From the NCBI GenBank assembly GCA_963801015.1, contig CAWDCV010000002.1, forward strand, positions 21,867 through 85,866: a stretch of DNA of 64,000 nt, read 5' to 3'. The notes beneath the pieces were generated by a model, which had not been told where the DNA came from, searched no databases, and saw only the letters and a program-made list of their open reading frames with translations. The first letter of the stretch is position 1, and every line of letters starts with the position of its first letter. This stretch comes from an uncultured Actinomycetota bacterium (GTDB taxonomy: Bacteria; Actinomycetota; Actinomycetes; CAWDCV01). The position numbers and the translations under genes were made by a program. Positions 1 to 64,000 of this stretch are shown here, piece after piece.

Positions 1-426
1 CTGGCGACCCGTCGCTGCCTCGCTGGTGGAGAGCTGGTCGGCGTAGAACTCCGTCGCCACCCGGTGAGCCTCCACCAGGCGGGTGCGCTGGCCCTGCTGG
101 CGGCCCGGCCGGACACCGCCCTCCTCGTAGCGCAGCTGCACCCCGGCCCGCTCCGCCAGCCGCTCGACGGCCTCGGCGAACGACAGGTGATCGAGCGACG
201 TGACGTAGGTGATGACGTCGCCGCCGGCGCCGCAGCCGAAGCAGTGGTAGTAGCCGCGCGCCGGAGTGACGTGAAAGGACGGGCTCTTCTCGTCGTGGAA
301 CGGGCACAGGCCCTTGAGCGACCCGCCGCCGGCGTTGCGCAGCGTCACTGTCTCGCCGACGATCTCAGCGATGTTGGTGCGTTCCCGGACCAGCGCGATG
401 TCCTCGTCGCGGATCCGGCCTGCCAC
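1..426 (-). CDS. dnaG: DNA primase DnaG, N-terminal portion (gene runs off the window start)
   Basis: Minus-strand translation from GTG at 426 gives VAGRIRDEDIALVRERTNIAEIVGE...SLKGLCPFHDEKSPSFHV...YYHCFGCGAGGDVI, the DnaG CHC2 zinc-ribbon signature. It is absent from the ORF track because no stop lies inside the window. Confidence 0.8.
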   Translation of the reverse strand, partial: MAGRIRDEDIALVRERTNIAEIVGETVTLRNAGGGSLKGLCPFHDEKSPSFHVTPARGYYHCFGCGAGGDVITYVTSLDHLSFAEAVERLAERAGVQLRYEEGGVRPGRQQGQRTRLVEAHRVATEFYADQLSTSEAATGRQ

Positions 427-435
427 GCAGGGAGT

Positions 436-1296
436 CTACGGCTGGCGCTGCGGGCGCCAATCGTCCCCGCGCGGGATGTGGACAGCCGTGCCGCTCACCC
501 GCACCCGCTCGTCGTCCGCGCGAAGCTCCACCAGCAGCGTGCTCGGCCGGCCCATCTCGCCACCCTGGTGGATCGTCACCGTCACGGGCGGCTGGACCAG
601 ACCGAGCTCCCTGAGGTACGCGCCGAAGGCGGCCGCCGCGGCTCCGGTCGCCGGATCCTCGTACACCCCGCCGACCGGAAACGGGTTGCGGGCGTGAAAC
701 ACGCGATCCGTCTCGCGCCAGACCAGGTCGATTGTCGTCCAGTCCCGCTCGAGCATGAGGGTGCGCAGCCGGTCGACGTCGTAGTCGAGGCGGCTGAGTC
801 GGTCGCGCTCTCGTACAGCGAGAATCGGGTGGTACGCCCCCGCGTAGGCGACGCGAGGCGGCATCCTCGGATCGGGATCCCCAGCCGCCCAGCCCAGCGC
901 CGCCAGGAGCTCAGCGAGATCGTCGTCCGCCATGTCATCAACGTGCGGGGAGACCGACGTCAGCGTTGCTGTCACGAGGCCGTCGTCCTGTCGGGAGACG
1001 TCGACGGCGACATCGCCGCTCCGCGTTGCGAACAACCATTCGCCTGCGCCGAGCAGCACGCCGGAGGCGATCGTGGCATGCCCGCAGAACGGCACCTCCG
1101 CGAGCGGGCTGAAGTAGCGCACGTCGTAGCTGCCGTTGCCCGCATCGACGAGGAACGCCGTCTCCGAGTACCCCACGTCCGCTGCGATCTGCAGCATCTC
1201 GCGGTCCGACAAGCCGCGCGCATCTGGCACGACGCCCGCCGGATTGCCGCCCCCCGGATCGGCGCTAAAGGCAGCCAGGCGATGCACCTCATTCAT
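436..1296 (-). CDS. PhzF-family isomerase (phenazine-biosynthesis-like, DAP-epimerase fold)
   Basis: 286 aa ORF. The N-terminus [16 protein letters not shown]...YSETAFLV matches the PhzF/YddE family pattern. Confidence 0.75.
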
Positions 1297-2522
1297 GCCG
1301 AGAGCCTCCCATGCAGTGATAGCGCGGCCGGGTCGGTGAGCGACGCCACGTGGTCGACGACGACACGCAGGCGGGCCGCATCATCGACTGCCTGGACGAA
1401 GGGCGGCCGGAGAGCGACGTCGAGCGTGTCCGGCGCCCCATCGAGGACGAGAGCGACCAGCTCGGCAACGAGCTCCCGCTGTGCGGCCTGCAGCGTGGCG
1501 GCTCCCTCGCGGGCCATGACGAAGTGCGCCGTCACCGCTTTGAGCACGTCGCATTCCAGCCGTACGTGGCGCGGCACGATGAGATCGGCGTCGTAGCGGC
1601 GCAGCGGCATCGGTCCGTACGTGGCTCGCGTGGCGTCCTCCGCGGTCTGGCAGAAGCGGCCGATCAGCTGGCTTGTCGTGTCCTTGAGTCGTGCGAGCGA
1701 GCGCTGCGAACCGTCGTACGCGGTTGGCCAGTACGACAGGGAGATCAGCCGACCCAGCGCGGCGTCGAGCTCGTCCAGCGAGGCGTCCGAGTAGTCACGC
1801 GCGGCGACCATGAGCAGCGCGCATCGCTCGTCGGGGTCGTCCATCCGCTTCGGCGTGACCAGCCCTGCGTGCACGCCATCCTCGAAATCGTGCACCGAGT
1901 ACGCGACATCGTCGGCCCAGTCCATGACCTGCGCCTCGATGCAGCGGTGGCCGTCCGGAGCGCCGTCTCGAAGCCAGCCGAAGACGTCGAGGTCGTCGGC
2001 GTAGACGCCGTACTTGCGGGGATCGACGTCCGCTCCCCACGGGTACTTGGTCGCACCGTCGAGCGAAGCTCGGGTGAGGTTGAGCCCGACACTGCGCATC
2101 GGTCCCTGGTCGCCGTCGGAGAACGTCTTCGCCTCTAGGCGAGTGAGGATGCGCAGGCTCTGCGCATTCCCCTCGAACCCGCCGCAGGGCCGGGCGACCT
2201 CGTCGAGCGCCATCTCGCCGTTGTGCCCGAACGGCGGATGTCCGAGGTCGTGGGCGAGGCAGGCCGTCTCGACCACGTCGGGGTCGCAGCCGAGTGCCTG
2301 GCCGAGCTCGCGGCCGACCTGCGCGCATTCCAGCGAGTGCGTCAGCCGGGTTCGCGGGAAGTCGCTCTCCCAGGGCGCGACGACCTGGGTCTTCGCGGCC
2401 AGGCGGCGCAGCGCCGAGCTGTGCAGCACTCGCGCACGGTCTCGCTCGAACGCGGTTCGGCCGGCCCGCTTCGGCGGCTCCGCCACCCAGCGTTGCTGCG
2501 CCGACTCGTCGTAACCGTTCAT
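1293..2522 (-). CDS. dgt: dGTP triphosphohydrolase-like HD-domain protein
   Basis: 409 aa. Contains an HD motif ([11 protein letters not shown]) and a [21 protein letters not shown]-terminus. The dgt-dnaG neighbourhood is conserved. Confidence 0.85.
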
Positions 2523-2530
2523 GAGGTCAT

Positions 2531-3184
2531 TTAGGGCTGCGAGGAGCCGCCCAATTCGTAGTAGATGTAGGCGACCGTCTCTCGCGCGATGTAGCGCGCC
2601 TGCACCTCACGTGTCTGCACCGCAGGCCCACTGCGTGTCGGCGACGTCACCGCGTCCATTCCGACGTCCCGAGCGATCGCGCGCGACCGGAACGAGTGCC
2701 ACGGATCGCTGACGATGACCGCGGTCTGCCAGCCCTGCTGCTCGAACACGGCTTCTGCCGCCTCCAGACTGGTCACGGTGTCGCGTCCCTCGCCGACCGC
2801 GACGACGGCGTCGGGGGGCACGCCCTCGGCGATCAGCCAATTGCGCCCCGCTTCGCCCTCGGTGTAGCGGTCGTCGGGCTGCCTGCCCCCCGTTGTGACG
2901 ATGCGCGGGGCCACGCCCTGCTCGTACAGGGCGCGCGCATGGTTCAGCCGGTTGCGGAAGATCGACGACGGTGTTCCGTCCAGCTGGCTAGCACCGAGGA
3001 CCACGATGGCGTCGGACGGACGGCGATCGTCGCTGCGTGCGGTCCACCAGATGCGCACCGCGACCGTACCCACGAACAGCACCACGACCACGACGACCAG
3101 AGCGATCAGGCGCGCGATCAGACCGCTGAGAGACGGTCGTCGCCGGCCGACCGCGGCGCCCGGGCGGGTGCCGCTCGTCGTCAT
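2531..3184 (-). CDS. YdcF/ElyC (DUF218) family membrane-anchored protein
   Basis: The C-terminal 217 aa of the 303-aa ORF. Start set at the MTTSG.. Met so it does not overlap ppdK. Has a TM segment [16 protein letters not shown] followed by a DUF218-like region (VVLGASQ...VTTGG). Confidence 0.6.
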
Positions 3185-3239
3185 TGGTCGCGCTCGCCCT
3201 CTCGCTCGTTCCTCGCTCGACGGCTCGGCTGCTCCGATG

Positions 3240-5939
3240 TCACCTGCTGTCGCTACCCGCAGACTCGACTGCGGCGCGCCCCGCTTCCAGCCGTGCCACG
3301 GGGATGCGGAACGGTGAGCAGGAGACGTAGTCGAGGCCCACTTGGTGGAAGAAGTGCACCGAGTCGGGATCGCCGCCGTGCTCACCGCACACCCCGAGCT
3401 TGAGGTCAGGCCGGGTCTCGCGACCCTCGCGGCAGGCCACATCGACGAGGCGTCCCACGCCGTCGCGGTCCAGCGACTCGAAGGGCGAAACGCCGAAGAT
3501 GCCCCGCTCGAGGTACGCGGAGAAGAACGCGGCCTCCACGTCGTCTCGAGAGAAACCCCACGTCGTCTGGGTGAGGTCGTTGGTGCCGAAGGAGAAGAAC
3601 TCCGCGGCCTCCGCGATCTGCCCAGCCGTGAGCGCCGCTCGCGGCAGCTCGATCATCGTGCCGATCAGGTAGTCGATGTCAACACCGGTCTCGGCAGCGA
3701 CGTCGCGCAGCACCTGCTCGGACTCCGTGCGAATGACCTCGAGTTCCTGCACCGCGCCGACGAGCGGGATCATGATCTCGACCCGTGGGTCGCCGCCAGC
3801 CTTCTTTCGCAGCACTGCTGCCTCGGCGATCGCGCGTACCTGCAGGTCGAACAGGCCCGGGATCACCAGGCCGAGCCGTACTCCACGAAGCCCGAGCATC
3901 GGGTTCTGCTCATGCATGCTGTTGACGGCCTGCAGCAGCCGCAAGTCGTTCTCGTGCTCCTCGCCCCGCGACTCGGCCAAGGCAACACGCACGGACAGCT
4001 CGGTGATGTCGGGCAGGAACTCGTGCAGTGGCGGGTCGAGCAAGCGCACCGTTACCGGCAGGCCATCCATCGCTTCGAAGATGCCGACGAAGTCGTCGCG
4101 CTGCATCGGCAGCAATGCCTGCAGCGCCTGCTCACGCTCGTCATCACTGTCGGCGAGGATCAGCCGCTCGACAAACGGACGGCGCTCACCGAGGAACATG
4201 TGCTCGGTACGGCACAGGCCAATGCCCTGGGCGCCGAAGGAGCGGGCGCGTACGGAGTCCTCCGGCGTATCGGAGTTGGCGCGCACGAGCAGCCGGCGCT
4301 TCGCGTCGGCGTGCTGCATCAGGCGATGAACCGACCGGACCAGGTCGGATGAGTCATCGGACTCGGGATCGAGTGAGCCCTCGAAGTACTCCACGATCTG
4401 CGACGGCATGACGGGCACCTCGCCGAGGTAGACCACGCCGCTGGTGCCATCGATGGAGATGACGTCGCCCTCCTCGACGACGACGTCGCCGGGTGCGGTG
4501 AAGCGACGTCGCTTCGTGTCGACGTCGAGCTCCTCGGCGCCGCAGACGCATGTCTTGCCCATGCCGCGTGCAACGACTGCAGCATGCGACGTCTTGCCGC
4601 CGCGGCTGGTGAGGATGCCCTCGGCGGCGATCATGCCGTCGAGGTCGTCCGGGTTGGTCTCGCGCCGGACGAGGATGACCTTCTCACCGCTGCGCGACCA
4701 CTTGACCGCGGTGTAGGAGTCGAAGACGGCCTTGCCGACCGCAGCACCTGGCGACGCATTCATGCCCTTGGCGATGCGGTTCGTGTCGCCACTCTTCTCG
4801 TCGAAGCGTGGGAACATCAGCTGCGAGAGCTGGGCACCGTTGACGCGCTGCAGCGCCTCGTCCATGTCGATGAGGCCCTGGTCGACAAGCTGCGTCGCGA
4901 TACGGAACGCGGCCGCCGCAGTGCGCTTGCCGATGCGCGTCTGCAGCATCCACAGCTTGTTGCGCTCGATGGTGAACTCGATGTCGCACAGGTCGCGGTA
5001 GTGGTTCTCCAGCGTCTGCATGATCTGCATGAGTTCGGCGTACGCCGGGGCGTCGATGTCGTCGAGATCCTGCAGCGGCACCGTGTTGCGAATGCCGGCG
5101 ACAACGTCCTCACCCTGCGCGTTCTGCAGGTAGTCGCCGTAGACACCCTGCTGGCCGGAGCCGGGATCGCGGGTGAACGCGACGCCCGTACCAGAGTCCA
5201 TACCGAGATTGCCAAACACCATGGCGACGACGTTGACGGCCGTACCGAGGTCGGCGGGGATGCGCTCCTGCCGCCGGTAGAGCACCGCGCGGTCGCCGTT
5301 CCAGGAGTCGAACACGGCGCGGATCGCGAGCTCCATCTGCTCGCGCGGGTCCTGCGGGAAGTCGCGTCCGGTGTGCTCCTTGACGATGCCCTTGAATGTG
5401 TCGACAAGTTCCTGCAGGGCACTCGCGTCCAGGTCGAGGTCACTGTCCGTGCCGCGTGCCTCCTTGGCCGCCTCCAGCGCCTCCTCGAAGGCCTCGCCGT
5501 CGACGCCGAGGACCGTCTTGCCGAACATCTGCAGCAGCCGTCGGTATGAGTCCCAGGCGAACCGCTCCTCCCCGGCCTGCTTGGCGAGGCCCTGTACGGA
5601 TGCGTCGTTGAGACCGATATTGAGGACGGTGTCCATCATTCCCGGCATCGAGAACTTCGCGCCGGAGCGTACCGACACAAGGAGCGGGTCGTCGGCGTCG
5701 CCGAGCTGCTTGTCCATCGACTCCTCGAGGCTGGCGAGGTGGCTCGCCACCTCTTCGCGCAGCTCGGCCGGCTCATCGCCGGAGTCGAGGTAGACCTTGC
5801 ACGCTTCGGTCGTGATGGTGAAGCCGGGTGGTACGGGCAGACCGAGGTTGGTCATCTCGGCAAGATTGGCTCCCTTGCCGCCCAGCAGGTCCTTCAGGTC
5901 TTTGTTGCCCTCGGTGAAGTCATAGACGTACTTCGGCAC
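3240..5939 (-). CDS. ppdK: pyruvate, phosphate dikinase
   Basis: Long ORF with PKYVYDFTEGNKDLKDLLGGKGANLAEMTNLGLPVPPGFTITTEAC N-terminus and a PEP-utilizing C-terminus. Start moved to GTG at 5939, preceded by GAGGGAG. Confidence 0.9.
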   Translation of the reverse strand: MPKYVYDFTEGNKDLKDLLGGKGANLAEMTNLGLPVPPGFTITTEACKVYLDSGDEPAELREEVASHLASLEESMDKQLGDADDPLLVSVRSGAKFSMPGMMDTVLNIGLNDASVQGLAKQAGEERFAWDSYRRLLQMFGKTVLGVDGEAFEEALEAAKEARGTDSDLDLDASALQELVDTFKGIVKEHTGRDFPQDPREQMELAIRAVFDSWNGDRAVLYRRQERIPADLGTAVNVVAMVFGNLGMDSGTGVAFTRDPGSGQQGVYGDYLQNAQGEDVVAGIRNTVPLQDLDDIDAPAYAELMQIMQTLENHYRDLCDIEFTIERNKLWMLQTRIGKRTAAAAFRIATQLVDQGLIDMDEALQRVNGAQLSQLMFPRFDEKSGDTNRIAKGMNASPGAAVGKAVFDSYTAVKWSRSGEKVILVRRETNPDDLDGMIAAEGILTSRGGKTSHAAVVARGMGKTCVCGAEELDVDTKRRRFTAPGDVVVEEGDVISIDGTSGVVYLGEVPVMPSQIVEYFEGSLDPESDDSSDLVRSVHRLMQHADAKRRLLVRANSDTPEDSVRARSFGAQGIGLCRTEHMFLGERRPFVERLILADSDDEREQALQALLPMQRDDFVGIFEAMDGLPVTVRLLDPPLHEFLPDITELSVRVALAESRGEEHENDLRLLQAVNSMHEQNPMLGLRGVRLGLVIPGLFDLQVRAIAEAAVLRKKAGGDPRVEIMIPLVGAVQELEVIRTESEQVLRDVAAETGVDIDYLIGTMIELPRAALTAGQIAEAAEFFSFGTNDLTQTTWGFSRDDVEAAFFSAYLERGIFGVSPFESLDRDGVGRLVDVACREGRETRPDLKLGVCGEHGGDPDSVHFFHQVGLDYVSCSPFRIPVARLEAGRAAVESAGSDSR

Positions 5940-5966
5940 GGAAACTCCCTCGATCCCCGGACGGCG

Positions 5967-5990
5967 CCTGTGGCCTCGTGAGGCCACAGG
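5967..5990. terminator. perfect 11-bp-stem hairpin (CCTGTGGCCTC gtg GAGGCCACAGG) between the methyltransferase gene and ppdK
   Basis: Inverted repeat read directly from the sequence. No U-tract follows it. It may act as a terminator for the upstream minus-strand gene. Confidence 0.35.
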
Positions 5991-6051
5991 TATGGCGCGA
6001 GCCTACCGGCCGGGGTCGAACCGCCTGACGGGATTGGTGGGCGCCCGCCAG

Positions 6052-6762
6052 CTACTCACTAATGCGCGCTGCCCCCACCAGGGAGGCTGCGCAGATCGGA
6101 ATCGCGGGCAACCGCACGTCGTGGACACCATCAGCGTCGAAGCCGGCTGCGACGACGTCCGCGCGCAGGTCGCGAGTCAGATGGCAGCCGGCAGCAAGGT
6201 GCGGCCAAACCGGGTCGAGCAGCTGCTGCACTCGACGGGTACGAGTGTCGCGCGCGGCTCCAACGTGTTCGAGGAGCAGCAGCTGGCCGTTTGGTCGCAG
6301 CACGCGCCGAAACTCTCTGAGGGACCGCTGTACGTCGTCGACGCTGCACAGCACAAAGGCGCAGAGAACGGCGTCGACGGAGTCATCGCTCAGGGGTAGC
6401 TGTTCGGCGACGCCTTGCAGCGCCAGCGCGGGCATCGTGCGCTGTGCCGTCTCGACCCGATGCCGTGCCTTGCGCAGCATCGCCGCGCTCGGATCGAGGG
6501 CGATGACGCTGTCGACCGCGTGCGGCAGGTGCTCGAGGTCGTACCCAGGACCGAGTCCGATCACCAGGAGGCGTCCGCGCGCGGAGTTGAGCGTCGATGT
6601 TCGCAGCTCGCCGACGACCGTGCGTTCTCCCTCGCGCGCAAGGAAGGAATACAGCGCGGCGAACACCCGATGGTCACGCCGGCGTACTCGCCTATCGGCT
6701 GCTGACCTTTGCGACACCTTGCTCGCTTTCGTGAACTTCGAGCGTCTTTCGTCGTCGCTCAA
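6052..6762 (-). CDS. class I SAM-dependent methyltransferase
   Basis: LVIGLGPGYDLEHL motif I and PNGQLLLLEH post-motif II, consistent with a Methyltransf_11/25 domain. Confidence 0.7.
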   Translation of the reverse strand: MSDDERRSKFTKASKVSQRSAADRRVRRRDHRVFAALYSFLAREGERTVVGELRTSTLNSARGRLLVIGLGPGYDLEHLPHAVDSVIALDPSAAMLRKARHRVETAQRTMPALALQGVAEQLPLSDDSVDAVLCAFVLCSVDDVQRSLREFRRVLRPNGQLLLLEHVGAARDTRTRRVQQLLDPVWPHLAAGCHLTRDLRADVVAAGFDADGVHDVRLPAIPICAASLVGAARISE

Positions 6763-6808
6763 AGTTCACGCCACCACTCTAAGTTGCCGATTGGCCTCGA
6801 AGACGCCG

Positions 6809-8191
6809 CTAGCAGGGGCCGACACGGGCGTTGAGCCAGCCCGGCACCGCGTCGATGCCGACGCGTTCCTGTGCCATGGTGTCGCGCTCCCGGATCGTCA
6901 CTGCACCGTCGTCGAGGGTGTCGAAGTCGACCGTGACGCAGTACGGCGTTCCGATCTCATCCTGCCGACGGTATCGACGCCCGATCGCGCCCGCGTCGTC
7001 GAACTCGACGTTCCAGTTGCGCCGCAGCACCGCCGCCAAGTCGCGCGCCTTCGGCGACAGGTCGGCGTTGCGCGACAGCGGCAGCACCGCCACCTTGACA
7101 GGGGCGAGCCGAGGGTCGAGACGCAGCACCGTTCGCTTTTCCAGCACGCCCTTGGCGTTGGGCGCCTCGTCTTCGGCGTACGCGTCGAGGAGGAACGCCA
7201 GCACCGCACGGGTCAAGCCGGCTGCCGGCTCGATGACGTAGGGCACCCAGCGTTCGCCTTTGTCCTGGTCGAAGTAGGACAGGTCGACGTCGGCGTGCTT
7301 GCCGTGGGTCGTCAGGTCGAAGTCGGTGCGGTTGGCGATGCCTTCGAGCTCGGCGAACTCGGTGCCCCCGAAGCGGAAGCGATACTCGATGTCAACGGTG
7401 CGCTTCGAGTAGTGCGACAGTTTCTCCTGCGGATGCTCGTAGAACCGCAGGTTCTCCTCGCGTAGCCCCAGCCCGAGGTACCAGTTCCACCGCTCACGCA
7501 GCCAGTACTCGTGCCAGTCCTCGTCAGTGCCGGGCTCGACGAAGAACTCCATCTCCATTTGTTCGAACTCGCGCGTGCGGAAGATGAAGTTGCCGGGCGT
7601 GATCTCGTTGCGGAACGACTTGCCGACCTGTCCGATGCCGAACGGCACCTTCCTGCGCGCCGACTGCATGACGTTCATGAAGTTGACAAAGATGCCCTGC
7701 GCCGTCTCGGGTCGCAGGTACGCGAGGCCAGAGTCATCCTCGACCGGCCCGAGGTAGGTCTTCAGCAGTCCGTTGAACATGCGCGGCTCGGTAAAGGCGC
7801 CGCGGGTGCCGCAGTTGGGGCAGCTGATGTCAGCGAGACCACGTGCCGGCGGTCGGCTGTGCTTGGCTTCGTACGCCTCCTCGAGCTGATCGGCGCGGAA
7901 TCGGTGGTGGCACGACAGGCACTCTGTCAACGGATCGACGAACGCATCGACGTGGCCCGACGCGACCCACACATCGGGCGCCAGGATCACCGCCGAGTCG
8001 ATGCCAACGATGTCGTCGCGGCCCTGCACCATGGCCTTCCACCACTGCCGCTTGACGTTCTCCTTGAGCTCGACGCCGAGCGGTCCGTAGTCCCACGCAG
8101 AGCGTTGCCCGCCGTAGATCTCGCTGGACGGGTAGACGAAGCCCCGCCGCTTGCTCAGGTTGACCAGAGTTTCGATGCGATCGGCGGGCAC
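6809..8191 (-). CDS. glyQS: glycine--tRNA ligase (dimeric class II)
   Basis: 460 aa with N-terminus [47 protein letters not shown]. Confidence 0.9.
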
Positions 8192-8250
8192 GATGTCTCC
8201 ATCCGGCTGGCGGCAGGCGAGAAGAGTGAGAACGCAAGCGAGTTGCTAGG

Positions 8251-8589
8251 TTACCGGGCGAGCTTCCGCCCACAGGGCCCGGTGTCGACGGGCCGAGGTC
8301 TGGCAGCCTGCACGTCGAGAACCTCGTACGCTCCGGGTTCGTCGATCGCCTGCACGGTCAAGGGCATCAGGGTGGTTCGCACGTCGAACGCGGACAGTGC
8401 ACGGCGGTACGTGCCCGCGCCATCCCACCGCGTCGCCATCACCCAAGCGGTGGGCTGATCGGCAGCACGTCCGATGGTGCCGCTGCGATAGCCGGCTTGC
8501 GCGGCCAACATGCCGAGAGCACGCTTGGCCTGCGCGAGGAACGCATCGCCATCCTCGACGGGGACATCGAAGCGCGTGACGACGAGCAT
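8251..8589 (-). CDS. small ABM-like (dimeric alpha+beta barrel) protein
   Basis: Only the last 112 codons of the 336-aa ORF look real. There is a GGAGG 5 nt before the ATG at 8589. Sequence MLVVTRFDVPVEDGDAFLAQAKRAL...WVMATRWDGAGTYRRAL is ABM-like. Confidence 0.5.
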   Translation of the reverse strand: MLVVTRFDVPVEDGDAFLAQAKRALGMLAAQAGYRSGTIGRAADQPTAWVMATRWDGAGTYRRALSAFDVRTTLMPLTVQAIDEPGAYEVLDVQAARPRPVDTGPCGRKLAR

Positions 8590-8839
8590 GCCGGCCTCCA
8601 CGAGTCGTATGTTCCTCCACGGTAGGGCGAATCGACGAACGGAGGTCTCGGTGGCAACCGACAACCGGCGCCCCTCCTCGCGCAAGCCCACGCGACGACG
8701 AGCGGTGCGCCGCACCGACGCGCCGCCCCGGCCGGCCGGATCGGACCGGTCAGGCACCCGTCGGCCGATCCCGCCGGTGCAGACCCGCAGAACCACCCGT
8801 GGGCGATTCGAGGCCCTCAGCGCCCGACCCCTGGTCGTC

Positions 8840-9067
8840 ATGAGCAGGCTGCCGCGATGGCTGGTACCCGTCGTCCTCGCCATCCTGCTCGTTGCTGGGT
8901 TGGCGATCTCTGGACCGCTGGGCGCCGTCCTGCTGGTCGTTCTCGGCCTGTTTCTCGGCTGGCTGGTGTTCGTTTCGTGGCCGGTGCTTCCGGCGACGAC
9001 CCGCATCATTCGGCTCGTGGTGGTCGTGGGGATTCTCGGAGTCGCCGTGCTGCAGGTCACCCGATGA
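8840..9067 (+). CDS. small two-TM membrane protein
   Basis: 75 aa. Strongly hydrophobic: MSRLPRWLVPVVLAILLVAGLAISGPL.... Its stop overlaps the next start (ATGA). Confidence 0.4.
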   Translation: MSRLPRWLVPVVLAILLVAGLAISGPLGAVLLVVLGLFLGWLVFVSWPVLPATTRIIRLVVVVGILGVAVLQVTR

Positions 9068-9861
9068 GCTTTCGCGTCGGCAGCCGCGAACGCGAGTTCG
9101 CCATGCCCGGCGGCGTCGCCCACCGGGGGCAGGTGGTGCGCGTCGGCGACACGGTTCGGCGCCCGCAGAACCCAGGTAGCCGTGCCATCCACGCCCTGCT
9201 CGAGTATCTGCACGACGCCGGCTTCGACGGCGCGCCGCGCTATCTCGGCGACGACGAGCATGGCCGTGAGGTGCTGTCATATGTGCAGGGAGAGGTGCCG
9301 CGAACGCCGTTCCCGGCGTGGGCATTGACGGCGTCGGCGCTGACAAGCGTCGCCCGGCTGCTACGCCGCTATCACGAGGCGGTCGCCGGTTTTCCGCTGT
9401 ACGGGCCATGGGACACCGTCGCCCCTGCAGAGTTCGGGCACGACATCGTCAGTCACAACGACCCCAACCTCGACAACGTGGTGTTCCGCGACGGTGAGGC
9501 GGTCGCCCTCATCGACTTCGACTGGGCCTGCCCCGGCTCGGCGCTGTGGGACGTCGCGCTGGCCGCGCGACTATGGACGCCACTGCGGGCTCCCGAAGAC
9601 AGCGACGACCTGCGCCGAGGCTCTGAGTTCGTGCGGTTCCGCGCATTCGTGGACGCGTACGGATCCCCGGCCATGGACCCGGAACTGCTCGTTCGCGCGG
9701 TCGTCCTGTGCAACGGATGGGCGTACGACATCGTCCGGGCGGGCGCCGAGAGCGGCCACGTCGGCTACAAGGACTTCTGGGAAGTGGCTCGGCATCGCAG
9801 CAGCCGCACCGAGCAATGGCTGCACCGAAACGAGCAGGCGTTGCTGGCTGCCCTGCAGTAA
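9064..9861 (+). CDS. aminoglycoside phosphotransferase (APH) family kinase
   Basis: Contains IVSHNDPNLDNVVF and ALIDFDWACPG (Brenner and DFG-like motifs). Start set at the ATG overlapping the upstream stop. Confidence 0.7.
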   Translation: MSFRVGSREREFAMPGGVAHRGQVVRVGDTVRRPQNPGSRAIHALLEYLHDAGFDGAPRYLGDDEHGREVLSYVQGEVPRTPFPAWALTASALTSVARLLRRYHEAVAGFPLYGPWDTVAPAEFGHDIVSHNDPNLDNVVFRDGEAVALIDFDWACPGSALWDVALAARLWTPLRAPEDSDDLRRGSEFVRFRAFVDAYGSPAMDPELLVRAVVLCNGWAYDIVRAGAESGHVGYKDFWEVARHRSSRTEQWLHRNEQALLAALQ

Positions 9862-9870
9862 GGGGGCGGG

Positions 9871-10839
9871 CTAGGTCGAGCCGTCGAGAAGTTGTTTAGC
9901 GAGCGCGGTGTGCGTCACCAGGCCGGTGACGATGCCGCCGCGCAGCACCGCCTGCACCGCAAGGTCGGTGCCGCCGTACGCGAGCGCGATCACCTCGGGG
10001 ACGGCCACCAGCTGAGCCCCGCTCATCGCGATCACTCGCTGCGTCAGCGGCGTGTCGACGACCTGCCCGTCGTCGCCGATGAACACTCCCGATGCGTCTG
10101 CGCGAACGCCGAGCTCGGTGAGCTCGATGCGCTCGCTGTGCGTTGTGGCGTCGTACAGCGTCGACTGCGGTGGGTCCCAGCAGCCGATGGAGATGACCGC
10201 CTTCGTCAGCGTGTCGAAGTGCTGAATGGCACGCGCGACATCGGGTTGCCGCCGCATCACGTCGGCATCGGCCGCTGTGGCCGCGATGAACGGCGCGTAG
10301 AAGGGATATGACTGGCCACCGGAGACCTTGGCGACAGCGCGAACCAGGTCGACGGAGGTGTCGTCGGTGTCCGCCCGAGACATCGCGCCGTTGAGCTGCA
10401 CGATCGTGCACGGCGGCAGCACCTCGATTGCACGACTCATCACGGCGAGCGCGCGCCCCCAGGCCAGGCCGAGGACATCTCCCGCCACGACCACCTCGGA
10501 GACGAGCTGGGCGGCTGCCCGCCCGACGTGGCCGCGCAGCGACACCAGATCCTCTTCCCCCGGCACGTCGACGACGACCGCGTGGTGGAGGTCGTACCGG
10601 TCGGTGAGCGCCGCCGACAGGTCGAGGTCGATATCGCCGGGAAAGCCGATCTCGATGCGGACCAGCCCCGACGCGCGGGCCTCGTCGAGGAGCCGGGCCA
10701 CCTTGAAGCGACTGAGACCGAACTCCTCGGCGATCTCGAGCTTGGATCGTCCATCCAGGTAGTAGCGCCGAGCGATCGCGGCCGAGCGGATGAGCTCGGC
10801 CGGCCCCGCTGAGTGTCCGGCACTGCGCGCTGGGATCAT
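9871..10839 (-). CDS. SorC/DeoR-family sugar-binding transcriptional regulator
   Basis: N-terminal HTH (RRYYLDGRSKLEIAEEFGLSRFKVARLLDEARASGLVRI) plus a sugar-binding C-domain. Transcribed divergently from the ABC operon. Confidence 0.8.
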   Translation of the reverse strand: MIPARSAGHSAGPAELIRSAAIARRYYLDGRSKLEIAEEFGLSRFKVARLLDEARASGLVRIEIGFPGDIDLDLSAALTDRYDLHHAVVVDVPGEEDLVSLRGHVGRAAAQLVSEVVVAGDVLGLAWGRALAVMSRAIEVLPPCTIVQLNGAMSRADTDDTSVDLVRAVAKVSGGQSYPFYAPFIAATAADADVMRRQPDVARAIQHFDTLTKAVISIGCWDPPQSTLYDATTHSERIELTELGVRADASGVFIGDDGQVVDTPLTQRVIAMSGAQLVAVPEVIALAYGGTDLAVQAVLRGGIVTGLVTHTALAKQLLDGST

Positions 10840-10853
10840 GCGGGCTCTATATC

Positions 10854-10963
10854 ACAAACGAGCAACGGTGCGCTCATACATGCATTCCACCCTTGACACC
10901 GTAAAGGCCAGGGTATTTGACTCCGCTTAACTCGTTTGTTACTCGGTGCGCTCATATGAGCGC
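10854..10963. promoter_or_regulatory. candidate operator region in the sorC/ABC divergent intergenic region
   Basis: Inverted arms ACAAACGAG (10854-62) and CTCGTTTGT (10931-39). Two copies of GGTGCGCTCATA (10867-78 and 10945-56). A 16-bp perfect palindrome GCGCTCATATGAGCGC (10948-63). Confidence 0.35.
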
Positions 10964-11031
10964 CGGCGTGAGGGGCGTGTGGCGGTGGCGGTAGCGAGAG
11001 CTCATCCCCGGCTTCCAGGAGGTCCCATCCG

Positions 11032-12408
11032 ATGAAGAGTCGAGCACCACGTCAACAGATTGCGGCGATCGCCGCGGTTGCTGCCCTCGGGCTGGTAGCA
11101 ACGGCGTGCGGCGGCGCGGGCGGTGGCGGTGGTGGCGGCGGCGGCGAGGAAGGTGGCGGCACCGTCACCATCGCCACCGTGGCCAACCCCGCGATGCAGG
11201 ACATCGAGGAACTGAGCAGCCAGTTCGAGGAAGAGAATCCAGACATCAACCTCGAGTTCGTGATCTTGCCCGAGAACGAGCTGCGCGACCGCGTCACGCA
11301 GGACATCGCTACCCAGGGCGGCCAGTACGACGTCGTCACCATCGGCACCTACGAGGTCCCGATCTGGGCCGGTAACCAGTGGCTCACCGATCTCACCGAG
11401 TACGCCTCATCGGATTCATACGACGTCGACGACCTGATGCCGCCGGTGCGCGAGGCGCTGACCGTCGACGACTCGCTCTACGCCGTGCCGTTCTACGGCG
11501 AGTCGTCGTTCCTCATGTACCGCAAGGACCTCTTCGAGCAGGCCGGGCTGACGATGCCCGACCAGCCGACCTGGCAGCAGGTCGCGGAGTTCGCGGCCAC
11601 CCTCAACAACCCCGGACAGAACCTCGCCGGCATCTGCCTGCGCGGCCTGCCCGGCTGGGGCGAGGTGCTGGCACCGCTCAACACGGTGATCCTCACCTTC
11701 GGTGGGCGCTGGTACGACGAGGAGTGGAACGCCTATCTCAACTCCCCGGAGACGACTCAGGCCGTGCAGTTCTACGTCGACCTGGTGCGCAACTCCGGGC
11801 AGCCCGGCGCCCCAAGCTCCGGTTTCTCCGAGTGTCTCACCGCGCTCAGCCAGGGCAATGCAGCCATGTGGTACGACGCGACCGTGGCGGCGGGATCTCT
11901 CGAGGACCCAGCAACGAGCACGGTCGCCGGCAAGATCGGCTACGCGCCAGCTCCCGTCGTCGAGACCGAGAACGCAGGATGGCTGTGGGCCTGGTCCCTG
12001 GCGATCCCGGAGACGTCGCAGAACAAGGACGCCGCCTGGACGTTCATGGAGTGGGCGACGAGCAAGGACTACATGCAGCTCGTCGGCAACGAGCTCGGCT
12101 GGGCTCGGGTGCCTCCGGGCAGCCGCCTGTCCACGTACGAGATCCCCGAGTACCAGGAAGCCGCAGCCGCGTTCGCGGACGTCACGCTGCAGTCCATCGA
12201 GGGTGTCAACCCCGAACAGCCGGGCGTCTACCCGCAGCCATGGGTCGGCGTGCAGTACGTGACGATCCCGGAGTTCCAGGACCTCGGGACCAGAGTCTCG
12301 CAGGAGATCTCTGCGGCGATCGCCGGTCAACAGACAGTGGAAGAAGCCTTGGCGAAGGCGCAGACCTACGCCGAGGAGACCGCGGAGGAGGGCGGCTACA
12401 AGGAGTAG
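11032..12408 (+). CDS. sugar/polyol ABC transporter substrate-binding lipoprotein
   Basis: Lipoprotein signal (LVATAC), a Gly-rich linker, then a family-1 SBP fold. Sits in an operon with two permeases and a MalK-like ATPase. Confidence 0.85.
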   Translation: MKSRAPRQQIAAIAAVAALGLVATACGGAGGGGGGGGGEEGGGTVTIATVANPAMQDIEELSSQFEEENPDINLEFVILPENELRDRVTQDIATQGGQYDVVTIGTYEVPIWAGNQWLTDLTEYASSDSYDVDDLMPPVREALTVDDSLYAVPFYGESSFLMYRKDLFEQAGLTMPDQPTWQQVAEFAATLNNPGQNLAGICLRGLPGWGEVLAPLNTVILTFGGRWYDEEWNAYLNSPETTQAVQFYVDLVRNSGQPGAPSSGFSECLTALSQGNAAMWYDATVAAGSLEDPATSTVAGKIGYAPAPVVETENAGWLWAWSLAIPETSQNKDAAWTFMEWATSKDYMQLVGNELGWARVPPGSRLSTYEIPEYQEAAAAFADVTLQSIEGVNPEQPGVYPQPWVGVQYVTIPEFQDLGTRVSQEISAAIAGQQTVEEALAKAQTYAEETAEEGGYKE

Positions 12409-12530
12409 CGCGTGACATCACGGCGCGGCCGGTGCGGGAGCCCAGTCTTGTTCCCGCACCGGCGGTCGCCGGCTCTCTCACGAGACAACGTCCCCGCCAC
12501 GCCTGCCGCTGACGGGTTCAGGAGGACGCC

Positions 12531-13472
12531 ATGACCATCCAGGCCGAACGGCCACCAGCCGCCGCCGAACCGCGGCGTCGACCAGAGCCCAAAAAACTCA
12601 CCAGCGGCGAGCGTTGGACCCGTCGCGGCCCGCTGCTGCCGGGCCTCATCTTCGCCATCGTGCTGACGCAGCTCCCGTTCCTGCTCACCGTCTGGTACAG
12701 CTTCCAGGACCGCAACCTGCTCAGACCAGACTCCGGCGGGTTCGCGGGCGTCGACAACTACATCGAGATCCTCACCGACCCTGCCTTTCGTGGCGCGGTG
12801 TGGGTCACCATCGTCTTGACGGCCAGTGCCGTGATCTTGTCGCTGCTCCTCGGCATCGGGCTGGCGCTCGTGCTCGACCGCAAATTCATCGGCCGCAGCG
12901 TCGCCCGAACACTGCTGATCACGCCATTCCTCGTCATGCCGGCAGCCGCTGCCCTGGTATGGAAGACCTCGATCTACAACCCGGTATTTGGGCTCCTCAA
13001 CTGGGCGCTGTCGCCGTTCGGTGTCGGCAACGTGGATTGGACGAGTCGCTTTCCGTTGGCCTCGATCGTCATCGTCCTCACCTGGCAGTGGACGCCGTTC
13101 ATGATGCTGATCCTGCTCGCGGGCTTGCAGAGCCAGTCCCCCGAGATTCTCGAAGCCGCCAAGGTCGACGGGGCAAGCGGCTGGAACACCTTCCGTCGGA
13201 TCACGTTGCCGCACATGCGGCAGTTCATCGAACTGTCGACGCTGCTGGGCTCGATCTTCATCGTGCAGACGTTCGACGCCATCTTCATGATCACCCAAGG
13301 CGGCCCAGGTACGGCAACCACGAACCTGCCGTACTTCATCTATCTCAAGGCGTTCCGAGCCTTTGACGTCGGTGAGGCCGCGGCCGCGGGAGTCATCGTG
13401 GTCGTAGCGACGATCGTGATCGCGACGTTCGCGCTTCGGGTCATCTCCAACCTGTTCCAAGAGGAGGCATGA
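12531..13472 (+). CDS. carbohydrate ABC transporter permease (MalF-like)
   Basis: 313 aa multi-TM protein. Contains the EAA-type motif (EAAKVDGASGWNTFRRITLP). Confidence 0.85.
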   Translation: MTIQAERPPAAAEPRRRPEPKKLTSGERWTRRGPLLPGLIFAIVLTQLPFLLTVWYSFQDRNLLRPDSGGFAGVDNYIEILTDPAFRGAVWVTIVLTASAVILSLLLGIGLALVLDRKFIGRSVARTLLITPFLVMPAAAALVWKTSIYNPVFGLLNWALSPFGVGNVDWTSRFPLASIVIVLTWQWTPFMMLILLAGLQSQSPEILEAAKVDGASGWNTFRRITLPHMRQFIELSTLLGSIFIVQTFDAIFMITQGGPGTATTNLPYFIYLKAFRAFDVGEAAAAGVIVVVATIVIATFALRVISNLFQEEA

Positions 13473-13473
13473 G

Positions 13474-14352
13474 ATGACTGCGGTACAGGTTCTCCCCCAG
13501 ACACCACGTGCCGCGACCGATTTGCCGCCGCGGCAGGGCAAGGGTCCCAAGGGCAGCATCCTCGCCGGCGTGCTCGGCTGGGGTGGTGCGCTGATCTTCT
13601 TTTTTCCGGTGTTCTGGATGTTCACCACCGGGTTCAAGCAGGAGTCGCAGGCGTCGACGGATCCGCCAACCTTCTTCTTCGTGCCGACGTTGGATCAGTA
13701 CACCGCGATTTTCGAACGCAACTTCGCGCCGTACTTCCTCAACTCGGTGATGGCATCGATCTTCTCAACCGTGCTCGTTATCGTCCTGGCGACCCCGGCC
13801 GCCTACGCACTGTCCATCGCACGAGTGGGGGCTTGGCGAGACTCGCTGTTCTTCTTCATCTCGACGCGCATGATGCCGGCGGTTGCATCGATCTTGCCGC
13901 TCTATGTCATCGCCCAGAACATTGGGTTGCTCGACAACATCTGGCTGCTGGTGCTCATCTATACGGCCATGAACCTGCCGATTGCGGTGTGGATGATTCG
14001 CTCCTTCCTCATCGAGCTACCCAAGGAGGTCCTCGAGGCGGCGCGTGTCGACGGCGCCAAACTGAGCACCGAGATGCGGCGCATCATCCTGCCGATGATC
14101 GCGCCCGGACTGGCCGCCACCGCACTCATCTGCTTCATCTTCGCGTGGAACGAGTTCTTCTTCGCCGTCAGCCTCACCGCGACGCAAGCCGCCACGGTGC
14201 CGGTGTTCCTCGTCGGCTTCATCACCAGCGAGGGCCTGTTCTGGGCGCGGCTGTCCGCTGCCTCCACGATGGCCGTCCTGCCTGTGATCATCGCGGGTTG
14301 GGTCGCCCAGAAGTGGCTGGTACGCGGTCTGTCGCTGGGTGCGGTGAAGTAA
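13474..14352 (+). CDS. carbohydrate ABC transporter permease (MalG-like)
   Basis: 292 aa. Contains EAARVDGAKLSTEMRRIILPM. Lies 2 nt after the previous stop. Confidence 0.85.
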   Translation: MTAVQVLPQTPRAATDLPPRQGKGPKGSILAGVLGWGGALIFFFPVFWMFTTGFKQESQASTDPPTFFFVPTLDQYTAIFERNFAPYFLNSVMASIFSTVLVIVLATPAAYALSIARVGAWRDSLFFFISTRMMPAVASILPLYVIAQNIGLLDNIWLLVLIYTAMNLPIAVWMIRSFLIELPKEVLEAARVDGAKLSTEMRRIILPMIAPGLAATALICFIFAWNEFFFAVSLTATQAATVPVFLVGFITSEGLFWARLSAASTMAVLPVIIAGWVAQKWLVRGLSLGAVK

Positions 14353-15350
14353 TGCGAGCCGTCGTCGTCGAGGAGCCCGGATCCATCACGGTGGCGTCGG
14401 TCAAGGATCCGACGCCGCAAAGCCGGGAGGTCGTGCTGGCCATCGACGGCTGCGGCATCTGCGGGACCGACATCCATCTCATCGACGGTGAGCTGCCGTA
14501 CCGCCCCTACCCGGTCATCCCCGGGCACGAGTTCGCTGGGACGGTCGTGGCGGTCGGCAGCGACGTCACAGAATTCGCCGAGGGCGACCGGATCGCTGCG
14601 GATCCCAACATCTTTTGCGGCGAGTGTCACTACTGCTTGATCGGGCGCGGCAACCTCTGCATCTACTACGGGGCACTCGGTGTGACGGGTGATGGCGCCT
14701 GCGCGGAGTTCCTCGCCGTACCCGTCGGCAACTGTTTCGCGCTACCCGACTCGATGCCACTCGAGCACGCTCCGCTGATCGAACCGCTGTCGTGCGCCGT
14801 ACACGGGTTCGACCTGCTGCCGGGACGCGTCGGAGAGCACTACCTCATCTACGGCGCCGGCACGATGGGGCTGATGATGGCTCAGCTCGCGCAGCGCGCG
14901 GGGGCAGCGAGCGTCTCTGTCGTTGACATCAACACTCCCCGACTCGAGGTCGCCCGTCGCCTTGGAGTCGATGCGACCGCCAACGCGGCCGACGAGTTCG
15001 ACCGTCCGCACGGATGGGAGGTCGTCGTCGACTGCACGGGGGTGATCCCTGCGATCGAGGATGCGCTCACCCGGGTGCGACCCGGCGGCACGATGCAGGT
15101 CTTCGGCGTCGCCGCGGCCGACGCCAAGGCGTCGTTCTCCCCGTTCGACGTCTACAAGAACGAGATCACCATCGTCGGCAGCATGGCGGTGTTGCACAGC
15201 TTCGGTCGTGCCGTGGACCTGATGGCCAAGAACGTCATCGATGCCGACGTTCTCATCAGTGACCGGTATGGCTTGGACGACTACGCCGAAGCCGTCGATG
15301 CGTTCCGTCGCGGCATCGGACGCAAGCTCCAGATTCGACCGCAGGCCTGA
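14352..15350 (+). CDS. zinc-dependent medium-chain polyol dehydrogenase (paralog 1)
   Basis: Only the C-terminal 332 codons of the 505-aa ORF are real. The ATG overlaps the permease stop. Contains CGICGTDIHLIDGE...PGHEFAG and a GAGTMG Rossmann motif. Confidence 0.85.
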   Translation: MRAVVVEEPGSITVASVKDPTPQSREVVLAIDGCGICGTDIHLIDGELPYRPYPVIPGHEFAGTVVAVGSDVTEFAEGDRIAADPNIFCGECHYCLIGRGNLCIYYGALGVTGDGACAEFLAVPVGNCFALPDSMPLEHAPLIEPLSCAVHGFDLLPGRVGEHYLIYGAGTMGLMMAQLAQRAGAASVSVVDINTPRLEVARRLGVDATANAADEFDRPHGWEVVVDCTGVIPAIEDALTRVRPGGTMQVFGVAAADAKASFSPFDVYKNEITIVGSMAVLHSFGRAVDLMAKNVIDADVLISDRYGLDDYAEAVDAFRRGIGRKLQIRPQA

Positions 15351-15381
15351 ACGACTCATCTTCGTGTGAAGGGATACGTCG

Positions 15382-16482
<1,101 letters not shown>

Positions 16483-16510
16483 GGGCAGGTGCGACCCCGG
16501 TGGCGATGAC

Positions 16511-17533
16511 GTGAAGGCGGTCGTCATTGCCGGTATCGGCGACATCGAGCTGGCCACCCTCCCTGACCCCGCCCCTGGGCCACGGGAGGTCGTCGTCGCC
16601 GTCGCGGGATGTGGCATCTGCGGGACGGACCTACACATCCTCGACGGCGAGTTCGCGCCGGCGCTGCCCGTTGTGCCCGGCCACGAGTTCGCCGGAGAGG
16701 TAGTCGCCATCGGTCGCGACGTCGTCGAGGTGGGGATCGGAGACCGGGTTGCCGTCGACCCATCTCTGTACTGCGGCGAGTGCTACTACTGCCGGCGCGG
16801 GCAGGGAAATCAGTGTGAGCGCTGGGGAGCCATCGGGGTCAGCACCGCGGGCGGCGCGGCGGAATACGCAGTCGCACCCGCGCCAAACTGCTTTCTGCTT
16901 CCCGATGGCGTGCCCACCGCTGACGCTGCCCTCATCGAACCGCTTGCATGCGCACTGCACGGCTACGACGTACTGCGGAACCGCCCTGCGGACCACGTCC
17001 TGATCTACGGCGCTGGCACGATGGGCCTGATGATGCTGGAGCTCGCCGAGCGCACCGGGGCTGCCAGCGTCAGCGTGGTCGACATCAACGAGAACCGGCT
17101 CGAGACAGCACGCCTGCTCGGCTGCACCGCGGCCGTCCCGAATGCCGACGAGATCGACCGCCCGCGTGGCTGGGACACGGTTATCGACTGCACCGGCGTG
17201 GTGTCCGCCATTGACGACGGTCTGAAGCGGGTCGCTCGCGGTGGCACCTTTCTTCAGTTCGGCGTCTCTGGCGAGGCCGCAACGACCTCGTGGTCGCCGT
17301 ACCGCATCTATCGCCGCGAGATCACCATCACCGGTTCTATGGGCGTACTCAACAGCTTCGAGCGCGCGGGCGAGCTGTTCGTGTCCGGAGTGCTGCGACC
17401 TGACGTGCTGATCAGCCACCGGTACCCGCTGGCCGACTACCAGACCGCGATCGAGCAGTTCACGGCCGGCGTCGGACGCAAGATTCACATTCAGCCGCAT
17501 GTTTTCGGCTCAGCCGGCGAAGGGGAATTGTGA
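16511..17533 (+). CDS. zinc-dependent medium-chain polyol dehydrogenase (paralog 2)
   Basis: Contains CGICGTDLHILDGE...PGHEFAG. Collinear with paralog 1 (ITITGSMGVLNSFERA vs ITIVGSMAVLHSFGRA). Confidence 0.85.
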   Translation: MKAVVIAGIGDIELATLPDPAPGPREVVVAVAGCGICGTDLHILDGEFAPALPVVPGHEFAGEVVAIGRDVVEVGIGDRVAVDPSLYCGECYYCRRGQGNQCERWGAIGVSTAGGAAEYAVAPAPNCFLLPDGVPTADAALIEPLACALHGYDVLRNRPADHVLIYGAGTMGLMMLELAERTGAASVSVVDINENRLETARLLGCTAAVPNADEIDRPRGWDTVIDCTGVVSAIDDGLKRVARGGTFLQFGVSGEAATTSWSPYRIYRREITITGSMGVLNSFERAGELFVSGVLRPDVLISHRYPLADYQTAIEQFTAGVGRKIHIQPHVFGSAGEGEL

Positions 17534-17537
17534 CGTG

Positions 17538-18548
17538 ATGCGCGCGTCAGTGTTGCGTGGAGTCCACGACCTCGCCGTCGAGGAGCGCCCCGTTCCCGAG
17601 CCGGATCGAGACGAGGCACTCGTCCGGGTGACATCCGTCGGCGTGTGTGGCTCGGACGTGCACTACTACGAGCACGGGCGCATCGGTCAGTTCGTCGTCA
17701 GTGCTCCCCTCGTCCTCGGGCACGAGGCGGGCGGCGAGATCGCCGCCGTGGGGCCGGACGTCGGGACCCTTGCGGTCGGCCAGCGGGTGTCGATTGAGCC
17801 GGGTATCCCCTGCCGCAACTGTGCCCAGTGCCTGTCCGGCCACTACAACCTGTGTCCGTCGATGCGTTTCTTCGCGACACCACCGATCGACGGCGCCTTC
17901 TGCGAGTACGTCGCGATGCCAGGGTCGTTCCTGCATCCGGTCCCCGACACCATCAGCGACGACGCCGCCGGCCTGGTAGAGCCACTGTCGGTAGGAGTGT
18001 GGGCATGTCGGCGTGCACGTGTTGCTCCCGGCGACCGCGTTCTGGTCACCGGCGCCGGCCCGATCGGATTGCTCGCCGGTCAGGTGGCGCGCGCCTACGG
18101 CGCCGCGGAGGTCGTCATCAGCGACGTGAACCCGCATCGACTCGCGCTCGCCGACCGCCTCGGGCTGACCGCACTCGACGTCTCGTCGACGTCGCTCGCG
18201 CAGGCAGGGCTGCGGCCGGATGTGCTGCTCGAATGCTCCGGCAATGTGCGTGCCACGACCGACGCGATCCGAGTGCTCGCTCCTGCCGGTCGGGTCGTGC
18301 TGATCGGGATGGGCGGCGACGAGCTACTGCTGCCGCTGTCGTACGTGCAGGACATGGAGCTGCAGATTCTCGGCGCCTTCCGTTACGCCGGAACGTGGCC
18401 GACGGCGATTGGGTTGGTCGCGAGCGGCGCCGTGGATCTCGATGCGCTCGTCAGTGGTCACTACGACCTGGACGAGGTTGAGGACGCCCTCACTGCAGCC
18501 GCCCGCGATCCGGCGGCGATCAAGGCGATGGTGACGCCTGCCCACTGA
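17538..18548 (+). CDS. sorbitol/L-iditol 2-dehydrogenase-like zinc-dependent medium-chain dehydrogenase (paralog 3)
   Basis: Contains GVCGSDVHYYEHGRIGQF...LGHEAGG, typical of the sorbitol/xylitol dehydrogenase subfamily. ATG at 17538 after AAGGGGA. Confidence 0.85.
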   Translation: MRASVLRGVHDLAVEERPVPEPDRDEALVRVTSVGVCGSDVHYYEHGRIGQFVVSAPLVLGHEAGGEIAAVGPDVGTLAVGQRVSIEPGIPCRNCAQCLSGHYNLCPSMRFFATPPIDGAFCEYVAMPGSFLHPVPDTISDDAAGLVEPLSVGVWACRRARVAPGDRVLVTGAGPIGLLAGQVARAYGAAEVVISDVNPHRLALADRLGLTALDVSSTSLAQAGLRPDVLLECSGNVRATTDAIRVLAPAGRVVLIGMGGDELLLPLSYVQDMELQILGAFRYAGTWPTAIGLVASGAVDLDALVSGHYDLDEVEDALTAAARDPAAIKAMVTPAH

Positions 18549-18554
18549 TAGAAA

Positions 18555-18591
18555 TTGACAACCATTGTCAATAGAATGAATATGGTTGTCA
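18555..18591. promoter_or_regulatory. putative Zur (Fur-family) box upstream of znuA
   Basis: TTGACAACCATTGTCAA is a perfect 7-3-7 palindrome. It resembles the actinobacterial Zur box TTGAAAATCATTTTCAA. A second inverted half-site ATGGTTGTCA lies at 18582-91, in an AT-rich patch directly 5' of a metal-uptake operon that ends with a fur-family gene. Confidence 0.45.
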
Positions 18592-19511
18592 TGACCAGGA
18601 CAGTCGCCGTCGGTATCTCGGTGGCGTCTGCCCTTCTCACCGCGGCGGCGGCGTGCTCGTCAAGCACGGACTCGGGCGGCGATGGCCTTCGAGTCGTGGC
18701 CGCGTTCTACCCGCTGGCGTGGATGGCGGAGCAGGTCGCCGGCGATCGCGCGCGGGTCGAGACGCTGACGAAACCCGGTGCCGAACCTCACGACCTCGAG
18801 CTGACGCCGCAGGACGTCGCGACCATGACCAAGGCCGACCTGGTCGTCTACCTCGCGATGTTCCAGCCCGCTGTCGACGAGGCGGTCGCGCGAGAGGCAG
18901 ACGATCGGGCGTACGACGTCACGCCGGACGCGTCGCTCGACCTCACGTACACCCCGATCGAGGAGGGGGAGGACAGCGGCGAGGCCGGCACCGTTGACCC
19001 TCACTTCTGGCTGGATCCACTGCGGCTTGCCGACGTCGGTGATGCCTTCGCCGCTCGCCTCGGGGACGCCGATCCAGAGAACGCGCAGGCGTTCCTCAAC
19101 AACGCTGCGACGCTGCGTACCAGTCTCGAAGAACTCGACGTCGAGATCGCCACAGCGCTGACATCGTGTGAGCAGCGAGATCTGGTGACGAGCCACACTG
19201 CGTTCGGGTACCTCGCTCAGCGCTACGACATGGAACAGGTCGGGATCACCGGGCTGGTGCCCGAGGAGGAACCGTCGCCGCCTGAGCTCGCCGCCGTGTC
19301 CGACTTCGTCCGCGCGAATGGCGTGCGCACCATCTACTACGAGACGCTGGTGAGTCCTGCGGTCGCAGAGACCCTCGCCCGAGAGACCGGCGCAACGACC
19401 GCCGTCCTCGACCCGCTCGAAGGGCTCACTGACGAGTCGTCCGGCGACGACTACACCGAGGTGATGCGGACCAACGCGCAGACCCTGCAACGAGGGCAGG
19501 GGTGTGCATGA
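18591..19511 (+). CDS. znuA: metal (zinc/manganese) ABC transporter substrate-binding lipoprotein
   Basis: ZnuA/TroA-like. Start taken at ATG 18591 (MTRTVAVGISVASALLTAAAAC lipobox). The alternative start at 18555 lies inside the palindrome. Confidence 0.8.
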   Translation: MTRTVAVGISVASALLTAAAACSSSTDSGGDGLRVVAAFYPLAWMAEQVAGDRARVETLTKPGAEPHDLELTPQDVATMTKADLVVYLAMFQPAVDEAVAREADDRAYDVTPDASLDLTYTPIEEGEDSGEAGTVDPHFWLDPLRLADVGDAFAARLGDADPENAQAFLNNAATLRTSLEELDVEIATALTSCEQRDLVTSHTAFGYLAQRYDMEQVGITGLVPEEEPSPPELAAVSDFVRANGVRTIYYETLVSPAVAETLARETGATTAVLDPLEGLTDESSGDDYTEVMRTNAQTLQRGQGCA

Positions 19512-20251
19512 CTGACGTCGTCAGCGTTCAGCATGCATCAATGGGATACCGAGCCCATGCCGTCGTCCGCGATCTCGATCTCGAGCTACATCACGGCGAC
19601 GTCATGGCTGTCCTCGGCGCCAACGGATCAGGGAAGACCACGCTGCTGCGCGGCATCCTCGGCCTGGCCACACTGCTCGCCGGTTCCATCGAGCTCTTCG
19701 GCGTACCGATCGACCGCTTCGGTGAGCGCTATCGCCTGGGCTACGTCCCGCAGCGCCCAGCCATCGGCGGCGGCGTCCCCGCGACCGTGACGGAGGTAGT
19801 CAGTTCCGGGCGGTTGCCGCGCAAGCGACCGTTCGCGCTGATGACTACGCAGGATCGACGGGCCATCGCAAATGCCATTGACGCGGTGGGGTTGACCGAG
19901 AAAGCGTCCCAACCGGTCAGCACATTGTCCGGCGGTCAGCAGCGCCGGGTGCTCATCGCTCGCGCGCTGGCCAGCGAGCCCGAGGTGCTCGTCCTCGACG
20001 AGCCCACAGCGGGCGTCGATGCTGCCAATCAGGAGATCCTCGCCGCGACGCTCGCCAGCCTGATGCAGCGCGGCGCGACCATCCTGCTTGTGGCTCACGA
20101 GCTTGGTCCGCTTGCTCCTCTCGTCGACCGGGTCGTGGTGCTGCGCGACGGGCGGAAGACGTACGACGGCCCACCGATGCAGGATCTTGCTGTCGAGGAC
20201 TCGCACCCGCACGGCGATGTCGGAGCGCTGGACCGTGGGTGGTTCGGATGA
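19508..20251 (+). CDS. znuC: metal ABC transporter ATP-binding protein
   Basis: Walker A GANGSGKTT, LSGGQQRR, VLDEPTAGVD. ATGA overlap with znuA. Confidence 0.85.
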   Translation: MTDVVSVQHASMGYRAHAVVRDLDLELHHGDVMAVLGANGSGKTTLLRGILGLATLLAGSIELFGVPIDRFGERYRLGYVPQRPAIGGGVPATVTEVVSSGRLPRKRPFALMTTQDRRAIANAIDAVGLTEKASQPVSTLSGGQQRRVLIARALASEPEVLVLDEPTAGVDAANQEILAATLASLMQRGATILLVAHELGPLAPLVDRVVVLRDGRKTYDGPPMQDLAVEDSHPHGDVGALDRGWFG

Positions 20252-21204
20252 CTTTCCTGTCGTACGACTTCATGCAGCGTGCGCTGCTGGCTGCGCTGCT
20301 TGTCGGTGTGGCGGCGCCCAGCGTTGGCGTCTACCTCGTGCAGCGTCGGCTTGCTCTCATCGGGGACGGCCTGGGACATGCTGCTCTCACCGGCGTTGCC
20401 GTCGGCCTCCTGACCAGTACGTCGCCAGTCCTGACCGCGCTCGTATGTGCCGTCGCGGGCGGGATCATTGTCGAGCTGGTTCGGCTGCGCGGCAGGACAA
20501 CTGGCGACATCGCTCTCGCCATCCTGTTCTACGGCGGGATTGCCGGCGGTGTCGTCCTCGTGAGCAAGGCGCCGGGAGGAACGCCGGGCAACCTCAATGC
20601 CTACCTGTTCGGCGCCATCACGACGACGACGCCTGCCGACCTCGTCGCGTTTGCGGTGCTGAGCATCTTCGTGCTCGTGGTCACCATCGGTCTGGCGCGC
20701 CCGCTCTTCGCCGTCAGTGACGACGAGGAGTACGCACGTGCCTCCGGACTGCCCGTCGTGCGCTACAACGTGCTGCTCGCAGTCATCACTGCTGTCACCG
20801 TCGTCGTGTCGATGCGCGTCGTTGGTCTGCTCCTCATCAGCGCGCTGATGGTCGTCCCGGTGGCGACAGCTCAGCTGATCCGTTCCAGTTTCGCCGGAAC
20901 GATGGCTGTTGCGATCGGCATCGGAGTGGTTGTGAGTGCTGGCGGAGTCGTGACGTCCTTCTACGTCGATACGCCGTCCGGCGGCACGATCGTGCTCCTG
21001 GCCGTGGCCGTCTTCGGGGTCGTTCTCAGCGGCTCTGCAGTGCGACATCGACTGCGACGCGATGTGCATCCGGAGGCGGAAGACCACCTGCATCGCCACG
21101 GCCCGGAATGCGGCCATCCGGCGGTGAGTCACGAGGACCACGTCGACTACGTCCACGACGGGCATCGTCATGCGGTGCACGGCGCGCACTACGACGAGCA
21201 CTGA
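20248..21204 (+). CDS. znuB: metal ABC transporter permease with His-rich C-terminal tail
   Basis: ABC-3 family multi-TM permease. ATGA overlap with znuC. The last about 44 aa carry 13 His (HPEAEDHLHRHGPECGHPAVSHEDHVDYVHDGHRHAVHGAHYDEH). Confidence 0.85.
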   Translation: MTFLSYDFMQRALLAALLVGVAAPSVGVYLVQRRLALIGDGLGHAALTGVAVGLLTSTSPVLTALVCAVAGGIIVELVRLRGRTTGDIALAILFYGGIAGGVVLVSKAPGGTPGNLNAYLFGAITTTTPADLVAFAVLSIFVLVVTIGLARPLFAVSDDEEYARASGLPVVRYNVLLAVITAVTVVVSMRVVGLLLISALMVVPVATAQLIRSSFAGTMAVAIGIGVVVSAGGVVTSFYVDTPSGGTIVLLAVAVFGVVLSGSAVRHRLRRDVHPEAEDHLHRHGPECGHPAVSHEDHVDYVHDGHRHAVHGAHYDEH

Positions 21205-21214
21205 GGAGGCGACG

Positions 21215-21628
21215 GTGACCTCTGCACCTGCACCCCGCTCGACTCGACAGCGAGCCGCCGTCGCTGCCGTGCTCGACGAACAGGCGGACTTCCGCAGCGC
21301 GCAGGACCTGCACGCAATGCTGCGCGAACGCGGTGCAGGCGTCGGCCTGACGACCGTGTATCGAACGCTGCAGGCCCTGGCCGACTCAGGTGAGGTTGAC
21401 GTGCTGCGTGGCGTCGATGGCGAAGCCGTCTATCGGCGCTGCAGCACCGGACATCATCACCATCTTGTCTGCCGCAACTGCGGCCGTGCGGTCGAGGTCG
21501 AGGGGCCAGCCGTCGAGCGGTGGGCCGACCGCGTCGCCGCTGAGCACGGCTTTGTCGACGTCAGTCACACCCTGGAGATCTTCGGCACCTGCGCGTCCTG
21601 CGCCTCGTTGGGCAGCGCTCCCCCGTAG
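21215..21628 (+). CDS. zur: Fur-family transcriptional regulator, probable zinc uptake regulator
   Basis: 137 aa from GTG at 21215, with GAGGAGG upstream. Contains a DNA-binding helix and [15 protein letters not shown]...C..C metal sites. Confidence 0.8.
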
Positions 21629-22383
21629 CGCCGATCCCGCGAGGCGTAGAGCTCGACAGCGTGCCAGAGATGGCGCCGGTCGAAGTCCGGCCACAGCGTG
21701 TCGAGGAAGACAAGCTCCGCGTACGCCGACTGCCACAGCAGGAAGTTGGACGTGCGTTGCTCGCCGGAGGAGCGCACGAACAGGTCGACATCGGGGATGT
21801 CGGGCTCGTCGAGATGATGGGCAATCGTGCGCTCGTCGACGCGCTCCGGGTCAAGTCGGCCTGCAGCGACCTCCCGCGCAATGGCCCTCGCGGCATCGGC
21901 AATCTCTGCGCGACCGCCATAGTTCACGCAGAACTGCAGCGTGAGCACGTCGTTGTCCCTCGTACGGCGTTCGGCGTCCTCTAGCTCGGCGATCACCGAC
22001 TTCCACAATCGTGGACGTCGTCCTGCCCAGCGCACGCGGACGCCGACAGCGTCGAGCTCGTCACGGCGTCGCCGGATGACGTCGCGGTTGAAACCCATGA
22101 GGAAGCGGACCTCGTCCGGCGAGCGGCGCCAGTTCTCAGTCGAGAAGGCGTACGCGGACAGGTAGGGCACGCCGATCTCGATTGCGCCCATGACGACGTC
22201 GAGCAGCGCGCTCTCGCCCGCCTCGTGCCCCTTGGTCCGCGGCAGGTCACGCTGCTTCGCCCAGCGCCCATTGCCGTCCATGACGATGGCGACATGCCGC
22301 GGCAGGAGGGCGCGCGGGATGTCAGGCGGTCTCGCACCCGTCGGATGCGGGAACGGTGCTGCAGGTGGGTTGCGTCGGCGCAT
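21565..22383 (-). CDS. uppS: isoprenyl transferase (undecaprenyl/decaprenyl diphosphate synthase family)
   Basis: [40 protein letters not shown]. The 3' end overlaps the zur 3' end by 64 bp. Confidence 0.85.
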
Positions 22384-22387
22384 GCGA

Positions 22388-23119
22388 TCAAACGCGCTCG
22401 ACGTGGCGCAGCGAACGCAGGCCCTGTTCGAGGTGCCATTGGAGATATGCCGCTACGAGGCCGCTGCCTTCGCGCCGATGCCGGGTGTCGGCGGCATCGG
22501 CGACGGGCCAGTCGCCGCTGAGCAGAGCACTCAGCAGGCGCAGCGTGTCGGGAGCCGGGGCAGCGCAGCCGGCCGGTCGGCAGCCGGTACACACTGCACC
22601 GCCGCTGGCGAGCGCGAAGAAACGGTGCGGGCCGTCGATGCCGCACCGGGCACACGCCGCGAACGACGGTGCGTAGCCGGCGACGGCCAGCGAACGCAGC
22701 AGGAAGGCGTCGAGGACAAGGTCTGCGGCGTGCTCGCCCGCGGCGAGTGCGCGCAGGCCGCCGACGAGCAGGAGGAACTGCTGGACGGCCGGCTCCTTCT
22801 CGACGCCGGTGAAGCGCTCGGCGGTCTCGAGCATCGCGGTGCCTGCGGTGTAGCGCGCGTAGTCGGTGGCGATGCCTTCGCCGTACGGCGCGAGCGTCTC
22901 AGCCTGCGTCACGATGTCGAGTGAGCGACCGGCGTACAGCTGCAGGTCGACATGCATGAACGGCTCGAGCCGTGCCCCGAATCGCGAGGTCGTGCGCCGG
23001 ACGCCCTTGCCGACTGCACGGACGCGGCCGTTGTGGCGGGTGAGCAGGGTGATGATGCGATCGGCCTCGCCGAGCTTCTGGGTGCGCAGGACGACACCCT
23101 CGTCGCGGTAGAGGCTCAC
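22388..23119 (-). CDS. recO: DNA repair protein RecO
   Basis: Only the last 243 codons of the 498-aa ORF are real. GTG at 23119 with GAGGGAG upstream. N-terminus [24 protein letters not shown]-terminal Cys cluster CARCG...CTGC. Confidence 0.85.
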
Positions 23120-23232
23120 CGTCGCATTCTCCCTCGCCGCTTCGACTCCGGACGGGCACCGCGCAGATCTCGTGTCAGAACGTGGCGCGGTCATAGCCGC
23201 GCGAGACTCTGACACGAGCAGTCGAGTCGGGA

Positions 23233-23937
23233 TCAGGCGGTGGCGGCGATGGCCACCGTCGCCAGCCCATTGATCACCATGTGGGCGACAATGCCGGCAC
23301 CGAGCCGCCCGGTCCACCAGCGCAGCCCGCCAAGCAGCAGCCCGAGCACTACGAGCAGGATCGCGCGGGTCGGCTCGAGGTGTCCGAGACCGAAGACGAT
23401 CCCGCTGACCACCGTGGCGAGCAACGGCGAGAGGCCGCACTTGGCTAACGCTCCCCACCACAGGCCACGAAAGCTCAGCTCCTCGGCGATCGGGCCAACG
23501 ACCGCAAACGACACCGCGAGCGCGACGAACCACGGACCGCTGATCCCGCTCGCAATCTCCGCGGCTGCCGCTGTCGGCGTCACTCCCACCAGGAGCGCGA
23601 CGAGCACGTAGAGCACGGTCAGCGATACGGCAGCCAGAGCGGCGAGGACGCCGATGCCGAGGTCCACCCAGCGAATCGACAGCGCGAGATCGCGGCGCAC
23701 ACCGCCGCCCTTTCGCCGTACCACCCAGATCGGGTAGAGGGCGAGGGCGGCCTGTCCGAGGATCAGCGATCCCACCACCGTGGGGCCATCGCCGAGCCCC
23801 AGCAGGCCGCCCAGCACCCAGAACGAGCCGAGGCTGAGCACCGCGTAGAGGGCGAGAGTCACGACCGCGTCGGGGATCCCCCATCGTGCGGTCGGCAACG
23901 CCTGCGTCGGGTCCGCGACGGCCGGCGATGTGCTCAC
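23233..23937 (-). CDS. CPBP-family intramembrane glutamic endopeptidase (CAAX protease-like)
   Basis: Multi-TM protein with EELSFRG and FGLGHL motifs. Confidence 0.7.
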
Positions 23938-23956
23938 GCTCGCGAGGCTAGTGCGC

Positions 23957-25747
<1,791 letters not shown>

Positions 25748-25969
25748 CTAGAAGAGGGCCCCGCCGCGGCGGCGAAGAATGAGCGCCAGACGCACGATCG
25801 CGAGGGTAGCGGACATGTCGGCCAGTCGAGACGAAACGTCCACCATGCGGACGCCGCGGGTCGCCTGCTCCCGCCAACTGCGGAGCCGCCCATCCGCAAC
25901 GATCATGGAGGAATGCACCGCCGATGTCCGATTCGTCCCGAGTGTCGGAGACATTTGTCCATGATCGTT

Positions 25970-26015
25970 GCGGGAAGGGGTGGAGGCGGGGCCCGACGCG
26001 GGCGGGCGCGGGCTG
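25970..26015. repeat. copy 1 of a ~46-bp GC-rich direct repeat in the era-leuA intergenic region
   Basis: GCGGGAAGGGGTGGAGGCGGGGCCCGACGCGGGCGGGCGCGGGCTG. About 90% identical to copy 2 at 26180-26230. Confidence 0.5.
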
Positions 26016-26028
26016 CATGCCCTCCCGA

Positions 26029-26081
26029 CTGGTTCCTCCGGCACGCGATACACCTTGATAACCGCGTACGACAGGAACCAG
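26029..26081. other. long imperfect hairpin between the two direct repeats
   Basis: Arms CTGGTTCCT (26029-37) and AGGAACCAG (26073-81) flank about 35 nt with further partial complementarity. Confidence 0.3.
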
Positions 26082-26179
26082 GAAATCGTCACCGATCATC
26101 AGCAACGACGTGCACGCCGGGGCCAGCGCGACGTCCACGTCGGCAGAGTCGAAGCCGCCCTCTCGTCTCCCCTCTCCGC

Positions 26180-26230
26180 AACGGGAAGGGGGTGGAGGCG
26201 AGGCCCCACGCCGGCGGGCGGGGGCGCGCT
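26180..26230. repeat. copy 2 of the ~46-bp direct repeat, abutting the era stop
   Basis: ACGGGAAGGGGGTGGAGGCGAGGCCCCACGCCGGCGGGCGGGGGCGCGCTG. Confidence 0.5.
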
Positions 26231-26239
26231 GGGACGGCG

Positions 26240-27142
26240 CTAGAAGCCGAGCCGGCGTAGCTGCTTGGGGTCACGCTGCCAGTCCTTGGCGACCTTGACG
26301 CGCAGGTCGAGGAACACCGGCGTGCCAAGCAGGGCCTCGATGTGCTGGCGCGCAGTCGTACCGACCTCGCGCAATCGTGACCCGCCGGAGCCGATGACGA
26401 TGGCCTTCTGGCTCGGGCGCTCGACGTAGATGTTTGCGTGGATGTCGGTCAAGTCGCGATCGGACCGCGGCAGCATTTCCTCGACGGTTACGGCCAGCGA
26501 ATGCGGCAGCTCTTCCCTCACACCTTCGAGCGCAGCCTCGCGGATGAGCTCGGCCACGAGCACCTGCTCCGGCTCGTCGGTGAGCTCGCCCTCGGGGTAC
26601 AGCGCCGGACCCACCGGCAGCAAGCCCACCAGCAGGCCAACAAGCACGTCCACCTGCTCATCGCGCACCGCCGACACCGGCACGATCTCGGCAAAATCGA
26701 GCAGCTTCGATACGGCCACGAGCTGCGCAGCTAGCGCGTCCCGGTCGACCAGATCGATCTTGGTCACGATTCCGACCACCGGTGTGCCCAGTGACGCCAC
26801 CTCGCGGGCAATGAACGCGTCGCCGCGCCCAACCTCCTCATCGGCGGGGATGCAGAAGCCGACGACATCGACCTCCGCCCAGGTCGTACGCACCAGGTCA
26901 TTGAGCCGTTGCCCGAGCAGGGTGCGTGGCCGGTGCAGGCCGGGAGTGTCTACGAGGACGAGCTGCGCCTCGGGTCGGTGAACGATGCCGCGGATGGTGT
27001 GCCGCGTCGTCTGCGGCCGGCTGGAGGTGATGGCCAACTTCTGGCCGACTATCGCGTTCATCAGCGTCGACTTGCCGGCGTTTGGACGGCCGACGAAGCA
27101 CGCAAAACCGGAGCGGTGCTCTTCCTCAGAGGTTCCGCTCAC
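26240..27142 (-). CDS. era: GTPase Era
   Basis: G1 GRPNAGKST, G3 DTPG, a KH domain at the C-terminus. Confidence 0.9.
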   Translation of the reverse strand: MSGTSEEEHRSGFACFVGRPNAGKSTLMNAIVGQKLAITSSRPQTTRHTIRGIVHRPEAQLVLVDTPGLHRPRTLLGQRLNDLVRTTWAEVDVVGFCIPADEEVGRGDAFIAREVASLGTPVVGIVTKIDLVDRDALAAQLVAVSKLLDFAEIVPVSAVRDEQVDVLVGLLVGLLPVGPALYPEGELTDEPEQVLVAELIREAALEGVREELPHSLAVTVEEMLPRSDRDLTDIHANIYVERPSQKAIVIGSGGSRLREVGTTARQHIEALLGTPVFLDLRVKVAKDWQRDPKQLRRLGF

Positions 27143-27492
27143 CCCGGCCTCGTCACCTCACGCACGGCACCATCCGGACCGGCGAGCAGCACGGGCAGGT
27201 CAGGGCCGCCGAGCTCCCGGAGTACGGCCAGGTCGCCGGACATGAGCCGGTCGGCCGTCCCGACGACAGCGGCGGCTTCCAACCCAGGAGCCTCGCTCGA
27301 CACCGCCATCGCGATGGCGACCTGCAGCGCGGATAGTTCCAACGAGGCCAGGGTCACCGTGGTCCCCACGTACGTACGTCCGTCGCTGTCGCGCACGGCG
27401 GCGCCCTCGTACCGGTCGCTGCGGGCACGCGCCGACCTGGCCAGCGTGACGATTTTGGCGTCCTCGGGATCGAGCTCCGGAGGCTCAGGCAT
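27139..27492 (-). CDS. conserved hypothetical protein, cytidine-deaminase-like fold without zinc ligands (Rv2365c-type)
   Basis: 117 aa. Fills the era / CBS-hemolysin gap as in mycobacterial synteny. Has a CDA-like core (GTTVTLASLELSALQVAIAMAV) but lacks the CAE and PCGxC zinc ligands. Confidence 0.5.
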   Translation of the reverse strand: MPEPPELDPEDAKIVTLARSARARSDRYEGAAVRDSDGRTYVGTTVTLASLELSALQVAIAMAVSSEAPGLEAAAVVGTADRLMSGDLAVLRELGGPDLPVLLAGPDGAVREVTRPG

Positions 27493-28828
27493 CGACGTGA
27501 TGTTGTGTCGCCTCGCTGGCGGGCTCGATCAACCCGTTCCGGCGCCGGCGGACGGCGACGGATCCGTCGGTCGGCGTCACGAGAACCGTGGCGATGCGGT
27601 TTCGGCGCCCCTCGGCGCTCTCGGCGACAAGTCGTAGCCCGGCGACGTCCGCCTGCGCACCGGGAATCGGTACCCGACCGAGGTGCTTGGCCAGCAATCC
27701 GCCCACGGTATCGACGTCGTCGTCCTTGAGGTCACGGTCGGTCAGCTCGGCGAGCTCCTCGACGGGCAGCCGCGCGGTGACCCGGTAGGCGCCCTGCGGC
27801 AGCACCTCGACCGGCGGCACCTCGGTGTCGTACTCGTCGGTGATCTCCCCGACGATCTCCTCGAGGATGTCCTCGATCGTGACGAGCCCCGCGGTGCCGC
27901 CGTACTCGTCGACCACGATCGCGAGGTGAACCTGATTGAGCTGCATCTCCCGGAGCACCTCGTCGACCGGCTTGCTGTCGGGAACGTAGGTCGCGGCCCG
28001 CATGACCGACTCGACGCGCTCCGTCGACTCGCCCTCGTGGAACTCGTACGTGCGCCGCACCAGATCCTTGAGGTAGGCCACGCCCACGACGTCGTCGAGG
28101 TTCTCGCCGATCACGGGAATCCGGGAGAACCCGCTGCGCAGCGCTAGGGACACCGCTTGCCGCAGGGTCTTGGCGCGCTCGATGAACACCATGTCGGTAC
28201 GCGGCACCATCACCTCGCGCACGATCGTGTCGCCGAGCTCGAAAACGGAGTGGATCATCTGCCGCTCGTCGTCCTCGATCAGCGCGCGCTCCTCGGCCAG
28301 GTCGACCAGATCGCGAAGCTCCGCCTCAGAGGTGAATGGGCCCTCGCGGAAGCCCTTCCCCGGAGTCAGCGCATTGCCCACGAGGATGAGCAGGATGGTG
28401 ATCGGTCGCAGCGCGCGAGCCAGCCAGTACGCCGGCGCAGCGGCAGCAAGAGCGATGCGATCAGCGTGCTGTCGGCCGAGCGTGCGCGGCGATACCCCGA
28501 TCACGACGTACGACACGACGAGCATGATCCCCGCGGCCACGAGCACGGCCTGCCAGCTCTCGCCGAACAGGGCAAGGCACACCAGGCTCACGAGCACGGT
28601 GGCCGTGATCTCGCACAGCGTCCGCAGGAGAAGCAGCACGTTGAGGTAGCGCGGTGGGTCGCTGACGACCTGCTGCAGCCGGTCGGCGGCACGGCGCCCC
28701 TGGCGGACGTACTCCTCGACCCGAGTCCGCGACACCCGAGACAGGGCCACCTCTGCCCCGGCGAAGAGGCCGGCGAGCACGACGAGAATTGCTGCGACGA
28801 CGACGAAGGTGATCTCGACGCTGTTCAT
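27485..28828 (-). CDS. hemolysin-family protein (DUF21-CBS-CorC_HlyC)
   Basis: Start set at [11 protein letters not shown] (ATG 28828). TM N-domain, tandem CBS domains, and a CorC C-terminus. 4-nt overlap with ybeY. Confidence 0.8.
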
Positions 28829-29313
28829 GTCGAGCTCCCGCCCGTCCGCATTGCGTCGAGCGTTTGTTGCTCGTGCCAAGCGGCGACGATGCGGCCCTGC
28901 AGACCGAACATCTCGCGCTCCTCTTCCGGCTCCGCATGGTCGTACCCGAGGAGGTGCAGGATGCCGTGCGCGCACAGCAGGTACAGCTCGTCAGCAGTGG
29001 AGTGACCGGCGGCACGCGCCTGCGTGGCAGCGACCTCGGGGCACAGCACGACGTCGCCGAGGAGCCCCGGCTCGGGCTCCTCATCGTCGGAGGGGGGACG
29101 CAGCTCATCCATCGGAAATGCGAGCACGTCGGTCGGACCCGGCTCGTCCATCCAGTGCTGGTGGAGCTGCTCCATCGCCGCAACGTCCACGAGGAGGATG
29201 GAGAGTTCGGCGAGCGGATGGATGCGCATCCGCTCGAGGACGAAGCGCGCCATTCGACCCAGGCCCGCTTCGTCGACCGCGACGCCGGATTCGTTCGCGA
29301 CATCGACACTCAC
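28825..29313 (-). CDS. ybeY: rRNA maturation endoribonuclease YbeY
   Basis: [11 protein letters not shown] metal site. 162 aa. Confidence 0.85.
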
Positions 29314-29349
29314 GTGCGACGACCGTCCCTCGAGACTCGGCGTGCCGGC

Positions 29350-30378
29350 TCAACCACGACGACCCGGACGGCGACCGTCCGGGCGCGGTCCCTCGTGCAG
29401 CTGTCCCCCGAGGGAGGCATCGAAGCGCCCGTAGGCGTCCACGATCTCGCTCACGAGCTTGTGGCGAACGACGTCGTGGCTGGTCAGATGCGTGAACGAC
29501 ACGTCGTCGATGCCGTCCAGGATGCCCTGCACGATGCGCAGCCCACTGTGGGTGCCGGCCGGCAGGTCGACCTGCGTCACGTCTCCGGTCACGACCATCT
29601 TCGAACCGAAGCCGAGCCGGGTGAGAAACATCTTCATCTGCTCCGGCGAGGTGTTCTGTGCCTCGTCGAGAATGATGAAGGCGTCGTTGAGGCTGCGGCC
29701 GCGCATGTACGCCAGCGGGGCTACCTCGATCGTGCCCGCCGTCATGAGGCGCGGAATCGACTCCGGATCGATCATGTCGTGCAGCGCGTCGTACAGCGGT
29801 CGCAAGTACGGGTCGATCTTCTCGTACAGCGTTCCGGGCAAGAAGCCCAGCCGCTCCCCCGCCTCGACCGCGGGCCGGGTCAGGATGATGCGGTTGACCT
29901 GCTTGACCTGCAGTGCCTGCACGGCCTTCGCCACCGCGAGGTAGGTTTTGCCGGTGCCCGCAGGGCCGATGCCGAACACGATCGTGTGCTTGTCGATCGC
30001 GTCGACGTACCGCTTCTGGTTCAGCGTCTTCGGGCGGATGGTCCGGCCCCGATTGGACAGGATGTTGAGGCTCAGCACCTCGGCCGGGCGCTCGGTTGTC
30101 TCGCTGCGGAGCATGCCCGCGGATCGCTCGACGGTGTCGCGGGTGATTCCCTGACCGGTACGCAGGATCGTGATCAACTCGTCGAAGAGCCGCTCGACGA
30201 GGGCGACGTCACCCTGCTCCCCGGTGACGGTGATCTCGTTGCCGCGAGCGTGGATGTCGGCGCCAGGGAACATGGCCTCGACGACGCGCAGGAACTCGTC
30301 ACCCGAACCCAGCAGGCTGACCATGCTGAGGCTCGTCGGAACGACGATCTTGTGTTGGGCTCGTGTGGTGTCGACCAT
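29350..30378 (-). CDS. phoH: PhoH-family ATPase
   Basis: Walker [10 protein letters not shown] and the PhoH C-terminal domain. Start set at [14 protein letters not shown]. Confidence 0.85.
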
Positions 30379-30473
30379 GGGTCGGCCTGGCGGCCTGGCG
30401 CCTGCTCTCGTCCTCGGGAATGTCGGCTGGATCAACAACCCATGTTACCCAGCGTGCCGTTCCCCTTCGACGA

Positions 30474-30830
30474 TCATCCGGGCGGCCAATTCAGGCCCCG
30501 CCCGCCCAGTACGTGCGCGTGGACATGGAACACCGTCTGCCCGGCCGAGGTGCCGGTGTTGAACACGACGCGGTGGCCGGACAGCTGCTCCTGATCGGCG
30601 ACCGCGGCGGTCTCCCGGACGAGCTCGGCGAGCAGCAACTCGTCGACGGCCGCCAGCTCCGCGACGTTCGCGTGGTGCGCCCGCGGGATGACCAGCACGT
30701 GAGTCGGAGCCTGCGGGTTGATGTCCCGGAAAGTGACCGTGCGCTCAGTCTCGCGAACGACGGTCGCGGGTACGTCTCCGGAGACGATCCGGCAGAACAG
30801 GCAGTCCGCCACCTGAGTCATGCTTCGCAT
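30474..30830 (-). CDS. histidine triad (HIT) family protein
   Basis: C-terminal HVHAHVLGG HIT motif. 118 aa. Confidence 0.8.
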   Translation of the reverse strand: MRSMTQVADCLFCRIVSGDVPATVVRETERTVTFRDINPQAPTHVLVIPRAHHANVAELAAVDELLLAELVRETAAVADQEQLSGHRVVFNTGTSAGQTVFHVHAHVLGGRGLNWPPG

Positions 30831-30857
30831 CCTCCCACCGCTTCGATCAGCAGGTGC

Positions 30858-31595
30858 TCACCACCGGGGCGACGCCGCGAGGAGGATGCCGGCGGCCACG
30901 ACGCCGGCGGTCGACGTGCGCAACACGGTAGGGCCGAGACGCCGGATGGATGCGCCAGCAGTCGAGAACGTCGCCAACTCCTCGTCGGTGAGGCCACCCT
31001 CCGGTCCGACAACGACGACGACGTCACCGTCGGTCGGTACGGGAAGATCGGCGAGACCTTCTTCACCGCCCTCGTGCAGGACGATGCCCTGGGTCGATGC
31101 GGCAAGCCGGGCTGCGACGCCGGACGTCATCGCCAGCTCCGTCACGTCGGGAATGAAGCTGCGCCGGGCCTGCTTGGCGGCTTCCCGCGCCGCCGTACGC
31201 CAGCGGCCGAGTGCCTTGGCGCCACGCTCATCGCGCCAGCGGGTCACGCAGCGCGCAGCCGACCAGGGCACCACCACGTCGACTCCGACCTCGGTCATCA
31301 TCTCGACAGCGAGCTCGCCCCGATCGCCTTTGGGCAGCGCTTGCACCACGGTCAGCCGTGGCACCGGCCGTTCTTCGACACGCATGGCGTCCACGACGCA
31401 CTCGATCTCGTCGCGATCGACGCGAACGACCGTCGCGGCGGCGACCGTTCCGCGCCCGTCGATGACCTGGATGCGCTCGCCCGGTGCTACGCGCCGCACC
31501 CGGGCGGCATGGTGACCCTCCGGCCCTGAGATCACCACGGTGCGAGCTCCGGGAAGCAGTAGTCCCCCGTCGACGACGAAGGTGGCGGCCGTCAC
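30858..31595 (-). CDS. rsmE: 16S rRNA (uracil1498-N3)-methyltransferase
   Basis: 245 aa with PUA-like N-domain and SPOUT C-domain. Sits in the conserved position between HIT and dnaJ. Confidence 0.7.
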   Translation of the reverse strand: MTAATFVVDGGLLLPGARTVVISGPEGHHAARVRRVAPGERIQVIDGRGTVAAATVVRVDRDEIECVVDAMRVEERPVPRLTVVQALPKGDRGELAVEMMTEVGVDVVVPWSAARCVTRWRDERGAKALGRWRTAAREAAKQARRSFIPDVTELAMTSGVAARLAASTQGIVLHEGGEEGLADLPVPTDGDVVVVVGPEGGLTDEELATFSTAGASIRRLGPTVLRTSTAGVVAAGILLAASPRW

Positions 31596-31601
31596 CGCTG
31601 G

Positions 31602-32720
31602 TCAGCGTCCGTTGAACGCATCCCGCAGCCGGGAGAAGAACCCCTGACCGCCAGGGGTGAACTGCCCGTCGGGCCGTTCCTCGCCGCGCAGGTCGGCCAG
31701 CTGCCGCAGCAACCGTTCCTGCTCGCCGTCAAGCTTGGTAGGCGTCTGGACGTCGACGTGCACGAGCAGGTCTCCGCGACCGACGCCGCGCAGGTGTTGC
31801 ACCCCCTGCCCACGCAGCGGGATGACATTGCCGGACTGGGTGCCCGGCCGGATGTCGATCTCCTCGGAGCCGTCGAGGGTCTCGAGCGTGACCGAGGCAC
31901 CGAGCGCAGCGGCGGTCATCGGCAGCGTCACCGTGCAGTGCAGGTCGTCCCCGCGACGCTGGAACGTTGGGTGGGGCAGCTCGACGATCTCGACGAACAG
32001 GTCGCCCGCCGGCCCGCCGCCGGGCCCGATCTCGCCCTCGGCGGCGAGCTGGATGCGCGTGCCGGTGTCGACGCCCGCCGGGATCTTGATGGTCAGCGTG
32101 CGGCGGGTCCGGATCCGGCCGTCGCCCGCGCACTCGGGACACGGGTGCGGGATCACCGTGCCGAACCCGGAGCAGTTGGTGCACGGACGCGACGTCATCA
32201 CCTGCCCCAGCAGGGAGCGCTGCACCTGCTGGACCTCGCCCCGGCCGCGACACACATCACAGGTGCGCACCGACGTCCCCGGCGCCGTGCCTGCTCCGGT
32301 ACACGTCGGGCACAGGACTGCGGTATCGACCTGGAGATCGCGGGTACTGCCGAACGCGGCCTCACCGAGCTCGACGTCCAGCCGAATGAGCGCGTCCTGG
32401 CCGCGACGCTTGCGCGGCCGGGGACCACGACTGGCCGAAGTCCCAAAGAACGCGTCCATGATGTCGCCGAAGCCAAACCCGGCACCGAACCCGGCGCCCG
32501 ACGACGACAGCGGATCGCCGCCGAGGTCGTACATCTGGCGCTTCGACGGATCGGAAAGCACTTCGTACGCTGCGGTGATCTCCTTGAAGCGCTCCTGCGT
32601 CACCGCATCAGGATTGATGTCGGGATGCAGTTCGCGAGCAAGCCGGCGGTACGCGCGCTTGATCTCGTCCGGTGAGGCGTCGCGGCTGACGCCGAGAGTG
32701 GCGTAGTGGTCCTGCGTCAC
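31602..32720 (-). CDS. dnaJ: molecular chaperone DnaJ
   Basis: J-domain (HYATLGVSRDASPDEIKRAYRRLARELHPD), a G/F region, and four CxxCxGxG zinc repeats. Start set at GTG 32720, just after the hrcA stop. Confidence 0.85.
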   Translation of the reverse strand: MTQDHYATLGVSRDASPDEIKRAYRRLARELHPDINPDAVTQERFKEITAAYEVLSDPSKRQMYDLGGDPLSSSGAGFGAGFGFGDIMDAFFGTSASRGPRPRKRRGQDALIRLDVELGEAAFGSTRDLQVDTAVLCPTCTGAGTAPGTSVRTCDVCRGRGEVQQVQRSLLGQVMTSRPCTNCSGFGTVIPHPCPECAGDGRIRTRRTLTIKIPAGVDTGTRIQLAAEGEIGPGGGPAGDLFVEIVELPHPTFQRRGDDLHCTVTLPMTAAALGASVTLETLDGSEEIDIRPGTQSGNVIPLRGQGVQHLRGVGRGDLLVHVDVQTPTKLDGEQERLLRQLADLRGEERPDGQFTPGGQGFFSRLRDAFNGR

Positions 32721-32724
32721 TGCC

Positions 32725-33744
32725 TCACGACTCCGCGAGGATCTTGCCGACGTACCGAGCCACTGCGCGTACCGCTCCCATCGTTCCGGGGTAATCCATT
32801 CGGGTTGGGCCGAGCACCCCGAGCTGCGCCAGGGTTTCCTCGCCGCGACCGTAACCAACACTGACAATCGACGACTGAGCCAAGCCGATGTGCGGATTCT
32901 CGTGCCCGATACGGACCGTCAACGTCGACGGGTCTCCGACCTCGCCCAGCAGGCGCATGAGCACCACCTGCTCGTCGAGTGCTTCGAGGACCGGCTGGAT
33001 CGTGTGGATGTACTCCGAGCCGAACCGCATGAGGTTGGCAGTTCCCGCAAGGACCACCCGCTCCTCGTGACGCTCGACGAGCGTCTCCAGCAGGGTCGAC
33101 ACGATGGCCGCGGCCACGCCGCGCTCCTCGCCGACGTACAGGTCGGGAATCTCCGCCACCACGGGAGGAAGCTCGGCGAGCCTACGCCCGGCGAGGCGCT
33201 CGTTGAGCAGCCCACGCAGGTCCCCGACGAGTCGGTCGGCCGCGGGGGCGGTGCACTCGACGATGCGCTGGTCGACCCGCCCCGTATCGGTGATGAGCAC
33301 GAGCATCACGCGAGTCAGGCTGAGCGGGACGAGCTCGACGTGGCGCACGGACGACCGGATGAGCGACGGGTACTGCACCACCGCCACCTGCCGGGTCAGT
33401 TGTGCGAGCAGCCGGACCGTGCGGCTGACGACGTCGTCGAGATCGACGGCACCCTCGAGGAACGTCGCAATCGCGCGCCGTTCTGGCGTCGACAGCGGCT
33501 TGACGGTGGCCAACCGGTCGACAAAGAGGCGATAGCCCTTGTCGGTAGGGATACGACCGGCGCTGGTGTGTGGCTGGGTGATGTAGCCCTCTTCTTCCAG
33601 CACCGCCATGTCGTTGCGGATCGTCGCCGAGGAGACGCCGAGGTTGTGTCGCTCGACCAGCGCCTTGGACCCGACCGGCTCGGAGGTGGAGACGTAGTCC
33701 TCCACGATCGCGCGGAGCACTTCCAGCTTGCGTTCGTCGAGCAC
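32725..33744 (-). CDS. hrcA: heat-inducible transcription repressor HrcA
   Basis: Contains [28 protein letters not shown]. Start moved to GTG 33744 (AAGGAGGG upstream) so the CIRCE element lies outside the CDS. Confidence 0.85.
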
Positions 33745-33774
33745 AGGTCCCTCCTTCCGGTCGTTGCTGGGCCC

Positions 33775-33799
33775 TGGCACTCACGTCGTTCGAGTGCCA
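33775..33799. promoter_or_regulatory. CIRCE element (HrcA operator)
   Basis: TGGCACTC-N9-GAGTGCCA matches the TTAGCACTC-N9-GAGTGCTAA consensus. Lies about 30 nt upstream of hrcA. Confidence 0.7.
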
Positions 33800-33935
33800 A
33801 TCCTACGTCGTCGCCGCAGGCCCGGCTCGACGCGGCGCGGCGCATCGATCGGCACCACCGAGGTCCTCGACTTCACGCTCCGATCGGTGAAGGCTGGGCT
33901 CGGTGCACAGGCGCCCACCATCGAAGGAGCTCGTC

Positions 33936-34595
33936 ATGACCCAGTCCCCGGACCCCGCGGACTCCGGTCCCCCGCCCCGGGACACGACGCCGGACCCCGA
34001 TCTGCCCTCGTCGCCACCGGCAACGCCGCCGCCATCCTCATCGCCGTCGCCGTCCTCGCCCTCGGACGATCCACTCGGGAGTGCCAGCGAGCCGCGGCGG
34101 GACGCACCGCCCCCATCGTCGACCACCGCCACGCCCGATCCGAGTGCTCCCCCGCCCGGGACCATGCCACCACCGCCCACGGCGAGCCCGGAAGGCTACG
34201 GCTACCAATCGGCGCCACCGGCCGGAGCGTACGGCTACCAGCAGCAGGCGCAGCAGTTGAGTCAGCAGGAGGAGCGCACCTGGGGCATGGTCGCCCACCT
34301 GTCAGCGCTGATCGGGATCATCATCGGCGTGAGCTTCGTGGGTCCGCTCATCGTGATGCTCGTCCAAGGCCCGAAGTCGCGCTTCGTGCGCGAGCAGGCG
34401 GTCGAGGCGCTGAACTTCAACATCACCGTACTGATCGCCGTGATCCTCAGCGGTTTGCTGATCTTTTTGCTCATCGGTCTCATCCTGCTGCCGATCGTCC
34501 TCATCGCCTGGCTGGTCTTCACCATCATTGGCGCCGTCACGGCCAACGACGGACGGCCGTACCGCTACCCGATCAACATCCGTATGGTGAAGTGA
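33936..34595 (+). CDS. DUF4870-like membrane protein with Pro/Ser-rich N-terminal region
   Basis: ATG 33936 after AAGGAG. About 100 aa of PS-rich low complexity, then a two-TM domain (WGMVAHLSALIGIIIGV...FNITVLIAVILSGLLIF). Confidence 0.6.
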   Translation: MTQSPDPADSGPPPRDTTPDPDLPSSPPATPPPSSSPSPSSPSDDPLGSASEPRRDAPPPSSTTATPDPSAPPPGTMPPPPTASPEGYGYQSAPPAGAYGYQQQAQQLSQQEERTWGMVAHLSALIGIIIGVSFVGPLIVMLVQGPKSRFVREQAVEALNFNITVLIAVILSGLLIFLLIGLILLPIVLIAWLVFTIIGAVTANDGRPYRYPINIRMVK

Positions 34596-34597
34596 GG

Positions 34598-35116
34598 TCG
34601 GTCCACGGCCCGCCACTGACGGTCGTCCGCCCCGGTGAAGGCCGGGCGGGCAACCTCGGCGATATCGGTGTGGTGTTCAAGCTCTGGGGCGAGGACACCG
34701 GCGGAGCGCTGGCCATCGTGGAGCATCCGTTCGCCGTCGGTGCACTGGTCACACCACACCTGCATACCCGTGAGGACGAGTACTCCATCGTGACGGAGGG
34801 CGAGATCGGCTTCCGCTCCGGCGATCGTGAGGTGGTGCTCGGTGCCGGCGGCTATGTCACCAAGCCACGCGGTGAGATGCATGCGATGTGGAACGCCGGC
34901 GACGTTCCGGCCCGCATGATCGAGATCATCAGCCCGGCCGGATTCGAGCTGTTCTTTCGTGACGTCGTCGATGCCGCGGACGCGGGCTCTCCGGACACGG
35001 TCGACGTCGAGGCGCTCGTGAGCAGCTACGGGCTCGAGTTCGGCGAACCGGACTGGCTGCCAGGCGTCATCTCTCGCTACGGACTCACAGTTGCGGGCGA
35101 CTCAGGTCCCCAGTAG
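34598..35116 (+). CDS. cupin-domain protein
   Basis: Tail of the 462-aa ORF. GTG at 34598 right after the upstream stop. Contains HLHTREDEYSIVTEGEIGFRSGD and KPRGEMHAMWN, cupin motifs 1 and 2. Confidence 0.55.
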   Translation, partial: SVHGPPLTVVRPGEGRAGNLGDIGVVFKLWGEDTGGALAIVEHPFAVGALVTPHLHTREDEYSIVTEGEIGFRSGDREVVLGAGGYVTKPRGEMHAMWNAGDVPARMIEIISPAGFELFFRDVVDAADAGSPDTVDVEALVSSYGLEFGEPDWLPGVISRYGLTVAGDSGPQ

Positions 35117-35117
35117 G

Positions 35118-36338
35118 TCAATCGACCAGATCGCGGATGACGGCGTCGGCGAGGAGGCGCCCGCGGCGGGTGAGGACGGCGCGGCCGGCGTTGTACGCAT
35201 CCGGCTCGAGTAGACCGCTGTCCACGGCCTCCTTGGCGACCAGTCGACCCGGTTCGTGAAGGTCGTCGAGCGGATGCCCGTCGGCGAGGCGAATGCCGAG
35301 CAGGACGCGCTCCAGCCGCCGGTCCTCGTCGGAGAGCTCCTCGCGTGCCTGCGCCGGGGAAGAACCGGCCGACAGGCGACCCGCATACGCCGCCGGGTGT
35401 TTGACGTTCCACCAGCGGACGCCGGCCACATGGCTGTGCGCACCCGGCCCGATGCCCCACCAGTCACGTCCGCGCCAGTACGCCAGGTTGTGGCGGCAGC
35501 GAGCCTCGACGGATCGCGCCCAGTTCGACACCTCGTACCACCCGAAGCCTGCGGCGGCGAGGGTGTCCTCCGCCTGCAGGTAGCGATCCGCCAGCACGTC
35601 GTCGTCGGGTGCGCGCAGCTCGCCACGACGGATCTGCCCGGCGAGGCGGGTGCCGTCCTCGACGATGAGTGCGTAGGCGCTGATGTGGTCGGGCTCGGCG
35701 GTTACCGCTGCGTCGAGCGATGCCTGCCAGTCCGCCTCGGATTCGCCCGGCGCCCCGTAGATGAGATCCAGGTTGACGTGCTCGAAGCCGGCGCGGTGCG
35801 CCTCCACCACGCACTGCTCGGGGCGGCCGAGTCGATGCTGCCGGTCGAGAACGCGCAGCACGTTCTCGCGAGCGCTCTGCATTCCGAAGGAGACGCGCGT
35901 GAATCCAGCAGCGCGCAGCTGCTCCAGGTACACCGCGTCGACCGACTCTGGATTGGCCTCGGTCGTGAGCTCTGCATCCGCAGCGAGGCCGAACACGTCG
36001 TCGATCGCACGCACCAGCCGCGCGAGGTCATGGCTCGGAAGCAGCGTCGGCGTCCCGCCGCCAATGAAGACGGTGTGCACCGGGAGGTCGACACCGCCGA
36101 GCACCCGGCGTGCCAGCCGCATCTCACTGATCGCGCTGTCCACATACGTCGCTCGCGAGACCCCGGGCCCGAGCTCGTCTGCGGTGTAGGTGTTGAAGTC
36201 GCAGTAGCCACAGCGGGTTGCGCAGAACGGCACGTGCACGTACAGCGAGAACGGCTGCTGACCCACCGCCGTCCGGGCCGAGTCCGGTAGAGCGCCGTTT
36301 GCGGGAACCGGTTCCCCAGCGGGCAGCGACGACGGCAC
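35118..36338 (-). CDS. hemW: radical SAM heme chaperone HemW (HemN-like, oxygen-independent coproporphyrinogen-III oxidase family)
   Basis: CATRCGYCDF radical-SAM motif, GGGTPT, and a HemN C-terminal domain. Confidence 0.85.
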   Translation of the reverse strand: MPSSLPAGEPVPANGALPDSARTAVGQQPFSLYVHVPFCATRCGYCDFNTYTADELGPGVSRATYVDSAISEMRLARRVLGGVDLPVHTVFIGGGTPTLLPSHDLARLVRAIDDVFGLAADAELTTEANPESVDAVYLEQLRAAGFTRVSFGMQSARENVLRVLDRQHRLGRPEQCVVEAHRAGFEHVNLDLIYGAPGESEADWQASLDAAVTAEPDHISAYALIVEDGTRLAGQIRRGELRAPDDDVLADRYLQAEDTLAAAGFGWYEVSNWARSVEARCRHNLAYWRGRDWWGIGPGAHSHVAGVRWWNVKHPAAYAGRLSAGSSPAQAREELSDEDRRLERVLLGIRLADGHPLDDLHEPGRLVAKEAVDSGLLEPDAYNAGRAVLTRRGRLLADAVIRDLVD

Positions 36339-36369
36339 GTTCTCCAGTGTGCCGCGAACCTGTCGTCGG

Positions 36370-38184
36370 TCAGCGCTTCGCCTGTGCAGGCTCCTCGTAG
36401 AATTCGTCGAGCACCTCGGCGTACCGCTTCTCGACGACCTTGCGCTTCACCTTCAGGCTCGGTGTCAGTGCGCCCGACTCGACGGTCAGGTCCTCCGGCA
36501 GGACGGCGAATTTCTTGATGGTCTCCCAGCGCGGCAGTCGTCCGTTCATCTCGTCGACGTAGCCCTGCAGCATCGCGTGGACGTCGTCGCGCTTGGACAG
36601 ATCCTCGTATGCCGCGCCGGCGGCGCCGTTCTGCTCCGCCCACTTCTCGATCGCCTCGGGGTCGAGCGCGATGAGTGCGGCGCAGAAGTTGCGACCGTCA
36701 CCGTGGACGACGATCGCGCTGGCGTACGGACAGAGTGCCTTGAACATGACCTCGATGGCCTGCGGTGCGACGTACTTGCCACCCGAGGTCTTGATGAGGT
36801 CCTTCTTGCGGTCGGTGATGCGCAAGAAGCCCTGGTCGTCAAGCTCGCCGATGTCGCCGGTGCGGAACCAGCCGTCGTCGGTCAGCGTTTCCTCGGTCTC
36901 CTTCGGCAGGTTGTGGTATCCGCGCATCACGCCCGGTCCGCGGACGAGGATCTCGCCGTCGTCGGCGACACGCACCTCGGTGCCCGGCAGTGGCCAGCCG
37001 ACCGTCCCAAACTTGTAGTCGTGCGGGCGGTTGACGAAGGAGGCCGCGCTGGTCTCGGTGAGGCCGTAGCCCTCGAGGATGAGGATGCCGGCGGCGTGGA
37101 AGAACTCCGCGACCTTGTCGGACAGCGCTGCGCTGCCGGAGACGAAGTACCGCACCTGGCCGCCAAAACGCCCACGCAGCTTGCTGAAGACGAGGCGGTC
37201 GGCGATGGCGTGCTGCACCTTGAGCACGGGGCTGATCGACTTGCCGGCACGCTGCAACGCGGACACCTGGCGTCCAACGCCGTACGCCCAGTGGAAAATC
37301 TTGGCCCTGGCGCCGCCCTCTTCCTCGACCATCGACGTCACGCGATGCTGCACCTTCTCGAAGATGCGCGGCGCACCAGCCATGAACGTCGGGCGAACCA
37401 CACCGAGCTGCTCGACGAGCTTGGTGATGTCGCCGTCGACTGCGCTCGCGAAGCCGATGGCGAGCTGGCCGGACAGCAGCACCTTGCCGAACGAGTGCGA
37501 CAGCGGCAGCCACAGGTACTGCACGTCATTCGGCTGCAGGAGATCGAGCGCTTCGATCGCCTTGCCCTCGTACGTCCAGTTGTCGTGAACCAGCCGAACG
37601 CCCTTGGGCCGGCCGGTCGTTCCCGACGTGTAGATCAGCGTGGCCAGGTTCTCCGGGCCGATGGCATCGACCGCCGTGTCAACCACGTTCGGCAGCGTCG
37701 ACAGGTGCTCGCGGCCTCGACGCTCGAGCTCCTCGAACGAGATCACCCAGTCGTCGTCGGCGGTGCCGTCGAACGTCACGACCTGCTCGAGCTCAGGCAG
37801 CTTTTCCCGGTACTCGCGCAGCTTCTCGATCTGGGTGTCATCCTCGGCGAACGCGAACCGGCTGCCCGAGTCGGCAAGGATGAACGCCACGTCGTCGGCG
37901 GGTGTGGTCGGGTAGACCGTCGTGGTCGCCGCGCCCGCACACATGATGGCGAAGTCGGCGAGCACCCAGTCGTGCCGCGTCGTCGAGATGATGGCGACAC
38001 GCTCTTCGGCTCCGACGCCGAGGGAGATCAGGCCAGCGGCAAGGGCACGTACGCGATCACCCGTTTGCTGCCAGGTCGTCGATTGCCAGCCGCCGCTGAC
38101 GGGATAGCGGAATGACTCGGCCTGCGGCGTCGCGGCTACCCGGTCGAGGAACATCCGCGCCATCGACGCAGGTCGTTGCTGCAC
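36370..38184 (-). CDS. long-chain fatty-acid--CoA ligase (AMP-binding)
   Basis: 604 aa. Contains YTSGTTGRPKGV AMP motif, GYGLTE, and TGDIG. Confidence 0.85.
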   Translation of the reverse strand: MQQRPASMARMFLDRVAATPQAESFRYPVSGGWQSTTWQQTGDRVRALAAGLISLGVGAEERVAIISTTRHDWVLADFAIMCAGAATTTVYPTTPADDVAFILADSGSRFAFAEDDTQIEKLREYREKLPELEQVVTFDGTADDDWVISFEELERRGREHLSTLPNVVDTAVDAIGPENLATLIYTSGTTGRPKGVRLVHDNWTYEGKAIEALDLLQPNDVQYLWLPLSHSFGKVLLSGQLAIGFASAVDGDITKLVEQLGVVRPTFMAGAPRIFEKVQHRVTSMVEEEGGARAKIFHWAYGVGRQVSALQRAGKSISPVLKVQHAIADRLVFSKLRGRFGGQVRYFVSGSAALSDKVAEFFHAAGILILEGYGLTETSAASFVNRPHDYKFGTVGWPLPGTEVRVADDGEILVRGPGVMRGYHNLPKETEETLTDDGWFRTGDIGELDDQGFLRITDRKKDLIKTSGGKYVAPQAIEVMFKALCPYASAIVVHGDGRNFCAALIALDPEAIEKWAEQNGAAGAAYEDLSKRDDVHAMLQGYVDEMNGRLPRWETIKKFAVLPEDLTVESGALTPSLKVKRKVVEKRYAEVLDEFYEEPAQAKR

Positions 38185-38313
38185 GATGCGTCAGGTCGTC
38201 GGCCACGCGGATCCTCCTCGTTCACGCGTCATGCTCTTCTGCGGCGGAGGACTCTCGAGGAGCCGGGGCCGCGGTCGAACACTACGACGTGGCTGCGTTT
38301 CACGGCAGCCCTC

Positions 38314-38862
38314 TCAGACGCGGGCTCCGGTCAGGCCACGGAACATGTCCGCGATCGTGACGCCATCGGGTGGCCGGGACACCAGCTCGACGTCGTCGCC
38401 CGCGCCGATGTCGCCGGGCTCGAGCACGCGGAGATATACGCCTGGGCGAGCGTGCTGGGTGAAACGCTTGACCCAGCGCGGCTCGCCCATGAAGCCCTGG
38501 AACGTCGAGCAGGGTTGGCGCGGCATGCTGACCTCGAGCAGCGTCGTCCCGACCCGCCACCGTTCGCCGATCACGGCATCGTCGACCTCGACGCCGCGCG
38601 TGGTGAGGTTCTCGCCGAACTGCCCATTGCGGAGCGGTCTGCCGAGCTCCTCCGACCACCAATCGAGCTCTTCTCGGGCGACGGCGTACAGCGCCTTGTC
38701 GACGCCACCGTGGTGACGCCTGTCAGCCTGCTCGTCGACGGCGACCCCCAGGATGGTCACGGTCACTCTTCCGGTTTGCGGCCGCTTGTCGATGGCGGAC
38801 CGCCCCTGCTTGCCGTATCCGAGTCGCTCGATGTACCCGGCGTTGACCGAAATTACCTTCAC
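38314..38862 (-). CDS. MOSC-domain protein
   Basis: 182 aa YiiM-like MOSC beta-barrel ([10 protein letters not shown]...PCSTF). Confidence 0.75.
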
Positions 38863-40757
38863 GAGCCGCTCCGCCGCCCGATGATGGCCGACGAGTCGGA
38901 GTCGCTCGACAGCGCCGCGACAAAGGCTTCCTGCGGCACCTCGACCCGGCCGACCATCTTCATGCGCTTCTTGCCTTCCTTCTGCCGCTCCAGCAACTTG
39001 CGCTTACGCGTGATGTCGCCGCCGTAGCACTTGGCAAGGACGTCCTTGCGCAGCGCGCGGATGTTCTCGCGAGCGATAACCCGGCTGCCAATCGCTGCCT
39101 GGATCGGTACCTCGAACTGCTGTCGAGGGATCAGCTCGCGCAGCTTCTGCGTCATCCGAACGCCGTACGCGTATGCCTTGTCGCGATGGACGATGGCGCT
39201 GAACGCGTCGACGGGCTCGCCCTGCAGCAGAATGTCGACCTTGACGAGATCGGCCTGCTCCTCGTCGGTCGGCTCGTAGTCGAGGCTCGCGTATCCACGG
39301 GTGCGTGACTTCAACGCGTCGAAGAAGTCGTACACGATCTCCGCGAGCGGCAGCGTGTAGCGCAGCTCGACGCGGTCCTCGGACAGGTAGTCCATGCCGA
39401 GCAACATCCCGCGACGCGACTGGCACAGCTCCATGATGGCGCCGACATAATCGCTCGGCGCCAGGATCGTCGCGCGCACGATCGGCTCGTACACCCTCTC
39501 GACCTTGCCGCTGGGGAACTCGCTCGGATTGGTCACGATGTATTCGGAGCCATCCTCGAGCTCCACGCGATAGACGACGTTCGGCGCTGTCGAGATCAGG
39601 TCGAGGTCGAACTCCCGTTCCAGCCGCTCGCGGACGATCTCCAAGTGCAGCAGGCCTAGGAAGCCGCAGCGGAAGCCGAACCCGAGCGCCGCCGAGGACT
39701 CCGGCTCGTACACGAGCGCCGCATCGTTGAGCCGCAGCTTGTCCAGGGCGTCGCGCAGCTCCGGAAAGTCGGCACCGTCCATCGGGTACAGGCCCGCGAA
39801 CACCATCGGGCGGGGGGTCTTGTACCCGCTCAGGGGACGAGTTGCCGGGCGGGAGGACGATGTGACCGTGTCGCCCACTCGCGATTGCCGGACGTCCTTG
39901 ACGCCGGTCATCAGGTAGCCGACCTCGCCCACACCCAGACCATCGGACTTGATGGGCTCGGGAGAGATGACGCCGACCTCGAGCGTCTCGTGGGCGCCGC
40001 CGGTCGACATCATCAGCGTCCGCTCCCGGGTCGACAAGTGACCGTCGATGACGCGCACGTAGGTGACGACGCCGCGGTAGGTGTCGTAGACCGAGTCGAA
40101 GATGAGCGCCCGGGCAGGTGCGTCCACATCCCCCACCGGCGAGGGCACATGCACCACGACGTGCTCGAGAAGTTCGCGGACGCCCTCCCCCGTCTTGGCA
40201 CTCACCCGGAGGACGTCGTCGGGGTCACACCCGATGATGTGCGCGATCTCGGCGGCGTACTTCTCCGGCTGCGCGGCCGGCAGGTCGATCTTGTTGAGGA
40301 CCGGGATCACGTGCAGGTCGTTCTCGAGCGCGAGGTAGAGGTTGGCCAGCGTCTGCGCCTCGATGCCCTGAGCGGCGTCGACGAGCAGGATCGCGCCCTC
40401 GCAGGCGGCGAGGCTGCGCGACACCTCGTAGGTGAAGTCGACGTGTCCTGGCGTATCGATGAGGTTCAGCACGTACACGCGACCGTCGGCGGCTTCGAAG
40501 GGCAGCCGCACGGCCTGGCTCTTGATCGTGATCCCGCGCTCGCGCTCGATATCCATGCGGTCGAGGTACTGCGCGCGCATCTGCCGCTCGTCGACGACCC
40601 CAGTCAACTGCAGCATCCGGTCGGCCAACGTCGATTTGCCGTGGTCGATGTGGGCGATGATGCAGAAGTTGCGGATGAGCGCCGGGTCTGTCCGGCTCGG
40701 CGCGGGGGCGGAAACGGGCACGCGGAACTTCCTCGAGAGATCGGGTACGCCCTCCAT
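38859..40757 (-). CDS. lepA: elongation factor 4 (LepA)
   Basis: Contains [23 protein letters not shown], and the LepA C-terminal domain. Confidence 0.9.
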
Positions 40758-40798
40758 GGTCCCACGCGCACCAAGCTCCCGACTCGTACGATGCCGCG

Positions 40799-41266
40799 GT
40801 GGCCGCGTTGCGAGGTCTGCTCGGCCGGCTGCTGCCGGCGCGACCGCCGCGGCGGCATGTCCCTGCTGAGCAGCCCGCGGGGCAAGCCTTCGACTATTCA
40901 GGGCCGGCGCGCATCTCGTACGCCCCGCATCCGGACGGCGTCGCCGACCCGGGTGAGGTCGTGTGGACGTGGGTGCCGTACGAGGACGATCCCGGGAAGG
41001 GCAAGGACCGCCCCGTTGTGGTGATCGCCCGGGTCACGGACGACCTCCTGGTCGTCCTGCTGTCGAGCCAGGATCACGCTGGGGAACCGGATTGGGTGCT
41101 GCTCGGCCGCGGAGCTTGGGACGCCGCGGGCCGGGCGAGCTTCGTCCGCCTCGATCGCGTGCTCCGCGTCGCGCCGGCTGCCGTCCGCCGTGAGGGTGCG
41201 ACGCTTGATCAGCGTCGTTTCGATGCGCTGGCTGCTGAGCTGCGACGGCGGCACGGCTGGTCCTGA
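40799..41266 (+). CDS. PemK/MazF-like (SH3-fold) domain protein, Rv2405-type orphan
   Basis: 155 aa. Contains [26 protein letters not shown], PemK-like. No adjacent antitoxin ORF. The true start may be internal. Confidence 0.5.
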
Positions 41267-41386
41267 GTCACCCCCACCCGAGCTCACTGGCAGCGCTCGC
41301 ACCTTTTTGGTGATCGTCGCCGCGCTGGTACCTTGGGCGGTCGGCATTCGCGCCGCCCCGTCATTCCCGATCGACAAGGCTTCTTC

Positions 41387-41647
41387 GTGGCGAACATCAA
41401 GTCCCAGCTCAAGCGCATCAAGACCAACGAGAAGGCCCGCCAGCGCAACAAGGCGGTCAAGTCGTCGCTGAAGACTGCCGTCCGCAAGTTCCGCGACGCC
41501 GCCGACTCCGGCGATGCCGCGGGCGCGGGTGCCGCGCTCCAGACCGCATCTCGCGAGCTCGACAAGGCCGTGAGCAAGGGCGTCATTCACCGCAATCAGG
41601 CGGCGAACAAGAAGTCCGCCATGGCCAAGCGCGCCGCGACGCTCTAA
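41387..41647 (+). CDS. rpsT: 30S ribosomal protein S20
   Basis: GTG 41387. Begins [30 protein letters not shown]. Confidence 0.85.
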
Positions 41648-41738
41648 GGCTCAGCACTCACCCCAAGTTGTCCGAACGCTCTCGCCGACGTAAGCGGGGT
41701 GGAATCGGACAGGCAGTGTCGGCTAGAGGTGACGTCCG

Positions 41739-42281
41739 CTAGCCACTGCTCAGGAGCTGCTCGAGCTTGTCGAGGCACTGCTCCAGGCCTGCCGCGGACA
41801 TGTCCCGGGTGGCCTGATCGGGATAGCCGGACTCGATGATCATCACCGAGCTGCGACGTTCGTCGACCGGCTCGAACACGACGACATGCGGCACGACGGT
41901 GGGCACGTCGCCGGGGATGCCAGCTTGCGCCGGACTCATCGGTTCGCCCTCCGGTGTGGCGAACCGCGACGCGTACTCCAGGCGTGACCCGGGCTCGACT
42001 CTGCTGTAGGTCCAGGTGTTGAAGATGTCGCCACCGCCGTAATCTGCCGGCGCCCGCATGGCCACCAGGGAGGTCCCGCCGACTCTGACGTCCATCTGCG
42101 CGACCGGGCAGGTGAAGCCAGCCGGACCCCACCACCCTCGCACGAGGTCCGGCTCGGTCCAGGCCCGATAGACGGCTTCGGCCGGCTGGGCGAGCTCCCT
42201 GCGGGCTCGCACCTCGAATGCCTGAGCGGGCCCGACGTCCGGGTCACGCACATCCGGTCTTCTGCGCACGTCATCGGTCAC
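41739..42281 (-). CDS. SRPBCC-family (AHSA1/START-like) protein
   Basis: 180 aa. Contains AEAVYRAWTEPDLVRGWWGP. Confidence 0.7.
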   Translation of the reverse strand: MTDDVRRRPDVRDPDVGPAQAFEVRARRELAQPAEAVYRAWTEPDLVRGWWGPAGFTCPVAQMDVRVGGTSLVAMRAPADYGGGDIFNTWTYSRVEPGSRLEYASRFATPEGEPMSPAQAGIPGDVPTVVPHVVVFEPVDERRSSVMIIESGYPDQATRDMSAAGLEQCLDKLEQLLSSG

Positions 42282-42415
42282 GTCACCCTCCTATCTCGGA
42301 CTGCCAATCCGACCCGTCAAACGGTCGGGACACCGGAAACTCATCGCCCCGGTCTCATCGGCACATAGCCGCCAGGGCTACCCCTCACAGCAGTGATGCA
42401 GACAGGCGAGAAGTA

Positions 42416-43369
42416 TCAGCGGTTGCGGGCCTGCGCCACCCGCACGACGGCGCGTTCCAGTGCGTATGCGGGGTCGACCTCAGCTCCTTTCACCGCCGCA
42501 TCGGCGTCCGCCACGGCGTGCATCGCGTTTTCCAGCCCCTCGGGGGTCCAACCGCGCAGCTGGGAGCGCACCCGGTCCACCTTCCACGACGGCATGCTCA
42601 ACTCGCGCGCAAGGTCGGCGGGGCGAGTCCGTTGCTGCGCGGATCCGACTCGGATGACGTTGCGAACGCCTTGCGCGAGCGCGCTGGTCACGAGGACCGG
42701 TGCCACGCCGACGGCAAGCGCCCAGCGCAGCTGCTCCAGTGCGTCTTCGGTGCGCCCCTCGACTGCGCAATCGGCGACCGTGAAGCTCGTGGCCTCGGCG
42801 CGCCCTGAGTAGTAGCGGCGAACAGCGCTCTCGTCGATCGGCCCGGGGGTATCGGCGACCAGCTGGCTCACAGCAGCCGCGAGCTCCCGCAGGTCGTTGC
42901 CTACTGCGTCGATCAGCGTGCGCGCCGCGCCATCACTCATGGACCGCGACGCCGTGCGCGCTTCGGCGCGGACGAAGGCCACCTTGTCGGTGTAGCGCTT
43001 GACCTCAGCACACGCGATCGACGTCGCGCCGGCGCGCTGAGCCGCCTCGAGCACAGCTTTGCCCTTGGCGCCTCCCTTATGCGCGAGAACCACGGCGACG
43101 TCCTCCTCGGGGGCGGCCAGGTACGCGATGAGCTCCTTAGCAGCATCAGCGGACAGGTCCTGTGCGCCACGCACGACCACCACGATCGTGCCGCCGAACA
43201 GGGACGGACTGACGAGCTCGGCAAGGCGACCCGCGGAGATCTCCGTCGCCGGTATGTCATGGACGATGACGTCGGGGTCATCGGTGCGCGCCGCAGCCAC
43301 GAGCCCCGAAACGGCGCGTTCGGCGAGGAGTTCCTCCGGTCCCACGACGAGGGTCACCGGCGCCGTCAC
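42416..43369 (-). CDS. holA: DNA polymerase III subunit delta
   Basis: Last 317 codons of the 385-aa ORF. GTG 43369 with GGAG 7 nt upstream. Contains LVVGPEELLAERAV. Confidence 0.8.
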   Translation of the reverse strand: MTAPVTLVVGPEELLAERAVSGLVAAARTDDPDVIVHDIPATEISAGRLAELVSPSLFGGTIVVVVRGAQDLSADAAKELIAYLAAPEEDVAVVLAHKGGAKGKAVLEAAQRAGATSIACAEVKRYTDKVAFVRAEARTASRSMSDGAARTLIDAVGNDLRELAAAVSQLVADTPGPIDESAVRRYYSGRAEATSFTVADCAVEGRTEDALEQLRWALAVGVAPVLVTSALAQGVRNVIRVGSAQQRTRPADLARELSMPSWKVDRVRSQLRGWTPEGLENAMHAVADADAAVKGAEVDPAYALERAVVRVAQARNR

Positions 43370-43382
43370 TGCCACACTCCGA

Positions 43383-45815
43383 TCACGCACCCACTCTGGC
43401 ACGGGGGCGGCGTCGCTCCGGGCGAGGGAGGGCGGCGGCAATCGCGACGTTCCCCAGCGACGCCTGCGAGCTCGCGTCACCCGTCCCCTCGCGCGCGACG
43501 ACGCGCAGGGTTTCACTCGTCCCGACGACGGCGACATCGCCGTCGAGGTCGGTGCGCCGGGCCTGGGCGCCAAGGCTGCTGATGAGATGCTCAGTCGCCG
43601 CGGACGGATGTCCGTAGTCGTTGTCCGCGCCCACCGAGGTGATCGCTACTCGCGGCGCTACCGCGGCCAAGAATGCTGGCTCCTGATAGCGCGAGCCATG
43701 GTGCGGGACCTTCAGGACATCGACGCGAAGGTTCTCGTCGCCGGCGCCGAGCAACGCGCGCTGTGCCGCCGGCTCGATGTCCCCAGCCAGCAGCAGCCGG
43801 ACGCCGGACTGCTCGACGAGGAGCACAACGCTGGCATTGTTGGGCACCGACTCGTCGGTCGTGATGATGCGCCGGGGCCAGAGGACCCGCCACGACAGCG
43901 AGCCGATGCGGTGGGCTTCGCCGACGGTGGCGGCAGTCACCGCAACGCCTGCCGCTGTCGCCTGGCGCAGCACCTCCTCGGTTTGCGCGCGCGGCTCCCG
44001 GAGCGGACCCACCTGCACCTCACCGACCGAGCGCCCACGCAGGACTCCGGGCAGACCATCGACATGGTCGGCATGCATGTGAGTCAGCACCAGCACCGGG
44101 ACCGACCGGATCCCCAGATTGCGCAGGCATCGATCCACCGGCTCAGGATCGGGACCAGCGTCGACGACGACTCCGACACCCGGACCAACGGACAGGACGA
44201 TCGCGTCTCCCTGACCGACGTCGCAGACGACGGCGATCCACGCCTCCGGCGGCCAGCCCACGCTCCACTGGCGCTGCGCCGGGCCCAGGACGACGACGAG
44301 CATGACCAGTGCGGCCGCACCAGCGGTGACAAGGCGGCGTGCGCGATGTCGCGCACGACGCCGCCGCACGAGGCCGCCCACAGCGAAGGCGGCAACGGTG
44401 ATGACCGCCAGCGCTGCACCGCCCACGACCCCACCCGGCCAGGACACGGCCGCGGACGGCACGTCGGCCCCGCGCTGCGCAACCTGCACGATCCACCACG
44501 CCGGGACGCCAGCCAACGACCCGAGCAGCCCCGCCAGTGGTGGAAGCAGTGGCTCGGTCGCCGCCGCGAGGACACCGAGCACCGTGGCAGCCGGCACCGC
44601 AGGCGCGACGAGCAGGTTCGCCGGCACCGCCACCAGGCTCACCTGGGACGCCAGCATGGCGACGAGCGGCCCGCACGCCGCCTGTGCCGCCGCCGGCACG
44701 GCCACGGCGTCCGCGAGTGGCCGGGGCCACCGTCGGCGCAGCAGGGCGTCCCGCCATCGCGGCGCCAGCAGCAGGATCGAGCCAGTCGCCACGACACTGA
44801 GCGCGAAACCGTACGACCGCGCCAGTGCTGGGTCGATCAGCACCAACACCAGCACCGCCGTGCACAGCGCCGGGAGGCCTTGCCGCCGCCGGCCGCTCGC
44901 GAGCGCAACGACGATGACCAGACCCATCACGGCGGCCCGCAGCACCGAGGGTTCCGGACGAGCCAGGACGACGAAACCCGCGATGGCCACGGCACCCAGC
45001 ACCGCCGGCACGCGCCCCCGCAGGCCGACCCAGCGCGCCGAGAACAGCACCACACCGAGCACGATGGCCACGTTCGCCCCACTGACGGCGAGCAGATGTG
45101 CCAGGCCCGAGGTGCGGAAGTCCTCCTCGAGCTCCGTCGGTAGGCGCGAGGTGTCGCCGACGACGAGGCCTGGCACCAATCCGCGTTCGGCCGGCGGGAG
45201 TGCCGACACGGCGTCGCGCAGGCCCGACCGCAGCCTGGCAGCCACCCGTTGAATCAAGGGCGGCGCATCCAGGGCTTCAGGCGGCCCCCGGGCGCCAACG
45301 ACCGCGACTAAGGAATCGCCATCACGCGGCGGCGACAGCCGTCCCGTGGTCGCAATCCGCGCCCCAGGCACGAGCTGTTGCCAACCCACGTCGTCGGCGC
45401 CCGCAATCACGAGCCCCGGGGCGCGCGTCCACGCACTCTGCCCGCGCGCTGTCACCCGCTCGATGCGCGCATGCACGAGGACCGTGGGCGACGCCGTTTG
45501 GTGCTGGCTCTCGCGCAGCTGTGGATCGGCGGTCACGACGAGCTCGACGCGGGCGACCGCACGCTCCACCGCCAGCGCGCGCAGCGGCCCGCCCTGGATC
45601 GCTGCCACGCGCATGCCCGCAGCCAAGGCGGCAGCGAGTGCGCAGAGCAGTGACGCAGCAACGAGGTAACGCCCGCGTCCACCGGCCACTACCGCGGTGA
45701 AGGCGCCGACCGCAATCAGCATCGCAGTCGCGATGGCCGGCAAGAGCGGCGTGACCCATGCGGCGGCCCATGTCGCTCCCGCGGCCGGCACGAGCCGCCC
45801 GTCGATCGCTTTCAT
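43383..45815 (-). CDS. comEC: ComEC/Rec2 DNA internalisation channel with metallo-beta-lactamase domain
   Basis: 810 aa. N-terminal DUF4131-like TM region, a competence domain, and a C-terminal MBL domain (VCDVGQGDA, LTHMHADHVDGL). Confidence 0.85.
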   Translation of the reverse strand: MKAIDGRLVPAAGATWAAAWVTPLLPAIATAMLIAVGAFTAVVAGGRGRYLVAASLLCALAAALAAGMRVAAIQGGPLRALAVERAVARVELVVTADPQLRESQHQTASPTVLVHARIERVTARGQSAWTRAPGLVIAGADDVGWQQLVPGARIATTGRLSPPRDGDSLVAVVGARGPPEALDAPPLIQRVAARLRSGLRDAVSALPPAERGLVPGLVVGDTSRLPTELEEDFRTSGLAHLLAVSGANVAIVLGVVLFSARWVGLRGRVPAVLGAVAIAGFVVLARPEPSVLRAAVMGLVIVVALASGRRRQGLPALCTAVLVLVLIDPALARSYGFALSVVATGSILLLAPRWRDALLRRRWPRPLADAVAVPAAAQAACGPLVAMLASQVSLVAVPANLLVAPAVPAATVLGVLAAATEPLLPPLAGLLGSLAGVPAWWIVQVAQRGADVPSAAVSWPGGVVGGAALAVITVAAFAVGGLVRRRRARHRARRLVTAGAAALVMLVVVLGPAQRQWSVGWPPEAWIAVVCDVGQGDAIVLSVGPGVGVVVDAGPDPEPVDRCLRNLGIRSVPVLVLTHMHADHVDGLPGVLRGRSVGEVQVGPLREPRAQTEEVLRQATAAGVAVTAATVGEAHRIGSLSWRVLWPRRIITTDESVPNNASVVLLVEQSGVRLLLAGDIEPAAQRALLGAGDENLRVDVLKVPHHGSRYQEPAFLAAVAPRVAITSVGADNDYGHPSAATEHLISSLGAQARRTDLDGDVAVVGTSETLRVVAREGTGDASSQASLGNVAIAAALPRPERRRPRARVGA

Positions 45816-46720
45816 CAGACGCGCACCAGCGGGCGCAGATCCTCGAGCCGTTGCTCACCGATGCCGCTGACCTCCTGCAGCTCGTCGACGTTCGTGAACC
45901 GGCCGTGCGCCGTGCGCCAGTCGACGATGCGCTGGGCCAACACGGGGCCGAGGCCCGGAAGGTTCTGCAGCTGATCGAGGGTGGCGGCGTTGAGGTCGAG
46001 CGGGCCCCCGGCAGCACCCTGAGTCGGAACCGGTGCTCCCGGCCCTGCAACCGGTGCCCCGACGGCCGCGGGCAATCCGACGAGGACCTGCTCGCCATCG
46101 ACGAGGACGCGCGCCAGGTTGACACCGGTGGTGTCGGTGCCCGGCAGCGCGCCGCCGGCCGCCTGGATGGCATCCGCAACCCGAGCACCCGAAGGCAGCG
46201 TCACGATGCCCGGCTGGGCCACGCTGCCTGCGACGTGCACGACGAGCACCGTGGTCGGTGTCGGCGATGCCACCGCGTCGCCCGCCGCTGGGAACGTCGG
46301 TGGCGCGGCGTCGTCCGCCGGCGCGGGCGATGCAGTCGATCCGACCGAGACGCTCTCGGCTCGCGCCGGCACATCGGCGGCTACGGGCCAGGAACGCCAC
46401 ACGTACCACGCGGCGATCAGCATGCTCAGAACCGCGAGGACAGCGAGTGCCGCGAGAGCACGGCCGTCGAAGATCCGTCGATCGGTGCGGGGCCGCGCAT
46501 GCGCACCAAGGACGCGGCCACGTACGGCTAGCCCGTCGTCAACGGCAACGGCACCAGGGTCGTCATCGAGCCCGCTCGGTGTCCAGCCGGAACGTACGGC
46601 GGAAACCACTCGCTCGAGGCGCGCCTGAGCAGCCTCGACATCATCGGGGTCCGGCTCTGATCGGCGAAGGGAGAAGCGATGGCTCAGCACGTCGGCGACG
46701 CTAAGCGCCACCGTCGCCAC
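45815..46720 (-). CDS. comEA: ComEA-like DNA-binding protein (SLBB + helix-hairpin-helix)
   Basis: C-terminus LDLNAATLDQLQNLPGLGPVLAQRIVDWRTAHGRFTNVDEL. Start uncertain. Confidence 0.75.
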   Translation of the reverse strand: MATVALSVADVLSHRFSLRRSEPDPDDVEAAQARLERVVSAVRSGWTPSGLDDDPGAVAVDDGLAVRGRVLGAHARPRTDRRIFDGRALAALAVLAVLSMLIAAWYVWRSWPVAADVPARAESVSVGSTASPAPADDAAPPTFPAAGDAVASPTPTTVLVVHVAGSVAQPGIVTLPSGARVADAIQAAGGALPGTDTTGVNLARVLVDGEQVLVGLPAAVGAPVAGPGAPVPTQGAAGGPLDLNAATLDQLQNLPGLGPVLAQRIVDWRTAHGRFTNVDELQEVSGIGEQRLEDLRPLVRV

Positions 46721-46785
46721 GGCGGCCCGTCAGCACGAATCTGTGGACAGATACGGCATGTGGATAACCCGGATCGTCCGCGGGC

Positions 46786-47634
46786 TCAGCCGCGCGGGGC
46801 AACCACCACGGCGACCATGCCGGGTCCGACGTGAGCGCCCACGACAGCTCCCACTTCGCTCACCGACAGCTCCATTAGGCGCGGCAACCTCGCCCGCAGA
46901 CCCGCCGCGAGCTGCTCCGCGCGTACGGAACTCGCCAGGTGATGTACGGCCGCATCGACCGGGCCGGCACCGGCACGTTCGACGGCCAGGTCCTCGAGCC
47001 GCGAGAGAGCCCGAGACGACGTCCGCACCTTCTCCAGTGGAGCAATCTTGCCCTCGGTGACGTGCAGCAGCGGCTTCACGGCCAGCGCCGAGCCGATGAG
47101 CGCTTGGGCAGCACCGATGCGGCCACCCCGCCGCAGGTACTCGAGGGTGTCGACGTAGAACAGCGTTGAGGTTGCGCGTGCACGCCTCACAGCTGCATCG
47201 ACAACGGCATCGACATCAGCGCCCTCAGCTGCCACCGATGCAGCGCTGACAACCGAGTAGCCCAGCGCCATGCCAAGGGAGCGTGAATCGACCGCCTGCA
47301 CAGGCAGCGGCGCCGACTTCGCGGCGAGCACCGCCGAATCGAAGGTGCCGGACATCGCGGCCGACAGGTGAATGGAGACAACGGCCTCTGCACCGTCCGC
47401 CTGCGCCTTCTCGTACGCAGCGAGCAGGGCCGCCGGCGACGGGCGCGATGTGGAAACCGGAGTCCACGACCGGAGGGCGGTAGCGACGTCCGATGCTGTC
47501 GCCTCGCTGCCATCGTCGAAGACCTGGCCCCCGATCACGACAGACAGCGGCACCACGATGATGCCGCAACGCTCGAGGACGTCCAGGGGAAGCGACGCAG
47601 TCGAGTCCGTGACCACCGCGACCCGGCTGCTCAT
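46786..47634 (-). CDS. DegV-family fatty-acid-binding protein
   Basis: Last 282 codons of the ORF. Begins at ATG 47634 with MSSRVAVVTDSTASLP. Confidence 0.8.
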   Translation of the reverse strand: MSSRVAVVTDSTASLPLDVLERCGIIVVPLSVVIGGQVFDDGSEATASDVATALRSWTPVSTSRPSPAALLAAYEKAQADGAEAVVSIHLSAAMSGTFDSAVLAAKSAPLPVQAVDSRSLGMALGYSVVSAASVAAEGADVDAVVDAAVRRARATSTLFYVDTLEYLRRGGRIGAAQALIGSALAVKPLLHVTEGKIAPLEKVRTSSRALSRLEDLAVERAGAGPVDAAVHHLASSVRAEQLAAGLRARLPRLMELSVSEVGAVVGAHVGPGMVAVVVAPRG

Positions 47635-47666
47635 GGGCGGAGCGTAGTGCCGCGACGACGCCGGAC

Positions 47667-48200
47667 CTACTCCTGCGTGCTCGTCGTGCTGCCTCGAGGG
47701 CAGCTCTCTGCAGAGTCGACCTGCGAGAGGATGCGGGTCCCGATGCTGCGCAACTGAGCGCGCTGAGAAACAGTCAGCGCATCGAAGACGTACGCCCGCA
47801 CTGCCGCGACGTGGTCGGGAGCAGCGGCGACCACCTTGTCCATGCCGGCATTGGTGAGAACCGCATTGGTGGCGCGACCGTCGTGCGGACAAGGCTCACG
47901 ACGCAGATACTTCTGCTTCTCCAACCGACTCGCCACATGGGACAGCCGTGACGGCGAGGCGTGCGTGAGGGCGGCCAGCTCACTCATCCGCATCGTCCGT
48001 GCGGGACGCTCGGACAGCATGGCCAGGACCATGTACTCGAAGAAACTCAGCCCTGCATCACGCTGCAGCTGAGCGTCCAGGGCGGCCGGCAGCTTGACCA
48101 TGACGGCGGCGAGGGCAAGCCACGTCGATCGCTCGTCGCCATCGAGCCACTGAGCGTCGGCCAGCGCCTCCTTCGTGGGACGCCTTCGTGCCTGCGCCAT
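47667..48200 (-). CDS. MarR-family transcriptional regulator
   Basis: ATG 48200. Winged-HTH region MVLAMLSERPARTMRMSELAALTHASPSRLSHVASRLEKQKYL. Confidence 0.8.
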   Translation of the reverse strand: MAQARRRPTKEALADAQWLDGDERSTWLALAAVMVKLPAALDAQLQRDAGLSFFEYMVLAMLSERPARTMRMSELAALTHASPSRLSHVASRLEKQKYLRREPCPHDGRATNAVLTNAGMDKVVAAAPDHVAAVRAYVFDALTVSQRAQLRSIGTRILSQVDSAESCPRGSTTSTQE

Positions 48201-48224
48201 GACACCACTGTACAGGCAAGTAAT

Positions 48225-48270
48225 TGACAGTTCAAACAAAAAATGGATACGTTTGTTGAGAGTTCAACAA
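48225..48270. promoter_or_regulatory. candidate MarR operator in the marR/doxX divergent intergenic region
   Basis: AT-rich patch. Inverted repeat TCAAACAAA (48232-40) and TTTGTTGA (48252-59). Direct repeat AGTTCAA x2. Confidence 0.3.
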
Positions 48271-48291
48271 TCTCTGCAGAGGAGATCAACA

Positions 48292-48669
48292 ATGAACGTC
48301 GTCCTATGGATCATCGCGGCCGTGCTGGCCATTGCGTTCTTCGCTGCCGGCGTCGCCAAGCTGACTCAGCCCAAAGAGAAGCTGCGCCAACAGATGGCCT
48401 GGGTGGAGGACTTCTCCCCCGGGACGGTCAAGATGATCGGTGCTCTCGAGATCTTGGCCGCCATCGGTCTCATCGTGCCGGCTGCGCTCGACATCGTCCC
48501 CGTTCTCGTACCTCTTGCTGCGACCGGTCTCGTAGCCATCATGGTCGGAGCAGCGTTGACGCACGCGCGCCGCAAGGAGTACCCCATGATCGCCGTCAAC
48601 AGCGTCCTGCTGATCCTGGCCGCCATCGTCGCGTGGGGTCGATTCGGTCCCTATTCCTTCACTGCCTGA
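48292..48669 (+). CDS. DoxX-family membrane protein
   Basis: ATG 48292 after GAGGAG. 125 aa with four TM segments. Begins MNVVLWIIAAVLAIAFFAAGVAKL. Confidence 0.75.
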   Translation: MNVVLWIIAAVLAIAFFAAGVAKLTQPKEKLRQQMAWVEDFSPGTVKMIGALEILAAIGLIVPAALDIVPVLVPLAATGLVAIMVGAALTHARRKEYPMIAVNSVLLILAAIVAWGRFGPYSFTA

Positions 48670-48710
48670 CGACACCCAAACGATCCTCCAACAACGAAAG
48701 CAGGTCTGCC

Positions 48711-49340
48711 TTGAGCAGCATCAGCATCATCGGCACCGGCAATATGGCTCGTGGCATCGCCACGCGCGCGGTTGCAGGCGGAAACGACGTTCAGATCCTG
48801 AGCCGCGACTCGGCCAGGGCCGCAGCGCTCGCCGACGAGGTCGGAAAGGCCAGCAGCGGCGAGCTCGGCGATCCAATCACCGGCGACATCGTGATTCTCG
48901 CTCTGTACTACGACGCCTCGAAGTCCGTCATAGAGCAGTACGGCAACGCCCTCGACGGCAAGGTCGTGGTGGACATCTCCAATCCGGTGGACACGGCCAC
49001 GTTCGCTGGACTGGTCGTCCCTGCTGATAGCTCGGCCGCGCAGGAGATTGCCGCACTCGTGCCGAGCGCTGCGGTGGTCAAGGCGTTCAACACCACGTTC
49101 GCGGGCACCCTCGCCGCTGGCGAGGTCGAGGGGCAGCCATTGGATGTGCTGATCGCCGGCGACGACGATGCGGCAAAGCGAGCGGTCTCTGAACTCGTTG
49201 AGAGCGCTGGCCTGCGTCCGCTCGACGTCGGCGACCTCTCCAAGGCTCGCTGGCTCGAGGGCATCGGCTTCCTGCACATCGGGCTGCAGCTAAGCAGGGG
49301 CACCAACTTCGCCACCGCCGTCAAGCTCATCGGCGGTTGA
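48711..49340 (+). CDS. NAD(P)-binding Rossmann oxidoreductase, F420-dependent NADP reductase (Npd)-like
   Basis: Tail of the 365-aa ORF. TTG 48711. Begins SISIIGTGNMARGIATRAV. Confidence 0.6.
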   Translation: MSSISIIGTGNMARGIATRAVAGGNDVQILSRDSARAAALADEVGKASSGELGDPITGDIVILALYYDASKSVIEQYGNALDGKVVVDISNPVDTATFAGLVVPADSSAAQEIAALVPSAAVVKAFNTTFAGTLAAGEVEGQPLDVLIAGDDDAAKRAVSELVESAGLRPLDVGDLSKARWLEGIGFLHIGLQLSRGTNFATAVKLIGG

Positions 49341-49343
49341 CGA

Positions 49344-51812
49344 CTACGCAGGGACGACGTTCACCAGCTTCGGCGCGCGCACGACGACATTTCGGACCTC
49401 CCGACCGTCGAGCGCGCGCTGAACTGCAGCATCCTGCAGCGCAAGATCGCGCAGCTTGTCGTCGTCGATGGACGGCGGCACCTGCAGGCGACTGCGTACC
49501 TTGCCCGCCACCTGCACAACGCACGTGACGCTCTCCTGCACCAGCAGCTCGGCCTCGACCTTCGGCCACCCCGCCAACGCGACGGTGGGCTCATGTCCCA
49601 GACGCGACCACATCTCCTCGGCGGTGTACGGCGCAAACAGCGACAGCATCAGCGCGGTGTACTCCACGGCTTCGCGTACCGCAGCATCGTCGGGACCGCA
49701 CCCCGAATCGATCGCCTTCCGTGCCGCGTTGACGAGCTCCATGATGCGCGCCACCGCGACGTTGTAGCGGTAGGACTCGATGAGCTCGGTGACGTCGTGG
49801 ACCGTTCGATGAGTAACCTTGCGCAGCTCGACGTCACCGGTCGACGTGTCGACATCGAGGGACGAGGTCACGTCGCCTGCCAGCCGCCAGGCGCGTGACA
49901 GAAACTTCATCGATCCCGACGGCGAAACATCTGCCCAGTCGATGTCGGCGACGATTGGACCGGCGAAGACCATCGTCAGCCGGACGGCATCGACGCCGTA
50001 TGTGTCGATCTGTTCCCCAAGGTCGACGCCATTGCCGAGCGACTTCGACATCGCCCTGCCCTGATTGATGACCTGCCCTTGGTTCATGTGTGCCGCGAAC
50101 GGCTCGACGAAGTCGACCAATCCCATGTCGTGCAGCACCTTGGTCACGAACCGCGAGTACAGCGTGTGCAAGATCGCGTGCTCGACGCCGCCGGTGTACA
50201 TGGCAACCGGCATCCACTCCTTCACGTCGTCGACGTCGAACGCGACGTCGTCACGATCCGGCGAGCAGTACCGCAGGAAGTACCACGACGAGTCGACGAA
50301 GGTGTCCATCGTGTCGCTGTCACGCTTCGCCGGGCCATCGCACTTGGGGCACTGCGTGTTGACCCAGTCCGTTGCTGCAGCGAGCGGTGAGACTCCGCGT
50401 GGTGCCAGATCATGGCCGCGCAGGTCCGGCAGTCGTACCGGCAGCTGGTCCTCCGGTACCGGGACCTCGCCGCAGTCGGGACAGTGCACGATCGGGATCG
50501 GTGCACCCCAGAATCGCTGACGGGAAACCAGCCAGTCGCGCAACCGGTAGTTGACGGCACCCTCGCCCAGGCGTTCCGCTTCGAGCAGTTCGATGATGCG
50601 CGCGATGGCGTCATCCTTGGTCAGACCGTCGAGCGGTCCCGAGTTGACCAGGATCCCGTCGCCAGCCGTCGCAACACCGCTGACCGCTGGGTCGTCTTCC
50701 TCTGAGTCAACGACGACCCGGACCGGCAAATCGAACCGCAGTGCGAAGTCCAGGTCGCGCTGGTCGTGCGCGGGAACGGCCATGATGGCGCCGGTGCCGT
50801 AGTCGGACAGCACATAGTCGGCAGCCCAAATGGGCAGTCGCTCGCCGTTGACAGGATTGATGGCGTAGCGGCCCAGGAAGACGCCGGTCTTCTCGCGGTC
50901 GGTCGACAGGCGTTCGATGTCGGTCTCGCTCGCGACCTTCTCGACGTACGCATCGAAGGCGGCGCGTTGCTCGGGAGCGCACAGCTCGTCCGCCAGCGGT
51001 GCATCAGCCGCCACAACGAAGAACGTGGCGCCGTACAAGGTGTCGGGACGGGTCGTGAAGATCGTTACCGGCTCGTCGCGGCCCTCGATCTCGAAGTCGA
51101 CGGAGGCGCCATGCGACCGGCCGATCCAGTTGCGCTGCATCAACAGGACGCGCTCCGGCCACTTCCCTTCCAGCATCGCCATGTCGTCCAGCAGCCGGTC
51201 GGCGTAGTCGGTGATCTTGAAGAACCACTGCGTCAGTTGACGCTTCGTGACCTGGAATCCGCAGCGCTCGCAGTGGCCTTCGATGACCTGCTCGTTAGCG
51301 AGCACGGTCTGGTCATTCGGGCACCAATTGACCGGCGATTCTTTGCGGTAGGCCAGCCCACGCTCGTACAGGCGCAGGAACAGCCACTGCGTCCATCGGT
51401 AGTAGCTGGGATCGGACGTCGCCAAGCGGCGCGACCAGTCGAACGACGTGGCGTAGCGCTTGAACGACGCGGCCTGCGTCTCGATGTTGGCGTACGTCCA
51501 GTCGGCCGGATGCTCGTTGCGCTGGATCGCGGCATTCTCGGCGGGCAGGCCGAACGAGTCCCAGCCGATCGGGTGCAAGACGTCGTAGCCGCGCTGGAAC
51601 CAGTACCGCGCCGGCACATCGCCGATGGCGAACGCCTCGCCGTGTCCCATGTGTAGATCGCCCGAGGGGTACGGGAACATGTCGAGGATGTACGTGCGCG
51701 GCTTGCCCGCGCGTCCATGGGAGCCCGCGCGGAACGGGTCGAGCTCCTCCCACACCGGCAGCCATTTCTTCTGCGCGGCGGCGACGTCGTAGGTCTCGGT
51801 AGGTGTGGTCAT
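49344..51812 (-). CDS. leuS: leucine--tRNA ligase
   Basis: HIGH motif ([12 protein letters not shown]), KMSKS-like (AMSKSLGNG). 822 aa. Confidence 0.9.
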
Positions 51813-52008
51813 GGTTCCTGCACTCTTCCTGGATGGGTCCTACGCCTAGCGTGCCTGGACATGGAAAGACCCCTCACGCAGGAGGGGTCGGCCGCGCTGA
51901 ACTCGGATCAGCACGGCCCGCTAAGGAGCAGGCGGAACCGCATGGCGCCAGGGTACCGCAGCGTGCAGGAGGGTCCGATTGTCAGTTGTCTCCGGCATGC
52001 TGCGTGGT

Positions 52009-52518
52009 ATGACGATGTTCGAACGAGTAGACCCGCCGCAGGTCGCAGACGAACGAGCGATGCTCCCGGCGTACCTCGACTACCACCGCGCAACGCTGGA
52101 AATGAAGTGCTCTGGTCTGACCGACGACCACCTGCGAGAGCGCAGTGTCGCCGCGTCCTCGCTATCACTGCTCGGCCTCGTACGACACCTCACTGAGGTC
52201 GAGCGCAGCTGGTTTCAGTCGCGGTTCGCCCGGACCGACGCAGCCCCGATCTACTTCAGCGACGACAACCTCGACGGCGACTTCGACGACCTCGATTTTC
52301 CCGATGTCGCGCAGGTGTTCGCGACGTACCGGCAAGCCTGTGAGGAGTCCCGGCGCATCGTTGCTCGTGCTGGATCCCTCGATGATCTGGGCGTACGAGG
52401 CGACGGATCCGAGGTGACGTTGCGCTGGATTCTGCTCCACATGCTGGAGGAGTACGCCCGACACAACGGGCATGCCGACCTGCTACGCCAAAGCATCGAC
52501 GGCGCCACCGGCGAGTGA
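52009..52518 (+). CDS. DinB/DUF664-family protein
   Basis: Start ambiguous: 51979, 52009 or 52015. Four-helix metal-dependent DinB_2 pattern (LRWILLHMLEEYARHNGHADLL). Confidence 0.7.
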   Translation: MTMFERVDPPQVADERAMLPAYLDYHRATLEMKCSGLTDDHLRERSVAASSLSLLGLVRHLTEVERSWFQSRFARTDAAPIYFSDDNLDGDFDDLDFPDVAQVFATYRQACEESRRIVARAGSLDDLGVRGDGSEVTLRWILLHMLEEYARHNGHADLLRQSIDGATGE

Positions 52519-52527
52519 ATACTCGAA

Positions 52528-52798
52528 CTAAAGGTCGACGTACACGTCGAAGCCGTACTGCTCGACGAAGCCGAGCCGCGCGTAAACCCGTGCGGCCGCG
52601 CCGTCGTCGGGGTTCAGGTGCGCGAGCGTCGCCCCAGGCGAATCCTCGATTGAGCAGCCAAGCGCTGAGCGCCGCGGCGATGCCCCGTCGCCGCGCGTCC
52701 GGCCTGACGGCGACGCCACCCAGGAACACGCAGGGGCCCTGTTCAGGGTTCGGACTGCCGGAGCATGCCGGCTGACGAGCCGCGGCGATTCCCGGTCA
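52528..52798 (-). pseudogene. GNAT N-acetyltransferase remnant (frameshifted, N-terminally truncated)
   Basis: Motif A FLGGVAVRPDARRRGIAAAL in one frame (52729 downwards). The motif B end NPDDGAAARVYARLGFVEQ is in the +1 frame (52528-52660). The shift lies near a CTGGGG run. Nothing GNAT-like lies upstream. Confidence 0.4.
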
Positions 52799-52865
52799 GC
52801 TGCCGAGTCGATATCAGTGAGTCCATCAACGGAGGGCTCGAGGGCAGAACGGGAGATGCGACGCC

Positions 52866-53345
52866 ATGAACATCGCGGACAAGACCGTGCTGATGACCGG
52901 TGCCAAGCGCGGCATCGGTCAGGCACTGACGGAAGAGGCTCTTCGACGGCGGGCGAGGCGGGTGTATGCGGGCACGCGGGAGCCGCATGGGCAACGCGGA
53001 TCCTGTGTCGTACAGGGCCCTTGCTCCGCTACCCCTTACGCCGGCGTACTCGATCTCCAAGGCGGCTGCGCTGTCGCTGACCCAGTCGCTGCGCGCGCTG
53101 CTAGCGAGACAGGGCCGCGGGTGCATGCCGTCCTGACCGGACCCACCGACACCGACATGACCCGCGTCCTGAACATCCCCAAGTCGCCGCCGCTCACTGT
53201 TGCTCGCGCCATCCTCGACGGCCTCGACGGCCTCGACGACGGCGAGGAAGACATCTTCCTGACCCCTGTCCCGATCCCTCGCCGAGAGCTGGTACGGCGG
53301 CGCGGCCAAACACTCGAGCGTCAGAACGCGGAGCTCGTGGCATGA
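52866..53345 (+). pseudogene. SDR-family oxidoreductase remnant (internal deletion plus frameshifts)
   Basis: TGAKRGIGQAL Rossmann motif in frame. Catalytic AYSISKAAALSLTQSLRAL (YxxxK) reads only in the +1 frame. Then RVHAVLTGPTDTDMTR is back in frame. The motif spacing is about 80 aa too short. Confidence 0.45.
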
Positions 53346-53804
53346 GCAGAGCACCATCACGAGCGCCGGATTCACCACTGTGCTGTCGGTGGACACACTC
53401 CCGATGAGGCCTTCGCGGCAATCACAAACGTTCGCGGGTGGTGGACGGGAGACGTCGACGGCACGACCGACGAGCTGGGCGGGGAGTTCACCTATCGCTA
53501 CCGCCACCTCCACGTCTCCACGCAGCAGGTCACCGAACTCGTCCCAGGGAAACGGGGCACGTGGCGGGTCCTGGATGCTGCACTGGCGTTCACGAACGAT
53601 CCCGCCGAGTGGGCCGGCACCGACATCAGCTTCGACATCGCACGCCGGGGTGAGGTGACCAAGGTCCGATTCACCCACCGCGGCCTGGTCCCTGAGTTCG
53701 AGTGCCTTGACAGATGCTCGAGCGCCCGGGGCTTCTTCGTGCACGAGAGTTTGCGGCGGTTGATCGCGACGTGTGTGGGGCCCACTCAGCCGCCGTGGGC
53801 GTAG
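53343..53804 (+). pseudogene. SRPBCC-family protein with N-terminal frameshift
   Basis: STITSAGFTTVLSVDTLP is in one frame, then EAFAAITNVRGWWTGDVDG... in another. This is consistent with a 1-nt deletion near 53400. The main frame lacks a start codon. Confidence 0.4.
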
Positions 53805-53840
53805 AGCTCGCGCCGCTGGCTACACATCGAGCGACTCAGC

Positions 53841-54229
53841 TCAGGTCGGCGCCAGCACATCGCAGGATAGTTCAGCTCGTGCCAGGCGCAGATCGGTGGT
53901 CAGGAGTGGGCACCGCCGCTCCTCCGCAAGCGCCACATACAAGCCGTCCAAGACCCGGATACGTTCTCCCAGCTCTAGGGCGCGGCGCAGATGGGCCGCG
54001 GTGGGAAGCACGCTCTCGATGACGAGCGCGGTGGCGTCGTCCAACGCAGAACGTGCGTCAGCGACCGTGAGTTCGTCTGCGCGTACGAAGCGCGCAAGCG
54101 CGGACAGGACCTCGGCGGACAGGTGGCCAGGAGCGCAGGCGTCCTCGCCGACCATCTCGTCGAGCACCCAGGTCGCGGCTGGTCGCCCGAGCACGACATC
54201 GCCAGCGCAGACGCGTCCAGCACGATCAC
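53841..54229 (-). pseudogene. vapC: VapC (PIN-domain) toxin, apparently frameshifted near codon 12
   Basis: MIVLDASALAM from ATG 54229 in one frame. The rest (VLDEMVGEDACAPGHLSAEVLSALARFV...LLTTDLRLARA) is in the frame of ORF 53841..54194. Catalytic D5 and the C-terminal D are retained. Confidence 0.5.
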
Positions 54230-54432
54230 GTGCCGAAGTGGCCTCGCACGTCGTCCATGACGTCGGAGATGCTCGTTTCGCTGGACGTCCGGCGCGGGAC
54301 GGTCCGCATGTCTGCGATCCAGTCGCTCAGGCCAGCCGTGCGGATCGCCCGCTCCACCGCGTCCTGCGTGAGCGCCGAAAGGGGCAGGTTGCGCTCGCGC
54401 GCCTCGCGGTAAAGGTCATCAGGAAGGTACAC
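54226..54432 (-). CDS. vapB: VapB-type ribbon-helix-helix antitoxin
   Basis: VYLPDDLYREARERNLPLSALTQDAVERAIR RHH motif. GTG at 54432 with AAGG upstream. The stop overlaps the vapC ATG by 4 nt. Confidence 0.55.
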   Translation of the reverse strand: MYLPDDLYREARERNLPLSALTQDAVERAIRTAGLSDWIADMRTVPRRTSSETSISDVMDDVRGHFGT

Positions 54433-54606
54433 ACTGACCTTGGGTATACCCCGAGTGTCCCCCGCTACGCTGGCCGCCCATGCTTCAGTAAGTCCGCGCT
54501 GAGCGGCGGCCCGGCCCGCTGGTGCCACGAGGCCGTCACCGGGGCACCGGTGTGGCTGATGCCAGCGTCTGGCTGGCGGCGGAGCACCTTGAGCCGAGAG
54601 GTCGAC

Positions 54607-56205
54607 ATGCGTACCGGCCCAGACGAAGGGGTTGAACCCGAGCGCTCCGGGAGCCGTCGACTCATGCTCCTGCTGGCGGCGGCGATGTTCGTCCTGGTGG
54701 TCGACACGTCCTTAATGAATGTGTCGATCTCCGCGGTCATCACGGACCTGGACACGACGGCCAGCGGCGTGCAATCCGCGATCGCTCTTGAAGCACTGGT
54801 CTCGGCGGCGTTCATCTTGATCAACAGCAAGGTCGGCGACCTGATCGGCCGGAAGCGGGCCTATGTCGCGGGGTTGCTTGCGTATGCCGTCGGAGCGTTC
54901 GCAATGACTCTTGCGCAGGGACTGACGGCGATCGTGATCTTTTGGGCGATCATCGGTGGTCTCGGAGCCTCACTGCTACTGCCGGCTATGCAGTCGCTGA
55001 TCCACGGCAATTTTGCGGGTGCTGCCCAGAGGCAGGCGTACGCACTGGTCGGTGCCGCGGCCGCCATTGCTGCCGCGATCGGTCCACTGCTCGGCGGGTT
55101 CGTCACGACCTACCTTTCGTGGCGGGTCGGATTCGCGCTGGAGGTCGTGATCATCGTCGTCGTACTGAGCCAGATCGGGTTGGTCCGCGACGTCCCTTAC
55201 ACCGGGTCCCGCCAGGTCGACGTGATCGGCGCCATCCTGTCCGTCGTCGGCATGGGCGGCGTCGTGCTCGGGATCCTCGTCTGGCAAGAGGGCGGTGAGT
55301 TCGTCGGCTTGCTCATCGCGGTCGGTGTCGTGGCCTTGGTGGCGCTTGCCCGGTGGCTGATCAGGCGCAAGCGCGCCGGCCTGGTAACTCTGCTCGACCC
55401 GGACCTGTTCAGGCATCCGACTTTCACGGCCGGGGCCTCGGGTCAGATGCTGCAGCAGGTGACGCTGGGTGGGGCGATGATCGCCCTGCCGCTGTTCTTC
55501 CAAATGACGCTTGAGTACAACGCTCTACAGGCCGGCCTGTCACTGACACCGCTGTCCCTGACCATGTTCGCAACGGCGCTGGTTGTCGGCAAGAAAGCCG
55601 GTGACCGGCGTCCCGCCGCGATCATCCGCGCCGGCTTCTTGCTGGCCAGCCTCGGGATCGCGATCATCATCCCGTTCGTCCCACGGGCAGACACCGGCTG
55701 GTACTTCGTGCTCCCGCTCGCCATAGTCGGTTGTGGCTTGGGCCTGTTGGTAAGCCAGCTCAACAACTACACACTCGCACCCATCGAGGAGGAGCGGGTC
55801 AGCGAGGCCGCCGGCGTGAACTCGGCCGCCGGGTCCTTCGGACTCTCCTTCGGCCTTGCCATGGCTGGGGGCATCTTGCTCGCGGCCCTGTCGGTGAGCT
55901 TCACCCAACTGGTCGAGAACAGTCAGGTCATTCCGCAAGCCCAGCAAGAGCGGATCGCCGCCGCCCTCGAGGACGATGCCGAGGTCATGAGCAACACCCA
56001 ACTCGAGGAGCAGATCAGCGGCCAGCCCCCGGCGGTGGAGGCGGAGGTCGTGGCCATCAACAACGAGGCCCGCAACCTTTCGCTACAGATCGCCCTGCTG
56101 GTGCCGCTCCTCGCAAGCTTGCTCGGACTCGGCAACTCGTTTCGAATGCTGCGCCTGCCGGACCAGAAACCGGCGTCGTCAATTGACGGAATGGACTTCG
56201 GCTGA
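54607..56205 (+). CDS. MFS transporter, DHA2 (14-TMS drug:H+ antiporter) family
   Basis: Last 532 codons of the 810-aa ORF. ATG 54607. MFS motif A (GDLIGRKRAY). About 14 TM segments. Confidence 0.85.
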   Translation: MRTGPDEGVEPERSGSRRLMLLLAAAMFVLVVDTSLMNVSISAVITDLDTTASGVQSAIALEALVSAAFILINSKVGDLIGRKRAYVAGLLAYAVGAFAMTLAQGLTAIVIFWAIIGGLGASLLLPAMQSLIHGNFAGAAQRQAYALVGAAAAIAAAIGPLLGGFVTTYLSWRVGFALEVVIIVVVLSQIGLVRDVPYTGSRQVDVIGAILSVVGMGGVVLGILVWQEGGEFVGLLIAVGVVALVALARWLIRRKRAGLVTLLDPDLFRHPTFTAGASGQMLQQVTLGGAMIALPLFFQMTLEYNALQAGLSLTPLSLTMFATALVVGKKAGDRRPAAIIRAGFLLASLGIAIIIPFVPRADTGWYFVLPLAIVGCGLGLLVSQLNNYTLAPIEEERVSEAAGVNSAAGSFGLSFGLAMAGGILLAALSVSFTQLVENSQVIPQAQQERIAAALEDDAEVMSNTQLEEQISGQPPAVEAEVVAINNEARNLSLQIALLVPLLASLLGLGNSFRMLRLPDQKPASSIDGMDFG

Positions 56206-56555
56206 CCCACCAACTCGCCAGCTCCAGAAGCGCAAGCGGAGTGTGGGACGTTTCTCCATCGACCAGTGATTAACCACTGAGCGCGAGAAGCGCGGAAGGT
56301 GCCATCCGAGTGGAGCCAAGGGGACAATTGTCGAACCCTCAAGCCCTGGAGATGGTGGGCTGAACAGTCGGTCGCCAGGATCGCTGCTGACAGTCAGCCA
56401 CCCTCCCCTAGCCCACCGATCCGGCGACCACGTGAGTGTGCACTTGGCAACTGAGCCACAGGAGCAGCCGCAATCGCGCCACCGCCTCTTGTGATGTCGA
56501 CGTGGAGCGGCGTGTCGGGAGGTATCCCCGCAGATCGACGGCGCGCTGAGCTAGT

Positions 56556-58268
56556 TCAGAGGATCCCTGTGTCGACGATGTGGTGTCGAATGCCGTACGA
56601 CGCCGCGGCGGTGCGGGAACGGACGCCTAGCTTGTCGAAGATGTTGCTCACGTGACGGTGCACCGTGCGCTCGCTGAGGAACAACTCTGTCGCAATCGCG
56701 TGGTTGGTCCTGCCGGCCGCAATGAGCCTCAGCACCTCGATCTCGCGGGCGCTCAGGCCGTGGGGATTGTCCAGCTTGGCTGGGTTCAACAGGGTCTCGA
56801 CCCGGCGCAGATCGGGGCGGGCGCCCAGACGGGCGAAGGTCGCTCGCGCCGCCTCGAGCTCGAGCTTGGCGGCCTCCTCGTCCCCTACGGACCGACAAGC
56901 AAGGGCGATGAGGACGGACAAGGTCGCCACAGCGTAGGGAGCGTCAACCTCACGCCACCACTGCGTCGCGCCGCGCAGCAGCGGCAGGGCGGTCGCGGCG
57001 TCGCGCTCGGCCAGCGCAACCGCGCCGCGGGCGGCGTGGACCTCGGCTTGGATAGCCGCCGTGTCGTACACCTCGCCTATGAGGGCCATTTCGGCAACCG
57101 CCGCGCGAGCCGCATCAATGTCCCCCGCGGCAAGCATGATGGTGACCCAAGCCGAGAGCAGATCCAGCCGGTCGATTTGTCCTTGGGTCTCGGTGAGTGC
57201 TCGTCGAATGCCGGCCACTGCGGTGTCGATGTCGTCCTGAGCGAGTCTCAGCAAAGCCAGACCGGGGTGGGTCGACGCGCCGCACTCGCCCGCACGGCGA
57301 TAGGCCTCCTCAGCTTCCGGGTTCCCGAGCAGCCGGTGCATCTCACCGAGCTGGTAGAAGGCATGGCCGGCGACGAGCTGTCCATAGCCGCTGCTTAGGG
57401 CGTCACATACCACAGCCACCTCATCCAGGGCTGCTCGCCAGGCACCGCACAGGCGCAACAGGTAAGACCGGTAGATTCGGCAATTGCCGAAGTAGGCACC
57501 ACCAAGTCCAGGGAGTGAGTCGAGCCACGCACCCAACGCGAGAGTCCACTCACGAACTCGAGCAAACTCGCGGATCTCGTGACAGGTGGCGATTGCGGCG
57601 CAGTACAACATGCTCCTCGCCCGGGGCGAGGTGTCGCCGTCGATCACCGGCAGCATCGCCTCGTCGAGTCGGCTGAGGCCTTCCTTGAGTCGTCCTGCCT
57701 TGATCAATGCCCGGCCCAAGACCGAAGTGGCGAAGGCATGCAGATCGATTTGACGACCTCGTGCCGCGTCTGCGGCAGCACGTGACAAGAGCTGTATTGC
57801 CGCGTCGTAGTCGGCAATCGCGATCAATGAATAGGCGTCGGTGATCAGAAGCCAGCCGTGGTTGTCGATGGGCACCGGGTGTCCGTGGTGCTCCTGGCTG
57901 ACCAGCGCCTCGGGGATGGGCACCTCCTCTTCGAGGCGTTCCTGCGCGAGGCGCCGCACCTGAGCCACCCAACCGTTTGCCCGCGCGAACTCCGCGTTGA
58001 TGATCAGTGCCTGCCATAACCAGAAGGCGGACGTGAGCGCTCGGTCGGTCTCGCCCGCCTCGACGCAGGACTGGTAGGCACGCCGAAGAAGCCTGATTGC
58101 CTCGTCCCCCGGTCCGAGCACCTGCGCTGCCTCGGCAAAGGCCTCCAGATCGTCGACCGCCAGCGGCTGCAGTGCATCCGCCGCCGCGAACTCGTCGCAC
58201 GCCTCAGCCCATCGCGACTGCAGATGCAGCTCGCGCGCCCGGGCCAGACGAGTGGCTACGTCCGCCAT
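56556..58268 (-). CDS. LuxR-family transcriptional regulator with TPR-like N-terminal domain
   Basis: C-terminal [49 protein letters not shown] long helical-repeat N-region. Start uncertain (58268 or 58331). Confidence 0.75.
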
Positions 58269-58443
58269 CAAGGCCCCCTTCCCATACACCAGCATCCACG
58301 ACCAGCAGGGGCTGTCGGTAGATCTACCCACGCTGATGGGTGCCGAATGGCCCGCTGTGCCGATGCCGGAGCCTGAAGGCTGCAGCCAACCTCAGGGGAG
58401 ATGCACACCGAACCGCGGAGCGCACCGAGCAAAGGAGACCGTC

Positions 58444-58854
58444 ATGGCTGCACCATTCATCTTCATCGGAACGCACCAGGCGAAGCCCGGCAGGCTAGAG
58501 GAGTTCAAAGCCTGGTTTGCCGACTTCTGTGACATCGTCGTCGAGCCGAACGAACCCCGCCTGCTCTCGTTCAATGCCTACGCGAACCCCGATGCCGGCG
58601 AGGTCACCGTGGTCCAGGTCCACCCGGACGCGGAGTCCATGGTTCATCACATGTCGGTCATCGCCGAGCACGTGGCCCAGGCGTACATGCAGTTTCTCGA
58701 GCGGGAGAGTCGCTGGCAGATCTACGGGACTCCTCGAGCAGGTGTCATGGAGCTGATTCAGCAGATGGGTGGCCCGGCAGAACCCGTCACGAGCCAAGAG
58801 CCGTTCGCCGGCTTCACCCGACTCGGAAACTCCACGACCGCCGCCAGCCGCTAA
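58444..58854 (+). CDS. ABM-like small protein (antibiotic-biosynthesis-monooxygenase-type dimeric alpha+beta barrel), paralog 1
   Basis: ATG 58444 after AAAGGAGA. Sequence PFIFIGTHQAKPGRLEEFKAWFADF...VTVVQVHPDAESMVHHM. Confidence 0.55.
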   Translation: MAAPFIFIGTHQAKPGRLEEFKAWFADFCDIVVEPNEPRLLSFNAYANPDAGEVTVVQVHPDAESMVHHMSVIAEHVAQAYMQFLERESRWQIYGTPRAGVMELIQQMGGPAEPVTSQEPFAGFTRLGNSTTAASR

Positions 58855-58888
58855 ACACGGGCGAGGAGGCAGCCAGCCGTTCATCGTG

Positions 58889-59239
58889 ATGGCCACCCTC
58901 GGGATCAAGGAAAGCTTGAGGATCCTGCGAGGTAGCGGCGACCGTTGGGGAACGCGAGACGCGATTGACCGCTTCCGCGCGATCGTCAATGACGATGAAA
59001 CTGAGATGACGATCATCCAGGTGCGGCCTGATACCGCTTCGGTGGATTTCCATATGCAAGTTCTCGGCAACAAGCTCCGAGAGCACAGGGCCACGGCACT
59101 CGCTGAGCTCGTCGAGCCGAAGCACGTCGGAGCAGTGCGGCACGCCCAAGCGAAAGGACCCGAGAGACGGACCGGCAAGTTTCCGGGCTCGCCGTTGACA
59201 TCAAGTGCATGCACCGAGGCGGGTTCACTTGGGCCATGA
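58889..59239 (+). CDS. ABM-like small protein, paralog 2
   Basis: PFIVMATLGIKESLRIL...MTIIQVRPDTASVDFHMQVL, collinear with paralog 1. Start uncertain (GTG 58886 or ATG 58889). Confidence 0.45.
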   Translation: MATLGIKESLRILRGSGDRWGTRDAIDRFRAIVNDDETEMTIIQVRPDTASVDFHMQVLGNKLREHRATALAELVEPKHVGAVRHAQAKGPERRTGKFPGSPLTSSACTEAGSLGP

Positions 59240-59999
59240 CATGACTGCGAAGATGCGAGTGGGGCATCTAGGACGCTACCTAGAACCCCGCTTGCTGGAC
59301 GGGCCTGCCGGGGCCGGGAGGGCGCTCCGCGTCTGAACGCCGACGTCCGGTCAGCGCGCAGGTGGGTAGGGCGATCCAGCCTTCCTGTCGTGGCGGCGGC
59401 GGCCTGGCCAAGTCCTGGTGATGTGGCGAGGCTCAGCGATGCGGCGTGGGCTGTCAAGGCCGCGACCACGGCGTCGAGGGCGTCGCCAAGACGGCGGCAG
59501 TCGTTCTCGAAGCGGTGTGCCGATCCGGTCGGCGGCGACGCTGAGCGGTCGCAGCCCGGTGGCCTCGCGAACGGCCGCGTCGTGACCCGGTAGGCGAGCC
59601 GGGGTCGCCACTCCTTGTCGACGACATCGGTAGGCACGACGAGATGCCTGGCCCTGGTGGGCGACGACGAAGTCGACGAACGGCACCGGCCAGCCGAGGG
59701 ACAGTCGATCCTAGCCTTCGCGGAGTCTCGGATGGCCCCGATGACCGCCCGGTCTTCGGCGCTGAGGACCAGGTCAGTGAGCTGGGCCCCGGACGGTGAC
59801 CACGTAATCTGCGCGACCGCGCCTTGACCGGCTCCGCTGCGAGATTGATTCCGACGGTCTGCCTCGGCCAAGGCTAGGCCGCCCCCGGCGGCCGCGGGCT
59901 CTCGCGAAGCTATGGCAGTGGGCAGTGGGCGCCGTTAGCCTCAGCGTCGGAGGAGAAGGAACGAGTCCGGTCAGGGCCCCTCAAAGGAGGATCAGCGTC

Positions 60000-60488
60000 A
60001 TGCCGAAGATCTCAACGGGCGAGGACATCGAGTTCCATCCTGCACTCGTCAAACTGGCCGCTGACGGCTCCCCGGACGTCGTTGCATTATCAGGATTCAT
60101 CGGCCCCTCCTCGAACGAGGGTTGCATCACTCTGTATCGGGACCTTCGGAAGCTTGAGCGGAGTCTTGAGGTCCGGCTGTCCGACATCGTGCATGTCGAG
60201 GACATCCCGGAATCGAGTGTCCCTTTCGGTGCGAAGAGAATATGGGTGCGGAAGGGCGCCGATCTGGAGCTTCGGATCTCGAGCGTCCGGCGTGTGGAAA
60301 CAACGGAGTCCGCCCCCGGGTTCGTCGAGTCGAGTGCGGGACGGTTGAGGATGCGCCGACCCGTTCGCGAAAAGGCGGCAGACTGTCATTCCTGGTGTGA
60401 GACTCTGTGCGCAAGTCACTGCGAATATTCCGAACACTGCGACCTCACCTGCAGCATCCCGAAGTTGCCCGGGCCGGCGCCCGAATGA
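60000..60488 (+). CDS. hypothetical 162-aa protein with C-terminal Cys/His ladder (cassette gene A)
   Basis: ATG 60000, 9 nt after AAAGGAGG. C-terminus CHSWCETLCASHCEYSEHCDLTC (C-x3-C-x3-C-x3-C-x5-C-x3-C). Stop overlaps the next ATG (ATGA). Confidence 0.6.
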   Translation: MPKISTGEDIEFHPALVKLAADGSPDVVALSGFIGPSSNEGCITLYRDLRKLERSLEVRLSDIVHVEDIPESSVPFGAKRIWVRKGADLELRISSVRRVETTESAPGFVESSAGRLRMRRPVREKAADCHSWCETLCASHCEYSEHCDLTCSIPKLPGPAPE

Positions 60489-61165
60489 CCATCACCGACC
60501 ACGCGCCATGCCTGCATCCTGCGCTCGACTATCGCGCTCCGTTCGTCATCGAGAAGTTGGTGCGGGACCAGATCGTGGACAGCGACGAAGAAGGCGAGGA
60601 GCTCTTTCGGGAGGCGCTGCGATACCTGGTCCTTGCGGAGTCGGACCGGTCGATGACCTGGAAGATGTACTCGACACGGGTCGACGAGGCCTGGCACCAG
60701 TTCGTCCTCTTCACGGTGAAGTACACCGAGTTCTGCCACGAGTTCTTCGGTGGATACCGGCACCACGCGCCAAGTAACGCGCCGGCCCCGACGTCGGCAC
60801 CGGAGTCCAGGCCCGCCGTCGAGGAGTCGACGTTCGAGCAGTTCAGCCAAAGGTACGAGGAGTTGTTCGGCGAAACGCTGCCGGAGGTGTGGTACGACCA
60901 CCGGACGATCACGCTGCGACGGCGTCTCGTCAACGGTCACGTCGGTAGGCTCACGCTGGCCGAGGGCCCGGATACGGTCGAACTGATCGGCCCGACCGGG
61001 CTGGTGGTGTTCGAGGTGAACGACATCGCCTGTGAGGCGTTGCGGTTCATCGCCTTGCACGGCGCATTCTACGTGCGGGAGCTTCCGGGCGACCTCACCG
61101 ACGAGGAGAAGATCGCGCTGGCGTCCGGTCTGGTCGAATGCACCGTGCTGCGTATCGCGGCCTGA
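60485..61165 (+). CDS. hypothetical 226-aa protein with a W-H...Y...FC...G...HH-P motif (cassette gene B)
   Basis: Translationally coupled to gene A. Central motif DEAWHQFVLFTVKYTEFCHEFFGGYRHHAP, possibly DUF1399-like. No catalytic family recognised. Confidence 0.55.
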   Translation: MTITDHAPCLHPALDYRAPFVIEKLVRDQIVDSDEEGEELFREALRYLVLAESDRSMTWKMYSTRVDEAWHQFVLFTVKYTEFCHEFFGGYRHHAPSNAPAPTSAPESRPAVEESTFEQFSQRYEELFGETLPEVWYDHRTITLRRRLVNGHVGRLTLAEGPDTVELIGPTGLVVFEVNDIACEALRFIALHGAFYVRELPGDLTDEEKIALASGLVECTVLRIAA

Positions 61166-61178
61166 GACCCGTCCTGCA

Positions 61179-61718
61179 GTGGTCAATCCGTTGGTGGTCC
61201 GGGCGCTGAAAATCGTGGGGCAAGGTAGCGATCGCCGGGCGCTAGACATCGGCCCCGGCGATCTGTCGAATACCCGCTACCTGCTCGACCACGGCGTGGC
61301 CGTCGACGTCGTCGACCGCAACCCCGCCGTGGTCGACCAGGCCGCCGCCCTCGATCATTCCGGCGTACGCGCGTTCTACGCCGACATCCGGCGGTTCCTG
61401 ATCGAACGCGAGCGCTACCACCTCGTGGTCGCGCTCACCGTCCCGAAAGTCCTGCGACCGCACGCGGTCTCGTCGATGTTGGCGGCCGCCCGGAGAGGGA
61501 TGGTCGACGAGGGCGTGCTCTGCTGCACGTTGCTCGGCAACCGGGATTCCTGGGCCCGCCCAGGTCCGCCGGCGACCTCGTTCACCAAGACAGAATGCGA
61601 GCGGCTCGTCAGCGACTGGCCTGGCGTCCGGCTCAAGGAGATCGAGTTCGACGGGAAGGACCGGCGCGGGGCCGACAAACACTGGCACTGGTACGCACTG
61701 CTGCTGAGCCGGCGGTGA
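61179..61718 (+). CDS. small class I SAM-dependent methyltransferase (cassette gene C)
   Basis: GTG 61179, 13 nt after the gene B stop. Contains ALDIGPGDLSNTRYLLDHGVAVDVVDRNPAVV motif I and post-I acidic residue, and LVVALTV. Confidence 0.65.
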   Translation: MVNPLVVRALKIVGQGSDRRALDIGPGDLSNTRYLLDHGVAVDVVDRNPAVVDQAAALDHSGVRAFYADIRRFLIERERYHLVVALTVPKVLRPHAVSSMLAAARRGMVDEGVLCCTLLGNRDSWARPGPPATSFTKTECERLVSDWPGVRLKEIEFDGKDRRGADKHWHWYALLLSRR

Positions 61719-61739
61719 GACGCCCGCGACGGGCGGCGG

Positions 61740-62060
61740 CCTCGCTGATCTGTACGACCGGCTGCACCGGCGTGTAGTTCGGGAAGTCGGCCATGATCTT
61801 CTCGGTGTGCGGCCCGAACGAGCCCTGGAAGTCCTCGATCGTGTCGAAGAGCAGGTAGCCGGACGCGATGTACGGCGCCGGCGCACCCGGCCCGCCGGCC
61901 AGGCGCGTACACCCTCTGCTGCAATACCCACGATTCGCCCGGCTCCCCGCACGTATCGTGCAGCCAATCTGCAACGTCAGACAACATGAGTGCCAAGCCG
62001 TAATGGATAATCCTTGACATCTCCCGCCGGAGCCGGACACCGTCGTCTCTGATCTCTTCG
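61740..62060 (-). pseudogene. EthD-like / dimeric alpha+beta barrel gene remnant with frameshift
   Basis: DSIEEIRDDGVRLRREMSRIIHYGLALMLSDVADWLH in one minus frame. APAPYIASGYLLFDTIEDFQGSFGPHTEKIMADFPNYT in another. The junction sits in a GC-rich run. Boundaries approximate. Confidence 0.3.
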
Positions 62061-62329
62061 ATCGAGTCGGTCCGTGCGTATGAATCGTGGTTTGCTGTAA
62101 CAACCCCGGTCACCATTTCGGGGCGTGCGGCGGGAACAGTGGAGATCCGCTTAGAACACCGGGGGCGGGGATGCTCATCTCGTCTGCGAGATACCGGTTT
62201 CGTGAGGTTTCCGGGTACTTGAAGAAGCGCTGGTAATAACCGAGGAATAGGCGAGGAACTGGGAATCGGAATGCCGGGAGCCTCGTCAAAAGGCCCCTCC
62301 GTTGGAAACCCGCAAGTCATGAATTCCTC

Positions 62330-62690
62330 CTGGGCGAGGCCGTTGCCGCATACCAGTTCGGAACACCCGGGCAGTCGCTGATCAACGACGTGGTGATCAC
62401 TCGGGACGGGGCGTGGTTCACCGATTCCCAGCAGCCCCGGCTCTACTTCGTGCCGATCAGCCCAACCGGGGTGCCCGGAGAATTCACCGTACTTGAATTA
62501 ACCGGACCGGCAGCCGACATCAGCGGCGAGTTCAATCTGAACGGAATAGCCGCAACACCCAACGGGCGCATGCTGATCGTCGGGCATTCCACCAATCAAG
62601 CCCTCTACACCGTCGATCCCGTGAGAGAGGCGAGCACGCTTCTCACGAACGTGGCCGATCCAGACGGAATCTCTCGGGACGCTTGCGGCG
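62330..62690 (+). pseudogene. C-terminal fragment of a beta-propeller (SMP-30/gluconolactonase/strictosidine-synthase-like) protein
   Basis: LGEAVAAYQFGTPGQSLINDVVITRDGAWFTDSQQPRLYFVPIS...IVGHSTNQALYTVDP with no start codon and no upstream propeller blades. Preceded by a lower-GC purine-rich stretch. Confidence 0.35.
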
Positions 62691-62816
62691 GCAAGTCGCG
62701 ATCAGCTTGGGCGTCGACGCGTCCCGACCCGTCCCCGCCAAGCAGGGATCAAAGGGTGGCAGTTGGCCGCGGTCGGCACCCACAAGGGGTGAGGCGCCGG
62801 CCGCCGCCGAGCAGCC

Positions 62817-63293
62817 CTAGACGAGGTAAGAGCAGACGACGTCCTGCTCCCCCTCCAGGAAGGAGTGCGGCCCGTGCACCATTGTTGGGCCCTCTTCGCC
62901 CAGAATGAACGAGATGTAGCCGACGTCCCGGATTACCACGCCACCATCCGGGCTCCGGAAGCCCAACGGCAGCCCGGTGACCGTAACCGAGTCACCGCTC
63001 TCGTACGCCCTCCACACCTCGCGCTCAATCAGCGACCCGCCCGGCCCGTGATCGTCGCGCGGAACGTGGAATGGTGCAGCACCGAGCCGATCCTTCAAGG
63101 CCACGGTGCGATCGGTGAACGTGGCCAAGATGGTGATCTCCGCCCCACACAACTCGCTCAGGAACTCGTCGACCTCGGTAAAGGTGTCGGTGAAGGTGGT
63201 CGGTGGATCCGCCACCGCAGTACCGGCGCCTCCCAGCATCGCCACCGCAGCCAATCCGACGGCTGCGCTGACGCGTCCAATGCTCCTCACCAT
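62817..63293 (-). CDS. small secreted protein of unknown function
   Basis: Last 158 codons of the 265-aa ORF. Signal peptide MVRSIGRVSAAVGLAAVAMLGGAGTAVA. Confidence 0.5.
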   Translation of the reverse strand: MVRSIGRVSAAVGLAAVAMLGGAGTAVADPPTTFTDTFTEVDEFLSELCGAEITILATFTDRTVALKDRLGAAPFHVPRDDHGPGGSLIEREVWRAYESGDSVTVTGLPLGFRSPDGGVVIRDVGYISFILGEEGPTMVHGPHSFLEGEQDVVCSYLV

Positions 63294-64000
63294 GGTCCCC
63301 CCCAAAAAAGAGTGGACTCCGCCGTGCTGGCGCACGGTAATCGCCTGCATTGTCGGCCGGAAGCGTTGAAAAGCGTCACGCGCCTCCGCCGCATGCCCCG
63401 AGACCGAGCGCCTACGTGACATCCGCCCGTGCCCTCCCCGACCATCCAGTCTCCAGTCGTGCAACCCAGTAAATGAGACTCGGATGGGGGGATAAGAGCA
63501 GTGGTGGCAGCCACCAGCAATAGGCCCAAAACGAGTGACGCATCTGTCGCTGGTTGTTGCTGTCAATTGCCCTAAATTCTGGTTCTTATACGCAAAACAC
63601 GCATACGGGGGCAATCGGTGGGGGCGCTGCCCGGCGACTCATCTAACCGTCAACGTGCTGGGCCCGTTGTCGTCGTTCGAACGCTGCGGCGTGGTGGACA
63701 CAAGCGCTTGCCTGTGGTGGGCCTCCAGAGCCGCCCTTCCCCACCTGCCACCGCGTCAACGCCTAGACCGGTGGTAGCCCCAGGAGTTCTACGCACATTC
63801 CTGCGGGTCCCAGCTGGACACTGAGAAGACGTGCGGCGACCACGGGGACGTTCCCCTCATGAGCGAGCGATTTCGGTTGATGTCTCCACACGACCTCTCT
63901 AGCCGCTATCGGTTTCGGCTAACGGAATGCCTTGCCGTTCGGTGCCCTCGGTCCTTCGACAAGCCCGAGTTCCCTTACAGAGCAGGCCTTTCCGGGCTTC

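Follow-up and report, generated by a model that had tools for sequence, protein, structure and literature searches.

Four adjacent pseudogenes at an accessory locus of an uncultured actinobacterium, two of them the probable remains of a sigma-factor operon

Four broken genes between intact neighbours

The segment 52528-54229 of the window, i.e. the whole stretch of 64,000 nucleotides that was analysed, contains four adjacent pseudogenes, GNAT, SDR, SRPBCC and vapC, identified by Pfam searches and by comparison with intact relatives. We consider, with a probability of about 90%, that they are real and non-functional gene remnants, in an accessory locus that has leuS/MST on one side and an MFS gene on the other. 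Pfam assigned the pieces to GNAT, SDR (adh_short), SRPBCC/AHSA1 and PIN, and in all four genes a clear family homology was combined with a frame that is broken or truncated relative to intact orthologues or homologues. When the lesions were mapped against intact relatives, small indels plus larger deletions were found to have broken the four genes. The first-pass annotation had described motifs split across reading frames in each gene, a pattern that was recovered in all four and at the same coordinates; frameshifts are indeed present, but the damage to GNAT and SDR comes mainly from deletions.

On its left side the decayed segment is bounded by an intact gene of the MST (mycothiol-S-transferase/DinB) family (51979..52518, + strand), which matched the whole Pfam MST profile (2e-49) and whose 179-aa product has identical copies on six other contigs. 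The right boundary is an intact MFS transporter gene (54607..56205, + strand), called MFS_1 in both of the related contigs L081 and L091, which aligned without gaps to L081 over 1687 bp (92% identity) and likewise without gaps to L091. The third intact neighbour of the cluster is vapB.

In a search anchored on LeuS, which led to Nocardioidaceae and other Actinomycetota MAGs, the best match reached only 72% identity, so comparison of orthologues through synteny with the nearest reference genomes was dropped. None of the 80 LeuS-anchored loci of reference genomes carried these genes beside leuS, and the cluster was therefore regarded as accessory. An exact-protein look-up, in an index without the window's own contig, returned no record of LeuS or of the 159-aa ORF derived from the SDR gene. 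Rfam gave no match within 51.5-55 kb. A mobile-element origin was rejected, as the window lacks tRNA genes and neither IS-like nor long flanking repeats are present. Frame intactness was judged by Pfam scans; GC3 frame plots were too noisy at 66% GC for placing frameshifts, and GC3 ORF tiling was set aside since it gave false gaps.

Lesions of the individual genes

The GNAT acetyltransferase remnant (52528..52738, - strand) consists of the last 70 of 243 codons and carries a -2 frameshift. Homology to the intact gene of 243 codons (L081, 10550-11281) ends at 52738, and 173 codons are therefore missing. The alignment placed the loss of CG at ~52630-52632, between motif A (RRRGIAAAL) and the C-terminal strands, which leaves the last 34 codons out of frame with motif A. 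Even after repair, the fragment covered only positions 57-116 of the 116 of the Pfam Acetyltransf_1 profile; a complete fold, with N-terminal strands, motif A and motif B in one frame, is thus lacking. The frame split between motif A and the C-terminal part had been noticed at first pass, but the truncation had been overlooked. The -2 is common to the window and L082 and absent from L081 and from the partial genes of L084 and L085, in which the site is undisrupted; L091 has a -1 there instead.

As determined from blastn end points and sequence comparison, a deletion junction is located at 52737..52740, where homology to five contigs with the intact 5' part of GNAT (L081, L082, L084, L085 and L091) stops and the upstream region of the SDR gene starts. 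On either side of this junction lies one copy of an imperfect direct repeat of 19 nt (52671 / 52779), but both copies are still present and the repeat was therefore ruled out as the mediator of the deletion.

The native 5' region of the SDR gene (52739..52865, + strand) is conserved at the DNA level with L087 and contains the conserved motif GATTCC-N17-GATATC at 52787-52815. Of 75 metagenomic loci, 21 have the same motif 80-93 nt before the start of the SDR gene, and most of these also carry sigma and/or MDMPI_N genes upstream within the contig.

The SDR oxidoreductase pseudogene itself (52866..53345, + strand) has four frameshifts, an in-frame deletion of 234 bp and a duplication of 9 bp, as mapped by DNA alignment to L086, L087 and L092. 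In order, these are a +1 (A at 52987), the 234-bp deletion at 53004/53005, which removed 78 codons including the NNAG motif, a -1 at ~53115, the in-frame 9-bp duplication (53213-53221), a -2 at ~53261 and a -1 at ~53310. In agreement with this map, tblastn with the intact protein P0002 found the SDR segments in alternating frames. TGAKRGIG and YSISK are both present but in different frames, and no single frame of ~235 codons contains TGxxxGxG, NNAG and YxxxK. As the indels add up to a multiple of three, an ORF of 159 codons runs uninterrupted between the true start and the true stop, with ~60 codons read out of frame. The repaired protein (238 aa) matched positions 1-241 of the 244 of NCBIfam PRK08264.1-4, and 80 full-length metagenomic homologues matched it from end to end, the closest at 77% identity. 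The metagenome scan with this repaired protein did not find a complete ancestral locus of the same species and served only for statistics on gene neighbourhoods. In L092, a segment comprising SDR codons 1-160 is in frame.

The SRPBCC/AHSA1-family pseudogene (53342..53804, + strand) begins with an ATG that overlaps the SDR stop (ATGA). Its start codon is followed by a +5 tandem duplication, GAGCA|GAGCA (53344-53353), and then, from the alignment to L086, by a -1 at ~53396. No ATG, GTG or TTG occurs in the main frame before 53655 according to the ORF list, so that a single ORF of ~150 codons with a usable start does not exist. An intact homologue, P0138 on L086, has 152 aa and is 86% identical. 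Repaired SRPBCC gave a weak Pfam match below the cut-off (PF08327, E 0.0011), and its homologues numbered 2498 at E<=1e-10.

The vapC gene for a PIN toxin (53841..54229, - strand) was broken by a one-base deletion in codon 10, where an A is missing between 54201 and 54202. This -1 cuts MIVLDASAL, with the first catalytic Asp, off from the 117 codons that follow, and consequently the conserved acidic residues, including the N-terminal Asp, are not found in one frame. The repaired VapC covered positions 1-117 of the 120 of the Pfam PIN profile, and an intact VapC of 129 aa (P0258, on L091) is identical to that of the window from residue 14 on.

The upstream vapB gene (54226..54432, - strand) encodes an RHH/CcdA-like antitoxin (Pfam CcdA, 1.8e-5) and is apparently intact, its coding part aligning without indels to L091 and L081. 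Its start codon is uncertain, since the ATG of L091 is ATA in the window; translation probably starts at the GTG at 54432. The vapB stop and the vapC start overlap as GTGA (54226-54229). An antitoxin gene immediately upstream of the toxin gene and overlapping it by 4 bp is the arrangement of VapBC type II toxin-antitoxin operons, and L091 has the same layout intact. In the window, by contrast, the toxin gene has its frameshift in codon 10 and the antitoxin gene is still open, so that the module cannot act as a toxin-antitoxin pair.

Reproduction of the lesions in independent assemblies

The window was compared with independent assemblies from other sequencing runs, the Logan contigs L092 (ERR12916211) and L082 (SRR29483049). 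L092 was 99.77% identical to the window over 53005-54750 with zero gaps, and therefore shares the frameshifts in the 3' part of SDR, the two of SRPBCC, whose structure is the same, and the vapC -1. L082 aligned to 51664-52738 with 0 gaps, the GNAT -2 included. Together, the two contigs reproduce seven of the eight frameshifts gap-free.

These data bear on two ways in which the broken frames could be artefacts. The likelier of them, still very improbable, is that the window is a chimera of co-existing strain variants, in which the junction at 52738 or the deletion at 53004/53005 is a mis-join. Several structural variants of the locus do co-occur in public data, the short-read contigs L084 and L085 end ~85 bp beyond the junction, and the 234-bp deletion was found in the window alone. 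However, the junction at 52738, followed by the SDR upstream region, is also present in the independent contig L092, and the flanks are collinear with L091 at 98.6-98.8% identity. Moreover, SRPBCC shows about the same divergence from L086 in both its halves (~88% overall; 87% for the 3' half of L091), as expected of one contiguous gene.

Even less probable is that the frame breaks are sequencing or consensus errors, such as the indels of long-read metagenomes, in genes that are intact in the organism. Errors of this kind do occur in related assemblies that come from a similar type of project: LeuS is fragmented in both L081 and L091, contigs with Flye-style names, which are therefore error-prone, so that single-base details taken from either of them alone are weak. 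In addition, L092 has neither the +1 at 52987 nor the two single-base differences that the window shows immediately before the SDR ATG. Nevertheless, besides the frameshifts repeated in L092 and L082, none of the indel sites lies in a homopolymer run, one of them is a clean 5-bp tandem duplication, and consensus errors do not take the form of the 234-bp deletion or of the truncation of GNAT. LeuS is one ORF of 822 aa in the window and of equal length in the short-read contig L084, which, at 94% identity, showed three indel sites relative to the window in 5.8 kb, none of them in an intact gene.

The distribution of the lesions points in the same direction. Eight frameshifting indels were located within 1.7 kb of the 64-kb window (Poisson P ~9e-11 if they were uniformly spread), and a scan of 40 ORFs over 49 kb (436-49340) revealed no broken gene, 38 of these ORFs having a Pfam match inside one reading frame, mostly with the whole profile. 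The assertion of the first-pass annotation that the large housekeeping ORFs read through was thus borne out over the scanned part, and its preference for local decay over random sequencing error is supported, since L092 and L082 repeat the lesions and orthologues are intact. One of the checks it had proposed, a search for intact orthologues, yielded GNAT in L081, vapC in L091, SRPBCC in L086 and the 80 SDR homologues. The sequencing-error explanation is largely refuted. The clustering of indels in 1.7 kb also stands, but further decay may be present on the right side, at 58.8-59.7 and 61.9-63.9 kb, and so the decay may be less tightly localised than had been claimed. A Pfam scan of the ORFs at 58.2-63.6 kb was almost uninformative.

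That the split genes still work, either by programmed frameshifting or by encoding new, shorter proteins (the SDR-derived ORF of 159 aa and the PIN ORF of 117 aa), is the least credible of the alternatives. The 159-codon ORF is open between the true SDR start and stop, and public annotation lists both ORFs as proteins, but the lesions are mixed (+1, -1, -2, +5) without a common slippery motif, the orthologues do not have them, the 159-codon ORF has ~60 codons out of frame and has lost the NNAG region, the 117-aa PIN ORF lacks the first catalytic Asp, and at 66% GC long out-of-frame open stretches are expected by chance.

Relatives and the ancestral arrangement

As a set, the four genes are not arbitrary. 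The claim of four adjacent genes holds, but SDR and SRPBCC appear to be what is left of a sigma-factor operon. The order sigma-MDMPI_N-SDR-SRPBCC is intact in L087 (on the same contig as L096) and in L099, and the sigma factor of L087 matched TIGR02960 at 4.7e-105. Relatives 97.6-98.8% identical to the window in the shared flank showed different, overlapping deletions at the locus. In L091 and L082, codon 5 of the sigma gene is joined to the middle of SRPBCC (window 53541), and only five sigma codons are left; in L081, codon ~257 is joined to the last ~15 codons of SRPBCC, and codons 1-257 of the sigma gene remain, with an N-terminus 87.5% identical to that of the L087 sigma factor. No homology to the sigma gene was found in the window.

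From these arrangements we infer the ancestral order GNAT (-) | ECF sigma (TIGR02960) - MDMPI_N - SDR - SRPBCC (+, one operon) | vapCB (-). A contig of the same species with the complete arrangement was not found, and both MDMPI_N as a member of the operon and the extent of the deletion are extrapolated from organisms whose DNA is only ~75% identical.

Sigma factors of the TIGR02960 / PRK08241 group are of the ECF type, with a C-terminal extension and adjacent small-enzyme genes (Mycobacterium SigG/SigJ-like groups). In related loci, SDR and SRPBCC genes are placed directly downstream of such a sigma gene and an MDMPI_N/DinB-like gene, and the conserved motif that precedes the SDR gene was kept in the window. 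In contrast to those loci, the window has lost the sigma gene, and only its presumed targets and the motif remain. Gene order, together with the conserved upstream motif, suggests that SDR and SRPBCC may have been controlled by the TIGR02960 sigma factor.

Proposed history of the locus

In the lineage of the window, the first step would have been the loss of CG from GNAT, a loss also seen in sister strains in which the gene has kept its full length. A single deletion may then have taken the 5' 71% of GNAT together with the sigma gene and MDMPI_N, with an end point ~40 nt upstream of the promoter-like motif of the SDR gene. The junction of this deletion is observed directly, and its content and its size (roughly 2.2 kb) are deduced from the relatives.

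SDR and SRPBCC, without their presumed activator, would subsequently have gathered small indels. These indels are present in the sequence; that the loss of the sigma gene came first and caused their accumulation is conjectural. One base was lost from codon 10 of vapC while vapB stayed open, so that the toxin is inactivated and the antitoxin kept. The most recent events would be the SDR +1 and the 234-bp loss, found only in the window's assembly and absent from the otherwise identical L092. Sister strains have lost overlapping stretches of this operon through other deletions, as would be expected if bacterial deletional bias acts on dispensable DNA.

A different matter is whether the locus is a hotspot of repeated independent loss, with at least three deletions ending in one operon of ~3 kb plus the separate inactivation of GNAT and vapC. 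We regard this as unlikely; if true, it would point to selection for loss of the TIGR02960-type sigma module in this environment, or to a locally higher deletion rate, as opposed to neutral decay.

Significance

According to studies on deletional bias, dispensable bacterial genes first acquire small frameshifting indels, mostly deletions, and are then removed by larger deletions (Kuo and Ochman, PMC2916853, PMC2817411; Danneels et al., PMC6054270). The locus shows the same general pattern, with related strains keeping different pieces and essential neighbours staying intact; the difference from the cases described there is that we deal with metagenome-derived strains of an uncultured actinobacterium and not with isolates of a host-restricted pathogen or symbiont. 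The locus is a case of ordinary gene decay, if an unusually well documented one, and nothing in it suggests a new mechanism or system.

For annotation, the public entries P0001 (159 aa) and P0122 (the 117-aa PIN protein) are pseudogene fragments, and the GNAT and SRPBCC remnants are likewise easily miscalled. For the biology of these bacteria, the strains represent stages of gene loss in a natural population, from the intact gene through a single frameshift and several frameshifts to an internal deletion and finally a large deletion. The locus thereby provides an example of deletional bias and of how a sigma-factor module is lost along with its presumed target genes.

Lesions in the four genes

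The split-frame patterns that the first-pass annotation had described for the GNAT (minus strand), SDR (plus), SRPBCC (plus) and vapC (minus) genes at 52528-54229 were all seen in a six-frame translation of 52520-54540, where Pfam placed the pieces as Acetyltransf_1 (only the C-terminal half of the profile), adh_short, AHSA1 (a weak match) and PIN, respectively. Comparison with orthologues in relatives, which had also been proposed, provided intact references for each gene.

Contigs of close relatives were found by exact-protein look-up of the adjacent mycothiol-S-transferase/DinB-family gene (MST, 51979-52518, intact by Pfam). One of them, L081, shares 97.6% identity with the window over 41970-52738 and encodes an intact 243-aa GNAT, and homology to L081, L082, L084, L085 and L091 ends at 52738. 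The last 70 codons of the GNAT are left in the window, and a CG is absent within them, at about 52630-52632.

The SDR was compared with intact 235-aa homologues (e.g. P0002) and with DNA of the contigs L086, L087 and L092. Codons 1-40 are in frame; the lesions are a +1 at 52987, an in-frame 234-bp deletion at 53004/53005 (78 codons lost, including NNAG), a -1 at about 53115, an in-frame 9-bp duplication at 53213-53221, a -2 at about 53261 and a -1 at about 53310. The net of these indels is a multiple of three, and therefore a 159-codon ORF runs uninterrupted between the true start and stop codons. For the SRPBCC, with L086 as reference (intact 152-aa P0138, 86% identical), a 5-bp tandem duplication (GAGCA GAGCA) at 53344-53353 and a -1 at about 53396 were found, and the ORF list holds no start codon in its main frame ahead of 53655.

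In vapC, one A is missing between 54201 and 54202 (codon 10) compared with L091, which encodes the intact 129-aa VapC P0258; frameshift aside, the window protein equals P0258 from residue 14 onward. The frameshift parts the N-terminal catalytic Asp from the remaining PIN domain and therefore disarms the toxin, whereas the antitoxin gene vapB (CcdA/RHH-like by Pfam) stays open. Two pseudogene fragments are entered in public collections as proteins of this genome: P0001 is the SDR remnant (159 aa at 52866-53345, without a Pfam domain), and P0122 is the PIN ORF in its truncated form (117 aa at 53841-54194).

True lesions versus sequencing errors

No support for programmed frameshifting was found. 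As to sequencing error, L081 and L091 are clearly error-prone, as LeuS is fragmented in both; L092, L082 and L084 were rated as more reliable. L092 (Logan, run ERR12916211; reverse complement) matches window 53005-54750 at 99.77% with zero gaps and also contains the 52738 junction, thus confirming the frameshifts in the 3' part of the SDR, the two in SRPBCC and the vapC -1. L082 (Logan, SRR29483049) equals 51664-52738 without gaps, including the GNAT -2, and L084 (JGI, 94% identical) differs by indels at three sites only in 5.8 kb, two intergenic and one at the GNAT site. No homopolymer runs occur at the indel sites. The +1 and the 234-bp deletion in the SDR were seen in the window only, as L092 retains the 234 bp, with codons 1-160 in frame. 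Gene decay, preferred from the outset over sequencing error, is therefore supported, with these two lesions known from the window alone. The JGI short-read contigs L084 (5845-5925) and L085 (2271-2353) both end about 85 bp past the position matching the junction, consistent with assembler breaks at a structurally polymorphic locus.

Intact genes and the extent of decay

The claim that large housekeeping ORFs read through intact was checked at 436-49340: 38/40 ORFs there, including PPDK, LeuA, Era, RecO, DnaJ, HrcA, LepA and ComEC, gave single-frame Pfam matches, mostly covering the whole profile. LeuS (822 aa; minus strand, 49344-51812) reaches no more than 72% identity with any of the species representatives searched, the top matches being Nocardioidaceae and other Actinomycetota MAGs. 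The source contig is 1,848,131 bp long (NCBI, ENA), and G+C in the window is 62-73% per 2-kb step (about 66% near the cluster). A second, intact SRPBCC/AHSA1-family gene lies 11 kb to the left (41739-42281; Pfam 4.4e-18, profile positions 3-124 of 125) and may make this function redundant.

No coding indels were found in vapB and MFS in the comparison with relatives' contigs. The ATG start of vapB in L091 (54445-54447) is ATA in the window and L081; translation in the window is of uncertain start, probably the GTG at 54432. The 810-aa ORF at 53773-56205 of the mechanical ORF list was rejected as an artefact: it is the MFS gene, which really begins at about 54607, extended upstream through the vapBC antisense strand.

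The claim that decay is localised held in part: eight frameshifts fall within 1.7 kb (P about 9e-11, uniform model), but decay may reach right of the cluster. There, 23 indels separate the window from L091 (98.6% identical), none of them inside recognised intact genes (binomial P about 1e-6), and six lie within 59316-59627, where a 193-aa ORF of L091 is broken in the window. The regions 58837-59627 and 61904-63844, with almost no Pfam matches, look like further unconstrained or decaying DNA. Identity to L081 drops from 97.6% left of the cluster to 91-92% across vapC, vapB and MFS, with no match past 56262, which points to a recombination boundary and, beyond the MFS gene, a second variable region.

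Ancestral organization of the locus

The relatives carry different variants of the locus. In L081 the intact GNAT is followed by codons 1-257 of an ECF-type sigma factor gene, spread over three frames and joined to the final ~15 SRPBCC codons, and then by vapC, vapB and MFS. In L091 and L082, a full-length but frameshifted GNAT precedes a sigma gene cut down to its first 5 codons, which runs into the middle of SRPBCC (window 53541); vapC, vapB and MFS follow intact. L092 resembles the window except that it retains the centre of the SDR, and in L086 (88% identical) the SDR 3' end and SRPBCC are both intact, with another gene downstream.

In more distant organisms, the intact order is sigma (339 aa; TIGR02960, 4.7e-105), MDMPI_N, SDR (235 aa) and SRPBCC (149 aa), and over its first 32 residues the sigma of L081 shares 87.5% identity with this 339-aa protein. 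Among 80 metagenomic SDR loci, sigma lies within 1.5 kb upstream of the SDR in 10 and MDMPI_N immediately upstream in 7 of the 29 with sufficient upstream sequence, and SRPBCC immediately downstream in 10 of the 53 with sufficient downstream sequence. In 21/75 metagenomic loci (L096, L110, L122, L130 and others), most with sigma and/or MDMPI_N upstream on the same contig, the motif GATTCC-N17-(G/T/A)ATATC precedes the SDR start by 80-93 nt. It may be a promoter/operator of the SDR-SRPBCC genes, and it is kept in the window (52787-52815), with the sigma gene gone.

From these variants, the distant intact operons, the sigma likeness and the retained motif, we infer by sequence comparison an ancestral layout GNAT / sigma - MDMPI_N - SDR - SRPBCC / vapC - vapB. 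MDMPI_N would thus once have been present here, and the window lineage would have lost an estimated 2.2 kb between GNAT codon 173 and a point shortly before the SDR motif. The earlier interpretation is accordingly refined: the evidence supports deletions weighing as much as frameshifts, and SDR and SRPBCC as operon remnants.

Order of events

The GNAT -2, common to the window and L082 and present in a slightly different form in L091, is therefore early. The window shares with L092 the truncation junction, the vapC -1 and the frameshifts in SRPBCC and in the 3' part of the SDR. The SDR +1 and 234-bp deletion, being window-specific, came last. Dispensable genes have decayed here neutrally or near-neutrally, by small indels first and larger deletions after, a pattern described for bacterial pseudogenes in PMC2916853, PMC2817411 and PMC6054270.

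Mobile elements, tRNA genes and Rfam families were all looked for at the locus and not found. A 19-nt imperfect direct repeat (52671-52689 / 52779-52797, 17/19 matches) lies on either side of the deletion junction; because both copies are retained, it is probably a coincidental similarity, as GC-rich DNA can yield, rather than the recombination substrate.

The decay of these four genes is ordinary in kind, and its practical value lies in the correction of the annotation and in illustrating gene loss neatly at the population level.
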